DNA of 64,000 nt. Origin: a virus. Where the stretch lies: the IMG/VR virus record IMGVR_UViG_3300010883_000011, positions 21,773 to 85,772 of that record; one strand, written 5' to 3'. Position numbers and translations under genes: made by a program. The notes under the pieces are model-generated. The model searched no databases, was not told the DNA's origin, and saw nothing but the letters and a program-made list of their open reading frames with translations. Positions within the stretch are counted from its first letter, which is position 1; every line of letters starts with the position of its first letter. Positions 1 through 64,000 of the stretch are shown one piece after another.

Positions 1-14
1 TAGGAGATGTTCTG

Positions 15-647
15 TTGAGGTCGGAGGGAGACTATTTGGGGCTCTCGGTCAGAATAGCTGATCGGCTCTCTACACTTCCTGGTGGCGGGTGGCACGAAAC
101 AGCCGAGATCACAACAAGCCAGGGTATTAGAGATCTTCTCAATCTCATCGCTGAAAGTAACGTGTTTAGCAGGCTCTCAGAAAATGATACAGTCGTCTTG
201 TGTGTTGGCGTCCACGACGCGAGAGGCAATATGCCCCAAGGTCCGTGGTTCAAAGCGTATGATCATCTCTTGGAGTCCACAATTCGTAGTGGGTGCGGCA
301 CCATCGTTGTATTGATTCCGCCAAACCAATCCAAACCACACGGCACTGCGGCATCGCGTAGATGGCTTCGGAGGGCCGCCGAGCATATCAAGACCAGCGC
401 AAACGGTGTCGTTGGTGTTCAGGTGGTAGATCCAAACACCAGCCAAGGATTTCTCCCCAACGTCTGGGTCAATGATTGTGAACTCACGTCGCAGGGATAT
501 GTTGATTTAGCAATCGAAGTTGTCGGTCATATTGCGGCTGACAACGTCAAAACGGACGTACCCGTGGTGGTTGCCTCTGTACCAGGACCCGCGCATGGTG
601 TTACCATTACCATGCCTGCTGACCGAAAAAGATGGAGGGGCGCATGA
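15..647 (+). CDS. Hypothetical protein, degenerate SGNH/GDSL-like fold; may be 5'-truncated by the window
   Basis: DTVVLCVGVHD and a C-terminal D-x-x-LTSQGY resemble SGNH blocks III and V, but the catalytic His is not evident. Confidence 0.35.
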   Translation: MRSEGDYLGLSVRIADRLSTLPGGGWHETAEITTSQGIRDLLNLIAESNVFSRLSENDTVVLCVGVHDARGNMPQGPWFKAYDHLLESTIRSGCGTIVVLIPPNQSKPHGTAASRRWLRRAAEHIKTSANGVVGVQVVDPNTSQGFLPNVWVNDCELTSQGYVDLAIEVVGHIAADNVKTDVPVVVASVPGPAHGVTITMPADRKRWRGA

Positions 648-1171
648 CCACAAGAATCGTAGTCACCGGGGGCGTTGACCGAACCTCACACCCCGGACAC
701 CCAGATCTGTTGAGGTGCGATGCTATCGTAGCTTTTGAATGTCTCGGTGAGGACACCAAGGGCTCGCACTACAACAACAACCCCATCTTCTATCCTGATG
801 ACGACCCAACCGTAGTGGTCGTAGCTGGTGTCTCGCTTGTCATGGGGCCAGATAAAAAGGAAACCGCAGACTTGGCTCTGGCGTCGCCGCATGGATCTCT
901 TGTTGTGGTTGTGACAGGCAAGAAAGCCATCAATGTGGCACGAGCACTCAAGGCGGAAAAGAAAAATCGGAATGTGGTTATCGAGGTGATTGGTGCCGAC
1001 GTTGTTTGCGAGGTGATGGGAAATGCGTCATCGGAAGTGCGTCGATACCCACTGTTTCACCAGGACGAGCCAATCGAAATCGCGGTTGAAGAACCAGAAG
1101 CCGAGCAACCGCCCGAACCGGAACCGCAACCTGCTGGCGACGAGCACCAAGAGGAGTCCCCTGAAGGATGA
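644..1171 (+). CDS. Hypothetical protein with acidic Pro/Glu tail
   Basis: GGAGG then ATG overlapping the previous stop; coupled to the next gene. Confidence 0.6.
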   Translation: MTTRIVVTGGVDRTSHPGHPDLLRCDAIVAFECLGEDTKGSHYNNNPIFYPDDDPTVVVVAGVSLVMGPDKKETADLALASPHGSLVVVVTGKKAINVARALKAEKKNRNVVIEVIGADVVCEVMGNASSEVRRYPLFHQDEPIEIAVEEPEAEQPPEPEPQPAGDEHQEESPEG

Positions 1172-1797
1172 ACTACGCGCTAGCTGGCAGGGCTTTCAAT
1201 GTCTACCGTCAAACAGCGTTTATCCTTGATTCTACCGCTGCAACGGCTTCTATCACCATCACACGCCAACCCAAGCGTGAGTGCGTTGTTCAGATCAAGA
1301 TCACAGGTGGTACGACCAACACGGGGACGGTTCTGCTCACTGGCACAGTGGGGGGCGCCACAGGCCAGACGGAGACGCTGACCTTTACTGGAGCCGGTAC
1401 CCAGCTTTCCACAAAGCGGTTTACAGCGATTAGCGCCGCCACTACCAGCGGGCTGGCAGACGAGGCAACGCCACCAACTATGACGATTGAGGCGGTTGGG
1501 ACCGGTGGTTCTCGTCAGAACGCAAGCTACTTATTTCGGTCTGGTGTCAAGGTAAGCATGAATCACGCTGGTACGCAGTGGGCCATTGGAGACATTCCTG
1601 GTTCCGCCGAGCGTGAGAAGGTTGGGTTCCTCATTCCATTCGACCCGTCTTGGACGACGCGAGAAGGAGATATTTTCATCGATGATTGGAACGCCGAACA
1701 GTATATGGTTGAGGGAGTATCGTTGATGCGCGGGCCAAAGTTTGGCTCACCCGTCTTTTATCAGGTTAGAGCAGTACGGAGAGATGGGTCAGTCTGA
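1168..1797 (+). CDS. Putative head-closure/head-tail joining protein with N-terminal beta-rich domain
   Basis: C-terminal 'REGDIFID...YMVEGV' pattern resembles SPP1 gp16-like stoppers; lies upstream of the neck and terminator genes. Confidence 0.5.
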   Translation: MNYALAGRAFNVYRQTAFILDSTAATASITITRQPKRECVVQIKITGGTTNTGTVLLTGTVGGATGQTETLTFTGAGTQLSTKRFTAISAATTSGLADEATPPTMTIEAVGTGGSRQNASYLFRSGVKVSMNHAGTQWAIGDIPGSAEREKVGFLIPFDPSWTTREGDIFIDDWNAEQYMVEGVSLMRGPKFGSPVFYQVRAVRRDGSV

Positions 1798-1820
1798 TAC
1801 ACTCTTTGTCGGAGGTTCAA

Positions 1821-2231
1821 ATGGGAAATCCACGCGCCGCAGGCGGCAGCAGACTTTACGTCAGGCACTATACTGGCTCGGGAACGAGCGTCGGCTCCTC
1901 GTATGCGGAGGTGGAAATCTCCGTACCAGACCGTGGCATGTTGAGGCGCATTCGCGCCGATGTGACTGCGGGAACCTCTATTAGTCAGGTATCGCTGGAA
2001 ATCCGCGAAACAACTGGAGCTACCGGAAACGGCGTTATCGCCCTCTATCCGCTTCAGAGTGAACCGCTTGACGATGATCTTTCTGTGGGTCCACTTTTTT
2101 ATCAACTGGCCGGTACCGGGAGTCTTCCCGATGAGACTACGTCTGGCACGTTGTTTGTCGCTGTCAAAGTCGACGACGCCACAGCAGACCATACTGTCGC
2201 TATCAGTCTCGACATTGAAGCGGTGGATTAG
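1821..2231 (+). CDS. Hypothetical virion protein (beta-rich)
   Basis: GGAGG SD before ATG 1821; structural module context. Confidence 0.55.
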   Translation: MGNPRAAGGSRLYVRHYTGSGTSVGSSYAEVEISVPDRGMLRRIRADVTAGTSISQVSLEIRETTGATGNGVIALYPLQSEPLDDDLSVGPLFYQLAGTGSLPDETTSGTLFVAVKVDDATADHTVAISLDIEAVD

Positions 2232-2239
2232 GAGGCAAC

Positions 2240-4282
2240 ATGGCGACCAGAACAACCCCGCCGAGGGCTCTTGCATCGGCCCAATGGAAAGAGCCAGTCG
2301 CCACGCAAGGTGCGTTGCCATCTAGCGGAAACACTGCCGGAGATATCCGAGAGGTGCTTGATGATGGCGACGGCAAACCGGCCATCTACCAGTGGGGCGG
2401 ATCATCCTGGCTGAAGATTGCCGACCCTGACGCGGCGGGAGGCAGCGGCACCGTCACCAGTGTGACTCTCTCGTCGGACAGCGGCTCGACATCGGCTATC
2501 ACAGCCTCTGGAACGTTCACGGTTGCTGGTGGAACCAACGTGTCCACCTCCGCTACTGGTACAACGGTCACAGTTACATCGACAGATCAATACGAAGGCA
2601 CCGTCACGAGCGTAACCCCAGCCGCAGACAGTGGGTCTGGTACGGCGATCACTTCAACCGGCACGCTTACAGCTACTGGTGGAACAGGAATCACCACTTC
2701 GGTGAGTGGCACGACAGTTACCATTGATGCAGACAACAATGGGACAGTCACCAGCGTCACACCAGGGGCGGATTCTGGAAGCGGTACTGCCATCACTGGC
2801 AGTGGGACCATCACTGTCGCTGGCACCTCCAATGAGGTAGACACGTCCGTATCCGGCACCACCGTGACGGTGGGCCTACCCGACGACGTGACCGTGGGCA
2901 ACACGCTCACGGTAGACACGGATGTCACAGACACAACAACCCACACGACCGCCGCTTCCCATATTGACTTTGACGCGACGGGCATCATCGCAACAGGTCA
3001 AACCGGAAACAACATCGGCCTAAACCTGGACCTCAACTCCGACTCACCCACAATGGTTGGAACGGTGAACAACACCGGGTTGGATATCGACTTGGTGGGC
3101 GGGGCTTCTGGTACTCAAACGAACACCGGAATCGATGTCAATGTCTCCGGCGCTGCCACGAACTACTCTGCCATTTTCATGGGCGGAAACGTGGGCATTG
3201 GAACGACGGAACCAACATATGCCCTTGAGGTCGCTGGTAATGTCGGGTTCGACGAGTATCTGTACCACAACGACGATCCCGACACGTTCATCCGACTACA
3301 GGCAAATGCGCTTGATATCAACTGCGGCAATGTAAAGCTAATCAGCTACTACGAGACGGGCAACGATGCTGTCCACGTCAACCCACAAAACGGGGATGTC
3401 AACTTCCAGGTTGATGCGAGTGGAGGAGTAGAGGCAGACTATGCGTTTTTTGTTGATGCCGGGCTAAATAAGGTTTCAATCGGTACTGGCACTCCAAAGA
3501 CCAAGTTGACGGTTGCGGGGGCGATTACTCTTGTAGAGCAAGCCGCTGCCGATGCAAGCGTTGAGACCTACGGCCAAATCTGGGTGAACACGGCTACGCC
3601 AAACGAACTCTACTTCACGACAGATGCTGGGGATGATATCCCGATTACATCTGGTACGGCTGTTGCTTCGGTGACGAGCCTTGACTTGGCATCTGATAGT
3701 GGAAGCACCAGCGCAATCACTACCAGCGGCACGCTCACGATTGCAGGCACCGCCAACGAGATCGAAACGAGCGCCACCGGAACAACTGTGACTGTTGGTC
3801 TTCCGTCCAACGTGGTTATCGCTGGCGACCTCAAGGTGAGCGGGAACGACATTGAGGACTCTGGCGACAACAACATCATTGGGTCGGACGGAAGCGGAAA
3901 CATTGATATCGCGGCGTCGACTAAAACCACATCCATTTCTGGTCCGACGATTCATGGAGAGGGAATTCGTCAGGCATTCACAGAGATTAGTGTGCTTGGG
4001 GCGACTGCGTTAGACACGACCAACACCTGGATCAACGCTAACGCTGCCAGCAATGCCGTCAACCTCACCCTTCCAAGTGCGGCTGGGGTTGGTCCTGGGT
4101 TCTTGTTGTTTATCCATGACTTCAACGGAACCGGGGCTACGAATAACATTGTGATCTCTCGCGCTGGCTCCGACACGATTGGCGGGGCCGTCAGCAAGAC
4201 CATCTCAATGGCTAACGGGCATCTGGAAGTCATTTCCAATGGCGTAAATGCGTGGGGCGTTATCAGCGAGCTACTGTCTTGA
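2240..4282 (+). CDS. Ser/Thr/Gly-rich fibre or whisker-like virion protein with internal repeats
   Basis: Repeated GTVTSV..DSGS..AIT..GT..V.GT...TS..GTTVTV units, a GNVGIGT motif and a C-terminal fibre-head-like domain. Confidence 0.7.
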   Translation: MATRTTPPRALASAQWKEPVATQGALPSSGNTAGDIREVLDDGDGKPAIYQWGGSSWLKIADPDAAGGSGTVTSVTLSSDSGSTSAITASGTFTVAGGTNVSTSATGTTVTVTSTDQYEGTVTSVTPAADSGSGTAITSTGTLTATGGTGITTSVSGTTVTIDADNNGTVTSVTPGADSGSGTAITGSGTITVAGTSNEVDTSVSGTTVTVGLPDDVTVGNTLTVDTDVTDTTTHTTAASHIDFDATGIIATGQTGNNIGLNLDLNSDSPTMVGTVNNTGLDIDLVGGASGTQTNTGIDVNVSGAATNYSAIFMGGNVGIGTTEPTYALEVAGNVGFDEYLYHNDDPDTFIRLQANALDINCGNVKLISYYETGNDAVHVNPQNGDVNFQVDASGGVEADYAFFVDAGLNKVSIGTGTPKTKLTVAGAITLVEQAAADASVETYGQIWVNTATPNELYFTTDAGDDIPITSGTAVASVTSLDLASDSGSTSAITTSGTLTIAGTANEIETSATGTTVTVGLPSNVVIAGDLKVSGNDIEDSGDNNIIGSDGSGNIDIAASTKTTSISGPTIHGEGIRQAFTEISVLGATALDTTNTWINANAASNAVNLTLPSAAGVGPGFLLFIHDFNGTGATNNIVISRAGSDTIGGAVSKTISMANGHLEVISNGVNAWGVISELLS

Positions 4283-4292
4283 TAGAATAGCT

Positions 4293-4313
4293 ACCCGCAT
4301 ACAATGTGCGGGT
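4293..4313 (+). terminator. Hairpin after the fibre gene (possible terminator)
   Basis: ACCCGCAT-acaat-GTGCGGGT stem followed by TATT. Confidence 0.35.
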
Positions 4314-4349
4314 TATTGAACCGGCAATATAGACGCCCAGGAGGTGCAA

Positions 4350-7300
4350 ATGCCAACCGAACCGATGCTGCCAGCCACCAATGAAATCACGCTCGACGAA
4401 GACAACCTTGTCTTGATCGTTGTTCCAACCGTCGCGGACCCAGATGTTCTGGTTCCAACTATTGTGAGCCTTGCGACTCGTCTGCCGTACTCCACACGGG
4501 TTGTGCTGGCTGTCAATTCGGATCGCCCCGAGCTTGCGAAGAAAGCAGTCGAACAGTGCCAGAATGTGAAGCTGCCTAACGGCGACCCAATGAACCTTGA
4601 TGTGTATTGGGATGATGGCCTTGTTGGATTCGGAAACGCGATCAACCACGGCATTATGCACGCCGCACAAACTGGTGGTCTGCCCCCGTACACCATCGTT
4701 TTCAACGATGACCTGCGTGTCACAGAGGGGTGGATGCAGGGGCTTATTGCGGCAGCGGAAGCCGACTACATTCACCTGTTGAGCGAGCCAGCCCAACCTA
4801 TACGGTCGACCATGAACATCGACACCGACGATGACGCGCTGGTTCACCCCCCACGGGACCGCAACCTCTATGGGAGGGTGGGCATGGTTGGTCCCGTGAC
4901 CGACTGTGCGGCTGGGGTGCAACAGGTCGTGCATGACCAGGGCTCGCGAAAGGCCATGATCTCATCTGTGGACGGCTACGAACAGTTTGCCGCCGGATGG
5001 AGAGCCGCCAACGAAGGGAAAATATTTTCGACTTCCTTCTTGTCTGGCTACTGCATGATGTTCACAAGGGACTGCCTTGTAGACTTGTTTCTCAAGGACG
5101 CCTCTGGAGAAAACTATACAGGCCCCTTCGATGGTGACCAGTACCCGGTAGCGGGATTTGAAGACAACGACATCTGCCTGCGTGCGGAGTTGTTGGGTTG
5201 GCGTCAGGCCGTGGCCTATGACACCTTCATCGGGCACCTTGGTCATCAGACCTTTGACCGGGCGTTCCCAGAAGAGTTGCGCGGAATGCGGAATCGATTG
5301 CAGTACCTTCGACGGTGGCGCGATTTCAACAACCACGAAGAACCCCTCAAGCTGGTCGGGATGTACCGAGCCCGCATCGGGAACGTCAACGATCTCCACG
5401 TTTTTCGACAGTCGGTATTGCGCCACTCATCTGTGTTGGATGGGTTCGCGGTGATGCTGACAAACAATCCTCTCGATATGCAAGACGGCAACGATTGGGA
5501 AATGTTGAAGCCGTCTTTGCGGCCCGAAGACCTTGAAATGCTGCAAGCGTGTAGCGAGGCTTCTCAACAAGAAGTCACGGCTGCTTTGCAGACATGGCTG
5601 ACCCGGCTTGTGGAACAGAACCCCGGCGGCTGTTGTGGAGACATTCAAGTCGACGCTTGGACCGGCTCATTCAATGAACGGGATGAACGAAACGCGGGTA
5701 TCGCCCTTGCGGAGTCCATGGACGCGGACTGGATTATCTCCATTGACACAGACGAGTTTTTGGAAGACCGCGTTACGCGCAGGTTGCTTGACAGGATCAT
5801 GCTCCATCCAGATCCTATGGTCGATAGCGTAGACGTTGGTTGGTTGAATCATTGGGACTCCACCCGCTCGGTACGCATTGACAGACCGTGGGGAGACGAC
5901 GGTACGCACACGGGCGGTATGCGTGGGCCCCGGCTGTGGCGGGTCTGCAAAGCTGCTCCCAAGCGCATCCAGGCTGGAAACTACCTCGGGCTCCACTGCG
6001 GCAACGCCCCGGAGTCAAACAACTTTTCTCGCGTGATTAGCGGAATTCGATTCCGGCACTTTGGGTACACAAGGGACATGGATCGGGCGACAAAATATGC
6101 CCGCTACATGCAAATCGATCCGACGCCGGATCTGAACATGGTCGGACCTAACGGCTACACGCACATTGTCGACGACGAAGGGATGCGTCTACGCCCATAC
6201 GTTTCATCGAACGGAATCGGTTTCTTCATGTTGTGCCACGCTGGGGAAGACATCGGGCAACTCATGAACTGGCTACACCAGACATACGCGCTCGTTGACC
6301 GTCAGATGCTCGTATGGACCGATGCGTGGAACGACGACGACAAGTCCTGGACCGAGATGTCAGGGGCAAAGATCGAGGCGATCACAGAATGGCCCGCCAC
6401 CGGACCAAGCCAGGAGCTTGCAGAGTTCTGCGCGTACTATGGCGTTCAGTGGGTTCATAAAGAGCTTGACGATAACTTGGCCGAGGCACGCAACGCTGGT
6501 ATCGATGCCATGCGTGAACACCACAAGGAAGGTGTTGGTTGGGCGTGGTTTATGGACCCAGACGAATGGGTAAATTGGGGGGAAGCTGCTTACGCTATCC
6601 GCTCGATGGCGGAGATCTCGGATTCTTGGGGTTGGATGTTGAAGTTCCGAAACATCCACAACGACGGCGAAGACTTCAGCTATTCCGAACGTGTTTCTCT
6701 TTGTCGGCTCGACAAGGAGGGACGGATGAGAATGAATGGCAGGGTGCATGAGGGCTTTGACAAGTCGCTCGCTGCTATCCAAGAAAGCGGAATACACCCA
6801 CGTCTTCGGTATGCTCCATTTGAGTCGATCCATCTTGGGCTCAACAAGACGCCGGAACAGATCCAGAAGAAGCTGCAATACTACACTGGCTTACTTTTGA
6901 AGCAGCTTGAAGAAGACCCGCTGTCTCCAGGTAGCTGGACCTCACTCGGGCTTCAGCTTGTCAATGAGGGACAAGTCGAAAAGGCTATCGAGTGCTACGA
7001 GCGTGGAATCTTGTGCGCTGGTAACTCCTATCTGCCATACAAAGAACTCGGCCTTGTCTATCTACGATTGGCACGCCAACTGTTTGAACAAGTGCGCGAC
7101 CTCACTATCGAGGAACACAAATTTCATCAGTACGCAGTGGAGATCGTCGAGTCCGTTTCGCGCTTTGCCCCGGAACAAGCCATCATTGGTATGCCGCATC
7201 CAGATGGAGAAACCAATTCGTTTGAGCTACCGCATTTTCCGTTTGAGATGATGGTGCAAAACGAGGTTCTTGAGGTAGAGGCACCGGTTGTTGAGGTAGA

Positions 7301-7391
7301 ATGCACAAATGGCAAAACCACTCATGCAGATAACGGCAACGTCCATGCGGGCAACGGTAATCGCGTTCAAGAACCTCAAATACAAGGCTAA
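4350..7391 (+). CDS. Multidomain glycosyltransferase: three GT-A/GT2-like domains plus TPR
   Basis: Domain 1: FNDD, GMVGPVT, GFEDNDICLRA...HLGHQTF. Domain 2: ERN...WIISIDTDE, RHFGY. Domain 3: AEARN...FMDPDE, GRVHE, then TPR-like helices. Confidence 0.85.
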   Translation: MPTEPMLPATNEITLDEDNLVLIVVPTVADPDVLVPTIVSLATRLPYSTRVVLAVNSDRPELAKKAVEQCQNVKLPNGDPMNLDVYWDDGLVGFGNAINHGIMHAAQTGGLPPYTIVFNDDLRVTEGWMQGLIAAAEADYIHLLSEPAQPIRSTMNIDTDDDALVHPPRDRNLYGRVGMVGPVTDCAAGVQQVVHDQGSRKAMISSVDGYEQFAAGWRAANEGKIFSTSFLSGYCMMFTRDCLVDLFLKDASGENYTGPFDGDQYPVAGFEDNDICLRAELLGWRQAVAYDTFIGHLGHQTFDRAFPEELRGMRNRLQYLRRWRDFNNHEEPLKLVGMYRARIGNVNDLHVFRQSVLRHSSVLDGFAVMLTNNPLDMQDGNDWEMLKPSLRPEDLEMLQACSEASQQEVTAALQTWLTRLVEQNPGGCCGDIQVDAWTGSFNERDERNAGIALAESMDADWIISIDTDEFLEDRVTRRLLDRIMLHPDPMVDSVDVGWLNHWDSTRSVRIDRPWGDDGTHTGGMRGPRLWRVCKAAPKRIQAGNYLGLHCGNAPESNNFSRVISGIRFRHFGYTRDMDRATKYARYMQIDPTPDLNMVGPNGYTHIVDDEGMRLRPYVSSNGIGFFMLCHAGEDIGQLMNWLHQTYALVDRQMLVWTDAWNDDDKSWTEMSGAKIEAITEWPATGPSQELAEFCAYYGVQWVHKELDDNLAEARNAGIDAMREHHKEGVGWAWFMDPDEWVNWGEAAYAIRSMAEISDSWGWMLKFRNIHNDGEDFSYSERVSLCRLDKEGRMRMNGRVHEGFDKSLAAIQESGIHPRLRYAPFESIHLGLNKTPEQIQKKLQYYTGLLLKQLEEDPLSPGSWTSLGLQLVNEGQVEKAIECYERGILCAGNSYLPYKELGLVYLRLARQLFEQVRDLTIEEHKFHQYAVEIVESVSRFAPEQAIIGMPHPDGETNSFELPHFPFEMMVQNEVLEVEAPVVEVECTNGKTTHADNGNVHAGNGNRVQEPQIQG

Positions 7392-7845
7392 GGACATGGA
7401 GGCTATGGCCATGACCCAAGCGGGAGTCATCTACAAGACGCAGGTTATGATCAATGCGTCTGTGAAAGGCCCGAGCCTTGATCGCCTGCAAAGGATGGGG
7501 TACCCGTACAGCAAGCGGCGTCACCCAGGCGGGATCGATACCTCAACGCTCGGCGGAAAATACATCCGGCAACGCTACCTTGTGCATAAACGGAGCGGGA
7601 AGTTTGCCCGCTCAATCAAAGGAAAGCTGGAGCTTCACAAGGGGAGACAGAGCTACCTTGTCTATGCCAACAAAGGCACCGCAAAGCACATCAAGTTTGT
7701 GATCGAAGGAACCCGGATCATGCACGGTCGCAACATTATCTGGATGACTGGAAAAGAGAAAATGGTACAGCGTCGAATGAAGAAAGCAATCGTGAAAACA
7801 TTTGGGGCACAGTTGCGAGCCCAAGCGATGATTAGGATCGGATAG
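7309..7845 (+). CDS. Putative neck/tail-completion protein (HK97 gp10-like)
   Basis: Basic protein with RSGKFARSI and FVIEGTRIM; sits just before the tail terminator. Confidence 0.6.
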   Translation: MAKPLMQITATSMRATVIAFKNLKYKAKDMEAMAMTQAGVIYKTQVMINASVKGPSLDRLQRMGYPYSKRRHPGGIDTSTLGGKYIRQRYLVHKRSGKFARSIKGKLELHKGRQSYLVYANKGTAKHIKFVIEGTRIMHGRNIIWMTGKEKMVQRRMKKAIVKTFGAQLRAQAMIRIG

Positions 7846-7853
7846 GTATTTGA

Positions 7854-8279
7854 ATGGCTTTATCAGTAGCGAGTAGTACAGAAGATGTCATGCAAGTGCT
7901 TAGGCACGCGCTGGTCACAGATAGCACTATCGCTGCCGTGGTTGGCGACAACGTCTGGACCTCCCATGTCATGGATGCGGATGCTGCGTCAGTGCCGTTT
8001 CCCTGCATCGTAATGAGCGTGGAGGGTGGCAGCGGATTCTACAACGGGGTGCTGCAATTCGTCACCATCGATATCTACGCGTACTCCAAGATCAGCCAAG
8101 GCCAAGCAGCCTCTATCTATGACAAGATCTACAAGGTTCTCCAAGCAAATCGATTGGCTCTGGACAACGTAGACGCAAAGGGCGTGATCACCGAGAACGA
8201 GCGCCCAAGTGCCATGTATAACGACTCCCTCAAGGCTTGGGCTATGCGTGGTATTTGGGTAGCACTGACGGCGGGCTGA
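7854..8279 (+). CDS. Tail terminator protein (DUF3168/gp17-like)
   Basis: L..D..IAAVVG.NV, FPCIV and IDIY motifs; position before the tail tube gene. Confidence 0.7.
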   Translation: MALSVASSTEDVMQVLRHALVTDSTIAAVVGDNVWTSHVMDADAASVPFPCIVMSVEGGSGFYNGVLQFVTIDIYAYSKISQGQAASIYDKIYKVLQANRLALDNVDAKGVITENERPSAMYNDSLKAWAMRGIWVALTAG

Positions 8280-8284
8280 AGCGT

Positions 8285-8812
8285 ATGTCTACTTCCCACG
8301 CATGGGCTGTCATTCACAGCAGCAAAGACACCTCTTGGCGTACTCCTCGGGCACTTTTCGACGCACTGGATAACGAGTTTGGATTTCAACTCGACGCCGC
8401 AGCGGCGAGCGATAACCGCCTCTGCGCTTCCTATTTCGGACCAGACCACGTTCTCCCCGAACGTCGCGATGCTCTAGAATCGCCCTGGGACCGTGCTGTG
8501 GTCTATTGCAATCCACCTTATGGGCGTGGGGTTGGCAAGTGGGTTGAGCACGCCTGGAGGCAAAGCAGGGCTGGTGCAACGGTCGTTCTTCTGGTCATGT
8601 CCTGCACGGATACGGCTTGGTGGCACGACTTTGCTTGGAAGGCGGATGAAATCCGGTTAGTGCGTGGTAGGCTAAGGTTCACACGAAGCGATGGCACACC
8701 TGCTGCTGCTGCGCCAAAAGGCAGCGCAATCATCATCTTTAGATCTCATGTTCCAGGGGACGGATGGCCCGATGGTCCCCGCGTACGAAGCTGGCAAATG
8801 GAGGCCAAGTGA
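8285..8812 (+). CDS. Phage DNA N6-adenine methyltransferase (Dam-like)
   Basis: WRTP..LF..LD.EFGF.LDAAA, YCNPPY, TDTAWW and GRLRF motifs. Confidence 0.9.
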   Translation: MSTSHAWAVIHSSKDTSWRTPRALFDALDNEFGFQLDAAAASDNRLCASYFGPDHVLPERRDALESPWDRAVVYCNPPYGRGVGKWVEHAWRQSRAGATVVLLVMSCTDTAWWHDFAWKADEIRLVRGRLRFTRSDGTPAAAAPKGSAIIIFRSHVPGDGWPDGPRVRSWQMEAK

Positions 8813-9015
8813 AAACTCAAGCGACACACCCCAGACAGCGTTCCACCGCAGACCCGGTAACCAATGTGCGTTGCATGGAGTGTTCCAAGGTTTGCGCCGT
8901 GGTTCCAACTGGTTATCGGATTGCAATGAGCAAGGATAAGGCGCTTAGTCGAATCGTGGGCGTATGCGAATGCGGTACGAAGTTTTCCTTTCCGACAACC
9001 GAAGAGAGTGAATAG
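8809..9015 (+). CDS. Small zinc-finger protein
   Basis: CMEC...CECG; GTG start overlaps the previous stop. Confidence 0.55.
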   Translation: MKTQATHPRQRSTADPVTNVRCMECSKVCAVVPTGYRIAMSKDKALSRIVGVCECGTKFSFPTTEESE

Positions 9016-9413
9016 TGCCCGCGCCGAAGGGAGAAGAACGCATTGGGAAGCTGGAAAGGCATCTGGCGATGCAAGAGCATGAGCTACAGACGCTAGCCGC
9101 TCTTGTTTCAATCGCCATCAACAACAACAGCGAACCAGACGAGCAGGACGACAGTAAACGCGGCAACGTAAATCCAGACCATATCTGGTCTTGCAAGAAG
9201 TGTGGGTCGCGGTTGGGGTTCTACGATCCGAATGAAGATATGCTCCGCGTGAGGTACAAGGACTTCGTCGCGTACATTCGTTTGGGAGAGGGAGGCATGT
9301 TCAAAGTCTTATGCCGCTCATGCTCCGAAATGAATGAGGTAAATTGGATCAACGAGATTCCCAAGGAAGCAACCACAAACGGGACACCCGATCCAAATCT
9401 ACAGCGAAGGTAG
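9015..9413 (+). CDS. Zinc-ribbon protein
   Basis: CKKC...CRSC pairs, N-terminal coiled segment. Confidence 0.6.
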   Translation: MPAPKGEERIGKLERHLAMQEHELQTLAALVSIAINNNSEPDEQDDSKRGNVNPDHIWSCKKCGSRLGFYDPNEDMLRVRYKDFVAYIRLGEGGMFKVLCRSCSEMNEVNWINEIPKEATTNGTPDPNLQRR

Positions 9414-9506
9414 ACTGGAGGGATGCACTGTGATAGGTTTTTGAAAGACGCCTTTTAGGTGCGACCCGCTCCATAAATCCAATGATCTCAAGCGAGGCGC
9501 AGCACT

Positions 9507-10061
9507 ATGCCACTTAATATTCCCTCCGGCTCTACTTCCAAAATCAGCTTCGGTCCTGGCGTTGTCAAGATGGGAAGTGCGGGCGCGACTCCCGGAATCG
9601 ATGTCGGCTACCTGTCTGAAGACGGTGTGTCCGTAGAAGTCACCAATGAGAAGAAGGATATTCTCCAGGGAAATCCAAAGCTCGTTGAATACACCTTCTC
9701 CCAGACCCAGGGAGCGACCCTTTCGTTCACGAGTATCGCATGGGACTTCACCAACTTCTGGTGGGCGCTCGGAGCAGGTGTCACCAGCATCAGCGGTACC
9801 AACCACAACATCTCCTATGGCGGTGATCCGCTTGTCAAGACGGTTGCGATTCATTTGCAGCACCAAATGGCTGTGAGTGGCAACACCATCAACGTCTATG
9901 TCTGGCAGGCTGTCAGCGACGGAGGGCTCACGTTCCCGTTTGGCTCGGACGAGCATTCGTTTGAAATGACGTTCAAGGCGCAGCGGGCTGCTACCGATTG
10001 GGCGAGTGCGTCGTTGGCATACAACAAGCAGCTTATTTATATCGAACGTGACATGAGCTAA
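9507..10061 (+). CDS. Major tail tube protein
   Basis: ISFGPG, DVGYLSEDGV and a beta-rich ~184 aa sequence; upstream of chaperone and tape measure. Confidence 0.8.
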   Translation: MPLNIPSGSTSKISFGPGVVKMGSAGATPGIDVGYLSEDGVSVEVTNEKKDILQGNPKLVEYTFSQTQGATLSFTSIAWDFTNFWWALGAGVTSISGTNHNISYGGDPLVKTVAIHLQHQMAVSGNTINVYVWQAVSDGGLTFPFGSDEHSFEMTFKAQRAATDWASASLAYNKQLIYIERDMS

Positions 10062-10074
10062 GCCGGGGGCGCGT

Positions 10075-10299
10075 GTGATATGCCCCTTCTGCGGGGCTCA
10101 CACTATCGTCACAGATTCCAGAACTCCACAGTGGCCCGGCAACGCAGCGACGCTTGTTGAAAGTGTATCTGAGGCTGCGGAAGAGTTAGCAGGCGAAAAC
10201 GCGCCAACACGGATTCGGAGACGAAAGTGTAGGTCTGGACACACATTCGTGACTGTCGAAGTTTCACTTCCGACTTTGATGGGATTGATACAAAAGTAA
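10075..10299 (+). CDS. NrdR-like N-terminal zinc-ribbon protein lacking the ATP-cone
   Basis: CPFCG...TDSR...IRRRKC..GH.F.T.E. Confidence 0.65.
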   Translation: MICPFCGAHTIVTDSRTPQWPGNAATLVESVSEAAEELAGENAPTRIRRRKCRSGHTFVTVEVSLPTLMGLIQK

Positions 10300-10387
10300 A
10301 CGCTTTCTACATAGACGGCGTTGCTGGCTTTTCCTGTTGCGTTACTGTGGTAGTGTCAAACCTGCCACCCGATGCCCAGGAGGTACC

Positions 10388-10972
10388 GTGGCCGATAAAG
10401 AAACGCCGCCCACCGATCCGTCTACACCAACCGCCGAAGAGGCGGTGCCCCAAACTGATTCGCCTAACCAGAATGGCGCACCTACTAACGGGGCAGGTGA
10501 GCCAGCCGCGACGGCGGATTTTCAAGCACTCATGGAGATGCTTGTACCTCCAATGTCTATCACCGTTGTAGATATCTTTGGAGAAACCTACGAGGTTCCT
10601 TCTGCGATTCCAGCGAGAGCGCAGATCAAGGTGATTCGGCGCTTGGAGTCCATCAAAAGTCTTCCGGTGGCGAGCCAAATCAATTTGGAGGGCGGGCTTA
10701 ATGGGCCGGCGATTGCGAAGTTGATTCTGACGTTGGCGCAAGACCCACGGGTAATGGCGGCGCTTGCGGAATCGTTTGAGTTGGCACACCCTGCGCCGTT
10801 TGCCGCTACGAAGAAACGCGCTGAGACAGAGGGTACCCCATTTGAAGATGCCGCTGACTTGTTTCCCATTGAGGAAATCGTAGGTGCGCTTGTCCCTTTA
10901 TTCGTGCGCCTCGCTCAGAAGGCGGGGGCGGCAGTCCGGGGTCTGGGCGAGGTGACGAATCAAATGGTCTAA
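10388..10972 (+). CDS. Tail assembly chaperone (gpG-like)
   Basis: GGAGG SD, GTG start; between tail tube and tape measure. Confidence 0.7.
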   Translation: MADKETPPTDPSTPTAEEAVPQTDSPNQNGAPTNGAGEPAATADFQALMEMLVPPMSITVVDIFGETYEVPSAIPARAQIKVIRRLESIKSLPVASQINLEGGLNGPAIAKLILTLAQDPRVMAALAESFELAHPAPFAATKKRAETEGTPFEDAADLFPIEEIVGALVPLFVRLAQKAGAAVRGLGEVTNQMV

Positions 10973-11301
10973 CGTGGGAGGAGGTATACCAGCTTGCTGG
11001 TGGACTGTTCTCGTCTGGCTGGACGATGGAAGACATGCTCGATCTGACAATCGATCAGATTCAGTTTGTCTCTCACTCAATAGTGTCTCACAAGGTGTGG
11101 CAACTGAACTTGGTGTTAGAGCCGATTTCTCAGGCTCTTGATTCTGGATTCAACAAGGGGAAGGTGAAAGGCAAAAAAAACCAGAGACGCCAGACGCCAA
11201 GCAAGGCGCAGTCAGAGAAAACCATGACTCCTGAACAACAAGATGCGCGTCTGTCGCTCCAGCTTCAAATGATGGGGATGCCAATACACGACCCCAAATA
11301 G
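10894..11301 (+). CDS. gpT-like extension reached by -1 frameshift at C CCT TTA
   Basis: In-phase XXXYYYZ heptamer at 10894-10900; -1 frame open 10873-11301 with GWT.E..L.LT..Q. Confidence 0.65.
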   Translation, partial: PFIRAPRSEGGGGSPGSGRGDESNGLTWEEVYQLAGGLFSSGWTMEDMLDLTIDQIQFVSHSIVSHKVWQLNLVLEPISQALDSGFNKGKVKGKKNQRRQTPSKAQSEKTMTPEQQDARLSLQLQMMGMPIHDPK

Positions 11302-11363
11302 CGCAAATCGTTCGGGCTAAAGACCACCGCACGATATGATAGTTCTGCGCTATTGGGAAAGAC

Positions 11364-14300
11364 ATGCCAACTTCTGAAACTATTGCTCAACTTGCCGTCC
11401 GACTGGTCATGGAGGACCAGGACTTTCAGCGCAAGCTGACAGCAGCGCAGACCTCTACCACCAAGTTCAGCGGAGGCATCAAGAAGCTCGGCAACATGCT
11501 CGGCACCGTCTTGAAGCGGGCATTTGCAGCCGCAGCGGCATCGATGGCTGCATTTAGCGCCGCAACAATCGTTACCGGGGCGCGGTTTGAATACGAGATT
11601 CGAAAAGTTGCCGCGATCAGCAAAGATGGTTCTGACCGTATAGGGGATCTGACAGATAAGGCGCGAGAGCTTGGTTCCCAAACCTCGTTCTCGGCTACCC
11701 AAGCCGCCGAGGCCATGCTGAACTTCTCGCGTGCTGGTATGTCGACAGTCGACATCCTAAGCGCCACCCGCCCGGCCCTGTTGCTGGCCGAAGCTACTGC
11801 GTCCGATATGACGCTGGCAACGGAATCGATGGCTGCGGCTCTTAAGGTTTTCAACCTCACAGGGGATCAGGGTACCAGAGTAGCAGACGTATTTTCAGCC
11901 ACGCTACGCAACAGTCTGTTCAACCTACAGGGCCTCACGGACGGTATGAAGTATGCCGGTGTCGCGGGTTCTGCTTTCGGCATTAGCCTTGAGGAAACCG
12001 CTGCTGCACTGGCCACCTTTAGAAACCAGGGGCTTGAGGCGTCACAGGCCGGCGTGTATTTCCGGGCGATGCTGGCGAAGGCTGCCAACGTCACCCCGAA
12101 AGCTAGCGCGGCTTTGTCGGAGCTTGGCCTAACTGCACGCGACATCAACCCAGAGCTTCACGACTTTTCAACGATCATGCAGACTCTTGGGGACTCGGGA
12201 ATCTCAGCCTCACAGGGCATGAGGATCTTTGGGCAACGAGCCGGCGCGTCGGTCGCAAACATTGCACAACAGTTTCAGGCCGGGGCTACCGACTTTCACG
12301 ACATCACGGATTCAATCAGTGAGTCTGCCGGGGAGACGGAACGCATTTGGGAAGAGATGACCGATACGGTTCAGTATCAGTCCATCGTCGCAAAGTCGGC
12401 GTTCCAGGAGCTAATGCTCACGGTCTTTGACGTGTGGGGTGGTCAACTCAAAGAACTGTTCATGGCCCTCACGGATGTCATCAACTTCACGTCGATGTAT
12501 ATCCAAATGCAAACGACGCAGATGAAAAAGGACTTCGATGGTTCTCTTGGTTCTGTGATCGATATGCTGAAGAACAACAAGGAGGAAATCGCAGTAGGGT
12601 TCGTGAAGCTCTTGACCGTAATGGCGGATGTGTTCGCGTGGACAATCAAGATCATTCCGCATCTGGACAACATCTTCCGCATACTCTTTTCGATCTTTGT
12701 GGGGCTCAAGGTCACGGGCTTCGTGACCGCTATTTACACAGCCGTCATTCCCGCGCTGGCGGCTGCTGGGACGGCGGCTGCGTTCTGGGCAACGGCGGTG
12801 AACATAGCGACGTTCGGGGCGGCTGCGCTGGCTGGTGGAGTGATTGCCTTCGGTGTTGCCATGAGCGTGACAAGCGGCATGGTCAACGAGGCCGGTGGGG
12901 AGGTAGAAAGCCTGCGGTCGACCATGGCGGCTCTTGCCAGAGAAACAGAGAAACGGGAGTTCCATAACGAAGACGAATGGAACACGCTGATCTCAGACAC
13001 CAAGACGCACACCCAGGAGGTTCGCGCACAACTGATCGAGCAGGGAAATCTCAATCGGGCTCTGGATCGAGAGCTACAAATTCTTCTTCAACTGAATCCC
13101 GCAGAAGCGGAACGAATGCGACTCAATGGTCAGCTATTCGAATCCGAGGGACGACTCATCACTGTTCGTCAGGCGCTCATAAGTGGCGACGAAGCACAGT
13201 TGGCCGCGCTTGAAGCCAACAGGACAGCGATGGTTGAAAACATCGCCGGCCTGGAAGCCGAACGCCAGATGATGAACTACCGCCTCGCTGATATGCGGAG
13301 CATTCATGGAGCGCGTGTAGAAGAAGGCGATGTAACCGCGAACATGCTGCAACTGTTCAAGTTGGAGTACAACTCCGTTGAGGAGGTCAACGCGGCGCAT
13401 AAGGCCCTACGGGACTCCATCGTGGCCGAGGGTCAGGCGTATCTGAACCTTGAGCAACAGATCGAGGCTGTCAACCAAAGCATCGCCGAGCAACAAGCCG
13501 CGAGAAAGAAGCTGGCTGGCGAAAGGGCCTCTGCCGATGCTGCGCGTGCTTGGGCGAAACTGCAAAAAGATCGAATTTCAGCCGCCGAGAAAAGAGCCAA
13601 GATCGAAGCGGCACTTGAAGAGCGGGGCACGCTTGCCGGAGCCACTGCTCTTGAAACCTTCAAGCATCAGCTAAACGAAAGAACAGCAGCCATCACAACG
13701 CAGATTCAGGAAGAGATGAATCTGTACCATGGACGCCGTGGTAGCCAAGAGAAGCTGCTGGAGCTTGAGGTTGAGTTTTATCGCCTCGCTGATCTGGAAA
13801 GATCAACGAGTCGCCAAGAGATCCTGGCCGAAATGGACTCCCAGGAAGCGGAGTTCTCCCGGAACCGTAAGGGCGACATTCAGGACGAGAAAAATGCCAT
13901 TCTCACCCGCTATACAGAAGAACTGGACGCCATAGACGAATTGCACGCCAAGGCGCAGGCAACAATCGACGCGCAAAGCGACATGAACGTCGATCATTTT
14001 GCGGAATCAATGGCGTTGGCTAAAGAGACATCGGCACACCGCGAAGAAGCCGCCACCACCGTAGCCATACAGCTTTCCCGTCTCGACAGGGATCAACATG
14101 CTCTCGCGCAATCGGAAATCGCGGGGCTTACAGAGGGGAGACTCGATCAGACCAAGGCACTGGAACAGGAATATCGAGATTTCGTCTATTCGCTCCAGGT
14201 CAACGGCTATCAACTCTCACAGGAAGAACAGCAACGAATAGCCGACGAATTTCTAAAGCGACGACAGGCGCGAGAACTGCAAATCGCCGACAACGTCCGA

Positions 14301-16094
14301 GCCATCACAGGGGAGGAGTTGAGTTGGCGTGAGCAGGCGCAGCGCGAGTATTCAGACTGGGACAAAGAAAACTCGGACGCTACAGAGGAGCAGAAAGAAA
14401 CCGCCAGAAAGGCGTTGATGAAGAAGTTTCTTTCTGAAGAGCTACGAGAGCGTCTTGCGAAGCTGAAGAAGTACGCTGGTGCAGCTATCGCTGTTTTCAA
14501 GACGATAGCGAAAGCTGGGGCAGCGGTCTTCAAGGGCTTGGCGTCAGCGTCGCAGGCGGTATTCGGGCTCTTTCAGTCGATTTCTGGATTCTCGTTCAAC
14601 CTTGTTGGGATGATTGGCGACCTCACATCTGCGGCGCAAGAAGCCGGTGGCGCGTTCAACATCACCGAACAAGCGCAAACCATGGTCGATGACATGGTTG
14701 GCGGCGCGATCACCATGATGGAAATGTTTGTCGCTGGCGCTCCTATCTTGATCGCACGACTCGCAGAAAGCATTCCCGAGCTTATGCGAAAATTCGCTGC
14801 CGCCTTGCCACAAATCGTCCGGGCTCTTGCGAACGGTGTCCCAAACGTTCTTAGAGCAATCGCAAGCAACATCGGAATCGTGATCGACGCGCTCGCGTCC
14901 TCCATCCCGATCTTGATGCGTGGGGTGGGAGAGGCAATCCCCATTGTGGTCACTGCGATTGTCGAGGCTGTTCCGCAGATCATCTCGGCGATTCTTGAAG
15001 CGTTGCCTGCGGTGTTGTCCACCATTCAAGATGCCATTGGCCCGCTTATCGAAGCGATAGTGGGAGCGGTTGTTCAAATCGTCGCGGCGATTCCAGAAAT
15101 CATCACCATGCTCTTGGCGTCTCTACCAGCGATCATTGTAACGCTCATGGATGGGGTCACAGAGATCATACGTTCCGTCATCGAGGCGTTGCCGCTTATC
15201 ATCCTCGCTATTGTTGAGTCGTTTCCCTACATTATTCGGGCGTTGATGGAGGGGCTCGTCGGGCTTGTAGTCATGCTTGTGGAGATGATTCCGGTTCTCA
15301 TCGCCGAGATCATTAGCCTGATACCGGAGATTGTCCTTGCGCTCATCATGTCGATTAGCGAGATCATGACCGCTCTTGTTCTTGCGGTACCAGATCTCAT
15401 TATCGCGCTCGTACAAGCCATTCCTGTGATTATGGTGGCCCTGGTTGCGGCGATTCCAGAAATAGTCATGGCGCTCGTTTTCGGCATCGTCGGTTCCATC
15501 GGGCAAATTATCAGCGCGTTGGTGGTGGGCGTGATTGGCCGCATACCGGAGATCTTGGCAGAGGTCTGGCTGGGACTGATGGACCTTCTCTACAATGCCT
15601 GGGACAACATCATGGTCCGCATCAGGGAGTTTTTCGATAAGTATCTCGGATGGATCACAAATGTTTTCGGCGGAGGAGAAGACGGCGAAAAGGGAATGAT
15701 AGGTAAGGCGTGGGACGCGACCGTCGATGGCCTTAAATCCGCAGGCGAGAAAATGGCTGGCTGGTTTAGCTACAGCGGGATTGATTATGTCCCAGCCACC
15801 ATGCGTGTCACGGTCCATCCGGGTGAAGCTGTGGTACCAGCCGACCGCAACGCCAGAGGCGGGAAGTCGGGCCAGGGCGACCCCGCTACGCCGGGATATG
15901 GCCCCCCATCCGGCGGTGGGCAATCACAACCAATAGACATCGCAATCATGGCAGAGGGTAGGCTGTTAGATGCTGTCCAGGTAACCGCTATGCAGCGTGG
16001 ACATGCTCCCAAGATCACCCGCGAGCTTCGGCGTCAGAGCGGCGTGAAAGTGGGATTCAATCGCGGTAAGTTTCAATCTTGGAGTAAAGCCTAA
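11364..16094 (+). CDS. Tail tape measure protein (TP901-like core)
   Basis: 1576 aa; ARELGSQTSFSATQAAEAM core, long helical region, hydrophobic Pro-periodic repeats, HPGEAVVP tail motif. Confidence 0.95.
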   Translation: MPTSETIAQLAVRLVMEDQDFQRKLTAAQTSTTKFSGGIKKLGNMLGTVLKRAFAAAAASMAAFSAATIVTGARFEYEIRKVAAISKDGSDRIGDLTDKARELGSQTSFSATQAAEAMLNFSRAGMSTVDILSATRPALLLAEATASDMTLATESMAAALKVFNLTGDQGTRVADVFSATLRNSLFNLQGLTDGMKYAGVAGSAFGISLEETAAALATFRNQGLEASQAGVYFRAMLAKAANVTPKASAALSELGLTARDINPELHDFSTIMQTLGDSGISASQGMRIFGQRAGASVANIAQQFQAGATDFHDITDSISESAGETERIWEEMTDTVQYQSIVAKSAFQELMLTVFDVWGGQLKELFMALTDVINFTSMYIQMQTTQMKKDFDGSLGSVIDMLKNNKEEIAVGFVKLLTVMADVFAWTIKIIPHLDNIFRILFSIFVGLKVTGFVTAIYTAVIPALAAAGTAAAFWATAVNIATFGAAALAGGVIAFGVAMSVTSGMVNEAGGEVESLRSTMAALARETEKREFHNEDEWNTLISDTKTHTQEVRAQLIEQGNLNRALDRELQILLQLNPAEAERMRLNGQLFESEGRLITVRQALISGDEAQLAALEANRTAMVENIAGLEAERQMMNYRLADMRSIHGARVEEGDVTANMLQLFKLEYNSVEEVNAAHKALRDSIVAEGQAYLNLEQQIEAVNQSIAEQQAARKKLAGERASADAARAWAKLQKDRISAAEKRAKIEAALEERGTLAGATALETFKHQLNERTAAITTQIQEEMNLYHGRRGSQEKLLELEVEFYRLADLERSTSRQEILAEMDSQEAEFSRNRKGDIQDEKNAILTRYTEELDAIDELHAKAQATIDAQSDMNVDHFAESMALAKETSAHREEAATTVAIQLSRLDRDQHALAQSEIAGLTEGRLDQTKALEQEYRDFVYSLQVNGYQLSQEEQQRIADEFLKRRQARELQIADNVRAITGEELSWREQAQREYSDWDKENSDATEEQKETARKALMKKFLSEELRERLAKLKKYAGAAIAVFKTIAKAGAAVFKGLASASQAVFGLFQSISGFSFNLVGMIGDLTSAAQEAGGAFNITEQAQTMVDDMVGGAITMMEMFVAGAPILIARLAESIPELMRKFAAALPQIVRALANGVPNVLRAIASNIGIVIDALASSIPILMRGVGEAIPIVVTAIVEAVPQIISAILEALPAVLSTIQDAIGPLIEAIVGAVVQIVAAIPEIITMLLASLPAIIVTLMDGVTEIIRSVIEALPLIILAIVESFPYIIRALMEGLVGLVVMLVEMIPVLIAEIISLIPEIVLALIMSISEIMTALVLAVPDLIIALVQAIPVIMVALVAAIPEIVMALVFGIVGSIGQIISALVVGVIGRIPEILAEVWLGLMDLLYNAWDNIMVRIREFFDKYLGWITNVFGGGEDGEKGMIGKAWDATVDGLKSAGEKMAGWFSYSGIDYVPATMRVTVHPGEAVVPADRNARGGKSGQGDPATPGYGPPSGGGQSQPIDIAIMAEGRLLDAVQVTAMQRGHAPKITRELRRQSGVKVGFNRGKFQSWSKA

Positions 16095-19000
16095 TGCCAA
16101 CGACTCCAGGACCACAGCAGTTCTTCATTATGCCTGACCCCTATTTAGTGGGGAAAGACAATGTGACGGCTTTCACCAACGCGTCGGGTTCGTACCCGGC
16201 ACGGGCGGTGCCCGCGACGACGAATGAAGGATCTGGCTCCGCGTTCCTCACGGGCACCTACTCGACGCCAGCCGGTTTCAACATTCGTTGCATGGCGAGT
16301 GGGGGCGTCTATTCCGGTGGAACATGGGGATGGAAAGGCTCAAAGGAAACGCCGACGCAAACCTATGTCGCGGTCGATTACAACTCCTACCGCGCAGGCG
16401 AATCGGTTGATAGCTTTTTCTATAACTGGACGGGCTATTGGCGTGGCATGAATGACCTTCGGTATGGTCATGCGTACAACCCGCCAACCTTCACCACCGG
16501 AATCGTTCCATACACCGAAAAGTGGTACAGCCTGGACGGGTGCTACATCCCGCATCTTCGGCGCGAAATCTACTACATTACGCAATCGTCACTGACCATC
16601 ACTGCGGCTTATCGCGATGAACCGCATGTTCCTGGCAACGAGGAAAACTGGACAGTCAAGAACATCACCATCGCAGATACAGGGAACGATTTTTTCGTCG
16701 ATGAAACCTACCTGGGACGACCGGATTCCTTTTTCGCAGTTTGCGTATTGCGGGATGGAAAACTACGCATGGCGACGCGCCGTGGTTCAGACATCGACAT
16801 CTACGAAAGCACGGATGGTCTATCGTGGTCGAAGATCGCTGATGACATCGTAAACAGGTTCACGACGACACAGTGCCGTCAAGTAGAGCAGGTCTGTCTG
16901 GCTGCAAGCGGTGACTGGCTGCGTTTGTGCTGGGTAGACCACCACAAGGCGGCTTCTGCACCAACAAGCACCTACCCTGTAAGAACCCTAATCAGCGCAG
17001 ATCGTGGAGCATCTTGGGTAGAGGTAAACAACCCGGATGGGGCAGGGGAGATTTTCCCGTTTGAGATTGGTCGTGTCGCGAATCCATATTGCTATACGCT
17101 TGTTGCTGCTGACGACGACGCGGGTACCTTCATTCTGTACGCTGGACAAAGCACAAGCGCGTGTACCGTCTACACAGCGACTCGTGACGAGTCTTGGCTG
17201 GAGGCCCCGGAAATAGGTGGGTCGTCTGGTGTTCTGTTAGTGCATCCCTATTCTGTGGCCTACAACGCTGGCGGGGCGAGAGGGGCGGGCTGGATTTATT
17301 TCGTGCGTCATCAGCGCAACTTTGGGACGGATTGGGCCAGGAGTGACCAAACCGGGCAAGGTAGCTCTATAGCCCACGCTTGGGACAGCCCGTCCACGGT
17401 GGCCTTTTCTGGGTGGGACGATGGCGACACGCTTGAAGTCTGGTTGGTGGACCCGGCAAATATTCGTAGTGCCAAGGGTTGGAAGCGTCTGAAGCAAGAC
17501 AACAACCACAATGTCTGGGTGCCACGCGACAAGTGCAACATCACAGTTGTGAACTGTGGTTCCTACATGGGGATCTCCTGGTCAAACCTGGACAACTTCG
17601 CTTATACGCAGGACAACGAGGGTAACTATATCGCGTCGGGCGGGTATTTCCGTCTTGGTGGGTGGGATACGCGCCCCATCAAAGAAGCGTTCTCTCCCAA
17701 ATTCAGTCCGCCTGCTGTCGAGGAAGGTATCGCTCTAATGGGCGGTGCTGGGAACATTATTCCTCACCAACCAGGGCATGATCTTTACCGCATCAAGTGG
17801 TTCGCGTCGATGGGTATGCCATCGGCTGGTGGCGACAACTACCCGCTCCCAAATGCGCTCGGTACGATTTACCACGGATGGCCGTGGGAGGAAGTATTGA
17901 CAGCAGGCGCGGGCGGCTTCGCCTCGAATCCTGCCCATCTGTTGATCTACAGCGATACCGTCGTGGGTGGCGGTGACTATCAGTATTTCAAATATAACGG
18001 AGCCGAGTCCAACTCACGCGAATCGAATAGCTGGACTACTACCAGCACCATAAACGACGCCCCCGGTGGCTCCTGCATCGAATGGGTCTTCAACATGAAT
18101 GCGGGCGGTGATTGTACTCGTGACGAAGTTGCCCTAAAAGTGCGCGGGACACCCTGGGCGTGGGGTGGAAGCAACACACACGTCATGATTGAGGCGTACC
18201 ACGATTCGGGTTGCGTAGCGGTGTGGGACACCAGTGCCACTACAGAAGCCACAGCTACAGTCACAGTCGCGGACCCCCTAACTGCCGCTCCCGCAGACAA
18301 GATCACTATCGGCGGTATCGACTTGGTGGGTGTGGTCGGTCCAAGCCTGTTGGCCGACCAGTTTATGGTTGGTGCGAGTGCTGCCGCTTGTGCAACGAAT
18401 ATGGCGAGCGCCATCAATACCGCGACCAACAGTTTCACATCTATAGCGACCGCAACATCTGTTGGGAAAGTCCTGACCCTAACCGCAGTACCCACCGGCA
18501 CAAGCGGAAACTCAACAACCCTAACGGCTACCGTGGCGGTGGCTGGCGCTCTTGCTCCGTCTGGGGCTACATTTGCTGGCGGTCTTGATACTGCCATGCT
18601 CTTTGCCATCACGGGCGACATGGTGAACTACTGGTGGACGTTCCGGTTAGTGTTCAGGCCGATCCCAGGCACGAGCGGCACCACTGACGATACGCAGGTG
18701 TATTTCGCAGCACGCCGGAACGACCAGACATATTGGCGATCTAAGAAGACCGTTGTAACGCCCGCAACTGGTGTCAACCGAATCTCGCAGCACATCTCGT
18801 TCGGTCATCACGGTCTGGGGACGGGTGGAGCCGCCGGCCAGAACATGAGTCGCTGGAAGTCTGTTTCTGTCCTGGGGTTCAGCGATTGTGTGCAGACTGT
18901 TGGGACCACCGCTGCCCTATCGGCCCTGTGGACAACACCAGACAACACACGCGGCCAACTGATGGTTCAAGACCCGGTCTATATCGAGAGTGGGGCGAAC

Positions 19001-20062
19001 GCCCATTGGGTCGGGTTGGGGACATTTGAGAACGACCATTTTCTGGCAGAACCGGAGTACAACTTCCATCCAGGCAACGTGTTCCTTCAAAGCCCGCGTG
19101 TCCAGTGGCGTTCTACCTCTGACGGTTCAACCGCATTTGTGGGTTTCCAGGCAGCGTCCGGCAACACCTACCTTTCTTTTGACCACAACGCGTGCGCGGT
19201 ATTTGGGACTAACGTACCGGAAATCACGGTTCAGTACGACACCGACTCAACCTTTGCCTCACCACCAGCGACGTTCACGTTGGATGCGAAACTCTACGAT
19301 GGTCTACGGATCGCATCTTCTGGATATCAGAAGATCGTTCTGGACACCGGAAACGCCTCGCTACCCTCCGATGGTGAACTGGTTTCGGGTATGCCTCGCC
19401 GCACCAGAAACGCGCCAAGTACCACCTACATCAAAATTACAACCGGGTCCTACAGCGGAAAGGTGTACCGGATCATGCGACAAGTCGGTCAAACGACTCT
19501 TCACATCGATGATGTTGGAACCCCGTTTGCATCACTCGCGGGTCAAAGCTGCTTGATCTTCGGTGACCGGGCGTCTGTCGTTTATGGTAGCGGTGTTGAT
19601 TCATACCCGTACATGCGTCTGTCGATAACCGCGACAGAGACTGCGGAGGACTACTACAAAATCGGAACGGTAGTCGCGGGGATCTCGCTGCCCATTTCGG
19701 TTCCGATGGATTGGGCATTCCAAAACGCGCAGCAGCCAAACATCACCGAATACAGAACAAGAAGCGCGGTGAGGTGGGGGTTTGTAGAGGGGCCGCCTCA
19801 ACGCGTAATCAGTGGGCGCGTGATCGGCGATGTCCAACAATGGCGCGTAAAGTTCAGGCGCTTGCTACAACAAACAGCGGAGTATTCCAATCGATGTCTC
19901 GCGTTGTGTCTGGATGACCAGCAGCTAAACCATCAGGACTCATTGATTCTTGGCTATGTCTCAAGCGGCGGCGATCTGGACAATGCCGCATGGTACCTGG
20001 ACAGTGCTGGCACCTGGAGGTCCGCTGGGGATATCTCAATCCAGTTTGACGAGGATGTGTAA
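16094..20062 (+). CDS. Large tail tip/minor tail protein with beta-propeller-like N-terminal part
   Basis: Follows the tape measure; Asp-box-like S.DG.SW and SADRGASW motifs. Confidence 0.65.
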   Translation: MPTTPGPQQFFIMPDPYLVGKDNVTAFTNASGSYPARAVPATTNEGSGSAFLTGTYSTPAGFNIRCMASGGVYSGGTWGWKGSKETPTQTYVAVDYNSYRAGESVDSFFYNWTGYWRGMNDLRYGHAYNPPTFTTGIVPYTEKWYSLDGCYIPHLRREIYYITQSSLTITAAYRDEPHVPGNEENWTVKNITIADTGNDFFVDETYLGRPDSFFAVCVLRDGKLRMATRRGSDIDIYESTDGLSWSKIADDIVNRFTTTQCRQVEQVCLAASGDWLRLCWVDHHKAASAPTSTYPVRTLISADRGASWVEVNNPDGAGEIFPFEIGRVANPYCYTLVAADDDAGTFILYAGQSTSACTVYTATRDESWLEAPEIGGSSGVLLVHPYSVAYNAGGARGAGWIYFVRHQRNFGTDWARSDQTGQGSSIAHAWDSPSTVAFSGWDDGDTLEVWLVDPANIRSAKGWKRLKQDNNHNVWVPRDKCNITVVNCGSYMGISWSNLDNFAYTQDNEGNYIASGGYFRLGGWDTRPIKEAFSPKFSPPAVEEGIALMGGAGNIIPHQPGHDLYRIKWFASMGMPSAGGDNYPLPNALGTIYHGWPWEEVLTAGAGGFASNPAHLLIYSDTVVGGGDYQYFKYNGAESNSRESNSWTTTSTINDAPGGSCIEWVFNMNAGGDCTRDEVALKVRGTPWAWGGSNTHVMIEAYHDSGCVAVWDTSATTEATATVTVADPLTAAPADKITIGGIDLVGVVGPSLLADQFMVGASAAACATNMASAINTATNSFTSIATATSVGKVLTLTAVPTGTSGNSTTLTATVAVAGALAPSGATFAGGLDTAMLFAITGDMVNYWWTFRLVFRPIPGTSGTTDDTQVYFAARRNDQTYWRSKKTVVTPATGVNRISQHISFGHHGLGTGGAAGQNMSRWKSVSVLGFSDCVQTVGTTAALSALWTTPDNTRGQLMVQDPVYIESGANAHWVGLGTFENDHFLAEPEYNFHPGNVFLQSPRVQWRSTSDGSTAFVGFQAASGNTYLSFDHNACAVFGTNVPEITVQYDTDSTFASPPATFTLDAKLYDGLRIASSGYQKIVLDTGNASLPSDGELVSGMPRRTRNAPSTTYIKITTGSYSGKVYRIMRQVGQTTLHIDDVGTPFASLAGQSCLIFGDRASVVYGSGVDSYPYMRLSITATETAEDYYKIGTVVAGISLPISVPMDWAFQNAQQPNITEYRTRSAVRWGFVEGPPQRVISGRVIGDVQQWRVKFRRLLQQTAEYSNRCLALCLDDQQLNHQDSLILGYVSSGGDLDNAAWYLDSAGTWRSAGDISIQFDEDV

Positions 20063-21840
20063 TGGCGACAACTCCCGCGAATAGGCGAGGGGCTATCGTC
20101 GAACAATGGAGGGAGCGTTGGTATGGACCGCATGGTCGCTTCAATAGCGACTGGACGCTGATCCTCAACGAAGACCCGGTTCTAGACACTGTTTCTATGT
20201 GTATTGATCTGGTGTTCGGGCCAAACATACGTCTACGCGTCTCGACTAAGCCGCTCACCCTCAAGGACGTTCTTCGGACAGGTGATCCGAAACGTGGCTA
20301 TCTCCCGTTATTGATGGAGGAGCCATCTATCACGATGGACTACTCTATCGGAAGTGGCGCGGCATCCTTGCGTTCATTTAGTATCAGCGTGAGCGAGCAG
20401 CTTCTCGATCCGTGGGACATCATTCGAAAGGGAGGGATGCTCGCTGGTTGGGCAGAGGTATTCCTGGCTCAAGACGGAATGAACTTTGAAGATCGATTCG
20501 TCATAATGCGTGGAGACATGGCGGGGGGAATCACGTTCGGTGGGGTAGACGAAATGCTGGAAGTCGAGATCGTAGATCCATCACTCACCATCGACTACAG
20601 CATCACGCCCTATGTCTGTTATCGTAAAAATGAAACCTCTACATCAATGCCAGACGCCAACTTCGGTGACCTTCCAGACGAGGCTGTTGGGCAACGCTTT
20701 CCGTTGATCATAAATGGCTATCCCTTCACGGAGTGTCTGCGTCTTGATAGGTCGGACTATCCGATGTTCATGGCCTGCCTTGGAACCAAATTTGCCAGCA
20801 CGACGCTCTATATAGACGGGGTTGTCAGTGGAAGTTTGTCGCTTTCGGCATCAACATCACTGGATGGCATCGTGTTTCTTTCTGTGCAGTCTTCTGCGGC
20901 CATGCCGCTTGACGACACACAAACCGTTCACGCGAGCCTTGTTGCTACCGACGACCCAAAAGACGCCATTGACTGTATTCGCTACTTAGTGGAGACATGG
21001 AGCCTTATGGGCCCCGCTGGAACCAATGACGAATTGTTCGAATTGGCGAAGGCGAAATTCCCAGCCACCGGGTACCCATTCATTCTCATAAATGGTTCCA
21101 GCACAAATAATGGCGCGAAGGCGCTTGAGTACATTGAGTCTACGTTGTGTGGCGAATTTCCGATGATAAGCATGACTTATTTTGGGGGAGGCTACGGTCC
21201 CATCGTGACGGACAGACGTAGCAAGTTGATTCGCGGGCGATTTGTCGTTGGGCAGTATCCATTCGTTGACCGCAATACCGCGTTTCAAGAAACCTCTAAG
21301 AGTGAACTCTACAACCGTTTCGTTATCAAGTATAAATACAACGCGATGGACGATACCTGGGGTGGGGCTATCGTGCGCGACCCGTCAAACAGCAGCTTCT
21401 GTTTGTTGTCAGAGGCTATGACAGGGCCACGCGACTACGCAACAATGGAATGCATCACTGTTCATGATGACAGCACGGCTGGCTACATAGCGGATTGGCT
21501 CGTGACACACTTCGCGGTTCCGAGCTACTACGTCGAATATGATTGCTACGGTGGGGCGCTCATGGCTTTACGCCTTGGCGACAACATCAAGATCCTTGAG
21601 CCAGACATTCACGAAACCGATTATCTGGATGCGACTGTCGAGAAGATAGAATACTCCTCCGGTAAATGCGTCGTTGGAATCAGGCTGTGGGTTCTCTACC
21701 CGGATCTTGGAGGAGCCTCGACTACTGGTCTAACCATTGGTGGAAAAGAAGAAGAAGACGAAGAGGGGGTAGGGGGTGAGGAAAAGAAAGCGCAAGAAGT
21801 CGATGAATACATCACCGGAGACTGGTTCACGGGGTGGTAA
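20062..21840 (+). CDS. Putative tail hub/baseplate protein
   Basis: Position; C-terminal LRLGDNIKI...VEKIEY pattern typical of hub proteins. Confidence 0.55.
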   Translation: MATTPANRRGAIVEQWRERWYGPHGRFNSDWTLILNEDPVLDTVSMCIDLVFGPNIRLRVSTKPLTLKDVLRTGDPKRGYLPLLMEEPSITMDYSIGSGAASLRSFSISVSEQLLDPWDIIRKGGMLAGWAEVFLAQDGMNFEDRFVIMRGDMAGGITFGGVDEMLEVEIVDPSLTIDYSITPYVCYRKNETSTSMPDANFGDLPDEAVGQRFPLIINGYPFTECLRLDRSDYPMFMACLGTKFASTTLYIDGVVSGSLSLSASTSLDGIVFLSVQSSAAMPLDDTQTVHASLVATDDPKDAIDCIRYLVETWSLMGPAGTNDELFELAKAKFPATGYPFILINGSSTNNGAKALEYIESTLCGEFPMISMTYFGGGYGPIVTDRRSKLIRGRFVVGQYPFVDRNTAFQETSKSELYNRFVIKYKYNAMDDTWGGAIVRDPSNSSFCLLSEAMTGPRDYATMECITVHDDSTAGYIADWLVTHFAVPSYYVEYDCYGGALMALRLGDNIKILEPDIHETDYLDATVEKIEYSSGKCVVGIRLWVLYPDLGGASTTGLTIGGKEEEDEEGVGGEEKKAQEVDEYITGDWFTGW

Positions 21841-22175
21841 TGACTGAACGGAAAAAAACTCTTCTTCTGATAGCCGCGATTATTTTGGTCGTCGTAGCGG
21901 TCATGGCGGCGGTTTTCGGGTTCGGGTGGCAGTCTGGGGCGGCAATCGGGGCTGCGGCTGGCGCTCGCCTTGTCGCTGGAAACGTCAAAGCAGCCAACGA
22001 GGTTGAAAATGCGCTGAAAGAAACATCCGATGCACTAAAGGCAATAGCGGCTACAACAACAGAGGCGGATGAGAGCATTCGTTTGTTGCACGCAGAGATT
22101 GACGAAATGAGTCCAGAAGAAAAAATCGCACTTGCCAGCAAGGTACTAAACCGTGTCGAGCAGGACGCGACATGA
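21840..22175 (+). CDS. Membrane-anchored coiled-coil protein (spanin-like candidate)
   Basis: N-terminal TM helix then heptad-like helical region. Confidence 0.5.
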   Translation: MTERKKTLLLIAAIILVVVAVMAAVFGFGWQSGAAIGAAAGARLVAGNVKAANEVENALKETSDALKAIAATTTEADESIRLLHAEIDEMSPEEKIALASKVLNRVEQDAT

Positions 22176-22285
22176 AGTGCGTGATTCAACGAATCTGCTT
22201 TGAGTGCGACCACTGTTACATCGGAACGATTTATTGTCCGAAGTGCTTCAAGGCTTCTGGTGAACCGTTACCGGTGACCTCTTGA
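22172..22285 (+). CDS. 37-aa zinc-finger micro-protein (not in ORF track)
   Basis: MKCVIQRICFECDHCYIGTIYCPKCFKASGEPLPVTS; ATGA and TTGA overlaps on both sides. Confidence 0.5.
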   Translation: MKCVIQRICFECDHCYIGTIYCPKCFKASGEPLPVTS

Positions 22286-22686
22286 TTCTGTTGATCGTTG
22301 TTGGGTCTGTTCTGGCCCAGGATGTTCCGGTGTTCGTGGATACCGGCGACAGTGTGACTGCTACCGTACCGTCATATCTATTGCCATCTCCGATGTTCGA
22401 TCTGTGTTTGAAGAACACCGTAGCCGCGAACGATATTCTGCGTCCCGCTTTAGATGGATGCGAATCTACTTGCACGACCGCACTAACAGAGGCTCAAGAA
22501 GCCCTGGAGACTTGTCACGCAACCCTGGAAATTGACCGAGACGAGATTCTTGACATGAGCACTCATGTTCTGGGTCTGCAACGATCCGTTGCAACTCTAA
22601 AGCGTCAACGCAATACAGCGTGGGCAGTGGCTGGTGGTATCGTCGCAGGGGTTGGCGTCACTACATACGTTGTCTCCGTGCGATGA
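22282..22686 (+). CDS. Signal-peptide, coiled-coil, C-terminal TM protein (spanin-like candidate)
   Basis: Hydrophobic N-terminus ending VLA-Q, helical middle with Cys, C-terminal AWAVAGGIVAGVGV. Confidence 0.5.
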   Translation: MILLIVVGSVLAQDVPVFVDTGDSVTATVPSYLLPSPMFDLCLKNTVAANDILRPALDGCESTCTTALTEAQEALETCHATLEIDRDEILDMSTHVLGLQRSVATLKRQRNTAWAVAGGIVAGVGVTTYVVSVR

Positions 22687-22689
22687 TTT

Positions 22690-23175
22690 ATGGCAAAGCA
22701 TCTTTTTCCACTTAGCTCTCTCTTCCATGCGCTACATAGCGCCGTTATCGAGGCCACAAAAACGGCGAGGGAAACCGGCCTTGCGGCGTTGAAAGAAGAC
22801 TACTTCGCTCAAGTCCACAACGAGGCTGGTGAGCCCACAGGAGTCTGGAAGGCCAAGACCATGACCATGACTCTTCCCACCCAGGAGAAGGGCAACGTCG
22901 AGCAACAACAGTATGACGTGCCACTGTTTGCAATGGTCAAACACCAATCAGTTGCGCTCGACACGCTCAAACTCGAATTCGACGTAGAGTTGCATGGCCT
23001 ATCACCGACCGATGACGACGCCGAGTCAGTGTCAAGCTATATGGTCGCGTGTACCCCGACGGGGGCGTTCAGTAGAAAGACTGTCGCAAAAGTCGAAGTT
23101 ACATTCAAAGGTGAAGACCCGTGTGAGGGGATTATGCGAATCAATGATAAGATCCTCAAAACCTTTCCAGTTTAG
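22690..23175 (+). CDS. DUF2589-like protein (paralog 1)
   Basis: VPLFAMV...L..LKLEFDVEL and C-terminal F.GEDPCEGIMRI, matching the neighbour's architecture. Confidence 0.65.
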   Translation: MAKHLFPLSSLFHALHSAVIEATKTARETGLAALKEDYFAQVHNEAGEPTGVWKAKTMTMTLPTQEKGNVEQQQYDVPLFAMVKHQSVALDTLKLEFDVELHGLSPTDDDAESVSSYMVACTPTGAFSRKTVAKVEVTFKGEDPCEGIMRINDKILKTFPV

Positions 23176-23184
23176 GAGTACAAC

Positions 23185-23793
23185 ATGGCTGATGGTCTTG
23201 TGAGTATGAGTAGCCAGTTTTCCGGTCTTCCCATGAAGGACTTGATCGGAGGCCCGCTACAGGCGGCGTGTGATGCACAGACATTGCTGGCAAACGCCAG
23301 TGCGAACTTCATCAAAGAGATCGGGCTTGAGGCGGGAGCGGACGGCTCGTACTCGGCGCGTACAGTAGACTTTGGTTTCACCCGCCCCAAGCAGTTGCCA
23401 GACGGAACCGTTGGTCAGGAAAAGGTAGACCTTGAGGTACCGCTGCTGGCTATCATCAATACACCCTCTCTTTCCGTGAAAGAAGCCGAAGTCAACTTCA
23501 CCATGAGTGTGTCTTCAAGCACAAGTGATGAGAGCACCACAGACAAAGAAGCTGATTTCGACGCTACCGCAAAGTTGAACTATGGGATCTTCTCGATGAA
23601 GGTTCATATTCACGGGCATGTAGCTTCTCATAGTGCCCATACACGCAAGTCCGACAACAGCGCGAAGTACGATGTTCGGGTTGTTGCGCGAGACGATGGA
23701 CCCCCCGAAGGTTTGATGAAGGTTCTCGACATGCTGAACGGTGCTATCGCCCCTACTGCTGTGTCAGCCGATCCCCCGCCACCCACCAAGTAG
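23185..23793 (+). CDS. DUF2589-like protein (paralog 2)
   Basis: QFSGLPM..LIGGPL.AA..AQ..LA, VPLLAII..PSL, DNSAKY.V.V.A....PPEGL.KVLDML. Confidence 0.8.
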   Translation: MADGLVSMSSQFSGLPMKDLIGGPLQAACDAQTLLANASANFIKEIGLEAGADGSYSARTVDFGFTRPKQLPDGTVGQEKVDLEVPLLAIINTPSLSVKEAEVNFTMSVSSSTSDESTTDKEADFDATAKLNYGIFSMKVHIHGHVASHSAHTRKSDNSAKYDVRVVARDDGPPEGLMKVLDMLNGAIAPTAVSADPPPPTK

Positions 23794-23796
23794 AAC

Positions 23797-24093
23797 ATGG
23801 ACCCTGTCTCTTTATTGCCATCACTGATTGGTTCAGAAAACAAGAACCCGCATTTAGCAGAGCTTATCTCGGTCGCGAACACGCAGCAGGTTGACGCCAT
23901 TCGTGCCGTGATTCGGGAAGCGTATGACCAGGGGCGGAAGGATTCCGACCGGTATGCTGCGTCCTTTGTGGGACTGGTTCTGAACGTCATGCTCGGTGCC
24001 GAGACGCCGGACGAGGAGGACACTGAACGCGTGTCTCTACGCAGACAGGGTATTCGTCAGGTGGTTCGTTTATTCCGACCAGAGATTCGTTGA
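23797..24093 (+). CDS. Hypothetical protein
   Basis: Operonic ORF ending exactly at the convergent minus-strand gene. Confidence 0.5.
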   Translation: MDPVSLLPSLIGSENKNPHLAELISVANTQQVDAIRAVIREAYDQGRKDSDRYAASFVGLVLNVMLGAETPDEEDTERVSLRRQGIRQVVRLFRPEIR

Positions 24094-24705
24094 CTACTTG
24101 ATGATTTTACGCAAAACAGCGATATCGTAGCCACCACTCTCAACGGCTCCGGTCTTGTGGTCAATGAGTTTCCAACTACGCAGAATCCAAATACGGTTCC
24201 GGTTGTCGAGATAAGTTTTCACCTCCATGAGAGGTGTGCCGTCGTGGCACTTGATTTCGAAGATCTCTTGAAAGTTCAAGCCGAAATCGACCTGTTTTAG
24301 TTCAAGTCTTTTGATCAATGCACAGGCACCATCCATTGAGACAGGGGCATAGACAGAGCCGTAAATATCTTGTTCAAGGTTCAATGGGGTCAGAAGGGAG
24401 GATGGAGATGTACCATGAAACTCATAGCCCTTTTTGAGTTTGGACTTTGCTCGCTTGATTCCTACGTCGGCCTCAACATATTGCATGGTCTGCTTGGCCC
24501 CAAGCGCACCGAATGAGACATACGACTGCCCTGCTGGCAGGTATACGAAGCTCCATCTTTTACGCGAATGCCCGCCATCGACTGTCGGATTCGCGCCAAC
24601 ATAAATGAGCGTGACATACCACCCATTCTGGGGTCGCTGCTCATAAAGACGAAGGGCACTTTCCATTGAAGACATGGATGCCCCTGGTAGGGTCTGTTTT
24701 GCCAT
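24094..24705 (-). CDS. WGR-like domain protein
   Basis: S.KRW...VSFGALG...K.KKGY pattern resembles WGR domains. Confidence 0.5.
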   Translation of the reverse strand: MAKQTLPGASMSSMESALRLYEQRPQNGWYVTLIYVGANPTVDGGHSRKRWSFVYLPAGQSYVSFGALGAKQTMQYVEADVGIKRAKSKLKKGYEFHGTSPSSLLTPLNLEQDIYGSVYAPVSMDGACALIKRLELKQVDFGLNFQEIFEIKCHDGTPLMEVKTYLDNRNRIWILRSWKLIDHKTGAVESGGYDIAVLRKIIK

Positions 24706-24763
24706 CGATCTGCCCGTGTGGTGTAGTTTGTTATAGCCACACGACCAAAAGGCATTCCGTTCT

Positions 24764-26179
24764 CTAAGGGGTGCTGGACCCTATCAGGCTAACCCTATAC
24801 GGCTCTCCCCAATCAAGCAGCCGCCAACCGGGTCGCCTACCAAATCTGCCCCCTGCAAACGCGGATTGATCGACGATTCCGCCAGTACACCCCATTTCCC
24901 CAAGGTAGTCGAGCGATCCCTTTCCAAGATCGTTCAACCACTTGCGGGTACGCCAAGAGCGGAAGAACGGTTCTGGGTCTTTGGGGTTAGCCAATTCGTA
25001 CCAAATCTGGATTCCATTGGGACTTGTTCTCACGGACGCAAACTTGCCAGACAGCTTGTTGTCTCGCTCCGCTACAGCAGCTACCCACGAAATGAACTTC
25101 CTTTTGCCGTACATAATCGGCGTGCGGTCTAAGTTGTCCAAATCCATGAGAACCCACCTTTGCCGGGTGGCCTTGAAACGAGACGGGACAAACACTTCTC
25201 GCTGCCCACGCTGAAAAGATCTCCACGAAGACGCCCTCATCTCACTTACAGAAACAAGACGGTCAGGAAGGAAGGTTGTTGGTGTGTTGTCATGCCACCC
25301 TGTCGCATAGTAAGCGGAAGCAGAGTAAGCACGGCGCTCCGCGGCCTCGCCACATCGGTCGGCCCACTTGAGCGTTTCCAGGAGTCCCCCTTTGGCGTAG
25401 TCCCCCACCAAACCAGCCGGGGACAACCTTCCCAACACGACCCGACCGGGTGAACCCACCTTCCCCAAAGCCCCCTGATTATGTATTCCATCAATAGGTG
25501 AGTACGAATTCACGGGCTGGAGGTTTTCTGCGGCACTTTTGGCCGCTCTTGAGAGTCGTGCTTCCCAGGATACCCCATCGTGTGAAAGACGAATGAAGGC
25601 AGAAAGTCGCTTGGCTCCTACATGACAAGCCATGCAGACGCCGTAGCCGGTGCGTGGATCATCCTGGTTGATATTGATCAACATGCTCGGAGTGTTGTCT
25701 TCGTGCCAGGGGCAGTGCGCCACCAATCGGTTGCGTCCCCGGACAACCCGAAGAGGGGTCCAGTCAACTTCGCTGATATCTGGTGACGGTGGATACCAGA
25801 GCCCGTTTACGATCATCCACTCCGCAAACTCTTGTAGCTGCTGATGGACGCCCTCCTCAAAGAGAAGGTGTTGTCCCCATTTGCCACCTTTTCGAATCTG
25901 GCGTGGCATGAAGCCCAGCCGTTCGATCTTGTTCCGGTGTATGGGGTGCCAGGGAAGCCGAGACGAGGTGATATGCCATGCCGAATTGGCGCTTCCGTAG
26001 CTGACCTCTGCAAGTCGTTGGAGGTATCCAATCGACAACTCAACGTAGACTTGTCCATCGTGGAGTTGGTGCGGATGGGTAGCAAGACGCCAAAGTAGGG
26101 CGCGACACGCAATAGATACGGCAGGTCTGGATGATGTTTCTGCTATGATTGACAGAGCAGAATCTGCCACTTTCGCCAC
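24764..26179 (-). CDS. CHC2 zinc-finger plus AEP (primase-polymerase)-like protein
   Basis: CPWHEDNTPS...CMAC; WVLMDLD and RTSPNGIQIW resemble AEP motifs I and II, with the motif II His replaced by Q. Confidence 0.6.
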   Translation of the reverse strand: MAKVADSALSIIAETSSRPAVSIACRALLWRLATHPHQLHDGQVYVELSIGYLQRLAEVSYGSANSAWHITSSRLPWHPIHRNKIERLGFMPRQIRKGGKWGQHLLFEEGVHQQLQEFAEWMIVNGLWYPPSPDISEVDWTPLRVVRGRNRLVAHCPWHEDNTPSMLININQDDPRTGYGVCMACHVGAKRLSAFIRLSHDGVSWEARLSRAAKSAAENLQPVNSYSPIDGIHNQGALGKVGSPGRVVLGRLSPAGLVGDYAKGGLLETLKWADRCGEAAERRAYSASAYYATGWHDNTPTTFLPDRLVSVSEMRASSWRSFQRGQREVFVPSRFKATRQRWVLMDLDNLDRTPIMYGKRKFISWVAAVAERDNKLSGKFASVRTSPNGIQIWYELANPKDPEPFFRSWRTRKWLNDLGKGSLDYLGEMGCTGGIVDQSAFAGGRFGRRPGWRLLDWGEPYRVSLIGSSTP

Positions 26180-26284
26180 TGATGCGCTCCTGTTGGTGTG
26201 ATGGGGGTTTACGTCATCGTCCAGTTATAGGACGTTCTGGCGTGAATCGCCAAGACACAAAGTTAGTCGAAGAGAGTACCCTAA

Positions 26285-27154
26285 ATGCCCCTGACACAAA
26301 ACCGACCCGACTATACCGCAGCCCGGCTCAACAATATCTACGAGACTATCCGAGACGGGTTTGCGCGGTTGCTGCCACGCGAATTGTCGGGGGCCGGGAC
26401 ACACAGCAACGGAACGGCCAAGCAGCGCACATACAAGGCGATCTCCGATCTGACGATGGACGAGGCGGAAGCCTCAGCGGTCGCGGCACCAATGGATGTA
26501 GTCAGGTTCTTCAAGGAGCAAATGAACGCGAGATGCGTTGCATACATTGAAACAGAAACCACCAAAACAGACACCTTCACGATCTATGCGGGAAGGCAGG
26601 CCGTCAAAGCCGATGTGGCAGCGCCACAGATTTTCCGTGGTAAAAAGAAGGGGTCCTATGCCTGGACAGAGAGCGCAAAACGGGTCGTTGTCGCTCCGCA
26701 AAGGTTGGTTTCTCTCGTGGTGTCCGTGGCAGGAACGACCGTGGGGGTTGATGACGTGTGGTCAACGACCGCCGGGAACAACTCAAACAACCTTTCGATA
26801 GGAAAGGTAGAGACATTCACTTCGTTCATCTACCAGCCGCTCACACGGACGGGACAGGTTGAATACTTTACCGACTTCACGCCCGCCAACGAAATCGTAC
26901 AAACCAACCAACCATACAACGTCCTATACACGCAGGCGAAGCTCACGGTAGCGGATCTGTCCAGTCAGTGCGACGGCGCTATTCAGACATTCACCACCGG
27001 CAAATACATTTCCGGCACGCTTCGGGTTTATTGGAACGGGCAGAGGCAGACCACAGGAGAACAAGTGACCGAGGTGACTACGACTACATTCAGCACAACA
27101 TTTGTACCCGCGTCGGATGACGTGTTGTTGGTTGACTACCGCCCTGACTCGTAA
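26285..27154 (+). CDS. Hypothetical virion protein with C-terminal small beta domain
   Basis: DG...TFT...LRVYWNGQRQ....P...D.L..DY motif, also present at the end of the next gene. Confidence 0.55.
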   Translation: MPLTQNRPDYTAARLNNIYETIRDGFARLLPRELSGAGTHSNGTAKQRTYKAISDLTMDEAEASAVAAPMDVVRFFKEQMNARCVAYIETETTKTDTFTIYAGRQAVKADVAAPQIFRGKKKGSYAWTESAKRVVVAPQRLVSLVVSVAGTTVGVDDVWSTTAGNNSNNLSIGKVETFTSFIYQPLTRTGQVEYFTDFTPANEIVQTNQPYNVLYTQAKLTVADLSSQCDGAIQTFTTGKYISGTLRVYWNGQRQTTGEQVTEVTTTTFSTTFVPASDDVLLVDYRPDS

Positions 27155-27305
27155 GTTCTGGTGTTTCGGTTCCATATATTGTTCGTTCGGTAGGGTCGCG
27201 TAGGAGCCTGTTACAGTGAGAGCGTACTTGTAGCCATGGTGACATCCAAAGATGGGTGGGGGCCTGGGTGTACGCTGCCATTCACACTAAATCAAGGAAT
27301 CCCCC

Positions 27306-28865
27306 ATGGCTCTCCAGTTTGTAACCGACCAGATCAAAGACAATGCAGTCACCGCCGGGAAGATGGCGAACAGCACCATCACCTCGGCCCAGGTAGACCT
27401 GACGGCGGGCTTCGCTTTCTCTGGCGCACTGACTTCGTCTGCTGTGCCTTCGACTGCGAACGATGTAGCCAACAAGACCTACGTTGATAATATCGCGGCG
27501 GGCCTGCACTGGAAGGACTCCTGTGCTTCCGCCACCACCGCCAACTTCGCAGCAACCTACCACAACGGAAACGGCACGCTGACCGCGAGCAGCAACGGTG
27601 CATTCACCACCGATGGTCAGGCAGGCGTTCTCGACCAGCGGGTTCTGGTCAAGAACCAGAGCGCAGCCGCCGAGAACGGAATCTACACCGTCACCACCGT
27701 CGGAACCGGTGAAGCACCTGCTGTGCTCACCCGCGCCGGCGACATGAACGCAGCCGCCGAGTTCCCTGGTGCAGCCTGCTTCGTGCGAGCCGGAACGACC
27801 CTGGCCGACTCTGGCTGGACATGCACTATCGACGCAGATCCTACGCTTGGAACAACCGCTATCACCTTCGTGCAGTTCACGGGTGGTGGTCAGTTGACTG
27901 GTGGCGACGGAATCAGCATCGTTGGCAACGCGGTCGCTATCGACCTTGTGGACAGCGGCTCGGGCCTCTCCTTTGACACCGGCGAACTCCAGATCGCTTC
28001 GACTGGCGTGACGAACTCCATGCTCGCGGGCAGCATTGCCAACGCCAAGCTCTCCAACAGCGCCGTCACGGTCACTGCTGGCACGGCCCTGACGGGCGGT
28101 GGCTCGGTGTCCCTGGGTGGCAGCGTCACCCTCAATGTCGGCGGGATTGTCAACGCCCAGCTTTCTGGCTCTGCGGGCATCGTGAACGCCAATCTGGCCA
28201 ACAGCGCGGGCACTGTCCCTGCTGGCGACGGCTTGAGCGGTGGTGGCTCGGTGGCCCTGGGGGCGGCTGTGTCCCTGGCTGTCGGAGTCGACGATAGCTC
28301 GATTGAGACGAACCTCGACGTTCTGCGAGTCAAGGCAAGTGGTGTCACCAACACCATGCTCGCGGGCAGTATCGCGGACAGCAATCTGTTGACCATCGCC
28401 ACCAGCAACAAGGTCAGCGGCTCGGCGGTACAGTTGGCCTCGTCCAACAGCACCATCGAGAACTCGACCGGGCTTCAGGTGAAACTGGTCGCAAGCAAGG
28501 GCCTTGAAGCCGTTGCTGGCGGCCTTCAAATCAAGCTCGACGGCGCCTCGCTGGCGCTGGGTGCAGCCGGTATCAAGATTCCAGACGCTGGGGTGACCCC
28601 TGCCATGCTGGGCTTCCAGCCCCGCAAGGAAGGATTCACTGGCAACGGATCGGCCACCGCCTTCACTCTTGGCTTCCGCATCTTGAGCAGCGATTGGCTT
28701 GACAGCGGCACCGTTTCACGGAACGGGCAGGTGGTTGACCAAGTCGGCGACTCCCCCACAGGGAACACCGAGTACACCGTCACCGACAACGGAAGCGCCA
28801 CCACCCTGACCTTCGGGGCTGCGCCCCTGACCGGCGACGTTCTCCGCATTCTGTATTTCGCGTAA
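27306..28865 (+). CDS. Fibre/decoration-like virion protein with Gly/Ser/Ala repeats
   Basis: ANKTYVD, RVLVKNQ..A.ENGIY, VTAG..L.GGGSV.LG repeats, GVTN.MLAGSIA repeats. Confidence 0.75.
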   Translation: MALQFVTDQIKDNAVTAGKMANSTITSAQVDLTAGFAFSGALTSSAVPSTANDVANKTYVDNIAAGLHWKDSCASATTANFAATYHNGNGTLTASSNGAFTTDGQAGVLDQRVLVKNQSAAAENGIYTVTTVGTGEAPAVLTRAGDMNAAAEFPGAACFVRAGTTLADSGWTCTIDADPTLGTTAITFVQFTGGGQLTGGDGISIVGNAVAIDLVDSGSGLSFDTGELQIASTGVTNSMLAGSIANAKLSNSAVTVTAGTALTGGGSVSLGGSVTLNVGGIVNAQLSGSAGIVNANLANSAGTVPAGDGLSGGGSVALGAAVSLAVGVDDSSIETNLDVLRVKASGVTNTMLAGSIADSNLLTIATSNKVSGSAVQLASSNSTIENSTGLQVKLVASKGLEAVAGGLQIKLDGASLALGAAGIKIPDAGVTPAMLGFQPRKEGFTGNGSATAFTLGFRILSSDWLDSGTVSRNGQVVDQVGDSPTGNTEYTVTDNGSATTLTFGAAPLTGDVLRILYFA

Positions 28866-28868
28866 GTC

Positions 28869-29210
28869 GTGGCGTTTCTTGTCCGATGGAACACAGGAAC
28901 ATCAGAGGCGACGGTACGGTGCATCGACATCGTACCGTCGCCTCTCCTGGGAGGGTGCCTCCGGCTAACTGGAGTCGCGGGTGTTTCCGATCCAGATCAC
29001 CCGGATATTCAGGTCCAGACAATGGACATTCGGAAAGACCACATCACATACATCGTGCAGGGGGAAAGTGATGGAACCACTGTCGGTGATAGCGAGCTAC
29101 CCGGCCTTGGTTCTGTCGATGCTGGTGATGGCGTGAATAATGAGAACGGTACGCAACAGAGCGGGGTAGACCATGAATGGGGGCGAACCGGAAGCCGCGA
29201 ACACCGATAA
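28869..29210 (+). CDS. Hypothetical protein
   Basis: Operonic ORF after the fibre gene. Confidence 0.45.
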   Translation: MAFLVRWNTGTSEATVRCIDIVPSPLLGGCLRLTGVAGVSDPDHPDIQVQTMDIRKDHITYIVQGESDGTTVGDSELPGLGSVDAGDGVNNENGTQQSGVDHEWGRTGSREHR

Positions 29211-29315
29211 AGCTTAAGAATCGGACCGAAGAAGACCCTATCGTAGAAAGACCATCGAGAGTTTGTTAGACTCTTGACATGGTCGTGTTTGGAGTAAATA
29301 CACAGGGGATTCATT

Positions 29316-30758
29316 ATGGCGAAGGCTGATTGGACACAGCAGATCTGGTACAGCTTTCCCGACCCTACCGGAATGCTGGACAGCATTGTTGTCGGGCAAC
29401 GCACGGTAGCGGGGAAGGTCTGCAAGATGATCTCTCCGACCAGCGGCTTTTGGTCTGACAGTCTGAAGTATGAGATCGGTAGCGATCCGCAGGCCCTTTG
29501 GAGCCAGACAGACTACCTCGTCACCTACCAATACGCCTGGAAGGGCGGGGCAATGACTGTTCCGCGTATGCAGGTTGCGGATGAAATCTACATTTGGTCG
29601 CGCACCTCTGGGGCAACCTACATTGGGACCAACTACCTGTTCACGGGTGGCTATCGCGCCAAAATGGTGGCTGGAGCAGACAACGCGGCCACGCTGACCC
29701 TGGAACGGATTGTGGGTGGTGCGGCCACTTCTCTTGGAACTACAACGATCACCAGCGGAGCAAACGCAACGTGGTTCAAGCCAGGAACCAGACATACCTA
29801 TACGCTCTCAGCTTCTGGTGGCGCTTCCAATGTCGCGCTTGTTGTCCAGATCGATGGAGTCGAATGGCTCAACATCAACGACACACACGAAGCCGCAATC
29901 ACGACAGGAGCCCCCGCTATGGGCATCAAGTCGGGTGGCGTGAGTGGCGGCGGTGCTGTCTTTGTAGACAACTTTGAGGTGCGAAAACTCACAGTGGAGG
30001 CGGGGCCAGAGGCTTGGCTACCAACACTTGTCACCGGGCTTTCGTTTTGGACGAAAGCGACAGACGGCTACACCAAGACCGGGTCAAATGCAGTTTCAGA
30101 ATGGGCGGACCAGTCGGGGAACAGCAACAACGCAGGACAAGCAAATCTCACGCTTGCCCCGACCTGGACCGGAAACGCGATCAACTCCATGCCTGTTATG
30201 GATTTCGACGGCGTAGACAACACAATGGCAGCAGCGGACGCCGCAACGCTCGACCTAACCGCGATGTCGGTACTTGGCGTTGTCAAGGCCGATACATTCG
30301 GCGGTGCGTCTGGAGAGAACTTCACTTCCGACTTCGTTTCCAAGGGCACTAATTTTGCGGTAGGCATTATCAACTCAGCCTCTACCGGCTCTGGACAAAT
30401 GATCTTCACCGCTGGCGGTGAAAACGAAGAAAGCTCCTCAGATGTCTTCGCCACGGGCAGCGATACCATCATCTGTTGCATAGCCAAGGTTGGCGAGGCC
30501 AACGGAGCGTTTTTCATCAACGGTACGACATCTGGCACTGTCACCCAGACAGTGGGGGGGGTAAATAGTACCGCTATGTCGCTCGGTACGGACGGAGCCC
30601 GGTTCTACAATGGAGAAATCGCAGAGCTTCTCGTCTACAGCACCAAGCTGTCCGATGCAGACAGAGCGAAAGTCGAAGGCTACCTCGCGTGGCGCTACGG
30701 GTTGGTGGCAAACTTGCCCGCCCTCCATCCATACAAGACGGCTCCACCCACCCCCTAA
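29316..30758 (+). CDS. Virion protein with two concanavalin/LamG-like beta-sandwich domains
   Basis: W.DQSGN.N.A, FDG.D, G.IAELLVY...LS..DR..VEGYLAW.YG. Confidence 0.7.
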   Translation: MAKADWTQQIWYSFPDPTGMLDSIVVGQRTVAGKVCKMISPTSGFWSDSLKYEIGSDPQALWSQTDYLVTYQYAWKGGAMTVPRMQVADEIYIWSRTSGATYIGTNYLFTGGYRAKMVAGADNAATLTLERIVGGAATSLGTTTITSGANATWFKPGTRHTYTLSASGGASNVALVVQIDGVEWLNINDTHEAAITTGAPAMGIKSGGVSGGGAVFVDNFEVRKLTVEAGPEAWLPTLVTGLSFWTKATDGYTKTGSNAVSEWADQSGNSNNAGQANLTLAPTWTGNAINSMPVMDFDGVDNTMAAADAATLDLTAMSVLGVVKADTFGGASGENFTSDFVSKGTNFAVGIINSASTGSGQMIFTAGGENEESSSDVFATGSDTIICCIAKVGEANGAFFINGTTSGTVTQTVGGVNSTAMSLGTDGARFYNGEIAELLVYSTKLSDADRAKVEGYLAWRYGLVANLPALHPYKTAPPTP

Positions 30759-30921
30759 GCGATTCAACGATGGGGATGGCTATTCGTCCCGGTTGTGGCT
30801 ATAACTATAGTGTCATGGCCTATTCCCGGCAGGGAGTAGAAACTGTGACGCCCTGTTGGTGTTGGGCCCTCGGTGACGGTGTTGTTGCCGGGGGTCCACT
30901 TTCTATGGGGGTAGATAGGGC

Positions 30922-32523
30922 ATGTTGATTCTCATTCGATCTGGCTTGCAGATACCCAAAGAGCATCTGACTCCAGAGATAGACCGCGCACTGCGTACCC
31001 GTTTGTGCAAACCCAACCCGGCTTATGAGTCGAGTCAGCGATATGGCCGGTACACAGGGAACATGGAGCGGCTGCTTTGCTTCTACGAAGAACAGCCCGA
31101 TCATCTTAGGATTCCCAGGGGCGCATTAGGGCTGGTAAGAGAAACGCTTGCCAGATTTGGTATCGTGCCAGACTTCGATTCTGGTGTTCATACAAACACG
31201 ATGCGCTCCGTACCCATCGAGGACTTTGACGTGGAGTTACGCCCGTATCAACGGGACTGTGTTGAGGCCATGCACAGCCGGGTTCAGGGTGTCGTTCAAA
31301 TGCCATGTGGTTCTGGTAAAACAACTACTGGTGCGGTTGCTCTTTTATCTACTGGAGAACCTGGGTTGGTTCTCGTACATACAGAAGACATCCAGCAACA
31401 ATGGGTCCAGGCAATCACCGAGCTTACGGCAGGGGATCGGCCCCGCATAATCCAAGGCAAAGGAAGCAACCTGAAGCCCCTGCGACCGGGGGAAATTGCG
31501 GTCGCTATGGTGCAGACCCTTGCAGGGGCTCGTCAAGTGAGGCAACTCATGCAAAGCGTAGGTGCATTGATCACAGACGAAGCCCACCATGTACCAGCGA
31601 ATCAATGGAGGCCCATTGTAGATCTCTGTCCTGCTCGGTACAGGTGGGGACTGACAGCGACACCAGACCGCGCCGATGGTCTTGGCTTTATGCTCCACTT
31701 CTTGATGGGTCCTACGATTTTCAAGATCGGGACAAACGAGCTTATCCGTCAGGGCTACTTGTTCAGGCCGCACATTATTCCGGTGGCGTCGGGATGGGAG
31801 CCTGGGGACGACCTATACCCAGCTAACGTGCCCTGTTATAGCTGCGGTGCCAGAGTCCAAGTTGTACCCGCTCGACACACAAGAGAGGGAACGACCTGTC
31901 CGAAGTGCAACAACTACCTTTCATCGCAATCGGACACTGAACGCGGAAGGCTCAACTATAGCAAAGCGGTCACGGTTTCGTCGAAAGACAAAGATCGAAT
32001 GGCGCTAATCTCCGATCTCACGGAAGCTGCTGTTGCTGATGGTCGCACGGTCCTGGTGTTGGTACCCAGGAAGCAGGCCGTTTGGAGCCTCGTAAAACGC
32101 CTGGAGTCGCGTGGAATCATCGCTATAGGGATAACGTCACAAGACGGAAAGGAACTACGCAGCAACAAACTGCGTGACGCAAGAGCGGGTCGGGTGGAGG
32201 CTGTGGTGGCGACACAGCTTGCAGACGAGGGGCTGGACCTGCCAAGGCTCGACTGCGCCATCAACACGAGCGCGGGAAGAAGCAAGGGACGGGCGCGGCA
32301 GAGAGTTGGTCGTACCCTGCGGCCTGTAGGCAAGACACCTATTGTCTTTGAACTGGTAGATGGTGGGGAGTTTCAAAGTCAATGGGACAGCCGAAAGCGT
32401 GCCTACATACAGGAATATGGGCCATGCGTACACGGTAGCGAGCCACTTGGATTGACGGAGGCCCTGGACGCTCTACGAGCCGTCAACGCCAAAAGCCAAA
32501 AACTGTCCGGGGTAGGTTTTTAG
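30922..32523 (+). CDS. Superfamily 2 (DEAH, SSL2/UvsW-like) helicase with zinc-ribbon insert
   Basis: LRPYQ, PCGSGKT, DEAHH, GLTATP, EGLDLP, QRVGR; CYSC...CPKC insert. Confidence 0.92.
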   Translation: MLILIRSGLQIPKEHLTPEIDRALRTRLCKPNPAYESSQRYGRYTGNMERLLCFYEEQPDHLRIPRGALGLVRETLARFGIVPDFDSGVHTNTMRSVPIEDFDVELRPYQRDCVEAMHSRVQGVVQMPCGSGKTTTGAVALLSTGEPGLVLVHTEDIQQQWVQAITELTAGDRPRIIQGKGSNLKPLRPGEIAVAMVQTLAGARQVRQLMQSVGALITDEAHHVPANQWRPIVDLCPARYRWGLTATPDRADGLGFMLHFLMGPTIFKIGTNELIRQGYLFRPHIIPVASGWEPGDDLYPANVPCYSCGARVQVVPARHTREGTTCPKCNNYLSSQSDTERGRLNYSKAVTVSSKDKDRMALISDLTEAAVADGRTVLVLVPRKQAVWSLVKRLESRGIIAIGITSQDGKELRSNKLRDARAGRVEAVVATQLADEGLDLPRLDCAINTSAGRSKGRARQRVGRTLRPVGKTPIVFELVDGGEFQSQWDSRKRAYIQEYGPCVHGSEPLGLTEALDALRAVNAKSQKLSGVGF

Positions 32524-32583
32524 GTCGGTTCAGATACTTGATCTGGGGCTATAACGAAACACACCGACAGCACCGGACAGGAA

Positions 32584-33858
32584 ATGAAACTGGTTCTACC
32601 CCGCTATGAAGATACCCCCGTTCTCGGTCTACCAGACCGAGCATGGCCCATCACCAACAGTGAACGGATGGGGGCTGCTTGTCCTCGCAAGTACCTGTTC
32701 AGCTATATCGAAGGGCTGCGTGCCAAGGTAGACGCTACCCCCCTGCGGTGGGGTACCGCATGGCATCTCGTCATGGAAACGATCTATGGCTACTGGAAAG
32801 AACGAGACGAGCCATGTCCGATGTCTCGTGTCGAGCGCGTTCTGTACGACATAGACCAGGAGTGGACGATGAATGTCGGCCAGGGCTTGTTGGACGCAGA
32901 GGACACCAAGAAGGATCTTCAGCGGCTGCGTCGGTGTGTCCAGGGTTGGATTCATGTATATGGTCTTGACCCGCTGGAAAACTTTGAAGTCATCGCCGTG
33001 GAGCTTGCGGTATCGCGGCCCGTTCTCAATCCGTCTAGCGGCAAGCCCTACTGTCCCTCTATGTGGGTGGTTGAGCAAAACGGCGTCTATCGGCCAGCCC
33101 GCACCACGGAAAGGTGGACCGCCCAGACAGGTGACACCACAGTCAAGCGTGTCCAGTGGCCTATGTACCAAGTCGGCAGGCTCGACTTTGTCTTACGGCA
33201 CCGCCACACCGGGACCATCTGGGGCGGCGACCACAAGACCAGCAGTCGACCAGAATCCTATCTCCAGGGGTTGTCCGTTGACCCGCAGATGCCTGGATAT
33301 ATGTGGATGCTGGAAGGGTGCGTGCGGCGTGGTCTGTTGGAGGGCGTTGATCCACAGTCTCGCATCGGTGGGTTCTTTTATGAGGTCGCGTATAGTGGGA
33401 TGCAACACGATCCAGATCTATTGAAATCTGGCAAACTCTCTACCGCGAGAAAGAGGAAGACACCTTCTTGGCGTTTTGAGATGACGGCAAAAGCCCTTGG
33501 ACTCCCGCTCGCGGAATACGATGAACACCTCCGGTACCTCATGGACTCTATTGATCCGGGGTTCTATCTGCGAGAATGGATGACGGTAGGACCGGAACAG
33601 CGGCACCGTTATTCAAAAGAAATCTTTGCAGAGGCAAAGAGGCTTTCAGGTTTGCGTCGCCTCGCGGCACAGTCCAAATCCGAAGAGACATACGAGACTC
33701 ACCCGAGAGTGCCTGTATGTAGACTGCCTGGAGGGTCGTGTATTTATCGCGGTCCTTGTTTCGAAGACGGGGTCAACGCCCGCGCAAATTTCAATCTGGC
33801 CCCATCTATCACCTGGAACATCAACAAGTCCACCACAGGAGACTCCAATGGACAATAG
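32584..33858 (+). CDS. PD-(D/E)xK exonuclease (RecB/Cas4-like)
   Basis: CPRKY, GTAWH, GRLD, DHKT, Q..GY and C-terminal Cys cluster. Confidence 0.85.
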   Translation: MKLVLPRYEDTPVLGLPDRAWPITNSERMGAACPRKYLFSYIEGLRAKVDATPLRWGTAWHLVMETIYGYWKERDEPCPMSRVERVLYDIDQEWTMNVGQGLLDAEDTKKDLQRLRRCVQGWIHVYGLDPLENFEVIAVELAVSRPVLNPSSGKPYCPSMWVVEQNGVYRPARTTERWTAQTGDTTVKRVQWPMYQVGRLDFVLRHRHTGTIWGGDHKTSSRPESYLQGLSVDPQMPGYMWMLEGCVRRGLLEGVDPQSRIGGFFYEVAYSGMQHDPDLLKSGKLSTARKRKTPSWRFEMTAKALGLPLAEYDEHLRYLMDSIDPGFYLREWMTVGPEQRHRYSKEIFAEAKRLSGLRRLAAQSKSEETYETHPRVPVCRLPGGSCIYRGPCFEDGVNARANFNLAPSITWNINKSTTGDSNGQ

Positions 33859-34642
33859 CCCACAAGAACCCGCGCCTAACGGCGCACAGAAGAAAGAACA
33901 GAAGAAACCCCTTTTTCAAACCGCTGGCGAGATCGCCCTTGAGTTTCCCTTCAAGGTGATGCTCTTTGGGGATTCTGGTGCTGGGAAGACCTGGGCTGCT
34001 GCGACTGCACCGAAGCCTTGTTTCCTCTTGACCGAACGGAACGGTCTTCATTCCATTCGTGCTTGCAATCCAGATGCGCTTGTTCGCTACTGTGAATCTG
34101 CAAACGATATCCGTGAGGTGCTGATGATGGCACAGAATGGTGAGTTGCAGAGTCATGGCGTGGAAACGCTTGTGGTGGATTCGTTGACGGAGGTTCAACG
34201 GATCTTCCAAGACGAGATCCTGAAAAAGAAGCGTGGGTCTGGTGGGGAGGACGCCATGCAGCTTCAAGACTGGATGACCCTGACCGAAACAATGAGACGC
34301 TTCATTCGGTGCATTCGTGACCTTGACATCCACGTTGTTGCTACTGCGCTCGTTGAGTTCAAGCATGACGAGGCCAACGGGGTATCGAGGGTTTGTCCCG
34401 CATTTCAGGGGCAGAAGCTCCACAACGAAGTGGCACAGTTTTTCAATGTCGTTGGCTTCATCTTCCGCCGGGAGGCAAAGGATGATGATGGGAATGTGTC
34501 CATCGAGCGGGCCGTGATGCTGGAAGGTCCGAGCCGCTATGTTGTGAAGCCCTGTGCGCCCCTTCTTGGAATTCGTGAGCCGGATCTTGGCAAGTGGTTT
34601 GCCGATGTCCAAAACTTCAACACCAACCAACCGGAGAACTAA
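33848..34642 (+). CDS. Sak4-like AAA ATPase recombinase
   Basis: FGDSGAGKT, LVVDSLT; between exonuclease and SSB-like gene. Confidence 0.8.
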   Translation: MDNSPQEPAPNGAQKKEQKKPLFQTAGEIALEFPFKVMLFGDSGAGKTWAAATAPKPCFLLTERNGLHSIRACNPDALVRYCESANDIREVLMMAQNGELQSHGVETLVVDSLTEVQRIFQDEILKKKRGSGGEDAMQLQDWMTLTETMRRFIRCIRDLDIHVVATALVEFKHDEANGVSRVCPAFQGQKLHNEVAQFFNVVGFIFRREAKDDDGNVSIERAVMLEGPSRYVVKPCAPLLGIREPDLGKWFADVQNFNTNQPEN

Positions 34643-34643
34643 T

Positions 34644-35253
34644 CGTGGCACTCATTGATCCGAACGCCCTCGCGGGCGAGAACAGCACCAAGTCAGAGGT
34701 ACGCAAATGCGGCTCTGGTCGAAAAACACTGGTACCCGTTGGGTACGAACACCGCACAGCCGGTGAGAAACCTGTAGTGGACATCAGGTATGTCTGCGTC
34801 GAAGACCACGAAGGCAACGGGGACGAGGGAGCAGAGGTGACCGACACCTTCTGGCTCAACTCTCCGTCGTTGTGGGTGATCGCCAGTTGGGCGCTTGCTA
34901 TGGGTCAGGTCGAACCATTCGATCCAGAAGTCGGTGAAGACTTGACGAAGGTACTGATGCGTGGCGCTGTCACCGCACAGGTCGGCGTCACCGAGAGGAA
35001 CGGGTACACCGGCCATGAGATCAAGGCCAAGGCGTACACCAAGGCAAGCATCGAGACGGACCCCGCGACACAACAGCCCAACTACACCTCTGCTCAACGC
35101 GATATGATCGCAGCAGCCGAGAAGAGGTGGACTGGCTACCTCCGCTGGCGCTCACAGAACCCAAGAGGCGGAAACGCCCCTACGGGCTCTACGCAGCAAG
35201 GAAGCACCAGTGGAGCAAGTGCCCAGACAGACTACTCGGACATCCCGTTCTAG
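34644..35253 (+). CDS. Single-stranded DNA-binding protein-like
   Basis: Flexible tail ending DYSDIPF; next to Sak4. Confidence 0.65.
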
Positions 35254-35842
35254 CGGCTATGCCATTGGGGTCGACCCTGGGAAAGAGGGTGCGGCGGTAG
35301 TGTTGCTCGGCAGGTCGGCTGTCGCAGCCGCATGTTGGAAACAAGTGAAACGCCAACGCAAGTCGGTGTTTGAGTTCAAGCTGGCAACACCTGAACAGCT
35401 TGTTTCCGTCGAGTACCTACCCCGCGCTTCGGCTGTTGGACAGTCGCTTTGCCAGTTCCTTCGTGCCTTTAGTATTGGAGAATCCTTACTTGCTTGTGAA
35501 GACATCTTTTTCAGTAAGAATGTCCGTAGCGCCGTATCGCTGGCGCGAACAGCAGGCGAAGTAGTTGGGGTTCTTGAGAACCATCTGGACACCAAGTCCG
35601 AATGGGTCATGGCCGGGGAGTGGCGGTACGACATTCTCGGCCTCGCCAGAAACACCAAGAGGGAGATAGCCAAGGCGGCTTCTCTCAAACTATTGCCTGC
35701 GAGGGTCAAGTTGCTCGATCAGATTTTGGATCGGGTCGGGAAACTTGACCACGTTACCGACGCGGCTGGCGTAGCCGCTTGGGTGCAGGCACAGGAAACC
35801 AGCAGGAACAATGAACATGTCTACAATTCGCGTGTCTTCTGA
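35210..35842 (+). CDS. ruvC: RuvC-like Holliday junction resolvase
   Basis: IGVDPG..G, ACED, W....G...K, DH..DA. Confidence 0.75.
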   Translation: MEQVPRQTTRTSRSSGYAIGVDPGKEGAAVVLLGRSAVAAACWKQVKRQRKSVFEFKLATPEQLVSVEYLPRASAVGQSLCQFLRAFSIGESLLACEDIFFSKNVRSAVSLARTAGEVVGVLENHLDTKSEWVMAGEWRYDILGLARNTKREIAKAASLKLLPARVKLLDQILDRVGKLDHVTDAAGVAAWVQAQETSRNNEHVYNSRVF

Positions 35843-36200
35843 GGACATAGAAAAGGTCTTTGAGAAATGGCGTAGCCACCAGAAACGCCCCCACCTCTGT
35901 CGCCTCACAGAAGATCGGAAAGATCTAATTCGAAAACGAATGCGCCTCGGCTATTCAGTCGATGACTTCTTGGCGTTGATTGAGTACGCGTACCGGTCCA
36001 ACGATCCCGGTCCCCGGTGGTGGCGCGGCGAGAACCCCAACACCAGAACGTATTTAGGCGTTGACAACCTCTTTAGAAAAGAGCCGCTTGCAAGCCGGAT
36101 TGAAGCCGCCCTGAACTGGCAAGAGGATGGGTCGCACACCGTAGAGGAACAGGACGACAACTTCGGTCCGTTTCGCCTTATAAGTGGCGGGAAGCCGTGA
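35811..36200 (+). CDS. Replication organiser C-terminal-like protein
   Basis: LT..RK..I..R...GYS..D....I, W.GEN....Y...D.LFR. Confidence 0.5.
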   Translation: MNMSTIRVSSEDIEKVFEKWRSHQKRPHLCRLTEDRKDLIRKRMRLGYSVDDFLALIEYAYRSNDPGPRWWRGENPNTRTYLGVDNLFRKEPLASRIEAALNWQEDGSHTVEEQDDNFGPFRLISGGKP

Positions 36201-38119
36201 GTGGCGGGACTTGGCTGGAACAAGTCAAGCGAACCGCCGTTTCCGACGCTGGGCGCGCTTTGGGTCTACACCCTGGCAGGATGGGTAGCCTCGGCCCTTG
36301 TCCCGCCTGTAAAGCCCCCAAGAGGGGTTCGTCGGACCCACGCGGGCCAATCGGGGTGGGAGGATCTGGGCAGGCGTGGGAGTGCTTCCGTTGTCACGCG
36401 AAGGGAGACGTGGTTGATCTTGTTTCCCATATTCAGGCCGGTTGTCGTTTCCGAGAGGCTTCACCGGAAGCGAGACAGTCTGTACGGGACTTGTGCTTCC
36501 GTATGAAGTGGTGCGACGACAAGCCGGTCCCGGTTCAGTCTATCGCAAGAATCACAGGACGAGGTACACCAGACGCCAGCGTCGTTTCCCATGCGTCGGA
36601 GTCTGCGCCCGAGACTGGTTCCTTTGCGTGGCGAGACAACCTCCACGGACAGGCCGTGCATACGCTTCACAACACCCAAGAGGGGGAGCAGGTTTGCAAG
36701 TACCTACGGGAACGCGGTTTTGAACAGTGGATTCTCGATGACTATGGCCTTGGCGCACTTGTCATAGACTCGCAGACGTGGCTTGTGATTCCTTTGCGTG
36801 ACGCCAAGGGAACCGTGGTCAATCTACGATTTCGTTCTATTCCTCCCGCGAAGAAAACATACAGAGTATGCCCAGGACGACCACTCCCTCTCTTTGGTGG
36901 GGACTGCCTCTCGGCAGATACCAGCGCAGAAGTCTTGATAGCTGAAGGGGAGTTGGACGTTCTCGCTCTCTACCAGTACGGTTATCAAACAAACTGTGTA
37001 AGTGGAACCGCAGGGGCGTCGGCAAACTGGAAAGAGTCCTGGCTGGATTTACTGGAGCCATATTCATCGTTTGTCTTGTGCTACGACGACGACGAAGCAG
37101 GAGAGGCTGGGGCGAAGAAGCTCTCTACGAAGCTCGGAGACTACCGATGCAGTCGAGCCAAGTTCCCTCACAACGATGCAAATGATTGTTTGATGTTGGG
37201 TGTAAAGACCCAGAGCATCGTTGACTCTATTGCAAACGCAGCCCCCATGATCGGGGTGTCGTTGCTACGCGTTCACCAATTTACCGAGGATTTGGAAAAG
37301 CTCATCACTAATCCAGACGACTTGGTTGGTAGACCTACTGGCTCGCTCAAGCTGGACAAGCTGCTTGGCGGTGTTCGGCCCGGTCTGTGGGTGTTCACCG
37401 GGGAGACAGGGCACGGAAAGACCACCTTCGCCACTTGGCTTATACGAGAACAAGCCCTGCTCGGCGTGCCTGTCATGCTTACGTCCTTTGAACAGCGACC
37501 TATCGGTACGGTCCAGAAGCTACTTCGAAGCCAAATGGGAGGAGACTTCCTAAAACATACAGTGGAGGAACGTCGAGAGGCGTTAGCCGAGTTGGGGCGA
37601 TTGCCGATCTTCATCATGGATCATTATGGCGAAGCGTCCGCGGAGAAAATCGTAGACACCCTTCGCTACGCCAGAAGAAGACACGGGGTACAGGTGGCGC
37701 TCATTGATCATCTTGGATTCTTGACCAGGGGATCCGGTGACAGGGAGCGGCAGGCTATCGAAGAAGTGGTCAGGACATTGGCCCTAAACGCGGTTCAAGA
37801 CGGCATTACTATAATCTTGATCTGCCACCCGAATCGTACCTTCTCCGCACAGCAACGGCGTGTCCTGATATCAGATCTCAAAGGCGCATCTGCCATCGAG
37901 CAGGACTCCCACGTTGGGTTGGTTATCGAGCGGCAGGCAATAGTCTCCACAAGGGGGTTTCCGGCAGCGAAGATTTACGTCGACAAGGTGAGATCAGAAT
38001 TCGGGTCGCCCGGCGGACATATTCTGCTTCCATTCGATCCGTTGGCGTGCGTCTATTCGGACACCTGGGAGGACACCCCAAGCGGAATGAGTGGCCTAAA
38101 GCCTGTTTCTCCATGTTGA
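36197..38119 (+). CDS. Primase-helicase (Zn finger, TOPRIM, SF4 helicase; T7 gp4/Twinkle-like)
   Basis: CPAC...CFRC, EGELD, YDDDEAG, DAND, GETGHGKT, IDHL, DLKGAS.IEQD. Confidence 0.92.
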   Translation: MSGGTWLEQVKRTAVSDAGRALGLHPGRMGSLGPCPACKAPKRGSSDPRGPIGVGGSGQAWECFRCHAKGDVVDLVSHIQAGCRFREASPEARQSVRDLCFRMKWCDDKPVPVQSIARITGRGTPDASVVSHASESAPETGSFAWRDNLHGQAVHTLHNTQEGEQVCKYLRERGFEQWILDDYGLGALVIDSQTWLVIPLRDAKGTVVNLRFRSIPPAKKTYRVCPGRPLPLFGGDCLSADTSAEVLIAEGELDVLALYQYGYQTNCVSGTAGASANWKESWLDLLEPYSSFVLCYDDDEAGEAGAKKLSTKLGDYRCSRAKFPHNDANDCLMLGVKTQSIVDSIANAAPMIGVSLLRVHQFTEDLEKLITNPDDLVGRPTGSLKLDKLLGGVRPGLWVFTGETGHGKTTFATWLIREQALLGVPVMLTSFEQRPIGTVQKLLRSQMGGDFLKHTVEERREALAELGRLPIFIMDHYGEASAEKIVDTLRYARRRHGVQVALIDHLGFLTRGSGDRERQAIEEVVRTLALNAVQDGITIILICHPNRTFSAQQRRVLISDLKGASAIEQDSHVGLVIERQAIVSTRGFPAAKIYVDKVRSEFGSPGGHILLPFDPLACVYSDTWEDTPSGMSGLKPVSPC

Positions 38120-38171
38120 TCGCGTTACGGTTGGCCGCCAGATTGCTAAAACGAAACGAGGATTTCACCCC

Positions 38172-39071
38172 ATGATTATCGATCTCACAGAGCGCACGAC
38201 CGAAGGGCAGGGCATGTTGTCGCGGATTGCTGTCAGAAGAGACGGGACCAGCGAGGACGACTTGCTCTTTGACGCCGACATTGGATTCGAAATTCAATCG
38301 AGCGACGACGCGAAGATCATTAGTAAACTCATCCCAGGCGCCAGCGAGTTGTACGAACAGGTAGAGGCGGGTGACGAGCGTAAGACAACTATTCGTGCAT
38401 CCCTGGCCGACCGGAGCGTCCACGTTGAGCTTTGTGATCTGAATGGTGAGGTGTTGGCGGCTGGACCGACAGAGATTCGGTCGGTTGTCTACAAGGCTGA
38501 TCCGGTCGCAGTTTATATGACCGTGAGGTTCCGGTTCTTTGGTATCTCGGAGGACAAGTCTGGTCAGATTGTCAACGCTCTCGGTCGCCGTGTCGCTGTG
38601 CTCGCGGAGCATCTACAGCAGGTTTTCGACTATGCCAACCCAGGAGATACTCCCATAGCTGAAAGAAGCCCAGACATGAACGATGTGGTGACTTTTCAGA
38701 ATGGAGAGGACCACGAATTCGGCATGGTCGTTGGGGAGGGGAACGGGCAGATCGAGGTATCCAATTTTACAAGCGTCAAGACCATTGATGACTCTACTGT
38801 CGTGTCCCGAATCTCTGTGACCGGGGAGGCGGGTGTGCCGCTGGCAACGACACTGATGAACTACCACATGGAATGCAGGACAATGGATGTCATCCCTAAC
38901 TGGCAGTGGTTGTTGCTTGCGCTTGGGGAAACCTATGCGACCGCAGAAGAAACAGAGGCTCCGTTGGTCATCGATGGCGCCGTGATTGCACTTGCTGTGT
39001 CGCGGGCAAGGTCAGTGCTGACCCCAGACTTCTCGGACAAGGATCGCTCCGGTGAAGCACAGAGTCATTAG
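38172..39071 (+). CDS. Hypothetical protein
   Basis: 299-aa ORF with GAGG SD. Confidence 0.6.
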   Translation: MIIDLTERTTEGQGMLSRIAVRRDGTSEDDLLFDADIGFEIQSSDDAKIISKLIPGASELYEQVEAGDERKTTIRASLADRSVHVELCDLNGEVLAAGPTEIRSVVYKADPVAVYMTVRFRFFGISEDKSGQIVNALGRRVAVLAEHLQQVFDYANPGDTPIAERSPDMNDVVTFQNGEDHEFGMVVGEGNGQIEVSNFTSVKTIDDSTVVSRISVTGEAGVPLATTLMNYHMECRTMDVIPNWQWLLLALGETYATAEETEAPLVIDGAVIALAVSRARSVLTPDFSDKDRSGEAQSH

Positions 39072-39330
39072 AGATATGGACTACTTTGACCCAGACGCAA
39101 GCCCGGCAAGGATGGTTACTATCAAGCAGGGCACTGTGATTGAACAGGTGCCGTTGAGTAGCCTGACTCACGCCGAAATGGGCGCCTATGAACGAGAGGG
39201 AAGGGCTCATGCTGGCAATGCCCGCCCCGTAGCGTTTCGATGGGATGGTCATGTTCGGATAGCTTCAACGATTGTTGATCTTGAACCGGTTTCTCGTTCG
39301 TCCATATCCGCTGGAGTGGTTAGACATTAG
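39052..39330 (+). CDS. Hypothetical protein
   Basis: Operonic ORF. Confidence 0.45.
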   Translation: MKHRVIRDMDYFDPDASPARMVTIKQGTVIEQVPLSSLTHAEMGAYEREGRAHAGNARPVAFRWDGHVRIASTIVDLEPVSRSSISAGVVRH

Positions 39331-39360
39331 CACCGCGAAACGAGTCCCAGGAGGACCTAA

Positions 39361-39615
39361 GTGGCGAATTGTAGACTGTATAAACTTGACGCAAGAGATC
39401 TGGATCGCGCAGTAGACGATCCAGCGTTGACCGCTATTCTTAGGCAGGGCTGGTCAGTAGTTGCTCCAGTTGCCTTAGAGGACAAAGGAGTGGTGTCGGT
39501 CGCGCTGATCTTGGCACCACCGCCCCCATTGGATTGGAAGAGAGGGCTTCTGCTCGGACTCTCTGTAGCTATAGGCTCGTTGGTTGGTGGATTCCTTCAT
39601 GGGGTTCTCTTGTGA
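39361..39615 (+). CDS. Small membrane protein
   Basis: AGGAGG SD; C-terminal TM helix. Confidence 0.55.
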   Translation: MANCRLYKLDARDLDRAVDDPALTAILRQGWSVVAPVALEDKGVVSVALILAPPPPLDWKRGLLLGLSVAIGSLVGGFLHGVLL

Positions 39616-40283
39616 TTATCAAAGAGATCTTTCCCACGCTCCAGGGGGAGGGTAGCAAGGCTGGTCGGCCTGCTGTCTTCATTCGGTTGGCTGGCTGCAA
39701 TCTGTGGTCTGGAAAGGAAGCGGGGCGTTCTACAGGGAAAGGCACTTGTGCGTTGTGGTGTGACACAGACTTCGTCGGCGGAACCAAATACAACACTCAA
39801 GAACTTTGGGAAACGGTGAATAATCTGATGCAGGGATGGGCCGCCCCATTCGTTGTCATCACGGGCGGGGAGCCAGGGCTACAGCTTCAAAAACCCGAAA
39901 ACCGCGAAACCGTTACCTTCCTTCTTGAACGTGATGTTGCCGTCGCTGTGGAAACCAATGGCACGATATCATGTGTCGCTTTCGATCTCTTGATGGACTT
40001 TCCTAACGGACACCTCACTGTCAGCCCAAAGATGTTGGGCAACGATATCGAAAGCCTCCACCATATCGTTCAGCGTCGCGGTACAGATCTCAAAGTGGTC
40101 GTTCCGAGTGAAGCGGCCCTGCATCTTTCTGAAATGGATACCTGGGACTTTGAACACAAGTACATCCAACCGCTGGACATAGGGGACACCGGAAGCGAGG
40201 CTTTGCCATCGTGCATGGGTGTCGCACAGGGTCTTGGGTGGTCTGTGTCGGTACAAACACACAAACTGATAGGTCTACCATGA
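39612..40283 (+). CDS. queE: 7-carboxy-7-deazaguanine synthase (radical SAM)
   Basis: [26 protein letters not shown] (Cx14Cx2C variant), TGGEP, ETNG, SVQTHK. Confidence 0.95.
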
Positions 40284-40864
40284 ACGAGAAACCTTCAAGA
40301 GAAGCAGCAGAAGAAGCAGTCAGAACCCTCCTGCGGTACGCAGGCGACAACCCAGACAGGGAGGGGCTGGCCGGGACACCGGGCCGGGTGGTACGCGGCT
40401 ATGACGAATGGTTCGGCGGGTACCGCCAAGACCCTGTGTCGCTGATGTCTACCACCTTCGAAGAAATCGAAGGGTATGACGAGATCGTCGCTCTACGAGA
40501 CATTCGGCTGGAGTCCCATTGTGAACACCACATGGTTCCGATCATTGGCAAGGTTCATGTTGCGTACCTACCGACCAATCGGGTCGTTGGCATTTCCAAG
40601 CTGGCGCGGGTGGTAGAGGCGTATGGAAAACGTCTTCAGATACAAGAGGTCTTGACAACCCAAATCGCCGACGCAATCGAGGAAGCTCTTGAGCCACGGG
40701 GGGTGGCGGTCGTCATTGAAGCATCGCACATGTGCATGTCCACTCGGGGCGTCAGAAAGCACGGCGTGTCAATGTGGACTTCGGCTATGCGTGGCGTGTT
40801 CAGAGATAAACCAGAAGCCCGCCAGGAGGTTCTTTCTCTTCTTGGCGTCAGCCGATTGCGCTAA
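40280..40864 (+). CDS. folE: GTP cyclohydrolase I
   Basis: REGL..TP.RV, SHCEHH, GISKLAR, RLQIQE, HMCM..RGV. Confidence 0.97.
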
Positions 40865-40888
40865 CCCCTACGCCACACTGGAGAACTT

Positions 40889-41632
40889 ATGGCACTTAGT
40901 ATGGGACATATAGACAACCAACACGAATCAGATCCTCGCTCCAAGCGAGCGATTGTTCTGCTGTCGGGTGGGCAGGACTCCACCACCTGTCTGTATTGGG
41001 CGCTGGATCGGTTTGAAACGGTACATGCACTCTCAATCAACTACGGACAGAAACACCACATCGAAAACGATGCCGCGAAGAAGATCGCTGAGATGGCAAA
41101 CGTGTCGTTGGAGATTCTGGATCTGCCCCGCCTTCTGGTTGGTACCAGCCCGCTTGTGAGTGATAATGAGCTTGGCAAATACGACAACGCAGAGGAGCTA
41201 CCGGGGGGGATTGAGCCAACCTTTGTCCCAGGACGCAACGCCCTGTTCCTCGTCATTGCCGCCAACCGCGCCATGGCAAAGGGCGCACGGCATATCGTGA
41301 CGGGCGTGTGCGAAGAAGACTATGGGGGCTATCCGGACTGCCGACAGGTCTTCATCACTTCAATGCAGAAGTCTATCGGGCTCGCCATGACTTCCAATGA
41401 AGCAGAGCTTGAGATCCATACACCGCTCATGTCCCTCAACAAGAAAGCCACCGTCTTTATGGCGCAGCGGTTCGACGGCTGCATGGACGCCATAGCGTGG
41501 TCGCATACCTGCTATGAGGGGTCGTGCCCGCCGTGTGGTGAGTGCCATGCGTGCATTCTACGCTCAAGAGGGTTTGAGCAGGCCGGGGTAGCAGATCCGC
41601 TTGTCGAACGATGCGAGGCCACAAATGTCTGA
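40889..41632 (+). CDS. queC: 7-cyano-7-deazaguanine synthase
   Basis: LLSGGQDSTTCL, YGQKH, FVPGRN, GYPDCR, TCY.G..PPCG.C.AC..R; no N-terminal GAT domain. Confidence 0.97.
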   Translation: MALSMGHIDNQHESDPRSKRAIVLLSGGQDSTTCLYWALDRFETVHALSINYGQKHHIENDAAKKIAEMANVSLEILDLPRLLVGTSPLVSDNELGKYDNAEELPGGIEPTFVPGRNALFLVIAANRAMAKGARHIVTGVCEEDYGGYPDCRQVFITSMQKSIGLAMTSNEAELEIHTPLMSLNKKATVFMAQRFDGCMDAIAWSHTCYEGSCPPCGECHACILRSRGFEQAGVADPLVERCEATNV

Positions 41633-41759
41633 AAAGATGAACGTCAATGAAGCGATGAGTGGTTGCCTAATGCTCTGCGCCAGCGCCAGCATCATGTTGC
41701 TGGGGATTGGAGGATTCGTTTTCCTTCTGTCCAAGTCTGGTTGTATTGGTGCCGGGTAG
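41625..41759 (+). CDS. 44-aa membrane peptide
   Basis: MSEKMNV...IMLLGIGGFVFLL fills the gap between queC and dpdA. Confidence 0.35.
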   Translation: MSEKMNVNEAMSGCLMLCASASIMLLGIGGFVFLLSKSGCIGAG

Positions 41760-42698
41760 GTGGGGCTATACGCGCCAGCCAGGGATCGTGAGTTTGGTGT
41801 CTTGATGTCATTTCACTATTTCCAAAAGGACGATATCTCGCGCATGGTAAATGGTTGGCCGTGGCGACCTAAGATCTTCACGGACTCGGGCGGCTTCTCT
41901 GCCCATACGCAGGGGTGCGACGTAGACCTGCACGACTACGCCCGCTGGATACGCAAACACCAAGGCGTCATAGACCATTATGCGAATCTGGATGTGGTGT
42001 ATGACTGGAGAAAGACTCTCCAGAACCAGCTTCGAATGGAACGGCTTGGCTTGAGGCCGATGCCCGTGCTTCACTTCCGGTCGCCTGTAGAGGAGATCGA
42101 GAGGTACAAGAGGCGTGGCTATGACTCCATGTGCTTGGGGGGGCTTGTTCCCTACAACCTCTACATTAGCCGGGCCTTGGCCTCGCTTGCTGGCTCAAGA
42201 GATCCGGCAAGTCTTCCCAGGGCGGAGGGCAAGGAAGTCATAGACTGGTTGGACCGCTGCCACGAAGTCGCCAACGAAGTCGGGATGGGGCTGCATGGAT
42301 TCGGTATCACTATATGGAGATCGCTTCTTCGTTGGCACTGGCAAAGTGTAGACAGTAGCTCTTGGAACTCCGCGTCTAAGTACGGCAGTCTCCGAATCTT
42401 TGATGGGGAGAGGGGGTCGTGGACAAAGACTGTCAAGAGACTTGAGCTAAAAGGGATGATGAAAATCGCTCCCCTTTTGCGTAAATACAATCTGTCCGTT
42501 TCTCAACTGGCTAATGATCTGGAGTTCACGCCAACAACAATGGTGAGGGCTACAGCAAAGTCGTGGTTGGTCGCGCAGCGGACGTTACAAACTCGACGGG
42601 AAAAGGCTACAACGATTTATCTCGCCGGGTCCAACGAAACTGAACTGACCAACATAGTCAACGGTCTATGCTACATGGGACACAAAAATGGAAATTGA
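41760..42698 (+). CDS. dpdA: TGT-fold DNA-guanine transglycosylase-like protein (DpdA-like) 1
   Basis: DSGGFS, NLDVV, MPVLH, CLGGLVP, HGFG, SVDSSSW; inside the preQ0 cluster. Confidence 0.75.
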   Translation: MGLYAPARDREFGVLMSFHYFQKDDISRMVNGWPWRPKIFTDSGGFSAHTQGCDVDLHDYARWIRKHQGVIDHYANLDVVYDWRKTLQNQLRMERLGLRPMPVLHFRSPVEEIERYKRRGYDSMCLGGLVPYNLYISRALASLAGSRDPASLPRAEGKEVIDWLDRCHEVANEVGMGLHGFGITIWRSLLRWHWQSVDSSSWNSASKYGSLRIFDGERGSWTKTVKRLELKGMMKIAPLLRKYNLSVSQLANDLEFTPTTMVRATAKSWLVAQRTLQTRREKATTIYLAGSNETELTNIVNGLCYMGHKNGN

Positions 42699-43452
42699 AA
42701 ATCAAAAAATCGCCAACCTGTCTGGCTTCGAAGACAACCCCCGCACCATCACGGCGTCTGGTGTTCGAAAGTTGAAAGCAAGCATCACCCGGTTCGGGCT
42801 TTTCAAGCCGCTCCTTGTATGGGAAAACGATGCTGGCAGGCTGGTGGTGATCGGTGGAAACCAGCGACTTCGTGTCATGAGAGAAATGGTTTCTGATCAA
42901 CAGCTTCCAGACGACGTTATCCCCTGTGTTCGGTTTGACGGTTCGGAGGCCGAGGCCCGCACGGTTGCCTTGCGTGACAACAACGCAGACGGGGATTGGG
43001 CCTGGGAAGACCTTGGAAAGTATATCGCTGACCTGGACAAACTATCTGCCGACGCCGATCTCAACATCGGGCTCACCGGGTTTGATGACACCGTTATTCA
43101 AGATCTGCGTGATCTTGCCGGCGCGGTTGATTCCGATCTCACTCGATTCTCTACTGCTGAAAACGAAGAAGACGAAGACGATCTCTTTGATGATGGCGAC
43201 GACGCGGAAGAGGCAGACGCCGAAGACCCAAACACGAGACGGCAGATCGCTCGTTTCACCGTGGGCAGTATCCGGGGGGTGATCGGGGTTGAGCACTACC
43301 GGCGCTTCTTGCGTTGTTGGCAACAACACTCCGACATCACGAAGTCCACCGACATTCAAACCATCCTCGATAGCATTCTCACCGCTCTTGATGTCGAAGA
43401 GGGGGGAGAGGCTCCCGCAGACGAGTTGGCATCCAATGGGGCTACTGAATGA
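42688..43452 (+). CDS. ParB/Srx N-terminal domain protein
   Basis: NPRTI....L..SI..FG...P, IGGNQR, DN...GDW, TGF. Confidence 0.85.
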   Translation: MEIENQKIANLSGFEDNPRTITASGVRKLKASITRFGLFKPLLVWENDAGRLVVIGGNQRLRVMREMVSDQQLPDDVIPCVRFDGSEAEARTVALRDNNADGDWAWEDLGKYIADLDKLSADADLNIGLTGFDDTVIQDLRDLAGAVDSDLTRFSTAENEEDEDDLFDDGDDAEEADAEDPNTRRQIARFTVGSIRGVIGVEHYRRFLRCWQQHSDITKSTDIQTILDSILTALDVEEGGEAPADELASNGATE

Positions 43453-43865
43453 GACGATGCACCCGCAAGCTGGAGTTTGACGCCGCGCATCGTGTCATGC
43501 GACACGAGAGCAAGTGCAAACACCTTCACGGGCACCGCTACGTTGTAGAGTTGACAGTCTCGGCTCCTGGTCTGGATGACCTTGGCAGGGTGATTGACTT
43601 CGGTTGCATCAAGGAAGTTGTGGGTGCGTGGATAGATGAGCATTGGGACCACGGCACGCTCCTCAACTATGAGGACAGAGATCTTGTTGATCTGTGCAAG
43701 AAGAATGAGTGGCGATGGCACGGCTTCGACGGGAACCCCACAGCGGAGAACATCTCAGCGGTGTTGTTCTACAAGGCAGCCGAGCTTCTCCATAGGTTTG
43801 AGGTCGAGGTCCAGCATGTGCGTGTCTATGAAACTCCAAACTGCTGGTCAGACTTCGATGGGTAA
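43449..43865 (+). CDS. queD: 6-carboxytetrahydropterin synthase
   Basis: FDAAHR, C..LHGHRY, DFG, DH..LN, NPTAEN, VYETP. Confidence 0.95.
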   Translation: MRRCTRKLEFDAAHRVMRHESKCKHLHGHRYVVELTVSAPGLDDLGRVIDFGCIKEVVGAWIDEHWDHGTLLNYEDRDLVDLCKKNEWRWHGFDGNPTAENISAVLFYKAAELLHRFEVEVQHVRVYETPNCWSDFDG

Positions 43866-44067
43866 AGCAGCACAGAATCGACCTAAGAACCGCGAAGTAG
43901 GAGTGGGAGACTTGTTAGCCTGGGAGCAGGGTAAGATGACCGACCAGGAAGAGGTGGCGCTGTTTCAGCGTCTGGTAGAATCGGGGTGGGCTTGGAAGCT
44001 GAAAGGAAAATACGCTCGCAGAGCGTCGGAGTTGATAGCTGATGGAACCGTCAAAAAACCCGATTGA
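43858..44067 (+). CDS. Small conserved phage helical protein
   Basis: E.G.M...E...LFQ.LV.SG.AW.L.G.Y.R.A..LI..G pattern. Confidence 0.55.
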   Translation: MGKAAQNRPKNREVGVGDLLAWEQGKMTDQEEVALFQRLVESGWAWKLKGKYARRASELIADGTVKKPD

Positions 44068-44419
44068 GTACCTATTCGTATCGTTGACAGCAGGTGGAGA
44101 GGGGCTAATCCTCGCTGCCTCTGGTGTTCTGTCTTCGTGCTTCGAAAGCGATAGCGGAGTGTCTGCCTCGTTGTCGTTGGAGGAATGGTCGGACCTCAAG
44201 CACACCATCCCATCAGACCCCACCGATAGAATGGGGCTGTGGGTAGTAGAGGTAGATGTAGAGGAGGGGGCGTGGATCGGAAAGCGTTTTGACTTCACTG
44301 TCAAACAGTGGCGTGCCCCTGTCGTTCACGAAATGGTAGCGGTCCTGAATGGTGAACACCCATGGCCGTTTGGAAACATTCCAATCATGAACTGGTCGCC
44401 GCAACCATTTGAGGCGTAA
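44042..44419 (+). CDS. Hypothetical protein
   Basis: Operonic ORF. Confidence 0.5.
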   Translation: MEPSKNPIEYLFVSLTAGGEGLILAASGVLSSCFESDSGVSASLSLEEWSDLKHTIPSDPTDRMGLWVVEVDVEEGAWIGKRFDFTVKQWRAPVVHEMVAVLNGEHPWPFGNIPIMNWSPQPFEA

Positions 44420-44445
44420 TGTACTGAACGCCTTGGAGGTGATTC

Positions 44446-45288
44446 GTGAAGACAATAAGAAGCGGAAGTAGGGGATCTACCGTCAAGCTGCTGCAAGAGC
44501 GGCTGAACACAAATGGATTCGATGCTGGCACACCAGACGGGATCTTTGGAAAGAACACCAAAGAAGCCGTCATTCAATACCAGCAAGCGCACAATCTGGA
44601 CGCAGACGGAATCGCTGGAGCGAGGACGTGGGCAAGCCTTATGGCGGGGGAGGAGGCACAGTCGCCTTCCGATGCCCTGGAGGAGGAACGCAAAGACCTG
44701 GAGGAGATGGCATCGGTGGACGCCGATTTTCTCGGGAGGACTGCGGTGTTCCAAGCTATTCAGTGGCTCGGCGCGAAAGAGATTCCAAATGGGTCAAACG
44801 CTGGACCCGAGATAGCTGGGCTGGTGGGTGGCTACAACGCATATTGGGGACTTGCAGATGGTGTGAACCGTCCGTGGTGTGCGATGGCGGTTTCTTCGTG
44901 GGTCGGAATGGCACTACATCTGGGTACGTCATCTGCTGAAATGAAGTGGGCAGATCATCCGTTCGAAGCCTTCTATGGAGGTGTGAGTCAGGTGATGAAG
45001 TGGGGAGAGAAAAACGGTGTTTATACCCGTTCCTCGGTGGATTCAGGCTTACGCGCTGTGAAGTGCGGTGAGGTGTTCATCATGGCGCGGGGGGAGTCTG
45101 GGTCCGATGCGTCCACCTCGCCAAAGGCGGGTCACACTGGTCTTGTTATCGCTGACAATGGCGACGGCACAGTCACGACGATAGAGGGGAACACCAGTAA
45201 TAAAGTAAAGTCGCTCAAGCGGTCAAAGCAGAACCTTATGGGCTTTGTGGATTGGACTGCTACTCTTAAGGAGAAGAACAATGCTTGA
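44446..45288 (+). CDS. Endolysin: peptidoglycan-binding domain plus CHAP amidase
   Basis: GSRG..V..LQ..L...GF....DGIFG..T..AV..YQ....L.ADGI.G; PWCA, GHTG, TIEGNT. Confidence 0.92.
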   Translation: MKTIRSGSRGSTVKLLQERLNTNGFDAGTPDGIFGKNTKEAVIQYQQAHNLDADGIAGARTWASLMAGEEAQSPSDALEEERKDLEEMASVDADFLGRTAVFQAIQWLGAKEIPNGSNAGPEIAGLVGGYNAYWGLADGVNRPWCAMAVSSWVGMALHLGTSSAEMKWADHPFEAFYGGVSQVMKWGEKNGVYTRSSVDSGLRAVKCGEVFIMARGESGSDASTSPKAGHTGLVIADNGDGTVTTIEGNTSNKVKSLKRSKQNLMGFVDWTATLKEKNNA

Positions 45289-45502
45289 TAAACTTAAGTC
45301 CCGTAAATTCTGGTTTGCCTTCCTTGGCGCACTGCTTCCAATCATCGCACAGTATATGTCCGAAGATATCAACATGGATGCGGCGCTCCAACTGTCGGTT
45401 GCCGTTGTCGTGGCCTACATCTTTGGTCAGGGCTACGTCGATGGCAAGACCTCGGAGGGGGACCACTTTATCGCAGCCTCAGAGGATGACGGTGATGCGT
45501 AG
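45281..45502 (+). CDS. Holin
   Basis: KLKSRKFW, two TM helices, YI.GQG..D; directly after the endolysin. Confidence 0.75.
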   Translation: MLDKLKSRKFWFAFLGALLPIIAQYMSEDINMDAALQLSVAVVVAYIFGQGYVDGKTSEGDHFIAASEDDGDA

Positions 45503-45743
45503 TCCAACAATCGTTTCATTTTGCGCTATCGTTGCAGTCGCTATCGGGCTGACGGCGACTGCTTGTGGTGGAGAGTCGGAAGACCCCGTACCTACTTCTG
45601 ATGAGGCTACCGAGAAAGCTGATGCGAAAGAAGAGCCAGAAGCCGACGACGGCAAGTCCGAGGAAGAAGGCGGGGACGAATCCGCAAAAGAAAGCGGCAA
45701 AGACGACGCAAAAGCAGCGACGAAGCCAACAGCGGACGAGTGA
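45495..45743 (+). CDS. Small lipoprotein with acidic disordered tail
   Basis: Signal peptide ending in lipobox-like ATA-C-GG. Confidence 0.6.
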   Translation: MRSPTIVSFCAIVAVAIGLTATACGGESEDPVPTSDEATEKADAKEEPEADDGKSEEEGGDESAKESGKDDAKAATKPTADE

Positions 45744-45897
45744 CGCTGAAGCTACAGCCGGTAGTTGCATGGGGGGCCGCGTCCTCGACACGCGGTCCCC
45801 CACTTCCGTTTTGACGGCAGAAGAAATACGATACCGCAATCCGCCTGTCTGTTGATTGATTTGTGGTCGTGGCTGCTATAACAATTCGGAGGTAGAC

Positions 45898-46560
45898 GTG
45901 GCTTCAAAGTTCCTGGTCACCGGGACCGGGAGGTCCGGTACATCGCTGGTGATGCAGTTACTGACCGCTTGCGGTGCGGATACGGGGTACGCGGGTCCGT
46001 TCAAGACTTGGTACATGCCGAACATGGGAGGCATGGATCGGGATCTGCATACAAAGATGACGCCCGAAGAAGTCGCAGAGCTTCCGTCTGTCGTCAAAGA
46101 CCCACGCGCTTGTAGACGTTTACCGCACCTATTGGCGAACGGGATCTATAAACCAGACCACGTCATTGTCTGCGTCAGAGACATCCGTGAAGCCACCTTG
46201 TCCTTCATGAGCGCCAACAACATCTGGTACCCGGATGACCCGGATGACCCGGACAGCTTTCGTATGGGGAGCGTGGAGGGTGTGGGGCTGCAAAATCCTT
46301 ATACGCACATATCCGACTGGCTGCGTCAGGTTCTTGGGTCTTTGTTGGAAACGCTTGTGGTACATGACATCCCGTTCACAACCGTTGCCTTCCCTCGTTT
46401 CGTTTCCGAACCCGACTACCTGGAGAGGAGACTGTATGAGAGCGGTGTCTTCGATGCCGATGATGGCCTGTCCTACTTCTGCCCTGTCCAGACATTCCGT
46501 AAGACCTTCTCCGTCTACGCGAACACCGACAACGTAAATCTGTGGACAGATGAAAAATGA
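45898..46560 (+). CDS. Sulfotransferase-family (P-loop) protein
   Basis: LVTGTGRSGTSL (5'-PSB-like loop), VKDPR, VRD......S (3'-PB-like). Confidence 0.7.
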   Translation: MASKFLVTGTGRSGTSLVMQLLTACGADTGYAGPFKTWYMPNMGGMDRDLHTKMTPEEVAELPSVVKDPRACRRLPHLLANGIYKPDHVIVCVRDIREATLSFMSANNIWYPDDPDDPDSFRMGSVEGVGLQNPYTHISDWLRQVLGSLLETLVVHDIPFTTVAFPRFVSEPDYLERRLYESGVFDADDGLSYFCPVQTFRKTFSVYANTDNVNLWTDEK

Positions 46561-48110
46561 GTAAGCGTTGGATGCTAAGACACGGCGACTGTGTAGCGGT
46601 GATGAAGCGACTGCCAGCAAATACAGTTGACGCCATCGTCTGTGACCCCCCCTATGGCCTCGCCTTCATGGGAAAGGAATTTGATTCTCTCGGGGACAGC
46701 AAGGCACAGCAGGCTTGGCACCTACGCTGGGCACGGGAGGCATTCCGAGTATTGAAACCAGGAGGAATGCTTCTGGCCTACGGTGGCACGCGCACCTACC
46801 ACCGCCTTGCCTGCGCCATTGAGGACGCTGGCTTTGAGATCCGGGACAGCATCTCCGTGCATGGATGGTCGTTTAGCCATCTGGACTGGACCTATGGTGA
46901 GGGGTTTCCCAAATCATTATCTGTTAGCAAGTCCATTGATAAACGTCTTGGGAAGAAGCGTCGTGTTGTCGGGAGCAAGCGTCTCGCTGGCAATGCGGCC
47001 ATGCCCATCTCCGATAAGGGCGGCACCTATGGGGTTGGAGTAGGCACGGCTCCAGCCAAGGACGTTCCAATCACGGTAGCCGGCTCCAAGGAAGCTGCTG
47101 CCTGGGAGGGGTGGGGCTCGCAGTTGAAACCAAGTCATGAGCCGATTTGTATGGCTCGCAAGCCGCTTGAGGGAAGCGTGGTTGACACCGTACTCAAGCA
47201 CGGCACCGGCGCGATCAACATCGATGCCTGCCGGGTACCGCACACTGGCGATGTGGACATGGACGCCGTCCAACGCCAGCAGACAGATGCCGCCATCGAC
47301 TTTGGTGGAGCAAGCGCGGGGGATGTTCTCCCTATGTATAAGCCTGGGGGTAGGTGGCCTGCGAACACGCTCATGATTCATCATCCGAATTGTACCGTGG
47401 TCGGGCTACAGCATTTCAGAACAGGCGCACCACAAGAAACCTTCGGCCCTGGCAACGCCAACGAGGTCTTTGGAGAGTTTGCAGAGGGGTTCAATCAGGC
47501 GTCACGGTACGGCGACGACAATGGCCTTGAGGCGTCCCCTGTGTGGGACTGCGTGGATGGATGCCCAATTCGGTCCATGGACGAGCAGACTGGCGTTTTG
47601 AACGGTCGTGGCAACACTAAGCCGAGCAGTGGCGGCGGCGGGATGTATGGTCACGGCAAGATCGATGTTGATTGGGGCGCGAGTGAATCGGGTGGAGCTT
47701 CCAGGTTCTTCAATCAGTTTCAGTATGAACCCGGTGAGGTTCCGTTTCTTTACCATTCGAAAGCCAGCAGAAAGGAGAGGGAGGATGGCTGCAAGGGCGT
47801 GAATCCATTGTCCGGGTCCGGGGTTGGTGGTTCAGAAGCCAGTGGCAAGGTTCACAACAACCATCCAACCGTGAAGCCGATTGGCCTGATGAAGTGGTGC
47901 GTGGACCTTTGCGTAGGGGGGAGGAGGGGAGCGTTCATCGTTGATCCGTTTGCCGGGAGCGGGACAACCGGAATCGCAGCCCTACGATCCGGGGTCCGGG
48001 TTCTCCTGATAGAAAAGGATGCCCATTATTGCGACATCATCCGACGCCGAATGGAACACGAAGAAGATCAGCAGCTACAAAAGAAAAAGAAAAGAGGACT
48101 TGACTCGTAA
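46557..48110 (+). CDS. DNA methyltransferase, beta class (N4-C/N6-A)
   Basis: DPPY near the N-terminus, HPTVKP, DPFAGSGTT near the C-terminus. Confidence 0.92.
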   Translation: MSKRWMLRHGDCVAVMKRLPANTVDAIVCDPPYGLAFMGKEFDSLGDSKAQQAWHLRWAREAFRVLKPGGMLLAYGGTRTYHRLACAIEDAGFEIRDSISVHGWSFSHLDWTYGEGFPKSLSVSKSIDKRLGKKRRVVGSKRLAGNAAMPISDKGGTYGVGVGTAPAKDVPITVAGSKEAAAWEGWGSQLKPSHEPICMARKPLEGSVVDTVLKHGTGAINIDACRVPHTGDVDMDAVQRQQTDAAIDFGGASAGDVLPMYKPGGRWPANTLMIHHPNCTVVGLQHFRTGAPQETFGPGNANEVFGEFAEGFNQASRYGDDNGLEASPVWDCVDGCPIRSMDEQTGVLNGRGNTKPSSGGGGMYGHGKIDVDWGASESGGASRFFNQFQYEPGEVPFLYHSKASRKEREDGCKGVNPLSGSGVGGSEASGKVHNNHPTVKPIGLMKWCVDLCVGGRRGAFIVDPFAGSGTTGIAALRSGVRVLLIEKDAHYCDIIRRRMEHEEDQQLQKKKKRGLDS

Positions 48111-48128
48111 CCCTCCATAGGTTACTAT
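48067..48128 (+). promoter_or_regulatory. Cassette promoter P1
   Basis: ATCAGCAGCTAC, A-tract, TTGACT-17-TACTAT with TAAC-N9-GTTA at 48108-48124. Confidence 0.8.
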
Positions 48129-48169
48129 GTATATAGAAAACAGACCTCCACACCAACAGGGGAAATGCA

Positions 48170-48586
48170 ATGTCGCAAACAAGGAAACGATTGACACCGC
48201 GAGAGATTGTGGCGATTTCGAAGGCGCTGGATACCAAGCAAGTTTCAGCAGCCAGGGGTAAGCTCGACGAGAACCGCACTTACCAAGGCTCGGTTACTGT
48301 CACCGTCGACTACTCGCTTGCCGTGGGGGAGGGGTATACCCAGGAGAGGTTGGCGAAGGGTGTTGACCCGTGGGCCATCATCCACGTTCTACAAGAGAAG
48401 CTGAAAGAGGTTCAGCCGAACCACAGCACCCGCCGAACCATCAACAACGCACAACGGGTAGCTGCTAAAGCCCCGAAAGATGTCAAGCAGACTCGGAACG
48501 ACTTTCAGTCTGCCATGACCAGGGAAAACCTGACCGTCAACGTCAGCGCCCCGGCAAGCTGTAGCGCGGAGTTGACCAAGGTATGA
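48170..48586 (+). CDS. Hypothetical early-type protein
   Basis: Follows P1 with CCAACAGGGG leader. Confidence 0.65.
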   Translation: MSQTRKRLTPREIVAISKALDTKQVSAARGKLDENRTYQGSVTVTVDYSLAVGEGYTQERLAKGVDPWAIIHVLQEKLKEVQPNHSTRRTINNAQRVAAKAPKDVKQTRNDFQSAMTRENLTVNVSAPASCSAELTKV

Positions 48587-48801
48587 AACCCGAACACGCT
48601 CATCAGATTGTCCAGTGGCTATCAGAGAATAGAATCCACGCGTATGTCTACCATGACTACAGTGGACGCGGCATGTATGGACGCACCACGGCTGGGGTGG
48701 TGACCCACAACGTCACCGACGTTTTCGAAGCGAAGGGAGCGTTGAAGATTCACGACGACTTCGCACGCGACAGCATGGGGCTTGACGCCATTGTCTACTG
48801 A
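48583..48801 (+). CDS. Small phage protein with YSGRGMYG motif
   Basis: YSGRGMYG...D.MG...IVY; ATGA coupling. Confidence 0.65.
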   Translation: MKPEHAHQIVQWLSENRIHAYVYHDYSGRGMYGRTTAGVVTHNVTDVFEAKGALKIHDDFARDSMGLDAIVY

Positions 48802-48823
48802 ACAAAACACCGGCGGGTTGTCT

Positions 48824-49018
48824 ATGAAGCACAACCGCGTCTTCGTGAAGCTCGCGCTCAATCGGTGGGCCTTGCCGAACGGCATCAGCGAAGCCGCCGT
48901 CAAGGAATACATGGACGAGTTTGAGCACCAGGACGGCTATGAATGCTGGATAGGGTACTTCGACGATATGAACGGTATCATCGAAGACTTCAAGCTCTAC
49001 ATTGAGCATTCCGACTAA
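48824..49018 (+). CDS. Small acidic hypothetical protein
   Basis: Operonic ORF. Confidence 0.5.
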   Translation: MKHNRVFVKLALNRWALPNGISEAAVKEYMDEFEHQDGYECWIGYFDDMNGIIEDFKLYIEHSD

Positions 49019-49116
49019 GGGGGGAGAGGGGGGTGCAAGATATGGTGCGCCTGCCTACTCGACATGGCACCTGATTCCGCTATTATCAAGGTGACGTGTC
49101 TGCGCGGGAGAGCATT

Positions 49117-49422
49117 ATGTCGTTCGAATTTACGGCTGCCCACCTCGGCAAACTTGCCTCTTGGGGTCTTCCTATGGTCTTTGTCGCGGGTGGTCTTTAC
49201 ATCACTCTTGAGGCACTCGCCCATGACGTTGACAAGATCTCGGCACGCCAGGAAACGCATTTAGATCTGGAGGGGCACCCGGTATCACAGGTGCGAATCG
49301 AAGACTTGTCGACTCAACAGACAGACCTGATGCTTGAACAACGAGGAATGCGGGAAGATCTCGCAGAGCAGGCGGTGAACATTGCTGCCATTTGTCAAGC
49401 AACGGGAGCAAGCTGCCGTTGA
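49117..49422 (+). CDS. N-terminal TM plus coiled-coil protein
   Basis: WGLPMVFVAGGLYI then heptads. Confidence 0.55.
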   Translation: MSFEFTAAHLGKLASWGLPMVFVAGGLYITLEALAHDVDKISARQETHLDLEGHPVSQVRIEDLSTQQTDLMLEQRGMREDLAEQAVNIAAICQATGASCR

Positions 49423-49442
49423 GCAGGGAGGGGGGGGGATCT

Positions 49443-49796
49443 ATGGGCGATGGGTACATAGATCAACTGTTAGACTTGGGTGCGCTCGGGCTCTTTGCTA
49501 CGTTTCTGATTTGGCAGTTTATCAAGATGCAAGACCGTCTTGATAAGTTAGTCCAAGACTTCCAAGAGCAGATCCGTGAGATCGACTCGACGTATGAACG
49601 CCGCGTAGAGACTATGCGTGAGCGATACGACATTGTCATTCAGAAGTACGACGGTGAGAGGCGGCTGCTGTCTGAACGTCTTGGGCATTCGGTAGAAGAT
49701 AGCCATGATAAATTGGATCGAGCGTTAGCTAAACTGGACGAAGGCTTACGCGAGATGCGTGCCCACTATAGACGGGGGGAGGGGGTAGACAAATGA
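49443..49796 (+). CDS. N-terminal TM plus coiled-coil protein (BhlA/holin-like topology)
   Basis: LGALGLFATFLIWQF then charged helix. Confidence 0.55.
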   Translation: MGDGYIDQLLDLGALGLFATFLIWQFIKMQDRLDKLVQDFQEQIREIDSTYERRVETMRERYDIVIQKYDGERRLLSERLGHSVEDSHDKLDRALAKLDEGLREMRAHYRRGEGVDK

Positions 49797-50041
49797 AAAC
49801 GGATCCGAAGACTATATTGATCGGTGCGTTTCTGTTGGCTGCAACCGGGGCGGGGGGGTCCATGATCGGACTCACAGTGGAGCCACAGGAAACCACTGAA
49901 ATGCGTGTTAGCAACGCTATGCTTGAAACACGGAACGAGTCTCTACAAGAACAGGTTGACAGGTTGGAGGCTCGCGTAGATGTCCTGGACGGAATCGTGA
50001 AGGAATGCCAGTCAATCATCATGGCGAACCAGTCGCCGTAG
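49793..50041 (+). CDS. Membrane-anchored coiled-coil protein
   Basis: Hydrophobic N-terminus, heptad repeat. Confidence 0.55.
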   Translation: MKTDPKTILIGAFLLAATGAGGSMIGLTVEPQETTEMRVSNAMLETRNESLQEQVDRLEARVDVLDGIVKECQSIIMANQSP

Positions 50042-50049
50042 GAGAAACA

Positions 50050-50319
50050 ATGAAACGATTTACGGTTGCGTGTTTGCTTATTTGCGCGTTTGCGTATGGC
50101 CACATCGGGGGGGAGGGGGTAGCGGAGGCACAAGAGCCGTCCCTCCGAGAGCAGCTACAGGCGTGCCAGGATGAACTGCGTACCGCGAGGTCTGCGATTG
50201 AACGCATCGAGAACCCGGACGTGTTGATTCAAGCGGAGCGTATTCAGAACCTGGAACAGATGATTCAGGACGCTTATGCGACGCCGCCCGAGACACCCCC
50301 ACCCTCTTCTGACGATTAG
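50050..50319 (+). CDS. Secreted or anchored coiled-coil protein
   Basis: GGAG SD, MKRFTVACLLICAFAYG signal. Confidence 0.55.
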   Translation: MKRFTVACLLICAFAYGHIGGEGVAEAQEPSLREQLQACQDELRTARSAIERIENPDVLIQAERIQNLEQMIQDAYATPPETPPPSSDD

Positions 50320-50438
50320 AAACAGCGGCTACAAAAGGCATACCCAGGGGGGAGGGGTATGCAGATGGTCGTCCACCTCGCCGTCCGCTATAACGGTGGT
50401 GAGGGCTCCTCAATCGTTGTGCCCCCGGAGGGCTACCC

Positions 50439-50918
50439 GTGTCCGATACCCCCACCCCCCTTCCGCACTCTGGAAACGCATCCCAAAAAAACGAAGGGGG
50501 GGGGAGGGGGGGGCACGCCCTGGACGCCACCCTCACGTCCTCCCGTGTGTGTGGTTCGTGTACGGCATGTTGCACGGTGCTGAAAGTCGACGAGATTGCC
50601 AAGGAAGAATACCAGCCGTGCGTTCACCTCAAGGCCGATTGTACCGGTTGCTCGATCTATGGTACGCGGTACGAGATATGCCGTGTGTATAAGTGCGCTT
50701 GGTTGCTCGGTGCCTGGGAAGAATCCGACCGACCGGACAAGCGAGGCGTTCTCACGCAAGAGCAGGTCGTGAACGGTGAGTGGACTGGTGCCATCGAATT
50801 CGTAGAAGTTGTCCACGGCAAGCTGGCGTCACCAGCGGTTCGAGCCATGATCGATGCGGTGAGCGGGAGCGGCTACAAGGCTATTCTAAAGGCTCGACGC
50901 TTCGTCAGCCGGGACTGA
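50439..50918 (+). CDS. YkgJ/CxxCxxCC cysteine-cluster protein
   Basis: CGSCTACC...C.HL....C.IY..R...CR.Y.C.W; start uncertain. Confidence 0.75.
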   Translation: MSDTPTPLPHSGNASQKNEGGGRGGHALDATLTSSRVCGSCTACCTVLKVDEIAKEEYQPCVHLKADCTGCSIYGTRYEICRVYKCAWLLGAWEESDRPDKRGVLTQEQVVNGEWTGAIEFVEVVHGKLASPAVRAMIDAVSGSGYKAILKARRFVSRD

Positions 50919-51705
50919 CACCGGATTCCAGGCCGCAGGGGCTTGTGGCGGCACCCAGGGGGTTTGCATCGGGTGTTCTTGGGAATCATGCCACGCCTTT
51001 CGCCGGGGGAATCCAAATCTCGTTCGTCCCGGAAACGCTTGTGCCGGGGTGCCTCGGGGCGGTTTCCGAATCTCGTTCGTGCGCGATCCGAATCTCGTTC
51101 GGAAAACGCTCGATTGAATTTCCTTGCGATGAAGACCACTTTTGATTCCCAGGGAAATGCGCCAGAAGTGAGAGCGAGCGAGCGTCGCGCATTCTTTGAG
51201 CGGTTGCGTCGTCTTCTTGAGCCAGCGCGTTTTCTTCGTTTGCGAAGCGCACTCTGGCCGAAACGCTCGATTGAATTTTGCTGGGTTCACTACCGGTTTT
51301 GCCCCGGGGGGGAAATGCGTTTCACTACCGGGTTTTTTCCTCTCGAATCGTTCGAGCGCAGCGGTCGCCGTGTCAAGAGCGCGTATCAGAAAGTTGCACA
51401 TCGCTCGCACCTCTCGACGCTTTCGAAGGGGCGTCTCGCCGTGTCAAGGGCGCACAAAACGCTCGAAAGCGGATGAGGGTGGATGGCGACCCGTCAAGAC
51501 CCGCGAGCGACTCCCATTTTCCGAGCGCATTGGCAAGGACTTTTCTGCGCCGCGCTTGCTTTTTTACAATCCGTCCACCTCGCCGAATCAGCAGCTACGA
51601 GCCGCGAGGCGACTCCCATTTCCGACGCGCATTGGCAAGGACTATTCTGCGCGAATCGAATCTTTTACATCTGGTAAAAAACCCAAGGCATCCCTCCCTA
51701 CGGGT

Positions 51706-51735
51706 ATTATAACACGCTCAGTGTTAGAAAGGCAA
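51706..51735 (-). promoter_or_regulatory. Leftward promoter R1 with TAAC-N9-GTTA
   Basis: Minus strand TTGCCT-18-TATAAT. Confidence 0.65.
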
Positions 51736-51894
51736 GCGGCGCTCAAAAAGAAAAGCGATTTATTTTGCCGTCCACCTCGCAGAATCAGCAGCTACGAGAG
51801 CCGCGGCGACTCCCATTTTCCATGCGCGTTGGCAAGGATTTTTCTGCGCGATTCGATCTTTTTACATCTGGCCGAAATCGCAAAGCGTCACCAG

Positions 51895-51924
51895 ACGATA
51901 ACATGCCTCCGGTTAGAAAGTCAA
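51895..51924 (-). promoter_or_regulatory. Leftward promoter R2 with TAAC-N9-GTTA
   Basis: Minus strand TTGACT-18-TATCGT. Confidence 0.55.
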
Positions 51925-52091
51925 TCGCTGATTGAAAATAAAAGCGATTTCTTTTCCCGTCCACCTCGCAGAATCCGGTTAGCAGCTCCCTTCGGGTCGA
52001 CGCGAATCAGCAGCTCCGAAATCGCGCCAAGCGACCAGAATCGCAGGACAAAGGGGGACGCAGAAAAAAGATCTTTTCTTTTCGAAAAGGG

Positions 52092-52119
52092 TAGACACTA
52101 ACCCTGTCTGTGTTATTAT
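52092..52119 (+). promoter_or_regulatory. Cassette promoter P2
   Basis: TAGACA-16-TATTAT with TAAC(52099)-N9-GTTA. Confidence 0.75.
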
Positions 52120-52125
52120 GTATAC

Positions 52126-52509
52126 ATGGAAGCAAGGAACACCAACCGAATCGAAGCCGCAAACACCGCAACCGCAGTGCTTTGCTACCGCCCCGAAAAC
52201 AAGAACTTTGACGCGGACAACATTATCTCCGTGGCAATCGAAGTCAGTTCTGATTGGAGCCTCTCCGAAATCCTCGCCACTGCAATCGCAAACGTCGCAG
52301 TCCCGAAGGGCTCGGCTCGCAGCGGTGTCTTCCAGGTTCAGACCGTCGAAGGCATTTTCGCACATGTCAACGAGCGAAAGATTGACCTCTCGTCCGACCG
52401 CAAGGCAGCGAAGGTTCTGTTTGCATCTTGGGCCGCCATGGCCGCTTTCGAAAACGCCAACCCCCTCTCCGAAGTCGACGCTTTCGATGCAGTCGCAAAG
52501 GCTCTCTAA
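52126..52509 (+). CDS. Hypothetical early protein, possibly leaderless
   Basis: ATG 7 nt after the -10 hexamer, no SD. Confidence 0.6.
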   Translation: MEARNTNRIEAANTATAVLCYRPENKNFDADNIISVAIEVSSDWSLSEILATAIANVAVPKGSARSGVFQVQTVEGIFAHVNERKIDLSSDRKAAKVLFASWAAMAAFENANPLSEVDAFDAVAKAL

Positions 52510-52510
52510 A

Positions 52511-52690
52511 ATGGCCGACCGAATCCATCCCGCAGTCATCGAGCAAGCCCGACGCGACCGCGAGGCCGACCGCTTCGAACGCAGTCAAATCCCGCTGCAC
52601 CGCCCGCCGCCACCGCCGCCCGCTTTTGACCCGAAGCCGCAGTCCGAAAATCGGCAGCGCGGATCGGTCATCGTTGACCTTTCAATCTAA
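52511..52690 (+). CDS. 59-aa Pro-rich protein ending RGSVIVDLSI
   Basis: ATG immediately after the previous stop. Confidence 0.55.
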   Translation: MADRIHPAVIEQARRDREADRFERSQIPLHRPPPPPPAFDPKPQSENRQRGSVIVDLSI

Positions 52691-52710
52691 CCCCAACACC
52701 AAGGCATCCC

Positions 52711-52866
52711 ATGCACCCCAACACGCACAACCGCTCTTCCAGAATCGAAGATCTGCTGCTCGACGAAGTCAACTCCCCGCTCTACCTCGGCTTCTTCAGC
52801 GCACTCACAATCGCGTATCTCGGCGGCTGGGGCTCGGTGCTGTTGCAGGTCATCGCGCTCGCGTAA
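52711..52866 (+). CDS. 51-aa membrane peptide (not in ORF track)
   Basis: CCAACACCAAGG leader; ...LYLGFFSALTIAYLGGWGSVLLQVIALA. Confidence 0.55.
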   Translation: MHPNTHNRSSRIEDLLLDEVNSPLYLGFFSALTIAYLGGWGSVLLQVIALA

Positions 52867-52950
52867 GCGAAAATCCAAGATTTACTCCAAGCCCCTGGGC
52901 ATGGGCTTCAACCAAACTGCCCGCCCCACCAACACCAAAAGGTGACTCCC

Positions 52951-53157
52951 ATGGTTTTGATTCGAAATCAAGTAGAATTTGCGATGCACGCAAAAGTCCA
53001 CGTTGAAGCATTCAACGCGGGTCGCACCGACGCCACGCGCTTTGTCGAAGCCGTCGCTGGTGACTGCGCCGCGCTTGTCGCGTTTCAGAATTTGTCCGAG
53101 CCTGACAAGCTCGCGCTGAATACGCTTTTCGGCGGTCCGCCGATTCTGCTGAAGTAG
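52951..53157 (+). CDS. Small hypothetical protein
   Basis: CAACACCAAAAGGTG leader. Confidence 0.55.
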   Translation: MVLIRNQVEFAMHAKVHVEAFNAGRTDATRFVEAVAGDCAALVAFQNLSEPDKLALNTLFGGPPILLK

Positions 53158-53185
53158 AGTCGCGCATCGCTCGACCGCCACCGCA

Positions 53186-53215
53186 CCCCGCGCAAGCGGG
53201 GCTGCTCGCGTTTTT
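53186..53215 (+). terminator. Hairpin terminator-like element
   Basis: CCCCGC-GCAA-GCGGGG followed by a downstream T-run. Confidence 0.5.
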
Positions 53216-53318
53216 GCGGGTCGCGTTTGGCGGCGTCCACCTCGCAGCAGCCCGGCAAAATCCGTCCACCTCGCCACGCCATCCGAGCGGGACCATGGCG
53301 GGCGCAAGGCGTCACCAG

Positions 53319-53439
53319 ATGATAACACGCCCGCTGTTAGAAAGTCAATCCCCCAAAAAGATAAAAAGCGATTTCTTTTGCGACCGGCTTTGGAGCAAGG
53401 CGTCACCCTACGATAACACGCCCGCCGTTAGAAAGTCAA
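53319..53439 (-). promoter_or_regulatory. Tandem leftward promoters R3 and R4
   Basis: TTGACT-18-TATCAT and TTGACT-18-TATCGT on the minus strand, each with TAAC-N9-GTTA (53323, 53414). Confidence 0.6.
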
Positions 53440-53627
53440 TCCCGGATTGAAAAGAAAAGAGATTTCTTTTTCGCTTGACACGCGACGCGCCGCCCCGAAT
53501 CAGCAGCTACAAATCGGCCCGTCCACCTCGCCGCCCTAACATAGAACGCGTTAGCGGTCAAGGATTATTCTGCTCTTTAGCAGCTCCAGGGCTGAAAAAG
53601 AAAAATGCATTATTCGCAAAATAAGTG

Positions 53628-53655
53628 GAGACTCTAACCTTCGTTGGGTTATAAT
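53628..53655 (+). promoter_or_regulatory. Cassette promoter P3
   Basis: GAGACT-16-TATAAT with TAAC(53635)-N9-GTTA; upstream A-tracts. Confidence 0.8.
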
Positions 53656-53716
53656 GTATGTACTGAAGGGGGAGACAGAAACCCTCCAAAGTACCAACCC
53701 CAACAAGGACAATCAA

Positions 53717-54112
53717 ATGTATTCCGAAATGAACCGCAGCGACCTCCGCACCGCCCTCGCAGCCGCAGGCATCGAAGGCGTCAACCGCAACAGCAAGGCC
53801 GCCATGGCCGATGCACTGACCGCCCACGACGCTGCCACCGCGAAGCCGGCTCGCTCGCCTCGCATGACCCGCGCTGACATGGCGCAGGTGCTGAAGGGCT
53901 TTATCGGCCGCAAAAAGTCCGTTGTCGTGGAAATCGCCGAAGTCGCCGCTGCTGGCATCTGTCGCTCCGGTACCCTCTACCACGAATATTGGAGTTCCTC
54001 CGACAACACCGGATTCAAGGCCGCTGCGCTGATTGGCTGTACCGCGACCCGCGTTGTCAAGAATCCCGCCACTGGCGAAGCGGGGGTTTGCCTCGTTCTG
54101 ACCCGCTCGTAG
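53717..54112 (+). CDS. Hypothetical early protein (N-terminal SAP/Rho-N-like helices possible)
   Basis: CAACAAGGA SD; YSEM.RSDLR..L...GI.G..RNSKA.M...L. Confidence 0.6.
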   Translation: MYSEMNRSDLRTALAAAGIEGVNRNSKAAMADALTAHDAATAKPARSPRMTRADMAQVLKGFIGRKKSVVVEIAEVAAAGICRSGTLYHEYWSSSDNTGFKAAALIGCTATRVVKNPATGEAGVCLVLTRS

Positions 54113-54236
54113 CGAATCGGGTTCCGGGCGGTCCCGTCAAAACCGCCCCGCTTCCAAGTAGCATCGCATCGGGCGGTGCTACCCGGAAGCGGCCAAATCG
54201 GTCGCTTTACCCCAACACTCCAACAAGGCAAAAATC

Positions 54237-54305
54237 ATGTTCGCGCTTATCCTGGTCCCCTACGTTTCTTTGGCAATCTTTGCGGCATCGCTCGCCACCG
54301 CGTAA
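54237..54305 (+). CDS. 22-aa hydrophobic peptide (not in ORF track)
   Basis: CCAACAAGG leader; MFALILVPYVSLAIFAASLATA. Confidence 0.5.
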   Translation: MFALILVPYVSLAIFAASLATA

Positions 54306-54420
54306 GCGGCAATCCCAAATCCCGCGCCTCGGCTTCGTCCGGGGCGCGGCTCGTTTTGCCTTCGCACTTCGGGTCCGTCCACCTCGCACGCCGACCCGCG
54401 ACCCGTCCACCTCGCAGGCC

Positions 54421-54503
54421 GAATCAGCAGCTACAAATCGGCCCGGAAAAAGATTGCGCTTTCGCAAAATAAGTGGAGACTCTAACGCAGTCTGTGTTAC
54501 TAT
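54421..54503 (+). promoter_or_regulatory. Cassette promoter P4
   Basis: GAATCAGCAGCTAC...GAGACT-16-TACTAT with TAAC(54483)-N9-GTTA. Confidence 0.8.
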
Positions 54504-54528
54504 GTAGATACCAACAAGGGAGTTCAAC

Positions 54529-54777
54529 ATGGCAAACGCACTCAACATCGCACAGGTCTTTCAGGCCGCGTTCGGCGACGACAACACCGCACCCGGTTTC
54601 TTCTACCGCGTCGGCGACGCAGCGGGTCTGTCGAGCCGCCAAATGATGTCTTTCGGTCGCTGGTCCGTCGACACCGAATGCGGCGCGGCTTGCGAAATCG
54701 CAATCCACGAAGCCGTCGCCGATGGCCGCAACGCCTTCGACGCCATGACCGCAATCGCCACGCTGGTTCTCGGATAA
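54529..54777 (+). CDS. Small hypothetical early protein
   Basis: AAGGGAG SD after P4. Confidence 0.65.
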   Translation: MANALNIAQVFQAAFGDDNTAPGFFYRVGDAAGLSSRQMMSFGRWSVDTECGAACEIAIHEAVADGRNAFDAMTAIATLVLG

Positions 54778-54803
54778 TCTAAACCAACAACAAGGGGCAA
54801 ACC

Positions 54804-55004
54804 ATGTCAAACACGCACCATTTGATTCTGACCTATACCGATCCAGATACGGGCGTCGAAGTCCGGCTTGGCTTTGATGATGGCGACCCGCGCCGGGTCC
54901 ACTGCATTAACAGCGACCGCACCGAAGCCTTTTCAGCGTCGCTTGACGAGGCACTCGATTCGCTGCTGGCTCGATGGCCGGACCTGAAATACGCAATCGA
55001 TTGA
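54804..55004 (+). CDS. Small hypothetical early protein
   Basis: CAACAAGGGG leader. Confidence 0.6.
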   Translation: MSNTHHLILTYTDPDTGVEVRLGFDDGDPRRVHCINSDRTEAFSASLDEALDSLLARWPDLKYAID

Positions 55005-55168
55005 GTCGCACTTCAGGGCTGCTCGACCCGCTCGCGCTTCGGCTCGGGCGGCTTCGGGCGTTTTTGCCTCGCGCATCGAGCCCGTCCACCTCGCACGGCC
55101 CCGCCAAAATCCGTCCACCTCGCGTTTGCGATTGCGGCCGATCTGGTTTTTTCGCAAGGCGTCACCTT

Positions 55169-55291
55169 ATCATAACATGCCTCCGGTTAGATAGCTCCGC
55201 CTGAATCAAAAGAATCAGCAGCTACCTCGTGCGAAAAAGATCGCACTTTTCGCAAAATAAGTAGAGATTCTAACGCACACGGTGTTATAAT
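55169..55291. promoter_or_regulatory. Divergent pair R6 (leftward) and P5 (rightward)
   Basis: TAAC-N9-GTTA at 55173 and 55271; -10 TATGAT (minus) and TATAAT (plus); AATCAGCAGCTAC between them. Confidence 0.7.
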
Positions 55292-55317
55292 GTATGTATA
55301 CCAACAAGGAGAACCAG

Positions 55318-55506
55318 ATGACCAACCGCAACATCGAAATCCCGACCGACGTTCAGAACGACAACACCGTGCAGGATGCAGCGTGGCGACTGCGCCAAGC
55401 CATCGACTCCCACGGCGAAGGTCACCCGATTGTGGTCAAGCGCGAAGCCCAGCTACAAAGCTGGATTGACCATTCCAGGGCCGCTACAATCTTTCGAAAT
55501 AGTTAG
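55318..55506 (+). CDS. Small hypothetical early protein
   Basis: AAGGAG SD; stop codon lies inside the next promoter module. Confidence 0.6.
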   Translation: MTNRNIEIPTDVQNDNTVQDAAWRLRQAIDSHGEGHPIVVKREAQLQSWIDHSRAATIFRNS

Positions 55507-55533
55507 AGACTCTAACGCAGACTGTGTTACTAT
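55506..55533 (+). promoter_or_regulatory. Cassette promoter P6, near-identical to P4
   Basis: GAGACTCTAACGCAG(A/T)CTGTGTTACTATGTAGATACCAACAAGGGAG shared with P4, one mismatch. Confidence 0.8.
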
Positions 55534-55558
55534 GTAGATACCAACAAGGGAGAGCGCA

Positions 55559-55876
55559 ATGACCACTCACTTTCACTCTTACGAAGCCAACGAGCGGCAC
55601 GAAGCCGCCATGCTGATCTGTGCCCCGACGGGGCAAAACAACGCTGCCCGCGCATTGGTCGGTCGAGCCATCCGCAAGGCGCTCGGTGTCAAGCGTTGGA
55701 ACGAAGGCATCCACTTCGTCGACTACCTGCCTGCCGGGTACGGCTACCCCGACGCCGACGCGCGATTCATGGTCAACGTCACCGACGCCGAAATGACGCG
55801 ACTCATGACCACGCTGACCGCGATGGCCGAAGCCGAGGGCTGGGACCGCCCGCCATGCGACGCATATCACGACTGA
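55559..55876 (+). CDS. Hypothetical early protein
   Basis: AAGGGAG SD after P6. Confidence 0.65.
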   Translation: MTTHFHSYEANERHEAAMLICAPTGQNNAARALVGRAIRKALGVKRWNEGIHFVDYLPAGYGYPDADARFMVNVTDAEMTRLMTTLTAMAEAEGWDRPPCDAYHD

Positions 55877-55957
55877 TTCTGGTCGGTCCACCTCGCAGGG
55901 CGCGTTGGCAGCGCCTGCGAGGCGCAAAATAAAAATGCACTTTTCTCAAAATAAAGG

Positions 55958-55985
55958 GAGACTCTAACGCACATGCGGTTATAAT
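55958..55985 (+). promoter_or_regulatory. Cassette promoter P7
   Basis: GAGACT-16-TATAAT with TAAC(55965)-N9-GTTA. Confidence 0.8.
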
Positions 55986-56011
55986 GTATGTACCAACAAG
56001 GAGAACACAAC

Positions 56012-56257
56012 ATGGCAAACCGCAACCCCAACCGCCTCTTCCTCATCGTTCACCCCGAAGTCGACCCGCAGGCTCCAGGCAGCGAGGGTATGTCAGCAGC
56101 GTTCGAACGCAACAGCGACGGCGAAATCCTCCGCACCCGCAACATTGAAACCGCCCGCAAGTGGCGCGACCGCCGCAACGAAGGCGTGGACCTCGGCGAG
56201 CCCCTTTTCTTCATCCTCGCAATCACCGCCGATGGCAGTCAGCAGCGAGCCGCGTAA
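56012..56257 (+). CDS. Small hypothetical early protein
   Basis: AAGGAG SD after P7. Confidence 0.65.
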   Translation: MANRNPNRLFLIVHPEVDPQAPGSEGMSAAFERNSDGEILRTRNIETARKWRDRRNEGVDLGEPLFFILAITADGSQQRAA

Positions 56258-56328
56258 GCGACGCACCGGCCCCGTCCACCTCGGGCGGGGTCACCCCAAC
56301 ACCAACCCCAACAGCAAAAGGCAACACC

Positions 56329-56604
56329 ATGCGAATCACATCGACCGGACCCCGAATCGTCCGCACCCCGTTTCAGCGGGCCAATATGCCCTACCTTCTG
56401 GTCATCGATTCCGAAGGCTTTGTGCGATATCGCATTGACAAAGCCGCAAACGGCCTCGCCGCCAAAGCCCCGTTCCGAATCTACCGCACCGATGCTTCGG
56501 GTAGGTACCACGGGCGGGCACTCACTCTCGTTGGATACGCAAAGGGCATTGCCGATGCTCGGCGACAGGCAGAGGCACTTCCGCTGGATAGCCTCGGCCG
56601 ATAG
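56329..56604 (+). CDS. Small basic hypothetical protein
   Basis: CAA-rich leader with AAGG. Confidence 0.6.
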   Translation: MRITSTGPRIVRTPFQRANMPYLLVIDSEGFVRYRIDKAANGLAAKAPFRIYRTDASGRYHGRALTLVGYAKGIADARRQAEALPLDSLGR

Positions 56605-56748
56605 CGACGCACCCAAGCTGCTGACCCCGCTCGATTCAATCGGGCGGGGCTTCGGTGGTTTTGTCCACCTCGCGGACCCGGCGCAGAATCCGTCCACCTC
56701 GCAGAACCGCGTGCGAGCCGCTGCTCGTTTTTCGAGAACCGTCACCCT

Positions 56749-56906
56749 ATCATAACATGCCCCGTGTTAGAAATCTCCACCGAAAGCACGAAAAGTTTTG
56801 GCGTCCACCTCGCCCCAGATGGCGCGTTTCAGCAGCTACAGGCCGCAAAAGAAAAATGCACTTTTCGCCAAATAAGTAGAGACTATAACCGACCCTGGGT
56901 TATAAT
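56749..56906. promoter_or_regulatory. Divergent pair R7 (leftward) and P8 (rightward)
   Basis: TAAC-N9-GTTA at 56753 and 56886; CAGCAGCTAC between them; TATAAT at 56901. Confidence 0.7.
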
Positions 56907-56936
56907 ACATGTATACCAACCAACAAGGGAGTTCAC

Positions 56937-57377
56937 ATGGCAAAGGCAAACGAAAACAACCGGGGCAATAACAGGAACGGAAGCAACTGGATCCGCAAGG
57001 ACCTGCGCTTGGCCATCTACCTGCGGGACAACATGACCTGCGTGTTCTGTAAGACCCACGCCGACAACACGACGCTGACGCTTGACCACGTCGTGTCCCG
57101 CTCCGAGGGCGGGTCCAATGGGACCCCGAATCTGGTGACCGCGTGTCGCTCGTGCAACAGCAGCCGCCAAGACATGCCCATTGCCGACTTCGCAGCCCGC
57201 TTCGACGGCGCAGCCCAACGGGTCGCCACCGCAATCAGCACGACGCGGATCGAAATGGTTGACTACCGCAACACCGCGAAGGGCATGTACGCCGACCCCG
57301 CAGAGAAGGCCAAGATCGACGCGATGCGAGCACGGGCTTCCTGTTCCTGGAAGTCCGAGCACGCGTGGCGCAAGTAG
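56937..57377 (+). CDS. HNH endonuclease
   Basis: R.AIY.RD...CVFC, LDHV..RS.GGSN...NLVTAC..CN. Confidence 0.92.
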   Translation: MAKANENNRGNNRNGSNWIRKDLRLAIYLRDNMTCVFCKTHADNTTLTLDHVVSRSEGGSNGTPNLVTACRSCNSSRQDMPIADFAARFDGAAQRVATAISTTRIEMVDYRNTAKGMYADPAEKAKIDAMRARASCSWKSEHAWRK

Positions 57378-57450
57378 CAGCGGCCTCGCGGCTCGGTCCA
57401 CCTCGCGGGCCGAGCCGCAAAATCAATCTACACTTTTCGCCAAATAAGTA

Positions 57451-57478
57451 GAGACTATAACCTGCCCTGGGTTATAAT
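57451..57478 (+). promoter_or_regulatory. Cassette promoter P9, near-identical to P8
   Basis: CACTTTTCGCCAAATAAGTAGAGACTATAACC..CCCTGGGTTATAATACAT shared with P8. Confidence 0.8.
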
Positions 57479-57512
57479 ACATACAACACCAACCCCCAAC
57501 AAGGCGAACAAC

Positions 57513-57620
57513 ATGACCCCCTTCATCGCAATGACTTGGTACCTCGCAACTTGGACCATTGGCGCACTCAGCGGCGTCGCAATCTACGGTGCAGCCACCT
57601 CTCGCAGCGCACGTCGCTAA
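57513..57620 (+). CDS. 35-aa single-TM peptide (not in ORF track)
   Basis: CAACAAGG leader; MTPFIAMTWYLATWTIGALSGVAIYGAATSRSARR. Confidence 0.55.
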   Translation: MTPFIAMTWYLATWTIGALSGVAIYGAATSRSARR

Positions 57621-57631
57621 AGGCAATCCCC

Positions 57632-58060
57632 ATGGCAAAACGAATCCCCATCCCTTGCTCGTCGTGCGACCGCCAATGTCTCGGTCGACGCACGACCCGT
57701 GGCACCCCGCGAATCCTTCGCCTGTCCGAAGTCAGCCGTTCGGCCATCTCGTCCGAGCCTGTCTGCCTCAACTGCTCGTGGCAACACCAAGCCGCGATCC
57801 TCCGCTGCGATACCGTCGCCGACTTGGAAGCCCTCAAGGCCGACCCGTCCATAGCTGCTCGTTTTCTGATCGACTCCCTTCAGGGGGACGCCGACAGGCT
57901 TCGCCAAATCGAAGGCCGGCTTGCTGCCGAGGTCTATGCGAGCAGGCACGAGCACGCCAGGGCAGTGGCACAGGCGAGCGACGAGCCACTGCTGCCACAA
58001 ATCCCCGTGCCATGCGAGCATTGCCTCTATGTCGAATGCGCCTGCAACGTCGCCGATTGA
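57632..58060 (+). CDS. Cys-rich hypothetical protein
   Basis: CSSC, CLNC, CEHC...CAC. Confidence 0.6.
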   Translation: MAKRIPIPCSSCDRQCLGRRTTRGTPRILRLSEVSRSAISSEPVCLNCSWQHQAAILRCDTVADLEALKADPSIAARFLIDSLQGDADRLRQIEGRLAAEVYASRHEHARAVAQASDEPLLPQIPVPCEHCLYVECACNVAD

Positions 58061-58066
58061 CTCGCG

Positions 58067-58716
58067 TGCTCAATAGTTGAACACGGCCCCGCGACTCTCT
58101 ATCAGGGTAGCGGGGCCGCTCTTCGTTTGACCCACGCATCGGTCCACCTCGCCCACGCAGATTGACCACGCACCACGGACCAAACAATTTCGGGCGTTTA
58201 GCGGAGACATGGGGGCTGAATAGTGGTAGGGGGACAGTCCCGAGGTCCGATGGACCGCCCCAGAAAACAGCGAACCCGCGCACGAGCAAGGGCGTCGCTG
58301 CTGGTAGTGAGTGGGTCTGCGCGTGTTCAATAGTTGAACAGGCCGCGCATGGGGCATGGGGCACGCGAAAACTTTTGGCGCACTTCGTTTGTGCCTCGCG
58401 CTTGGCCCGTTGCGTCGCTGTCCACCTCGCCATGGCTTGGGCGTCGACTGTCCACCTCGCTGCGAAGGTTCGAAGCGTCCACCTCGTTTGGTCCACCTCG
58501 CAGATTTCTGGCGTCGAGCGACGCTCAATACGCGGTCGAGCCGGGGCGCATGGGGCGTCGCACTTCGTTGCGCTGCTGCATGGGCGGTGCGTCGCATTGA
58601 ATGGGCATGGGGGCGCGGGCAGTCCCCAAAAGGAAACGCGGTGCATGGGGTGCGAGCGTGTTGCTCGATTTGTAGCTGCTGATTGATTGTCGTCGAGCCT
58701 GCTCAATAGTTGAACA
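58067..58716. repeat. Palindrome TG(C/T)TCAA-TAG-TTGAACA, three copies
   Basis: 58067-58083, 58324-58340 (perfect) and 58700-58716. Confidence 0.85.
58084..58128 (+). terminator. Hairpin closing the cassette array
   Basis: CGGCCCCGC...GCGGGGCCG stem followed by CTCTTCGTTT. Confidence 0.55.
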
Positions 58717-59278
58717 CGCACCAGCATGGCCCATGGGTCTTGGCGTCGCGCTTCGCTGTGCCCTGGGCTGGCTGGGCCGCTGTCCACCTCGCAGCCTTGT
58801 CCACCTCGCCGCTTCGCTCGCCGCTGCGCGACGCACACCGCTCGCTCGTGCGCTCTTGACACGTCGCCTTTCACGCCACAAAGTCCAGTCAAGATTTTCG
58901 GACAGTGCGTCGTTCATTTATGCCCAACGCTCTTCAGCGCAAAAGTGTATCGCTTTCTTGCACACGCAATTTTGCCGTGCTTCGTGCGACGCACCGACGC
59001 AATTTGTCACAACGCTTTGCAACCGCGCTCCTTTTGACCCAACTTTGTGCGCCGCTTTCTAAGTGCCTGCTATCACTCACCTTTTTCGGCGCTCTCTTCG
59101 CAAGTGCGTCGCACCCCCACCGCACCAAGTTTTCGCGCTCTTCGTTTATTACCTGTAGGAGTCCTCTCGCGCAGTGCCTCACCAAAATACCGACTTGGAT
59201 TTTTTGTAAAAAACGCGGGGGTGCGCGAGTATCTGCGTGGGGTGTGAGTGGGTTATGATGCTGGAGGAGGAAAACCCT

Positions 59279-59644
59279 ATGCCAGACCGAGAAGTTCAGG
59301 AAGAAGTCGACGATAGGCTGAACATGCGCGTAAACAACAACCCCTTGCAGGCAGCGGGTCGTGATGAGTTGATGCGTGAGGCTGAATTCGGTGGTCCTGC
59401 GTCGAGCCGGGACTCCAGGTTCTACTTCGACCGCAAGGAGTTGGAGCAGTTGCTTGAGATTTGCAAGTCTTCGGTGTCTGGTCGGGTGATTATCCACCAT
59501 GCCGGTGTGAAGGTGCGTCTCTACCGTTCCGGCTCGGGCCACATGTACGAGGCGTGGCACCTGATTGGTTCGAAGGCGGTGCCGGAGGCGAAAGAGAACC
59601 CCACGATAAGCCTTCCTGACCTACTCAACGTCAAGGTGCCGTAG
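59279..59644 (+). CDS. Hypothetical protein upstream of the terminase
   Basis: GGAGGAGG SD; operonic with terL. Confidence 0.6.
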   Translation: MPDREVQEEVDDRLNMRVNNNPLQAAGRDELMREAEFGGPASSRDSRFYFDRKELEQLLEICKSSVSGRVIIHHAGVKVRLYRSGSGHMYEAWHLIGSKAVPEAKENPTISLPDLLNVKVP

Positions 59645-59645
59645 C

Positions 59646-61352
59646 GTGCCTGGAGGTTCTGAGAACTACCACTACCTGATGGCACAGGTATCGCACGACT
59701 ATCCCCTGCTGGGGTTGGCCTTACAGCGTCATGTGAACACGCGTGGTCTTCCCTTGTCCTTTGAACACATGCCGTACCTCATTGAGTTGTATACGGACTT
59801 CCCCAAGATCGATGGAGCCGACATCTGCAAGGCTGTGCAGACTGGTCTATCGGAACTGATGATTCAGTTGATTCTGGAGCGAGCCGGTTGGCAGGGTCGC
59901 GTGACCGCGTATGTGCTCCCTACCTTCACGATCCGAGACAGGTTCGTACAGAACCGCATCAACCCCCTACTGAACATCGTGCCTGACTACCGTATGAGAG
60001 CGGGACTGACAGCGGGTCGTCAGGGAAGTACCGGTAACCTGAAGCTGAAGAGATTTGGTAATGGTGCGATGATGTTCTTGGGTTCCAACACTGTGGGTGA
60101 CTTTGTAGAGTTCTCTGCTGATGTTTTGATTATTGATGAGTTTGACCAGTGCGACCCGCAGAATCTCGCCAAGGCACGAGACAGGTTGCGTGCTTCGCCG
60201 TACCCTCAACTCTTTCGGTTGGGGAACCCTACCCTCCCCCGTGTGGGTGTCTCGCGGTTGTTTGACCTGTCTGACAGCCGTAGGTGGTTCCATCGTTGTA
60301 GCAAGTGCAAGGAACGTCAGCCCATCGACTGGTTTGAGAGTGTTGTGGAGCGTGACGATGATGGTGCGTGGGTGCCCCGCGATAAGGCGAGGCTAAACCC
60401 TGCGTCGGGGGACATCAGGCCAATGTGTCGGCGATGCAAGGAACCCTTCGAAAGAACCGCCAAGGACGCGGTGTGGGTAGCTGAACACCCGGACAGGGAA
60501 CGCCGTGGCTACCTGATTAGCCGCTTGGACGTATTGTCTGAATCCTATCGCCATCTTTTCGCGGAATGGAAAAACGCACAGGGAACGTCGGAGTTGCTGT
60601 CTGCTTTCTACTGTTCCGTGTTGGGCAAGCCCTTTGAGTTCTCCGGGGCACGCTTGAACGTCGAGCATCTACAGGACGTGGCTACTGGTGAGGTGGTGGA
60701 CTACGCAGGGGGCGAGGAGTACCGCAACCACATTGTCACGATGGGAGTTGACGTAGGGGCGCTACTACACGTCCACATAAGCGTTGTAGAGGAGATGGAG
60801 AACACGACACCGATTCAGACACTGGACGGGGAGCTTCCCCCTGAACCGAAGACCATGCGCCATTGTGTATTCACTGGCACGGTGAGGACTTTCGGGGAGG
60901 TGGCCGACATGATGCGCCGGTACCATGTTGACGTGTGCGTGATCGACTCTATGCCCGAGACTCGTAAGGCCCAAGAGCTACGCGATGAGTTTTACGGTGG
61001 TGACTCCCAGGTGTGGCTCTGTAGGTTCCATCCGACCGCGAGAGTGGCCCGCCAGGAGTACGGCTTGAAGATGAACTACCGCGACAACACGGTCATCGTG
61101 GATCGCACGCAAGTCTTCGACGCCACCTTTGACGACATCAGGCAACGTCGACGAAAGTTTCCCGAAGACGTGTTCACCGTGTTGGGATGGTCAGAACAGA
61201 TGCGGTCATCTGTGCGGGTGTTGGATGAACAGAAGCAACGGATCGTTTGGAGCGAGGGTGGGTCTGCTGATCACTTCAGGCTGTCGGACATCTACGACCG
61301 GATCGCCCACGACATCACGCAGAAGGGTGGTTCCTACTATGCAGGGCAGTGA
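59646..61352 (+). CDS. terL: Terminase large subunit (lambda GpA-like)
   Basis: KAVQTGLSE Walker A-like, IIDEFD Walker B, GNPT, CSKC/CRRC zinc motif, MGVDVG and DH nuclease residues. Confidence 0.88.
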   Translation: MPGGSENYHYLMAQVSHDYPLLGLALQRHVNTRGLPLSFEHMPYLIELYTDFPKIDGADICKAVQTGLSELMIQLILERAGWQGRVTAYVLPTFTIRDRFVQNRINPLLNIVPDYRMRAGLTAGRQGSTGNLKLKRFGNGAMMFLGSNTVGDFVEFSADVLIIDEFDQCDPQNLAKARDRLRASPYPQLFRLGNPTLPRVGVSRLFDLSDSRRWFHRCSKCKERQPIDWFESVVERDDDGAWVPRDKARLNPASGDIRPMCRRCKEPFERTAKDAVWVAEHPDRERRGYLISRLDVLSESYRHLFAEWKNAQGTSELLSAFYCSVLGKPFEFSGARLNVEHLQDVATGEVVDYAGGEEYRNHIVTMGVDVGALLHVHISVVEEMENTTPIQTLDGELPPEPKTMRHCVFTGTVRTFGEVADMMRRYHVDVCVIDSMPETRKAQELRDEFYGGDSQVWLCRFHPTARVARQEYGLKMNYRDNTVIVDRTQVFDATFDDIRQRRRKFPEDVFTVLGWSEQMRSSVRVLDEQKQRIVWSEGGSADHFRLSDIYDRIAHDITQKGGSYYAGQ

Positions 61353-61355
61353 GTC

Positions 61356-62273
61356 ATGAAAGAGAAGCTTGGCGTACTGACCTGTTTCCACTTCTACAAG
61401 AACACCACACTCAAAGAGGTGTTGCACGACACCATGCCCGGTCTGCCCATCTTGATTGATAGCGGTGGCTTTTCAGCGTTTTCGCAGGGCGCTGTGATCG
61501 ATCTCGATGAGTATGGGCGGTGGTCCCGTCGTAACCGCACTCCAGACACAAACTGTATCAGCCTTGATGTAATAGGCAGCGCGGGAAAATCATCGATCAA
61601 CATTTCGCGCCTGAAACCCTATGGTGACTACATGCCATGCGTTCACGTTGGCTCATCGCCCGATTGGATTGATCGTTACCATGATCGGGGCTTTCGCTAC
61701 ATGTGCCTGGGCGGGATGGTTCCTTTCCTCAAGGGTGGTCAGACCAAATCGAAAGAGGCGACAGGCCGGTTGATGAAATTCATCCATGCGTGCCACGACC
61801 GGGCAGACGCGTTGGGTGTCGACCTGCACGGCCTGGGTTGCACTACCTGGGACATCGTGCGGAAGTTTCCCTGGAGGTCGGTGGATTCATCCTTCCAGAA
61901 CATGGGTGTGCGTTTTGGTTACCCGGTTCGCGTCTATGACCACGCTACGCGGAAGTGGCACTACATTGGACTCCGTGACCCGAAGTCTGTCCTGCCCGCT
62001 ATGGGCCTCATTCGTGAGTACGGGTACAACCCATTCCCCTTGCTGCACGACTCGCCACACACCAACGAGACGGTGCTTGGGTTGTCCGTGGCATCGGTCG
62101 AGCGGTGGCAGAAAGATCAACGACGAGCCCCCTTCGTATATTTTGCCGATGGAAACAAAGACCATGTTCGCGCCATCGCTCGGATGATCTACACCGAGAA
62201 ACCAGCGACTATGGACTGGCGCTATGACGACTGGTACGGGAACAACGACCAACAGCCCACTGGTGCGGTGTAG
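61356..62273 (+). CDS. TGT-fold DpdA-like protein 2
   Basis: DSGGFS, SLDVIG, MPCVH, CLGGMVP, HGLG, SVDSS; clear paralog of 41760-42698. Confidence 0.75.
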   Translation: MKEKLGVLTCFHFYKNTTLKEVLHDTMPGLPILIDSGGFSAFSQGAVIDLDEYGRWSRRNRTPDTNCISLDVIGSAGKSSINISRLKPYGDYMPCVHVGSSPDWIDRYHDRGFRYMCLGGMVPFLKGGQTKSKEATGRLMKFIHACHDRADALGVDLHGLGCTTWDIVRKFPWRSVDSSFQNMGVRFGYPVRVYDHATRKWHYIGLRDPKSVLPAMGLIREYGYNPFPLLHDSPHTNETVLGLSVASVERWQKDQRRAPFVYFADGNKDHVRAIARMIYTEKPATMDWRYDDWYGNNDQQPTGAV

Positions 62274-62362
62274 GTTGGCTTCTACGGGTCGGTCTGTGGT
62301 CGGGACGTGTCTCGGGGTAGGTCTGGACCCGGAAACGATTGTGGGGCCGATACGGAGGTCAA

Positions 62363-62947
62363 ATGCTACGCGGTGAAATCCTGAATCGAATAGCCAAGGT
62401 CATCGACGCGAAAGACTACCTGGAGATCGGGGTACAGCTTGGATGGACGTTCTCCGTCGTCGAGGTCGAGAACATGGTTGGCGTCGATCCCAACGAGTCA
62501 ACGCCAGCGACGGTTCACACGACCAGCGACGCGTACTTCGACGACCTGCCTGACGATGTCCGGTTTGACCTGATCTTCGTCGATGGCCTCCATCGCGCCC
62601 ACCAAGTAGTCAAGGACGTACACAACGCGATGCGACACCTCAACCCCGGTGGGGTGATTGTCTGCCATGACTGCTCCCCTCCAACCGAGGAATCAGCCAC
62701 CATCGTTCCGACTGGCACCACTTGGTGCGGCGACGTGTGGGAAGGCTGGTTGGAGTTGCGTCGACAACTGGACGCGGAGATGTACGTCGTGGACACAGAC
62801 CTTGGCTGTGGGGTCATCTTGCCAGACAGGAAAGGTAAGAAGCTCAACAGGCCACTCCCGAAGGGCTGGGACGACTTTGCGAAGAATCGGTCCACCTTGC
62901 TAAACCTCATCACCGTGGAACAGTTCGTGGAGCGATGGTCGTTATGA
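62363..62947 (+). CDS. Class I SAM methyltransferase (Methyltransf_24-like)
   Basis: YLEIGV, GVDP, FDLIFVDGLH, L.PGG.IV.HD, W.GDVW. Confidence 0.85.
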   Translation: MLRGEILNRIAKVIDAKDYLEIGVQLGWTFSVVEVENMVGVDPNESTPATVHTTSDAYFDDLPDDVRFDLIFVDGLHRAHQVVKDVHNAMRHLNPGGVIVCHDCSPPTEESATIVPTGTTWCGDVWEGWLELRRQLDAEMYVVDTDLGCGVILPDRKGKKLNRPLPKGWDDFAKNRSTLLNLITVEQFVERWSL

Positions 62948-62960
62948 GGTCCAAAATTTC

Positions 62961-63212
62961 TTAAGATCGATCCCTCCCGATCTTGGGCTTGATCTTGTCA
63001 ATCATATCGAGTGCATCATCCATAGACTTGCCGCCCCCGTACCCGTCCAACGCCCAACCAGAACCCTTGAGGATAAAGGCGGTGCGAGACACCAGACGCC
63101 TGCTTTCTTGGGACTCACACTTCGGACACGCTGGCGCTGGGTCATCGAACGACCGCTGTAGCTCGTCGAATGTGGTTAGGCACTCGGGGCATTGGTAGTC
63201 AAACAGGGGCAC
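62961..63212 (-). CDS. FmdB-family zinc-ribbon protein
   Basis: P.FDY.C..C...F.........CP.C.....RLVS...F.LKGSGW. Confidence 0.8.
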   Translation of the reverse strand: MPLFDYQCPECLTTFDELQRSFDDPAPACPKCESQESRRLVSRTAFILKGSGWALDGYGGGKSMDDALDMIDKIKPKIGRDRS

Positions 63213-63279
63213 AACGAAAGCCTCCAAACACAAATGATTATGTATTGTATCAAGGCCCCGAATATGGGGCACTTACAGA

Positions 63280-64000
63280 TTGGGGTGGTTACCGCCCAAT
63301 CACGGAAAACGCGCGATTTTGAACGGTAGGTGCTTGGTCGGCATCTGGTTTCTTCTCGTACTGCCCGACCAGTTTGTCATCGGGCTCTTTGGAGGCGGCG
63401 TGGTGCGTGGTGTGGTGCGTGGGGTGGTGCGTGGGTCGTATTGGTGGGTCGTGCTGGCACGGGAGGACTCGGCTTGGAGTGGTAGGTCGGAAAGGCGGGG
63501 GGCGGAGTGGATTGTCGTGGTGGTCTGGTTGGGGCTGGTCGGTGAGGGCTCGGCTTGTCGCTGTGGTGTGGTTGTGATGGATACGGCAAGGTCCGGCAGG
63601 TCGTGATGGTAGGGCGGGGCTGGGTCTGTCGTGTGGGCATGGGAAGGCGCGTGGGAGAAGCGGATCGGCGGGTCGTGAGGGTTGGGGCTGGCGTGAAGCG
63701 TGCTGGTGAGTCGTGACGGCGGGAACGGGCTTGGTGTGAGTGGGCCTGTCGTAGTGGTGTGGTGGGTGCCGTGGTGGCGCGTAGCACAGGTTCGGAGCGG
63801 CAGGAGCGGGTAGGTCGAATCGGAGCGGGCGGTGGTGGTGTGGTAGGTGGTGGCCGGTCGTAGTGGAGAGGCAGGAACGGGCGTGGTCTGTCGTGTTGGC
63901 ATGGCAGGGGGGGAGGGGGCTGGGGGGGGGCCGGCATGTCGTAGTGGTTCGGCTATGTCCGGCCCGGCCTGTAGCTAGCCTGTGGTGCGGCAAGGCCACA
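63280..64000. repeat. G/T-skewed low-complexity tract
   Basis: Very few A on the + strand; GTGGTGCGTGG x3 at about 63400-63434; many GGTGG and GTCGTG words. Confidence 0.7.

Follow-up and report, generated by a model that had tools for sequence, protein, structure and literature searches.

A PeSL-like array of orphan-gene cassettes sharing a promoter palindrome in an uncultured marine phage

Introduction

What holds together a run of small, unrelated genes in which the same promoter and the same intergenic parts keep returning? Such a run occupies 48.1-58.1 kb of the window, by which we mean the whole 64,000-nucleotide stretch of viral DNA analysed here. It comes from an uncultured 86-kb marine phage (whole genome 85,772 bp, 21.8 kb of which lies outside the window) whose lineage has no cultured member. 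A sequence-only reading had described the run as a co-regulated, shufflable island built from one promoter toolkit and analogous to PeSLs, the promoter-early stem-loop cassettes of the T4-type phages RB49/phi1, PST and nt-1 (PMC2839356, PMC4122927).

Results

The carrier is a cos-type siphophage and probably virulent. It encodes a lambda-type gpA terminase and a tape-measure protein in a siphophage gene order; no integrase or resolvase was found in it, and lysogeny genes were likewise not detected. A phage-encoded sigma factor is present, and the neighbouring gene (L026:3073-3399, minus strand) encodes an XRE-fold (XRE-type) HTH protein; most of the phage proteins have no family. Neither the array nor the palindrome nor the cargo occurs in kin whose TerL is ~62% identical. 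One of these (L013) has its methylase gene followed by TerS-TerL within ~640 bp, and G002 and G001 have neither the array cargo genes nor the dyad. The array genes have a GC of 0.60-0.64, a GC3 of 0.70-0.84 and negative coding-strand GC skew, unlike genes elsewhere in the phage, which have a GC of about 0.55 and positive skew. Sequence comparison supports the view that the array region is an accessory insertion relative to these kin.

We confirmed nine predicted rightward sigma70-like promoters (P1-P9, Table 1), and the TAAC coordinates given for them earlier, from 48108 to 57458, proved exact. Leftward promoters had been undercounted: the other seven palindromes of the window read as leftward promoter modules, the one at 53537 having a poor -10, and two further leftward dyad-bearing promoters lie outside the window in the left arm (genome 9120 and 10518). 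The dyad is carried by 9 rightward promoters, 6-7 leftward ones in the array and the 2 of the left arm, and of the 16 intergenic sites genome-wide that match the sigma70 consensus, 12 have it; promoter-like sites in 47-60 kb number 15 versus 4.5 expected. The rightward modules (n=9) can be aligned over 56-84 nt. The -35 is weak in P3-P9 (AGAGAC or GGAGAC, 3/6 consensus), and a good TTGAC is found in P1, in the leftward class and at genome 9120 and 10518. A/T tracts occupy -65 to -40 of the modules, AAAAG-N6-CTTTT among them (5 copies versus 0.04 expected). At P2 the predicted +1 falls on the ATG at 52126, so its mRNA is predicted to be leaderless. Each promoter had been said to precede 1-4 genes, which holds for all except P1, with its longer run. 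GC-rich hairpins of 9-12 bp, predicted to be terminators, end cassettes 2, 3, 4, 6, 7, 8 and 9, and a partial T-run follows at five cassette-end hairpins.

Table 1. Features of the array and its flanks, in window coordinates.
Feature	Position	Strand	Parts
P1	48100..48135	+	TTGACT-17-TACTAT; palindrome TAACC-N7-GGTTA 48108-48124; predicted +1 A 48135; overlaps methylase gene end
Genes downstream of P1 (about 8)	48170-50918		
Gene-poor repeat region	50919..52090		ATCCGAATCTCGTTCG x3, AAACGCTCGATTGAATTT x2, ~44-nt unit x3; leftward promoters (palindromes 51710 and 51899, predicted +1 51699 and 51888); three GTCCACCTCG; three (A)ATCAGCAGCT(A/C)C
Leftward promoter palindromes	51710, 51899, 53323, 53414, 53537, 55173, 56753	-	pattern TTGACTttcTAAC...GTTATCAT
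P2	52091..52126	+	palindrome 52099-52115; predicted +1 A = A of ATG 52126
Cassette 2 (4 genes)	52126-52509, 52511-52690, 52711-52866, 52951-53157		
Spacer 3 (fullest)	53158..53716		hairpin 53183-53205; GTCC 53235, 53264; leftward promoters 53323, 53414; AATCAGCAGCTAC 53498; GTCC 53521; palindrome 53537 (leftward); A/T tract; P3
P3		+	palindrome 53635; predicted +1 53662
Cassette 3	53717-54112, 54237-54305		second gene: 22-aa membrane peptide
Spacer 4	54307..54528		terminator 54322-54349 + T-run; GTCC 54377, 54405 (28 bp apart); AATCAGCAGCTAC 54422; A/T tract; P4
P4		+	palindrome 54483; predicted +1 54510
Cassette 4	54529-54777, 54804-55004		
Spacer 5	55005..55317		terminator 55042-55059 + T-run; GTCC 55084, 55113; leftward promoter 55173 (predicted +1 55162); AATCAGCAGCTAC 55213; AAAAG-N6-CTTTT 55235; P5
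P5		+	palindrome 55271; predicted +1 55298
Cassette 5	55318-55506		
P6	55505..55540	+	palindrome 55513; abuts preceding gene's stop, terminator absent
Cassette 6	55559-55876		
Spacer 7	55877..56011		hairpin 55891-55922, 5' arm overlapping GTCC 55886, no T-run; A/T tract
P7		+	palindrome 55965; predicted +1 55992
Cassette 7	56012-56257, 56329-56604		internal hairpin with GTCC 56274
Spacer 8	56605..56936		terminator 56625-56649; GTCC 56663, 56692; leftward promoter 56753 (predicted +1 56742); GTCC 56803; TTTCAGCAGCTAC 56827; A/T tract; P8
P8		+	palindrome 56886; predicted +1 56913
Cassette 8	56937-57377		HNH endonuclease
Spacer 9	57378..57512		hairpin 57388-57418, GTCC 57396 in loop, no T-run; A/T tract
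P9		+	palindrome 57458; predicted +1 57485
Cassette 9	57513-57620, 57632-58060		35-aa membrane peptide; Cys-rich, 142 aa; terminator 58084-58118
Candidate cos/late-control region	58061..59254		1.2 kb upstream of TerS, no confident gene; seven GTCCACCTCG; three (T/C)TCAATAGTTGAAC palindromes; many CATGGGG words
TerS	59255-59644		
TerL (gpA-type)	59646-61352		

The palindrome TAAC-N9-GTTA occurs 16 times in the window, where 0.29 copies are expected, and none of 100 shuffled sequences reached 16; all 16 copies are confined to 48108-57474. Over the whole genome there are 20 copies versus 0.79 expected, the top enrichment among all inverted repeats of 4-6-mers with gaps of 2-13. The common register described earlier was also found, with GTTA at -14 to -11 and its TA forming bases 1-2 of the -10 hexamer. 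The TAAC half lies at -27 to -24, and the 17-bp dyad, centred at about -19, covers the promoter spacer and the first two -10 bases. G-14 (as part of an extended -10), T-12 and A-11 can be explained by promoter function alone, which counts against an operator, and TAAC and T-13 are the only dyad bases that strictly require another factor. A distance of 13 bp, more than one helical turn, separates the centres of the half-sites, and this spacing too was counted against an operator.

In 17 of 17 promoters, drawn from three flank classes, both TAAC and GTTA are kept, as are the T that ends the -10 and the A found seven nt past it. The N9 centre is variable, as had been claimed, with at most 0.6 bit per position except at the last (T or G). 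At six sites the dyad is lengthened to TAACC-N7-GGTTA (0.06 expected), and a T at -15 creates a TGn element in 10 of the 17 promoters. Because sigma70 makes no base-specific contact at -27 to -24, the invariance of TAAC calls for another reader. Fixed in three otherwise different promoter classes while N9 drifts, the palindrome appears to behave like a selected site, as this pattern of conservation supports. Further, its half-sites are symmetric, their spacing is fixed and they overlap the promoter core, as expected for the operator of a dimeric repressor.

About 25 small orphan genes stand under these repeated host-type promoters. The cargo had been called mutually unrelated, and an all-versus-all blastp search (E<1e-3) returned 0 pairs in the array, so the picture of a repeated promoter toolkit driving cassettes of small, unrelated ORFans is supported. 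No Pfam or PHROG family was found for 9 of the 10 cargo proteins scanned, the tenth being an HNH endonuclease, and nothing came back from two Atlas look-ups and one homologue search of 5.8 billion clusters. The proposed role in host takeover or anti-defence found no support in these results. The HNH gene under P8 stands at the position of packaging-associated HNH genes, and the cargo therefore need not all be early.

Where the spacers are full, their parts come in the order hairpin, polar GTCCACCTCG, leftward promoter, TCAGCAGCTAC, A/T-tract, promoter and CAA-rich leader. The idea of a shared order stands for the spacers at 53158-53716, 54307-54528, 55005-55317 and 56605-56936, in which it is complete, and only in part for the rest. 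Spacer parts do not precede every cassette, since P6 (55513) has no spacer, and those of P7 and P9 have a single GTCC, within the hairpin, and lack CAGCAGCTAC. The GTCC motif GTCCACCTCG is present in 25 window copies, all on the plus strand (25:0, 0.22 expected). These plus-strand copies sit among rightward genes, and a lone minus-strand copy lies upstream of the leftward arm. The motif is intergenic in 23 of 26 copies and concentrated in 14 kb, and none lies inside any of the promoters. AATCAGCAGCTAC occurs in 6 exact copies plus variants (13 versus 1.0 expected at ≤2 mismatches).

Exact repeats of 19-32 nt are common to different spacers. In metagenome X4, one 28-bp GTCC unit of spacer 4 (54377/54405) is absent. 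Three single low-depth contigs from X5 leave the reference, one at 54324, where a terminator starts, one at 55391, within a gene, and one at 58805, within a GTCC motif, so that 2 of 3 divergence points fall at toolkit parts. These repeats and the thin population data make the shuffling claimed in the sequence-only reading a potential only. Among the relatives searched, we found no phage with the same toolkit, whatever its cargo.

Discussion

At the level of sequence, the array agrees with PeSLs in every feature (PMC2839356). Like PeSLs, the array combines repeated strong sigma70-like promoters, AT-rich upstream, with adjacent stem-loops that are predicted terminators; these parts are intergenic in a hyperplastic, variable, ORFan-rich region missing from close relatives, the cassettes appear transcriptionally self-contained, and the repeats are long enough for homologous exchange. 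Unlike PeSLs, an invariant dyad lies in the spacer of each promoter, the array spacers contain three further elements, namely a strictly polar 11-13-mer, a TCAGCAGCTAC word and promoters that face the opposite way, and the carrier is not a T4-like myovirus but a siphophage with no relationship to T4. Given its lambda-type gpA terminase, tape-measure protein and siphophage gene order, we treat the array as an analogue and not as a member of the T4 set. It is a more elaborate form of the T4-like promoter-terminator cassettes, and it shows cleanly, in a natural case from beyond the T4 group, orphan genes packaged in standard promoter-terminator units.

On balance we favour a reading in which the array at 48.1-58.1 kb is a hyperplastic early-gene region of PeSL-like cassettes with an operator built into each host-type promoter; we infer that it is expressed early, that occlusion brings about repression, which regulator acts and that modules recombine. 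In each cassette an A/T tract resembling an UP element precedes a promoter of sigma70 type, whose -35 is weak, whose -10 reads TAnnAT (often with TGn) and whose predicted +1 is the invariant A. Downstream come a short CAA-rich leader with a strong SD, then 1-4 orphan genes, closed in most cases by a GC-rich hairpin as predicted terminator. A dimeric DNA-binding protein on the dyad would occlude RNA polymerase; one factor could shut, or hold closed, the whole host-polymerase regulon together, and later transcription would be handed to the phage's own sigma factor. The patches of 19-32-nt identity between modules may be sites of cassette gain, loss and duplication, as with PeSLs. If the dyad is an operator, one protein would govern the host-polymerase regulon as a whole in a virulent marine phage, and the result would be a simple, testable early-to-late switch. 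The single dimeric regulator put forward in the sequence-only reading did not emerge. One HTH protein alone was found, a weak candidate that is also conserved in kin without the palindrome, although the versions in these dyad-less kin depart from it at two residues where the recognition helix begins.

A possible but doubtful extension would make the spacers a three-layer insulator and switch of an undescribed type, a portable chassis for the safe capture and expression of orphan genes. In the first layer, one dimeric factor would shut about 19 promoters through the core-embedded operator. In the second, the polar 11-13-mer (CC)GTCCACCTCGC, after or inside each terminator, would act as an orientation-dependent protein roadblock or, alternatively, as a Chi-like shield for the DNA end beside the putative cos. 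In the third, operator-controlled opposing promoters would fire back into the cassette before them and so serve as collision insulators or sources of antisense RNAs. Of all parts of the array, the polar GTCCACCTCG and the opposing promoters that have no gene are explained least, and they may point to a new means by which adjacent transcription units are insulated.

Among the competing explanations for the palindrome, the one that survives best takes TAAC as a promoter-specificity box (at about -30/-25) for a phage co-activator of host RNA polymerase, like the T4 MotA box. GTTA would then be merely an extended -10 plus -10, and the modules would be middle promoters that the factor activates. 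The MotA box is spaced 11 bp from the -10 and TAAC likewise ends 11 bp before it; the poor -35 of P3-P9 and the standard promoter positions taken by G-14, T-12 and A-11, with TGn formed by T-15 in 10 of 17, also speak for this explanation. We nevertheless think it unlikely. TAAC is just as invariant where the -35 is a good TTGAC, as in P1, the leftward class and the two left-arm promoters, and an activator should not be needed. It is also the exact reverse complement of -14 to -11, which is improbable by chance, and a fifth pair is added at six sites. Finally, no MotA- or AsiA-like protein was found among the phage proteins, most of which have no family.

We rank next, as improbable, the explanation that a host regulator, for instance a stress or SOS-type repressor, uses the dyad as its operator, which would couple all host-type promoters of the phage to the state of the cell and not to a switch of the phage's own. 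A convincing phage-encoded binder was not found, and the dyad is missing from kin with different hosts (judged by their 45% GC), as it should be if its presence follows that of a host factor. However, we know of no LexA, Fur, CRP or FNR-type box that resembles TAAC-N9-GTTA, and a literature search on both half-sites returned nothing relevant. Very improbable, and largely refuted, is identity by descent from one ancestral spacer with a palindrome of no function of its own: near-identical modules fit it (P4 and P6, 93% identical over 56 nt; P8 and P9, with 32 exact nt in common; 53323 and 53414, leftward promoters that arose as a tandem duplication of 91 bp), but N9 varies freely while the eight flanking bases are constant in 17 copies, the dyad is kept in three promoter classes with otherwise unalignable flanks, and the 11 differences seen in L028, a contig of a variant strain with 99.5% identity, all fall outside the motifs.

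With a core-embedded operator as the favoured reading, other repeated phage sites can be set beside the array. The motif GTCCACCTCG(C) resembles the stoperators of cluster A mycobacteriophages, known from L5 gp71 and the TipsytheTRex repressor (PMC9283540), in being short, asymmetric and present in >20 copies, in short intergenic spaces and with an orientation tied to transcription. Unlike stoperators, it lies outside promoters, whereas the L5 site, bound by a monomeric repressor, doubles as an operator at the early lytic promoter, and it is grouped in 14 kb rather than genome-wide in a carrier that looks virulent; no HTH-plus-stoperator-domain repressor was detected among the phage proteins. 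The dyad itself is like the operators of lambda CI/Cro, P2 C, C-controller proteins and Aca1 in being a 17-bp dyad with conserved outer half-sites, a free centre and promoter-core overlap, and this phage, as in lambdoid/XRE-type systems, encodes an XRE-fold protein, a candidate binder only. It differs from such operators in its about 19 copies across host-type promoters, versus 3-6 at a switch region, in half-sites of 4-5 bp, and in a carrier without detected lysogeny genes. A further parallel is the Streptomyces phage phiC31, whose CIRs are 17-bp inverted repeats present in many intergenic early-region copies and bound by one phage repressor; unlike the phage described here, phiC31 has a temperate lifestyle, and it relies on early promoters of a kind specific to the phage.

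The dyad and its promoters

The palindrome TAAC-N9-GTTA, hereafter the dyad, had been noted in a sequence-only reading. We counted 16 copies in the window, every one of them within 48108-57474, where 0.29 would be expected, and 20 in the whole genome against 0.79 expected. An unbiased count of inverted repeats (all 4-5-mers, gaps 2-13) identified the dyad as by far the most enriched. The nine rightward promoters (P1-P9, each heading the cassette of the same number) carry TAAC at exactly the coordinates of that reading, and they hold the dyad in the single register that it had described relative to sigma70-like promoters: GTTA occupies -14 to -11 and its TA opens the -10 hexamer. The seven other dyads in the window, not listed in the earlier description, read as minus-strand promoters of the form TTGACTttcTAAC-N9-GTTATCAT, although the -10 at 53537 is poor. 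Outside the window, two leftward promoters at genome 10518 and 9120 resemble the rightward ones down to the ACCAACAAGG leader and precede the MoxR and VWA genes. Genome-wide, 12 of the 16 intergenic matches to the sigma70 consensus contain the dyad.

When 17 promoters of three sequence classes were aligned on the dyad, four features proved common to all of them: TAAC, GTTA, the T that ends the -10, and an A that follows the -10 by exactly 7 bases. Within N9 no position exceeds 0.6 bit except the final one, where either T or G stands; a T there yields an extended -10 of the TGn type. A transcript would be expected to begin at the invariant A, which favours the promoter reading but is no proof of it. 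In P2 this A doubles as the first base of the ATG at 52126, and a leaderless mRNA is predicted. Two other roles for the dyad were rejected: TAAC as an ECF -35, as the partner 16-17 nt downstream is not kept across promoter classes, and site-specific recombination, as no integrase or resolvase was found. A literature search found no paper on a TAAC/GTTA operator.

Parts of the spacers

Spacers between cassettes have exact stretches of 19-32 nt in common. Their parts begin with a hairpin and a GTCC pair, continue with a leftward promoter, CAGCAGCTAC and an A/T tract, and end with a rightward promoter and a CAA-rich leader. This order, previously described as fixed, is complete in four spacers and partial in the others, and P6 has no spacer. 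The polar GTCC motif, a self-contained 11-13-mer, (CC)GTCCACCTCGC, was counted as GTCCACCTCG in 25 copies against 0.22 expected, all on the + strand; on the minus strand the whole genome has a single copy, located upstream of the leftward arm. Pairs 28-30 bp apart follow the terminators of cassettes 2, 3, 4 and 7 on their 3' side, single copies lie in or at the hairpins 3' of cassettes 6, 8 and 9 and also inside cassette 7, and seven copies, clustered at 58.1-58.8 kb, occupy a 1.2-kb gene-free stretch 5' of the small terminase gene (TerS). GTCCACCTCG as half of a bipartite sigma-dependent promoter was ruled out since no fixed distance shows a conserved partner, and a sigma54 reading of the TTGGCAAGG...CTGC unit was ruled out by eye, the GG-GC spacing being 13, not 10.

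We also found 16 copies of TCAGCAGCTAC genome-wide (e.g. genome 808, 6168 and 11815; window 25844 and 48068) against 0.66 expected. Nine are in array spacers and the rest lie within genes on either strand, which argues for a DNA-level word that is more than a spacer part. The A/T-tract inverted repeat AAAAG-N6-CTTTT (5 copies against 0.04 expected) is located 5' of both promoter classes.

Downstream of the leftward promoters, we observed neither a gene nor an intrinsic terminator. Leftward transcription would read the GTCC pair as CGAGGUGGAC and then run into the preceding cassette at its 3' end, and the obvious readings are collision insulation or antisense RNA. A possible 5' helix in the leftward RNA, in which 5' ACGCCUUGCG and the first CGAGGUGG can pair in three copies with G-U pairs favouring the minus strand, was set aside because the third copy breaks two pairs and three copies are too few. 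GTCCACCTCGC resembles the stoperators of cluster A mycobacteriophages (PMC9283540) in being asymmetric, polar, intergenic and of similar copy number, but it lacks the features that tie those sites to a repressor. Its orientation is uniform, towards the putative DNA end, and by inference a Chi-like shield is conceivable. The arrangement of HNH gene, gene-free region and TerS followed by the large terminase gene (TerL) is one that we take to occur around cos in HK97-like phages. The palindrome (T/C)TCAATAGTTGAAC has three copies at 58069-58715 against 0.01 expected, in the same 1.2-kb gene-free region as many CATGGGG words; this region may be a cos or late-control region.

Relatives and population variation

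Relatives identified by TerL (50-64% identity) have TerS, TerL and portal as a single block. In one of them, L013, a methylase homologue is followed by TerS within about 640 bp, so the 11 kb between these genes in our phage is accessory. The complete 76-kb relative G002 (L154) has structural, replication and lysis genes in common with the phage, as well as the MoxR-VWA-sigma-HTH block and two genes of cassette 1, and shares none of the genes of 52-58 kb. Neither the dyad nor any other promoter palindrome is enriched in G002 or in a second relative, G001, and no enriched promoter palindrome was found in the related sequences L013-L023 and L030 or in full G002. A TTAA-N3-TTAA signal in G002 was rejected as a promoter palindrome, as it stems from one array at 75.5 kb (75523-75720) of about 28 tandem heptamers, TTAATC(G/A/C). 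The g11280-MoxR-VWA-...-sigma-HTH block (genome 357-12569, L026) is collinear with the lysis genes in G002 (61-73 kb); in our phage it is inverted and placed between TerL and portal. The record is circularly permuted, with TerL-portal synteny spanning its ends.

A scan of IMG/VR for the promoter pattern gave 0 matches, and the sole match in JGI metagenomes was the strain contig L028, 99.5% identical. Scans for GTCC pairs returned 4 viral stretches and more than 120 bacterial contigs, and by tblastn (E<1e-5) the 4 viral stretches had none of the phage's proteins in common with it. The population data are thin: a single 28-bp GTCC unit, at 54375, is exactly what is missing from one metagenome, and in another, single low-depth contigs depart from the reference at 54324 (terminator start), 55391 (in a gene) and 58805 (in GTCC).

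A putative repressor at the dyad

The PeSLs of T4-type phages combine a repeated strong sigma70-like promoter and its AT-rich upstream region with an adjacent stem-loop, among ORFans in a hyperplastic region (PMC2839356, PMC4122927). The sequence-level features of the array fit this definition, as had been suggested. As the carrier is not T4-like and exchange at the modules is putative, the array is an analogue of PeSLs, not a member, and it adds a dyad within every promoter.

Sigma70 reads no bases at -27 to -24, the site of TAAC. As TAAC is invariant there while N9 varies, a second DNA reader besides sigma70 is needed. The symmetry of the dyad is exact and one pair longer in six sites, favouring a dimer. 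The site is centred at about -19 and covers the first bases of the -10, where a bound factor would block polymerase; this position, together with the invariant TAAC and the symmetry, favours a repressor-type factor. One such factor would gate all host-type promoters together and the phage sigma factor would serve later genes, a picture that as a whole we consider somewhat probable. Alternatively, the invariant TAAC could be an activator box of the MotA type, which we regard as unlikely, and we give a little less credence to a host regulator as the reader of the dyad. Mere descent of the shared parts from a duplicated spacer is contradicted by the 17-promoter alignment and highly improbable.

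For the repressor-type factor, an XRE-fold protein of the phage is no more than a candidate. Besides MoxR and VWA proteins, the leftward arm (genome 357-12569, outside the window) encodes a sigma factor (Sigma70_r2 match, E 5.6e-7), and directly 3' of the sigma gene a 108-aa protein is encoded (L026:3073-3399, minus strand) with sub-threshold HTH_3/YdaS matches. Its AlphaFold model (pLDDT 75) resembles the XRE-type dimeric regulators C.Kpn2I, HipB, P2 C and Aca1. Kin keep this XRE-fold protein (44-92% identity) without the dyad, and its recognition helix begins with RPQH in our phage versus REQA in those kin. The sequence-only reading, which placed a shufflable host-takeover or anti-defence island under a single dimeric regulator, is confirmed and extended in its observation and only partly supported in its interpretation.

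Gene content and cargo

The 85,772-bp IMG/VR record was rated complete by CheckV and represents a tailed phage. Seawater and marine metagenomes from at least 16 studies contain near-identical DNA, and no GenBank phage gave a DNA match. The phage is probably virulent because no tyrosine or serine recombinase was detectable in it. No tRNAs were found, and an Rfam scan of 47-60 kb returned nothing at E <=1. The phage also encodes Dam and 7-deazaguanine genes of the QueC/QueD type; QueC and QueD (PTPS) suggest that its DNA probably carries 7-deazaguanine. The phage also encodes a paralogous protein pair (41760-42698 and 61356-62273; 30% identity, E 1e-35).

Main features of the phage and composition of the array (coordinates in the window, bases 21773-85772 of the record, unless marked genome)
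Feature	Coordinates	Composition
Portal	genome 12873-15425	
Tape measure	11364-16094	
Helicase	30922	
Primase-DnaB	36197	
Endolysin	44446	
N6/N4 methylase	46557-48110	
Array genes	52-58 kb	GC 0.60-0.64 (rest of genome about 0.55); GC3 0.70-0.84 (rest of genome lower); coding-strand GC skew negative (rest of genome positive)
Large terminase, lambda gpA-type	59646-61352	

The cargo proteins show no kinship to one another, in agreement with their earlier description as mutually unrelated. Among the scanned cargo proteins, only an HNH endonuclease could be assigned to a Pfam or PHROG family; a search of 5.8 billion clusters gave no homologue of one cargo protein, and an ESM Atlas look-up of two gave nothing. 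Basic proteins of the array are encoded at 48170-48586, 53717-54112 and 56329-56604. The one at 53717-54112 is an orphan with no family match, and its N-terminus, SDLRTALAAAGIEGV...MADAL, resembles by eye an HeH/SAP-type DNA-binding motif. Four small proteins in a row at 49117-50319, which all have a membrane helix at the N-terminus and a tail that forms a coiled coil, are possibly lysis or membrane-remodelling proteins, and one of them (49793-50041) has a 67%-identical stretch in G002. Finally, of the 6 exact copies of GGGGGAGGGG in the window, 5 fall in cassette 1 (48325-50509), and at <=1 mismatch there are 19 copies against 6.2 expected; the copies at 48325, 50109 and 50500 lie within coding sequence, and those at 49020, 49775 and 50348 are SD-like sequences ahead of genes.

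Follow-up and report, generated by a model that had tools for sequence, protein, structure and literature searches.

A cassette array upstream of the packaging genes

The DNA described here belongs to an uncultured marine phage, available as an IMG/VR record of 85,772 bp (an 85.8-kb genome) whose contig ends represent an assembly break inside a G/T-rich repeat. The window that we analysed is a stretch of 64,000 nucleotides (bases 21773-85772 of the record), and positions are those of the window unless given as genome positions. A 7-kb part of it is an array of self-contained cassettes, each with an upstream A-rich element, a sigma70-type promoter, a strong ribosome site, one to four genes and a terminator. 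The cassettes appear to carry early genes, and none of their proteins found a family in Pfam or PHROG, except for that of the HNH gene. A further word, named S, has its core about 38-41 nt before the -35 box at four promoters.

Rightward sigma70-type promoters of the CTAAC family (+ strand, nine in all)
48100-48128: first of the nine
52092-52119
53626-53655
54475-54503
55262-55291
55505-55533: internal, without M before it
55957-55985
56877-56906: promoter of the HNH gene
57449-57478: promoter of the last cassette

Gene-less leftward promoters of the CTAAC family (- strand)
51706-51735
51895-51924
53319-53348: would transcribe the complement of pair 53235/53264
53410-53439
55169-55198: would transcribe the complement of pair 55084/55113
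56749-56778: would transcribe the complement of pair 56663/56692

Intrinsic terminators (+ strand, hairpin and T-run)
53183-53216: precedes pair 53235/53264
54322-54357: precedes pair 54377/54405
55026-55065: precedes pair 55084/55113
56626-56662: abuts M at 56663
58084-58127: hairpin and T-rich tail closing the last cassette

Other features
54421-54434, +: S word, GAATCAGCAGCTAC
near 48066, 51585, 51782, 52004, 53497, 55212 and 56829: starts of further S copies
about 58672-58690: reversed S copy
56937-57377, +: HNH endonuclease gene, inside the array
58064-58092, 58321-58349 and 58697-58725: near-palindrome CTCAATAGTTGAACAC, copies 1 to 3, in the gene-free DNA that holds seven M copies
59279-59644, +: candidate small-terminase gene (121 aa), named by its position directly before terL
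59646-61352, +: large terminase gene (terL)

An exact word on one strand

The repeated element, here called M, is the 11-mer (cc)GTCCACCTCGC, counted in the window as the 10-mer GTCCACCTCG. Exact matches to the latter number 25 on the + strand and 0 on the - strand, against 0.22 expected, and none of 100 shuffles of the window gave as many as 25. These counts agree with the first-pass annotation, which had described 23 copies in about 7.2 kb, all on the + strand, and two others at 45111 and 50371; the 23 lie within 51573-58808. Equal numbers on both strands had been named there as the outcome that would speak against a polar motif, and the scan of the window gave 25 versus 0. It had also noticed no reverse copy, which is true of the window; the whole record contains one, outside the window, at genome positions 12785-12794.

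M copies (+ strand)
45111-45120: within the endolysin gene (44446-45288)
50371-50380: 8 nt past the hairpin closing the 48.1-50.3 kb operon
51573-51582: S word 2 nt later
51770-51779: followed by S; adjoins the upstream A-rich element of leftward promoter 51706-51735
51959-51968: adjoins the upstream A-rich element of leftward promoter 51895-51924
53235-53244: pair member 1; terminator T-run 19 nt before
53264-53273: pair member 2 (29 bp); 40 nt downstream of the start region of leftward promoter 53319-53348
53521-53530: 10 nt past an S word; upstream of rightward promoter 53626-53655
54377-54386: pair member 1; terminator T-run 19 nt before
54405-54414: pair member 2 (28 bp); S 6 nt later
55084-55093: pair member 1; terminator T-run 18 nt before
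55113-55122: pair member 2 (29 bp); 41 nt downstream of leftward promoter 55169-55198
55886-55895: 9 nt past the stop codon of gene 55559-55876; 3' half in a hairpin
56274-56283: 16 nt past the stop of gene 56012-56257; in a hairpin loop; next start codon 45 nt on
56663-56672: pair member 1; abuts the terminator T-run (0 nt)
56692-56701: pair member 2 (29 bp); 42 nt downstream of leftward promoter 56749-56778
56803-56812: S 16 nt later; upstream of the HNH gene promoter
57396-57405: 18 nt past the HNH gene stop; inside a hairpin with a 12-bp stem
58142-58151: 14 nt past the T-rich tail of the last cassette's terminator
58420-58429: gene-free DNA
58450-58459: gene-free DNA, 30 bp after the preceding copy
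58477-58486: gene-free DNA, 27 bp after the preceding copy
58491-58500: gene-free DNA, 14 bp after the preceding copy
58782-58791: gene-free DNA
58799-58808: gene-free DNA, 17 bp after the preceding copy; candidate small-terminase gene 470 nt on

The five pairs singled out earlier have exactly the start-to-start distances given for them (29, 28, 29, 29 and 30 bp), and three more close spacings had gone unnamed, of 27 bp (58450 to 58477), 14 bp (58477 to 58491) and 17 bp (58782 to 58799). As for the placement of M outside called genes, it holds for all credible genes in 51.5-58.8 kb, where only two weak, probably spurious ORFs overlap M copies, and fails for the copy at 45111, which is inside the endolysin gene.

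M has ten invariant positions and a near-fixed eleventh, as GTCCACCTCG is followed by C in 21 of the 23 array copies, and its edges are sharp: positions -2 and -1 are C-rich, while the flanks beyond them have background composition. No copy with one mismatch was found inside the array. Taken together, the ten invariant positions, the background flanks and the lack of degenerate array copies argue for selection acting on M itself and not for a duplicated segment. A variant one letter off M, GTCCACCCCG(C), has five + strand copies at genome positions 3606-9226, amid genes of the - strand, and one - strand copy.

M marks the ends of transcription units

At every 3' border of a transcription unit between 50.3 and 58.1 kb, M is the first conserved element, present in one or two copies. 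It follows the terminator T-run by 19, 19, 18 and 0 nt (14 nt at 58142) and, in units devoid of a terminator, the stop codon by 9, 16 and 18 nt. M stands anywhere from 45 to about 125 nt before the next -35 box, while S keeps its offset at four promoters, and thus M belongs to the end of a unit rather than to a promoter. In the leftward arm, a CTAAC-family promoter that drives a leftward gene forms an inverted module together with an A-rich element, an S-like word and the lone reverse copy of M (genome 12785-12794). With this copy included, all 26 copies of M point the way of the protein-coding transcription around them. Close copies start 14, 17 or 27-30 bp apart, without helical phasing, and the pair 54377/54405 has lost one member through a natural 28-bp deletion in a contig of run X4, so that M copies look like independent monomer sites.

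The densest cluster, seven copies in 670 bp (58142-58808), separates the last cassette from the candidate small-terminase gene and terL; it shares with the three near-palindromes a stretch of 0.75 kb just upstream of the two genes. It is at this spot that early and late genes would have to be insulated from each other. The cumulative GC skew reaches its minimum at about 58-60 kb, and the skew reversal at 52-58 kb probably reflects the C-ending codon usage noticed by eye in the early genes.

Near-identical strains keep M

Conservation in related phages had been proposed as a test of the motif, and the outcome is divided. Near-identical marine strains retain M, whereas relatives with 50-64% identical terL have neither M nor an equivalent word; with 38-49% GC, compared to 55% here, the latter are too distant to count as a refutation. 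In an independent metagenome contig all seven copies at 58142-58808 are kept and 6 SNPs fall elsewhere. None of the SNPs listed from four runs is inside an M copy, which is a test of little power.

A one-way roadblock as the best reading

The reading that we favour, while giving it somewhat less than an even chance, is that M is a docking site for a putative DNA-binding protein acting as a one-way transcription roadblock or insulator. Both the binding of a protein to M and the blocking of polymerase there are what we infer from the arrangement. The array cassettes would be driven by very strong host-type promoters, and a protein, phage-encoded or, less likely, host-derived, bound to M 14-19 bp past the U-tract would come up against the leading edge of RNA polymerase while the enzyme is at the release site. 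In terminator-less units the block would fall just past the stop codon. Bound M may thus stop read-through into the following cassette, and the seven-fold stack at 58.1-58.8 kb may stop it from entering the late packaging genes.

Several observations do not sit easily with a roadblock. The HNH protein alone among those of the array has a family, L5 gp71 has no homologue in the phage, and relatives have no equivalent of M. Perfect invariance of 11 bp over 25 copies is stricter than in most operator sets and is compatible with an enzyme site, a Chi-type site or base pairing as well, and a seven-copy stack with neither promoter nor gene equally suits a role related to genome ends or packaging. 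If the same factor reads GTCCACCCCG(C), five of the six variant copies are anti-oriented to the genes around them, and polarity would then be fixed by strand and not by transcription. Finally, in three units the M pair lies 40-42 nt downstream of a leftward promoter, although the intervening sequence differs, an offset which a simple insulator model leaves unexplained.

Chi-like sites and targets of a DNA enzyme

On the other hand, M might be a Chi-like site which switches a host nuclease of the RecBCD/AddAB type, loaded at a free DNA end beside the array, from degradation to recombination, protecting the first-entering or unpackaged end; we consider this unlikely. M is exact, sharply bounded, strictly polar and indifferent to helical phase in its spacing, and tandem copies would raise the chance of recognition. 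Its density peaks (7 in 670 bp) before the candidate small-terminase gene and terL, with the HNH gene just upstream, and Kala et al. 2014 are said to have found that in many cos phages HNH and small-terminase genes flank the genome ends. With an end near 58-59 kb, the nuclease would come upon M of the + strand from the 3' end of the word, the orientation in which E. coli Chi is active. However, eleven invariant positions are above any known Chi (to our knowledge, Chi sites have 5-8 nt and are all G-rich), and the strand recognised in that geometry would be C-rich. Moreover, the 18-19 nt terminator offset and the 40-42 nt leftward-promoter offset would be meaningless, and the reverse and variant copies are inconsistent with one end. 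Counts in five arbitrary bacterial genomes, none of them an identified host, revealed no Chi-like excess of M; the sole apparent excess was one giant repeat gene.

The remaining explanations are weaker than these two. M could, improbably, be the target of a strand-specific phage DNA enzyme, either a nickase leaving single-strand interruptions in virion DNA, which in T5, phiKMV-like and LUZ24-like phages are all in one strand, or a site-specific modification enzyme. Such sites are exact and sharply bounded, as is M, and the strand bias of 25:0, with variant copies also on the + strand whatever the gene direction, counts in their favour. The array contains an HNH endonuclease gene, and the phage has genes for DNA methylases and for QueC and QueD of a 7-deazaguanine precursor pathway. 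Yet known nick sites are scattered genome-wide, neither placed at cassette borders nor stacked in one spot, and small HNH proteins like this one usually go with terminase. The public runs were examined as assembled contigs, which cannot show nicks or molecule ends.

RNA elements, recombination joints and packaging sites

An RNA element had also been proposed. On the + strand this is unlikely, since most M copies lie between a terminator and the following promoter; the complement, CGAGGUGGAC, would be transcribed from three of the six strong leftward promoters that have no gene. There CGAGGUGGAC, which contains the Shine-Dalgarno-like GAGGUG and GGA motifs, would occur twice per putative short leftward RNA, starting 40-42 nt from a conserved GACGCC start region, and could titrate ribosomes or a CsrA-like protein or seed pairing with + transcripts that contain M. 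Base pairing would account for the invariance, and five copies (45111, 50371, 55886, 56274 and 57396) are predicted inside + transcripts, three of them in or next to hairpins. Nevertheless, the leftward RNAs have no terminator past the pair, the seven copies at 58.1-58.8 kb have no CTAAC-family promoter on either strand, no conserved secondary structure surrounds M, its mean unpaired probabilities are unremarkable and Rfam gave no match, all of which makes an RNA role a long shot.

We give similarly little weight to M being mainly a recombination joint, a short direct repeat at borders through which cassettes are lost, gained or swapped. Promoter-terminator motifs (PeSLs) of T4-type phages have been proposed as such joints (PMC4122927), and the array is PeSL-like, with small early genes lacking known relatives, each between a repeated promoter and terminator, and M as a direct repeat at each border. 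The 28-bp deletion between the copies of one pair, the array of fused terminator-promoter repeats in the relative L045 and the breaks in many relatives' contigs 1.2-1.9 kb upstream of terL, which fit a hypervariable region, point the same way. But efficient homologous recombination needs more than an 11-bp repeat, and the much longer promoter repeats would be better suited to it; no recombinase is linked to M, and neither perfect invariance, strict polarity nor a cassette-less stack is demanded by recombination in itself. Recombination at M can coexist with a roadblock.

Least probable is that M is bound by the small terminase in packaging or by an initiator in replication, with the gene-free 58.1-59.25 kb as the centre: the cluster of M copies and near-palindromes and the skew minimum there suit it, but the skew reversal is probably a matter of codon usage, the 121-aa candidate found no family match, and the earlier packaging-protein proposal could cover at most the 7 copies by that gene, not the sixteen spread over 6.6 kb at cassette borders, far past any known pac, cos or origin region.

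Comparison with known one-way sites

Stoperator-like sites, among the roles suggested in the first-pass annotation, fit the anatomy of M best (asymmetric, exact, intergenic, past unit ends, with an inverted copy in an inverted module), as a functional analogy only. Stoperators of the L5 type are asymmetric, intergenic, orientation-dependent and bound by a monomer (PMC9283540). M is likewise asymmetric and intergenic, but it is confined to one region, and the phage encodes nothing homologous to the L5 repressor (gp71); no integrase was found among the 60 proteins scanned. Comparable one-way words are known from other phages and are poorly understood; those of the lytic phages T1 and Stevie are asymmetric intergenic repeats oriented along transcription (PMC4319613).

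A polar 11-mer is repeated in one presumed early region

The repeated word, hereafter M, is an 11-mer made of the invariant 10-mer GTCCACCTCG followed by C. An exact scan of the window gave 25 copies of GTCCACCTCG on the + strand and none on the - strand, with 0.22 expected from dinucleotide-preserving shuffles, and 23 of the copies fall within 51573-58808. The strictly polar, multi-copy character that the first-pass annotation had described was thus confirmed, and the five pair spacings that it had listed (29, 28, 29, 29 and 30 bp) proved to be exact. Over the whole record, 23 of the 26 exact copies are found in one 7.2-kb region, the remaining 3 being outliers. When the 23 copies were aligned, ten positions were invariant and the next one was C in 21/23; positions -2 and -1 favour C, and the composition further out is that of the background. 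One-mismatch copies do not occur inside the array. Such sharp-edged invariance amid diverged flanks shows that selection acts on the word itself. Moreover, the spacings between copies (14, 17 and 27-30 bp) follow no helical phasing and a natural single-copy variant of one pair exists, which suggests that the copies are independent monomer sites.

We rejected M as a promoter, either for the phage ECF-like sigma factor or for host sigma70, because a -10-like element at a fixed distance is absent on both strands. We also rejected it as a DnaA box: in a comparison by eye the TCCAC core alone is in common, and the invariance of M extends well past this core.

Genome organization and gene content

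The source record (85,772 bp, rated complete by CheckV) has both of its contig ends in one G/T-rich, GTCGT-punctuated repeat of about 900 nt, flanked by convergent gene blocks. As these ends overlap imperfectly, at about 90% identity with long G runs included, the genome is assembly-circular and cut within the repeat, and the contig ends are not physical ends. Tandem heptamer arrays were seen in relatives, at 75.3-75.7 kb in G007 and at 143-365 in L009. Genes at genome 357-12569 are directed leftward and nearly all others rightward.

Selected genome features
Genome 85170-85772 and 1-300 (window 63398-64000 and before the window): G/T-rich repeat array
Genome 3402-3911, - strand: ECF-like sigma factor, 169 aa (Sigma70_r2, E 3e-7; sigma70-ECF superfamily, E 6e-9)
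40889-41632: QueC, clear match
43449-43865: QueD, clear match

Pfam and NCBIfam searches recognized virion and packaging proteins (portal, protease, major capsid, tape measure, large terminase), replication and recombination proteins (primase-helicase, helicase, PD-(D/E)XK nuclease, Sak4-like ATPase, RuvC-like protein), DNA-modification and regulatory proteins (QueC, QueD, two methylases, a ParB-N-like protein, the ECF-like sigma factor), and also MoxR, VWA proteins, an endolysin and an HNH endonuclease. The genes at 41760-42698 and 61356-62273 had no match in either collection, and no integrase or repressor family was present among the 60 proteins scanned with Pfam. A search for target promoters of the ECF-like sigma factor found none; the 108-aa protein encoded after its gene gives weak helix-turn-helix matches.

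Megablast of the region against 50,697 phage records returned no match. The large terminase, major capsid and primase-helicase match cultured phages at less than 30% identity in all cases and thus offer no clue to the host. All related contigs and all runs holding the region are marine. In addition, we noted about seven G-runs of the GGGGGGAGGGGG type in 49020-50520; several of these, 8-10 nt 5' of start codons, might act as unusual ribosome-binding sites for small lysis-like genes with membrane or coiled-coil products. The GC skew at 52000-58000 is negative (+ strand C-rich) despite + strand genes, opposite to the rest of the genome; the early genes appear by eye to be rich in C-ending codons and score poorly under a codon model trained on long genes.

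Architecture of the presumed early array

Nine promoters on the + strand between 48.1 and 58.1 kb form one family, each with an A-rich element upstream, CTAAC after the -35 box, and an extended -10 box of the GTTATAAT type. Behind each rightward promoter a short leader ending in ACCAACAAGGAG precedes one to four small genes, for which, apart from the HNH endonuclease, no Pfam or PHROG family was found, and several of the units are closed by hairpin-plus-T-run terminators. From this architecture we infer that the cassettes are of the early, host-takeover type. Six more strong promoters of the same family point leftward with no gene behind them, and in 5/6 of these the transcribed start GGTGACGC is conserved. 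As they fire against the 3' ends of upstream genes, their products may be antisense transcripts or short non-coding RNAs. The array also has a second word, S (GAATCAGCAGCTAC). In four early promoters the core of S precedes the -35 box by about 38-41 nt; with a genome-wide strand ratio of 12 to 3, its polarity is weaker than that of M.

Gene-less leftward promoters (sigma70-type) and S words of the array
51706-51735, - strand: leftward promoter
51895-51924, - strand: leftward promoter
53319-53348, - strand: leftward promoter
53410-53439, - strand: leftward promoter
55169-55198, - strand: leftward promoter
56749-56778, - strand: leftward promoter
48066-48078: S word
51585-51598: S word
51782-51795: S word
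52004-52017: S word
53497-53510: S word
54421-54434: S word
55212-55225: S word
56829-56839: S word

A GANTC site opens S, and a weak match points to a CcrM-related N6-adenine methylase domain among the phage proteins. The basic 131-aa early protein encoded at 53717-54112 is a candidate nucleic-acid binder on the strength of its N-terminus, which by eye, and without family-search support, resembles a SAP/helix-extension-helix motif of the Rho N-terminal type. Other candidate binders of M are a second basic early protein, encoded at 56329-56604, a Cys-rich one encoded at 57632-58060, and the 108-aa product of the gene beside the sigma factor.

M follows the ends of transcription units

For every transcription unit that ends between 50.3 and 58.1 kb, M is the nearest conserved element downstream. 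It begins 19, 19, 18 or 0 nt after the end of a terminator T-run (14 nt at 58142) and, in units without a terminator, 9, 16 and 18 nt past the stop codon. The distance from M to the next -35 box is variable (45 to about 125 nt), and M is thus better assigned to the unit end and S to the promoter. Three units have a doubled M. Each of these pairs lies beyond a leftward promoter, and the nearer M, read as its complement, starts 40, 41 and 42 nt after a conserved GACGCC start region; the intervening sequence is unrelated.

The seven copies at 58142-58808 are found where there is no gene and no promoter of the array family. They interleave with three copies of a near-palindrome, CTCAATAGTTGAACAC, each of which is followed by at least one M within 60-100 nt and which could be an operator, an origin or a packaging element. 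This M-rich, gene-free DNA is directly upstream of a 121-aa gene, by position alone a candidate small terminase gene, and of terL.

Near-palindrome CTCAATAGTTGAACAC in the gene-free 1.2 kb ahead of the terminase genes
58064-58092: first copy
58321-58349: second copy
58697-58725: third copy

M lies mostly in gaps of the + strand that are predicted to be untranscribed, some copies are in promoter-free DNA, an Rfam scan of the region returned nothing, and folding of each copy gave no consistent fold around M. These four points argue that M is read on DNA, not as part of a + strand RNA. A tRNA scan of the region was likewise negative.

The reverse copy and a one-letter variant

The sole reverse M of the genome, at 12785-12794, belongs to an inverted module that drives the first leftward gene: 16 nt beyond M comes an S-like word, and then an A-rich element with a CTAAC-family promoter. 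Because of this inversion, all exact copies (26/26) point in the same direction as the surrounding protein-coding transcription.

The one-letter variant GTCCACCCCG(C) is found in the leftward-gene arm, with five + strand copies at genome 3606-9226 and one on the - strand. Three of the + copies are inside genes, in two different reading frames, and two are in hairpins between genes; 5/6 of the variant copies are anti-oriented to the surrounding genes. Since seven other, unrelated 10-mers also reach five scattered copies, the count of the variant is weak when taken alone; a tight cluster of the one-letter neighbour of M is unlikely to have arisen by chance. If one factor reads both M and the variant, polarity would be fixed to the strand and not to transcription.

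Copies of the variant GTCCACCCCG(C) (genome coordinates)
3606, + strand: variant copy
5986, + strand: variant copy
7554, + strand: variant copy
8894, + strand: variant copy
9226, + strand: variant copy
10636-10627, - strand: variant copy

Conservation of M in close and distant relatives

Parts of the region were found in nineteen marine or seawater runs from 16 studies; no RNA run was among the public runs listed. Contigs from four runs are nearly identical to the window, and the SNPs listed for them include none in M copies, a test of little power. One low-depth contig from a seawater metagenome (run X4) lacks 28 bp at 54375, so that one copy of the 54377/54405 pair is lost; this deletion, between the two M copies of the pair, was the one rearrangement seen between close relatives. 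All seven copies of 58142-58808 are intact in an independent metagenome contig of 4.2 kb that differs by 6 SNPs; two of these SNPs are 5 and 10 nt upstream of an M copy.

In relatives whose terL is 50-64% identical (IMG/VR and JGI metagenomes; GC 38-49%) neither M nor a comparable dispersed polar word was found, the 76-kb record G007, read whole, included. Relatives this distant do not count towards the refutation, by lack of conservation in related phages, that the first-pass annotation had named. A terL search of the genome_contigs collection returned nothing. Closer relatives are evident from proteins 69-85% identical to the product of the gene at 56012-56257 (P0002-P0004), none of which is in IMG/VR. 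L045 (metagenome contig JAAHTH010000151.1), with a terL 58% identical, has a small-gene array of the PeSL type at 3300-6600. Each small gene there follows a 94-nt repeat in which a terminator hairpin (GGATCCCC/GGGGATCC) and a promoter are fused, and L045 has promoter-like tandem repeats of 48 nt on both strands as well. Its recurring GGGATC was considered as an equivalent of M and rejected, being a terminator palindrome present on both strands. The recurrent contig breaks upstream of terL cannot be taken as proven genome ends, since the point at which another related contig, L012, stops is internal in G007.

Searches with the pair pattern of M gave 17 matches in IMG/VR, all due to chance, in DNA coding for Glu-Val-Asp repeats on the other strand. 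The same pattern gave at least 120 matches in 185,579 genomes; titles among the matches listed are mostly of high-GC actinomycete, myxobacterial and similar genomes, and from these record titles we took the matches to be coding ones like those in IMG/VR.

Possible roles of M and comparison with known systems

The reading that we tentatively prefer is that M may be a docking site for a putative protein that blocks RNA polymerase in one orientation. In this scenario, a block 14-19 bp past the U-tract would keep the polymerase where the transcript is released; when E. coli RNA polymerase is roadblocked, it stalls about 14 bp before the site of the bound protein. The seven-fold stack of M would shield the late packaging genes from the genome's strongest promoters.

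The closest functional parallel is with the stoperators of cluster A mycobacteriophages (L5 gp71, TipsytheTRex repressor), which are thought to halt elongating RNA polymerase in one orientation only and have a monomer reader (PMC9283540). Like them, M is an asymmetric word (about 11-14 bp in stoperators) whose many copies vary little within the genome, are for the most part intergenic, and follow the direction of transcription (PMC9283540). Of the four options raised in the first-pass annotation the stoperator-like one fits best, as a functional analogy only. Stoperators are spread over the whole genome, at promoters and in short intergenic gaps of both arms, whereas M is confined to one 7-kb early array plus 3 outliers, where it comes after terminators, often as a doublet, and forms a stack of 7 in gene-free DNA. 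Stoperator phages have a gp71-type immunity repressor (helix-turn-helix plus Stoperator domain), while tblastn of L5 gp71 against our whole genome gave no homologue (best E-value 0.47). They are also temperate, with an integrase and a silent prophage, and the M phage has no sign of lysogeny among the 60 proteins scanned; finally, their host is a mycobacterium and the host here presumably a marine bacterium with sigma70-type promoters.

It is also conceivable, if somewhat unlikely, that M stands for an undescribed and widespread class of boundary sites that are fixed to one strand in the early-gene arrays of phages and are read on DNA by a dedicated protein or enzyme. Such a reader would couple three functions that are usually kept apart: the hold of the polymerase at cassette ends, the fate of the gene-less leftward RNAs and the marking of the first-entering genome end next to the packaging genes. 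The result would be a polar system of genome punctuation, with no homology to stoperators, Chi or nick systems.

Protection of a DNA end in the manner of Chi (E. coli GCTGGTGG and its equivalents in other bacteria) seems doubtful to us. M does resemble Chi in being exact, polar and non-palindromic, with an effect of tandem copies that would add up and depend on orientation to the DNA end, and it is densest next to a place that, judging by the HNH gene and the terminase genes nearby, could be a genome end. However, Chi is a G-rich word of the host genome, 5-8 nt long, whereas M has 11 conserved positions and is C-rich in the relevant orientation, and its positions are tied to transcription signals, offsets that would be meaningless for Chi. 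The geometry, in which the nuclease meets the 3' side of M, fits only with an end at 58.8-59.25 kb and reading of the C-rich strand. A Chi-style count in five arbitrary bacterial genomes was uninformative, with no meaningful excess. The 130:6 strand bias of the 10-mer in a Pseudomonadales MAG (OY843767.1) was rejected as a genome-wide signal, as it comes from a giant tandem-repeat gene and is a trap for counts of this kind.

Repeat blocks in MAG OY843767.1 (G001, contig C1; together more than 100 copies of the 10-mer on one strand, in steps of 360-400 bp)
24345-42506: first block
3769814-3817703: second block

A strand-specific enzyme site, for nicking or modification, would explain both the invariance of M and the variant copies on the + strand. 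The nick sites of T5, phiKMV-like and LUZ24-like phages are likewise short conserved consensus words limited to one strand. These known sites are not tied to cassette borders, whereas M, as far as sequence alone can tell, is; this link would be left without explanation, and we regard an enzyme site as improbable. There is similarly little chance that the complement of M acts in the leftward RNAs: its conserved 40-42 nt offset from the leftward start region and its Shine-Dalgarno-like GAGGUG and GGA motifs are in line with such a role, which would leave most copies of M unexplained.

A 28-bp deletion between paired copies hints that M could be a recombination joint of the kind formed by PeSLs, the composite early-promoter/terminator motifs of T4-type phages (PMC2839356, PMC4122927). 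We give this a low probability, and it would be compatible with the roadblock reading. The setting is alike, with small early genes without known relatives, repeated promoter and stem-loop flanks and a plastic region (PMC2839356, PMC4122927), but a PeSL is the promoter and terminator themselves, while M is a separate word between the two, has its own strict polarity and is also present where cassettes are absent. Packaging or origin sites are very improbable, and the initial proposal of packaging-protein sites cannot hold for the whole set, as only the terminal stack fits it.

A further parallel is found in the lytic-type phages T1 and Stevie, whose 22-bp repeat (16-20 copies) is asymmetric, mainly intergenic and oriented with transcription, and has a function left without explanation (PMC4319613). 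M shares with it the asymmetry, the mainly intergenic position and the single orientation relative to transcription, and no sequence similarity; the T1/Stevie repeat is a degenerate consensus along the genome, whereas M is an invariant 11-mer concentrated in one array (PMC4319613).

The early regions of lytic phages are home to most of their takeover genes without assigned role, and it is poorly understood how dozens of very strong, crowded promoter units avoid disturbing each other and the late genes. To our knowledge, the stoperators of temperate mycobacteriophages are the sole polar-repeat system of this sort understood so far, and the one-way intergenic repeats of T1, noted twenty years ago, still await an explanation. 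M offers an unusually clean case, with one invariant word, a natural copy-number variant and a grammar that can be read from its terminators, its promoters and the antisense promoters without genes. Should its reader turn out to be a compact polar roadblock, that reader would also be of use as an insulator in synthetic circuits.

Follow-up and report, generated by a model that had tools for sequence, protein, structure and literature searches.

The sequence belongs to an uncultured marine phage with a genome of 85,772 bp (about 86 kb), of which a window of 64,000 nt, i.e., the whole stretch of DNA presented here, was analysed; positions refer to the window unless stated otherwise. Sixteen copies of the dyad TAAC-N9-GTTA occur in the window, compared with 0.29 ± 0.62 expected from shuffled sequences, and 20 copies in the whole genome. 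The seven sites at 51710, 51899, 53323, 53414, 53537, 55173 and 56753, listed in the first-pass annotation, were recovered exactly. They lie in a region of small, rightward cassettes of early genes. Three of these cassettes, ending at 53157, 55004 and 56604, are followed on the plus strand by a terminator (hairpin and TTTTT, 53183–53215), a second terminator (55021–55065) and a hairpin with a T-run (56625–56662), respectively. Beyond each stand two plus-strand GTCCACCTCG motifs, which form a pair with an interval of 29 bp (53235–53274, 55084–55123 and 56663–56702), and further to the right a rightward cassette promoter. To the left, a gene-free region of 1.2 kb contains three direct copies of a 44–45-nt repeat (51507, 51609 and 51806; 51507–51849, plus strand), interleaved with the sites 51710 and 51899.

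Six of the seven sites are parts of copies of one module of about 95 bp, here designated P_L, which is promoter-like on the minus strand only. It consists of an A/T-rich upstream block, TTGACT or TTGCCT, a spacer of 18 bp, a TG-extended -10 of the form TAT..T, and then GGTGACGCCTTGC. P_L-51710 (51681–51775; nhmmer E value 4e-19) has the A/T block, TTGCCT-18-TATAAT (-35 4/6) and TG, with an 8-nt insertion ahead of a diverged downstream block; P_L-51899 (51872–51964), in tandem with it and 189 bp upstream, has TTGACT-18-TATCGT (-35 5/6) and TG, then GGTGACGCTTTGCG. The second tandem locus is formed by P_L-53323 (53297–53386; TTGACT-18-TATCAT, -35 5/6, TG, GGTGACGCCTTGCG, predicted start at about 53312) and its 91-bp duplicate P_L-53414 (53385–53479; TTGACT-18-TATCGT, -35 5/6, TG, GGTGACGCCTTGC), with a period of 91 and 82% identity. 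In the other two copies the -35 and the A/T block have been lost. P_L-55173 (55145–55234) has both replaced (-35 2/6) and retains the extended -10 TG-TATGAT and GGTGACGCCTTGCG; in P_L-56753 (56725–56817) the -35 is replaced by TGGAGA at 19 bp (4/6), and TG-TATGAT and GGTGACGG are retained. With an HMM of the six copies, nhmmer recovered exactly those six. It missed 53537 (53537–53553), which had been listed with the others and is a bare dyad outside the P_L family, lacking a -10 in either direction (TTGACC-17-TAGGGC on the minus strand).

Thus, a -35 near TTGACA at 16–18 bp is present at 51710, 51899, 53323 and 53414 and absent at 55173 and 56753; a -10 of the form TAT..T (4–6/6) is present at all sites except 53537, and TG at -15/-14 at all seven. 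Read on the plus strand, the seven sites show -35 matches of 1–3/6 and a -10 of the TAGAAA type. The hexamers bear out the earlier description of most sites as minus-strand promoters, including the weaknesses ascribed to 53537, 55173 and 56753, and the observation of leftward promoter-like elements is confirmed. T-12, A-11, T-10 and T-7 are constant in the six P_L copies, and -9 and -8 are variable; T-15 of the TG is retained at 7/7 sites (4/9 in the rightward promoters) despite its position within the otherwise variable N9. Since the variation falls where a -10 tolerates change, it was counted for promoter function; conservation of the module is here conservation among six paralogous copies from one genome. 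Their N9 centres are alike, identical in two, and the copies may be young. The region has more promoter-like matches than expected (15, four P_L copies included, versus 4.5 ± 2.1 in shuffles). Elsewhere, a 502-aa and a 403-aa ATPase gene are driven from genome positions 9120 and 10518 (minus strand) by promoters which combine TTGACA/TTGACC-17-TACAAT/TACTAT with an A/T block resembling that of P_L and, again, with TAAC-N9-GTTA. The chassis of P_L is that of gene-driving promoters in the same phage, which makes leftward firing credible.

As had been claimed, no gene follows the sites: the copies do not share any minus-strand ORF equipped with a ribosome site, so that any P_L product would be non-coding. 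GGTGACG follows five sites (51899, 53323, 53414, 55173 and 56753) and GGTGACGCCTTG three (53323, 53414 and 55173), also in agreement with the earlier description. The proposed geometry was likewise right; the predicted starts lie 48–50 and 77–79 nt from two GCGAGGTGGAC copies and, at three junctions, about 95–130 nt from the upstream hairpin and about 140–160 nt from the preceding stop codon. Transcripts from P_L-53323/53414 would contain the reverse complement of the first GTCCACCTCG pair, and the other two pairs lie downstream of P_L-55173 and P_L-56753. In its geometry, the arrangement at these three junctions is that of cis-antisense transcription: a promoter without a gene faces the 3' end of a gene which is read in the opposite direction. 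RNA lengths of 120–140 nt, however, had been an assumption: at 53183–53215, 55021–55065 and 56625–56662 the T-runs are confined to the plus side, an intrinsic terminator for a leftward RNA is therefore not predicted, and this length has no basis. P_L is present at only three of six terminator-bearing junctions.

The suggestion that the junction units represent a family of ncRNAs with a common body was not supported. The three units share the promoter, about 14 nt, and intergenic motifs inherited from the plus strand; what is otherwise common to them are reverse complements of plus-strand motifs and of the plus-strand terminator. Their folds are of ordinary stability (z = -0.68, -1.77 and -1.02), and joint folding gives a weak consensus (-15 kcal/mol, covariation term +1.45), whose main helix shows no compensatory double change, among three sequences and hence with low power. 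Against Rfam, the window gave no match at gathering score, and the segment 50500–58000 gave none even at E ≤ 1. CsrA sponging fared no better, with one ANGGA per junction RNA (expected 0.4–1.1; p 0.34–0.67) and 3–4 GGA (expected 3.1–4.8); GGA and ANGGA were at chance in four of five RNAs tested, all three junction units among these. The sponge RNAs CsrB and RsmZ carry repeated GGA boxes in non-coding RNA; here, the single ANGGA is at chance level and not in repeated hairpin loops, and a terminator is lacking. A resemblance to CsrB/RsmZ is thus not seen. Whether or not the promoters fire, the idea of a sponge or decoy sRNA can be set aside. Of the original sRNA reading, the gene-less leftward promoter-like sites stand, and co-control is plausible, since TAAC-N9-GTTA is common to P_L and the cargo promoters; the shared body, the fold, the sponge function and a defined 3' end were not supported. 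Antisense action by the leftward RNAs is possible.

In its strongest form, the original sRNA reading would have the leftward RNAs act in trans, by two GCGAGGUGGAC boxes pairing with the GUCCACCUCGC boxes of rightward transcripts across the region, or by binding of ribosomes or CsrA-type proteins. To a motif with 25 plus-strand copies, each junction RNA would offer two perfect complements of 11 nt, and GAGGUG makes a strong Shine-Dalgarno-like sequence. The conserved 5' CGCCUUGCG is able to form nine pairs, including three G-U, with the second box, although two of the nine are broken without compensation in the 56753 copy. The boxes are, however, accounted for by GTCCACCTCG as a plus-strand motif, which is polar (25:1) and of whose 25 copies 16 are remote from all leftward sites. 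With shared fold, covariation, Rfam match and terminator all absent, and GGA/ANGGA at chance as described above, a role in trans appears unlikely. In a further, very unlikely reading, early RNAs from P_L, made by host sigma70, would pair in trans through their two GCGAGGUGGAC boxes with the 25 GUCCACCUCGC boxes in rightward tails and hairpins. With this one-to-many antisense control, the sigma-dependent cassette genes would be kept off, or their mRNAs marked for cleavage, up to the point where the phage sigma takes over.

The rightward cassette promoters are without a sigma70 -35 and have TAGAGA/TGGAGA inside a conserved 20-nt box. The phage encodes a sigma-like protein (weak similarity to Pfam region 2, 29.7 bits), for which no sequence match to gp36 of phiEco32 was found. 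TTGACT in P_L versus the non-sigma70 -35 of the rightward promoters, together with a sigma of the phage's own, would fit P_L as a separate promoter class served by host sigma70. The reading which we prefer, at a probability of roughly 0.45, is that P_L copies are host-sigma70 promoters which fire convergently or in antisense into the preceding cassette and act in cis. The six copies, oriented leftward, would be recognised by host sigma70 RNA polymerase, each back-to-back with a rightward cassette promoter (53626–53655, plus strand, for P_L-53323/53414; likewise 52092–52119, 55262–55291 and 56877–56906) and, at three junctions, face-to-face with the preceding cassette's terminator. We infer that they fire, probably early, under a control common to other TAAC-N9-GTTA promoters. 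The products would be non-coding transcripts without conserved fold, crossing the terminator and reaching the 3' portion of the cassette upstream, and the effect would be due to the act of transcription and the antisense RNA rather than to a folded trans-acting sRNA. In this way the upstream cassette would be insulated or silenced, and the balance with the divergent rightward promoter would be set. It should be added that such modules can spread neutrally via recombination between cassette junctions; this, the possible youth of the six paralogous copies, the missing -35 and A/T block in two of them, the lack of a predicted leftward terminator, and the restriction of P_L to half of the terminator-bearing junctions count against the preferred reading.

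The main rival account, less probable than the preferred one, is that the sites matter as DNA only or not at all. They could be extra binding sites, 90–200 bp upstream of rightward promoters, through which one regulator would act cooperatively or by looping, or relic promoters, i.e., inverted copies moved by recombination between cassette junctions, whose leftward RNA is noise. The dyad is the sole feature common to all seven sites, a universality which is partly ascertainment, since the dyad was the search query. The site 53537 has the dyad alone, yet its distance of 98 bp to the rightward promoter at 53635 is exactly that of 55173 to the promoter at 55271; two copies have lost the -35 and the A/T block. 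Against this, every one of the six family members retains the TG as well as T-10 and T-7, which are outside the dyad, and the spacings of 91, 98, 98, 123, 133, 189 and 200 bp are out of helical phase. There is also little symmetry inside the 4-bp arms, with 9/18 at the innermost-but-arm position (p = 0.03, uncorrected). In favour of a regulator, searches of 40 small phage proteins against Pfam and of 14 left-arm proteins against PHROGs gave one candidate dyad-binding protein, of 108 aa and adjoining the phage sigma gene, with weak helix-turn-helix matches (E 0.002–0.005, below cut-offs). For relics it can be argued that in the relative L008 similar leftward promoters serve real genes, so that the orphans could be remnants of a lost leftward arm, and that the copy number of junction motifs varies in nature (28-nt deletion at 54375). 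But a downstream block which is not a ribosome site is common to five copies, which points to copies of one orphan unit and not to independent gene losses.

For 51710 and 51899, a function as origin-associated promoters was also weighed, with transcripts through iteron-like repeats activating or priming replication and the junction copies as spread duplicates. Besides being interleaved with the 44–45-nt repeats, these two sites face short direct repeats at 51010–51470, and the cumulative GC skew has its maximum, and the skew its change of sign, in their region. The switch is, however, largely codon choice of the cassette genes (GC3 skew -0.35), neither an initiator gene nor an AT-rich unwinding element was identified, and four copies at cassette junctions are left unexplained; an origin function is very unlikely. 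Orphan origin promoters are represented by the T4 middle promoters of oriF and oriG and by T7 phiOL and phiOR; the likeness, a gene-less promoter beside repeat-rich non-coding DNA, could apply here to 51710 and 51899 only.

Convergent transcription in cis, as preferred above, has its nearest counterparts in lambda oop and P22 sar, each present in a single copy with its own intrinsic terminator. Common to them and P_L is a short gene-less leftward promoter directed at the 3' end of a gene read rightward; the phage described here differs in having six copies, known from their sequence, for which a leftward terminator is not predicted. Auxiliary and multi-site operators are exemplified by lac O3, gal OE/OI and lambda OL-OR. 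Mycobacteriophage L5 with its operators and stoperators is a multi-site repressor system (PMC9283540). A promoter-internal site repeated about 90–200 bp upstream and many intergenic copies per genome are features which these systems share with the dyad, but the spacings here are unphased and the cognate protein is putative; the L5 stoperators are a closer analogy for the asymmetric, polar GTCCACCTCG than for the dyad.

In the PeSL (promoter-early stem-loop) cassettes of T4-like phages, the small ORFan genes of a hyperplastic region are flanked by a strong, sigma70-like promoter, which is repeated and has AT-rich DNA upstream, and by stem-loop terminators next to it; the repeats are recombination sites, and each PeSL is gene-oriented and has at its end the Shine-Dalgarno sequence and start codon of the following gene (PMC2839356, PMC4122927). 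Nine rightward promoters of the present phage are of this type. P_L resembles PeSLs in its repeated sigma70-like promoter, AT-rich upstream block and neighbouring stem-loop terminators, but its six copies are opposite to the genes, with another conserved downstream block, and the toolkit here includes TAAC-N9-GTTA and the polar 11-mer in addition. Classification of P_L as a PeSL in the sense of PMC2839356 was rejected, the leftward copies having neither ribosome site nor gene. To our knowledge, the repeated promoter-terminator modules described from hyperplastic early regions point with the genes, whereas here a gene-less inverted promoter module was copied six times with -10 and TG kept. If the copies fire, the phage would insulate or time neighbouring cassettes by convergent non-coding transcription and not by terminators alone, and, for this uncultured lineage of marine phages, a simple handle would be available for telling promoters of the host-sigma class from those of the phage-sigma class; if the copies are silent, they would be an example of promoter relics persisting as binding sites. 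A temporal programme with two sigma factors operates in phiEco32, whose gp36-dependent promoters carry an AATGTA element (PMC12276001). The phage described here likewise encodes a distant sigma homologue, and its gene-driving promoters, unlike the orphan P_L, have (A/T)ATGTA overlapping the -10, which recalls that element.

The dyad TAAC-N9-GTTA (arms TAAC and GTTA, centre N9) is present in 16 copies in the window, versus 0.29 expected, and in 20 copies in the whole genome. Rightward promoters account for 9 of the 16 window dyads, each with a conserved leader (GTATGTA..CCAACAAGGAG) behind it and then an ATG. As had been proposed for most of them in the first-pass annotation, the seven dyads at 51710, 51899, 53323, 53414, 53537, 55173 and 56753 are promoter-like on the minus strand only: four are complete, with TTGCCT or TTGACT, a spacer of 18 bp and TATAAT, TATCAT or, twice, TATCGT; those at 55173 and 56753 have an extended -10 only (TG-TATGAT), and that at 53537 is of neither kind, having no -10. 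A consensus promoter scan yielded 15 promoter-like matches, the four complete leftward sites included, versus 4.5 ± 2.1 in shuffled sequences. The motif GGTGACG was recovered downstream of five leftward sites and GGTGACGCCTTG downstream of three, and the absence of a gene behind them was upheld, since no minus-strand ORF with a ribosome site is common to the copies. Protein-coding leftward RNAs were ruled out, as the TTG/ATG frames differ from copy to copy. Because of the site counts, the minus-strand hexamers, the downstream motifs and the lack of a shared ORF, the seven leftward sites are considered real and non-random, and the observation is confirmed.

An HMM built from six of these sites recovered just those six in the genome (E values of 3e-25 to 4e-19) and did not recover 53537; the six therefore form one family of about 95 bp, designated P_L, to which 53537 does not belong. 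In the direction of transcription, the upstream part of P_L is made up of an A/T-rich block (AAAAGAAATCGCTTTT...), TTGACT and TTC-TAAC-N9-GT, and the downstream part of TAT(C/G)(A/G)T and a stretch rich in G+C, GGTGACGCCTTGCG. On the minus strand this chassis recurs at genome positions 9120 and 10518 (TTGACA/TTGACC-17-TACAAT/TACTAT with the same TAAC-N9-GTTA), ahead of genes for a 502-aa protein and a 403-aa ATPase, and the 48108 promoter also belongs to this type. The fact that promoters which certainly drive genes have this chassis is the strongest argument for P_L being a genuine kind of promoter rather than a fortuitous likeness. Within the six copies T-12, A-11, T-10 and T-7 are invariant and positions -9 and -8 vary; the TG motif has its T in 7/7 leftward sites, though this base falls within the otherwise free N9, but in only 4/9 rightward promoters. 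Such differences among the copies would fit a working -10. Among the P_L copies the N9 centres are alike, two being identical; the copies may thus be of recent origin, so that conservation is a weaker argument. On the whole, the leftward sites are most aptly seen as one family of six orphan leftward promoter modules of sigma70 type together with a bare dyad. That they are instead extra binding sites or relics is a rather unlikely reading, in favour of which stand the bare dyad and the two P_L copies in which the -35 and the A/T block have been replaced. Promoters of ECF type (AAC ... CGT) usually have a spacing of about 16; this assignment of P_L was unconvincing, the spacing being 14 nt in the two copies with CGT. 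A further element, (GAAT)CAGCAGCTAC, occurs in 12 plus-strand and 3 minus-strand copies (window 48069-56839 and left arm), usually 25–45 nt upstream of the A/T block of a promoter, and retains the plus-strand orientation also where the promoter is on the minus strand (genome 10518).

The dyad itself may be a composite promoter element rather than a repressor operator, since an extended -10 already explains G-14 and T-12/A-11, there is little symmetry outside the 4-bp arms, and GTTA is not constant in a related contig, L008, whose promoters keep TAAC two bases past the -35. At the promoter at 56886, N9 varies among natural variants and the arms are kept. Promoters of the phage (48108-57478 and genome 9120 and 10518) fall into two classes, one with a TTGAC(A/C/T) -35, the other with the box AAATAAGTRGAGACTMTAAC and no sigma70 -35; the 20-nt box is shared by seven cassette promoters (53635 to 57458), cassettes being small plus-strand genes with their own rightward promoter. 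In 8 of 11 gene-driving promoters (A/T)ATGTA is located exactly 14 nt past TAAC (ATGTA 15 nt past), a combination and spacing found nowhere else outside coding sequence, while ATGTA is missing from the P_L copies, the -35 of which is good. The element recalls the AATGTA read by gp36, the phage sigma factor of phiEco32 (PMC12276001), a likeness which could be taken as a lead.

A 229-aa sigma-like protein is encoded on the minus strand of the left arm, outside the window (L304:3402-4091 in the phage's own genome). It matched Pfam Sigma70_r2 (sigma-70 region 2) with 29.7 bits at a cut-off of 24, and weakly also ECF SigK in the PDB (regions 2 and 4) and the PHROG family "RNA polymerase sigma factor"; directly downstream (genome 3073-3399, minus strand) lies the gene of a 108-aa protein with weak helix-turn-helix matches. 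One rightward promoter, TAGACA-16-TATTAT (52099-52128), has the ATG (52126) of a 127-aa ORF 7 nt past its -10, for which reason this ORF is a candidate for a leaderless mRNA.

Each P_L copy is placed back-to-back with a rightward promoter at a distance of 91–200 bp, and at two loci the copies are in tandem, 91 bp and 189 bp apart; scans for tRNAs and tandem repeats gave nothing relevant except the 91-bp P_L duplication. At three junctions between cassettes the plus-strand order is gene, terminator, two copies of the 11-nt motif GTCCACCTCG (29 bp apart), P_L and the following rightward promoter, and P_L is absent from three further junctions with a terminator. We tentatively favour, with a probability of roughly 0.45, that the P_L copies fire and act in cis by convergent or antisense non-coding transcription. 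Host sigma70 would read P_L and the other TTGAC-type promoters early, the cassette promoters would need a phage factor, and early leftward transcription from P_L would run antisense into cassettes which are still off. Antisense promoters of the oop/sar type are among the closest systems, from which P_L differs by its copy number and by having no predicted terminator. The PeSL cassettes of T4-like phages (PMC2839356) also belong here; P_L differs from them in orientation and in having no gene.

The copies at 51710 and 51899 are situated inside a gene-free region of 1.2 kb, interleaved with three direct copies of a 44–45-nt repeat. This region (50920-52125), a candidate origin or other cis-acting region, also contains short direct repeats of the GAATCTCGTTCG type (three to four copies), GAAACGCTCGATTGAATTT (two) and TCGCCGTGTCAAG (two). 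An origin function for these two P_L copies themselves appears very improbable.

The leftward RNAs had been proposed as a candidate family of short ncRNAs; that they form a family of short structured RNAs was not borne out: no common fold, no Rfam match (even at E<=1) and no leftward terminator were found. Alignment of the three junction units from their predicted start showed in common only the first ~14 nt, two reverse-complemented GTCCACCTCG copies ("boxes") and the plus-strand terminator in reverse complement. Folding z scores were ordinary (-0.68, -1.77 and -1.02), with similar scores for the plus strands, and the consensus fold was weak, at -15 kcal/mol with a covariation term of +1.45. 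In its main helix, where the 5' CGCCUUGCG pairs with the second box, three of the pairs are G-U, compensatory changes are absent, and two positions fail to pair in the 56753 copy. Nor did the 120-nt repeats situated behind 51710 and 51899 fold better than shuffled sequences (z of -0.3 and -0.4). The hairpins which were supposed to end the RNAs carry T-runs on the plus side and nothing U-rich on the minus strand; they are plus-strand terminators, and therefore the proposed length of 120–140 nt is without basis. Sponging of CsrA had also been suggested, and the frequencies of GGA and ANGGA argue against it, being at chance in the three junction RNAs and the 51899 unit; only in the 51710 unit was ANGGA nominally high (3 vs 0.69 expected, p=0.03 uncorrected). 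An action of the leftward RNAs in trans is regarded as improbable.

That leftward transcripts would cross a GTCCACCTCG pair proved correct at three junctions as to position, and GTCCACCTCG is a plus-strand feature by itself. It has 25 plus-strand copies and 1 minus-strand copy, and 16 of the 25 lie outside the 160 nt downstream of every leftward site; owing to this polarity and distribution, its presence in the leftward RNAs is most simply incidental. Polarity and placement resemble those of mycobacteriophage stoperators. The copies (45111-58808) are mostly intergenic and often paired 28–30 bp apart, those at 55886, 56274 and 57396 being within hairpin loops or arms, and the lone inverted copy is in the leftward-transcribed arm. 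One seawater run lacks one member of the 54377/54405 pair through a 28-nt deletion at 54375. A second gene-free region of 1.2 kb (58060-59250), just upstream of the terminase genes, contains eight GTCCACCTCG and three GCTCAATAGTTGAACA, a TCAA-N3-TTGA palindrome, and is a candidate packaging or late-control region.

DNA of the phage was found in 18 sequencing runs, all of marine or seawater metagenomes, with no RNA run among those listed. Contigs of four runs gave nearly clonal cover of low depth, in which the P_L copies, where covered, showed no variation and no joints, a result therefore uninformative on selection. A DNA search gave no match to cultured phages, and terminase identity to these was <=26%. 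The best terminase relatives in IMG/VR are 54–64% identical, with the dyad at control frequency in their contigs; two terminase proteins, P0002 and P0003, are closer (70–71%). Only L008, an IMG/VR contig with a terminase 54% identical, has similar promoters: within its positions 1-8000, TTGAC-N2-TAAC...G(T/C)TATA promoters preceded by long A/T blocks recur pointing both ways, every one driving genes and diverging from a gene-free centre of about 700 bp. Pattern searches of IMG/VR with P_L, the motif pair and the rightward promoters gave nothing or chance single matches. Scans of metagenomes and of genomes with the motif-pair pattern yielded 120 loci apiece; a dyad cluster was present at none of them, and these are therefore chance matches.

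The contig comprises 85,772 bp with 55.6% G+C, the window being its last 64 kb. Genes identified in the window include a large terminase of lambda-GpA type (59646-61352), a DNA methyltransferase (46557-48110), a primase/helicase, helicases, a DpdA-like gene and an endolysin. Small plus-strand genes, each gene or gene pair with its own repeated promoter, fill the region between methyltransferase and terminase, where Pfam families were absent from 20/20 proteins tested. Plus-strand GC skew lies between -0.10 and -0.15 precisely in the cassette region (51200-58200) and is positive elsewhere, and the two gene-free regions of ~1.2 kb bracket the skew-flipped segment; cassette genes have a GC3 of 0.73 and a GC3 skew of -0.35, versus 0.62 and -0.06 for other plus-strand genes. 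The contig begins with a long G-run, and genome 1-200 and 85570-85772 have in common a similar stretch of ~70 nt (GGCATGTCGTAGTGGTTCGGCTATGTCCGGC...), which may reflect either a terminal repeat or wrap-around of the assembly. Tiny hydrophobic ORFs with good ribosome sites are present in the cassettes at 54238-54306, 57513-57620 and 52711-52866 (22, 35 and 51 aa), and possibly encode membrane peptides.
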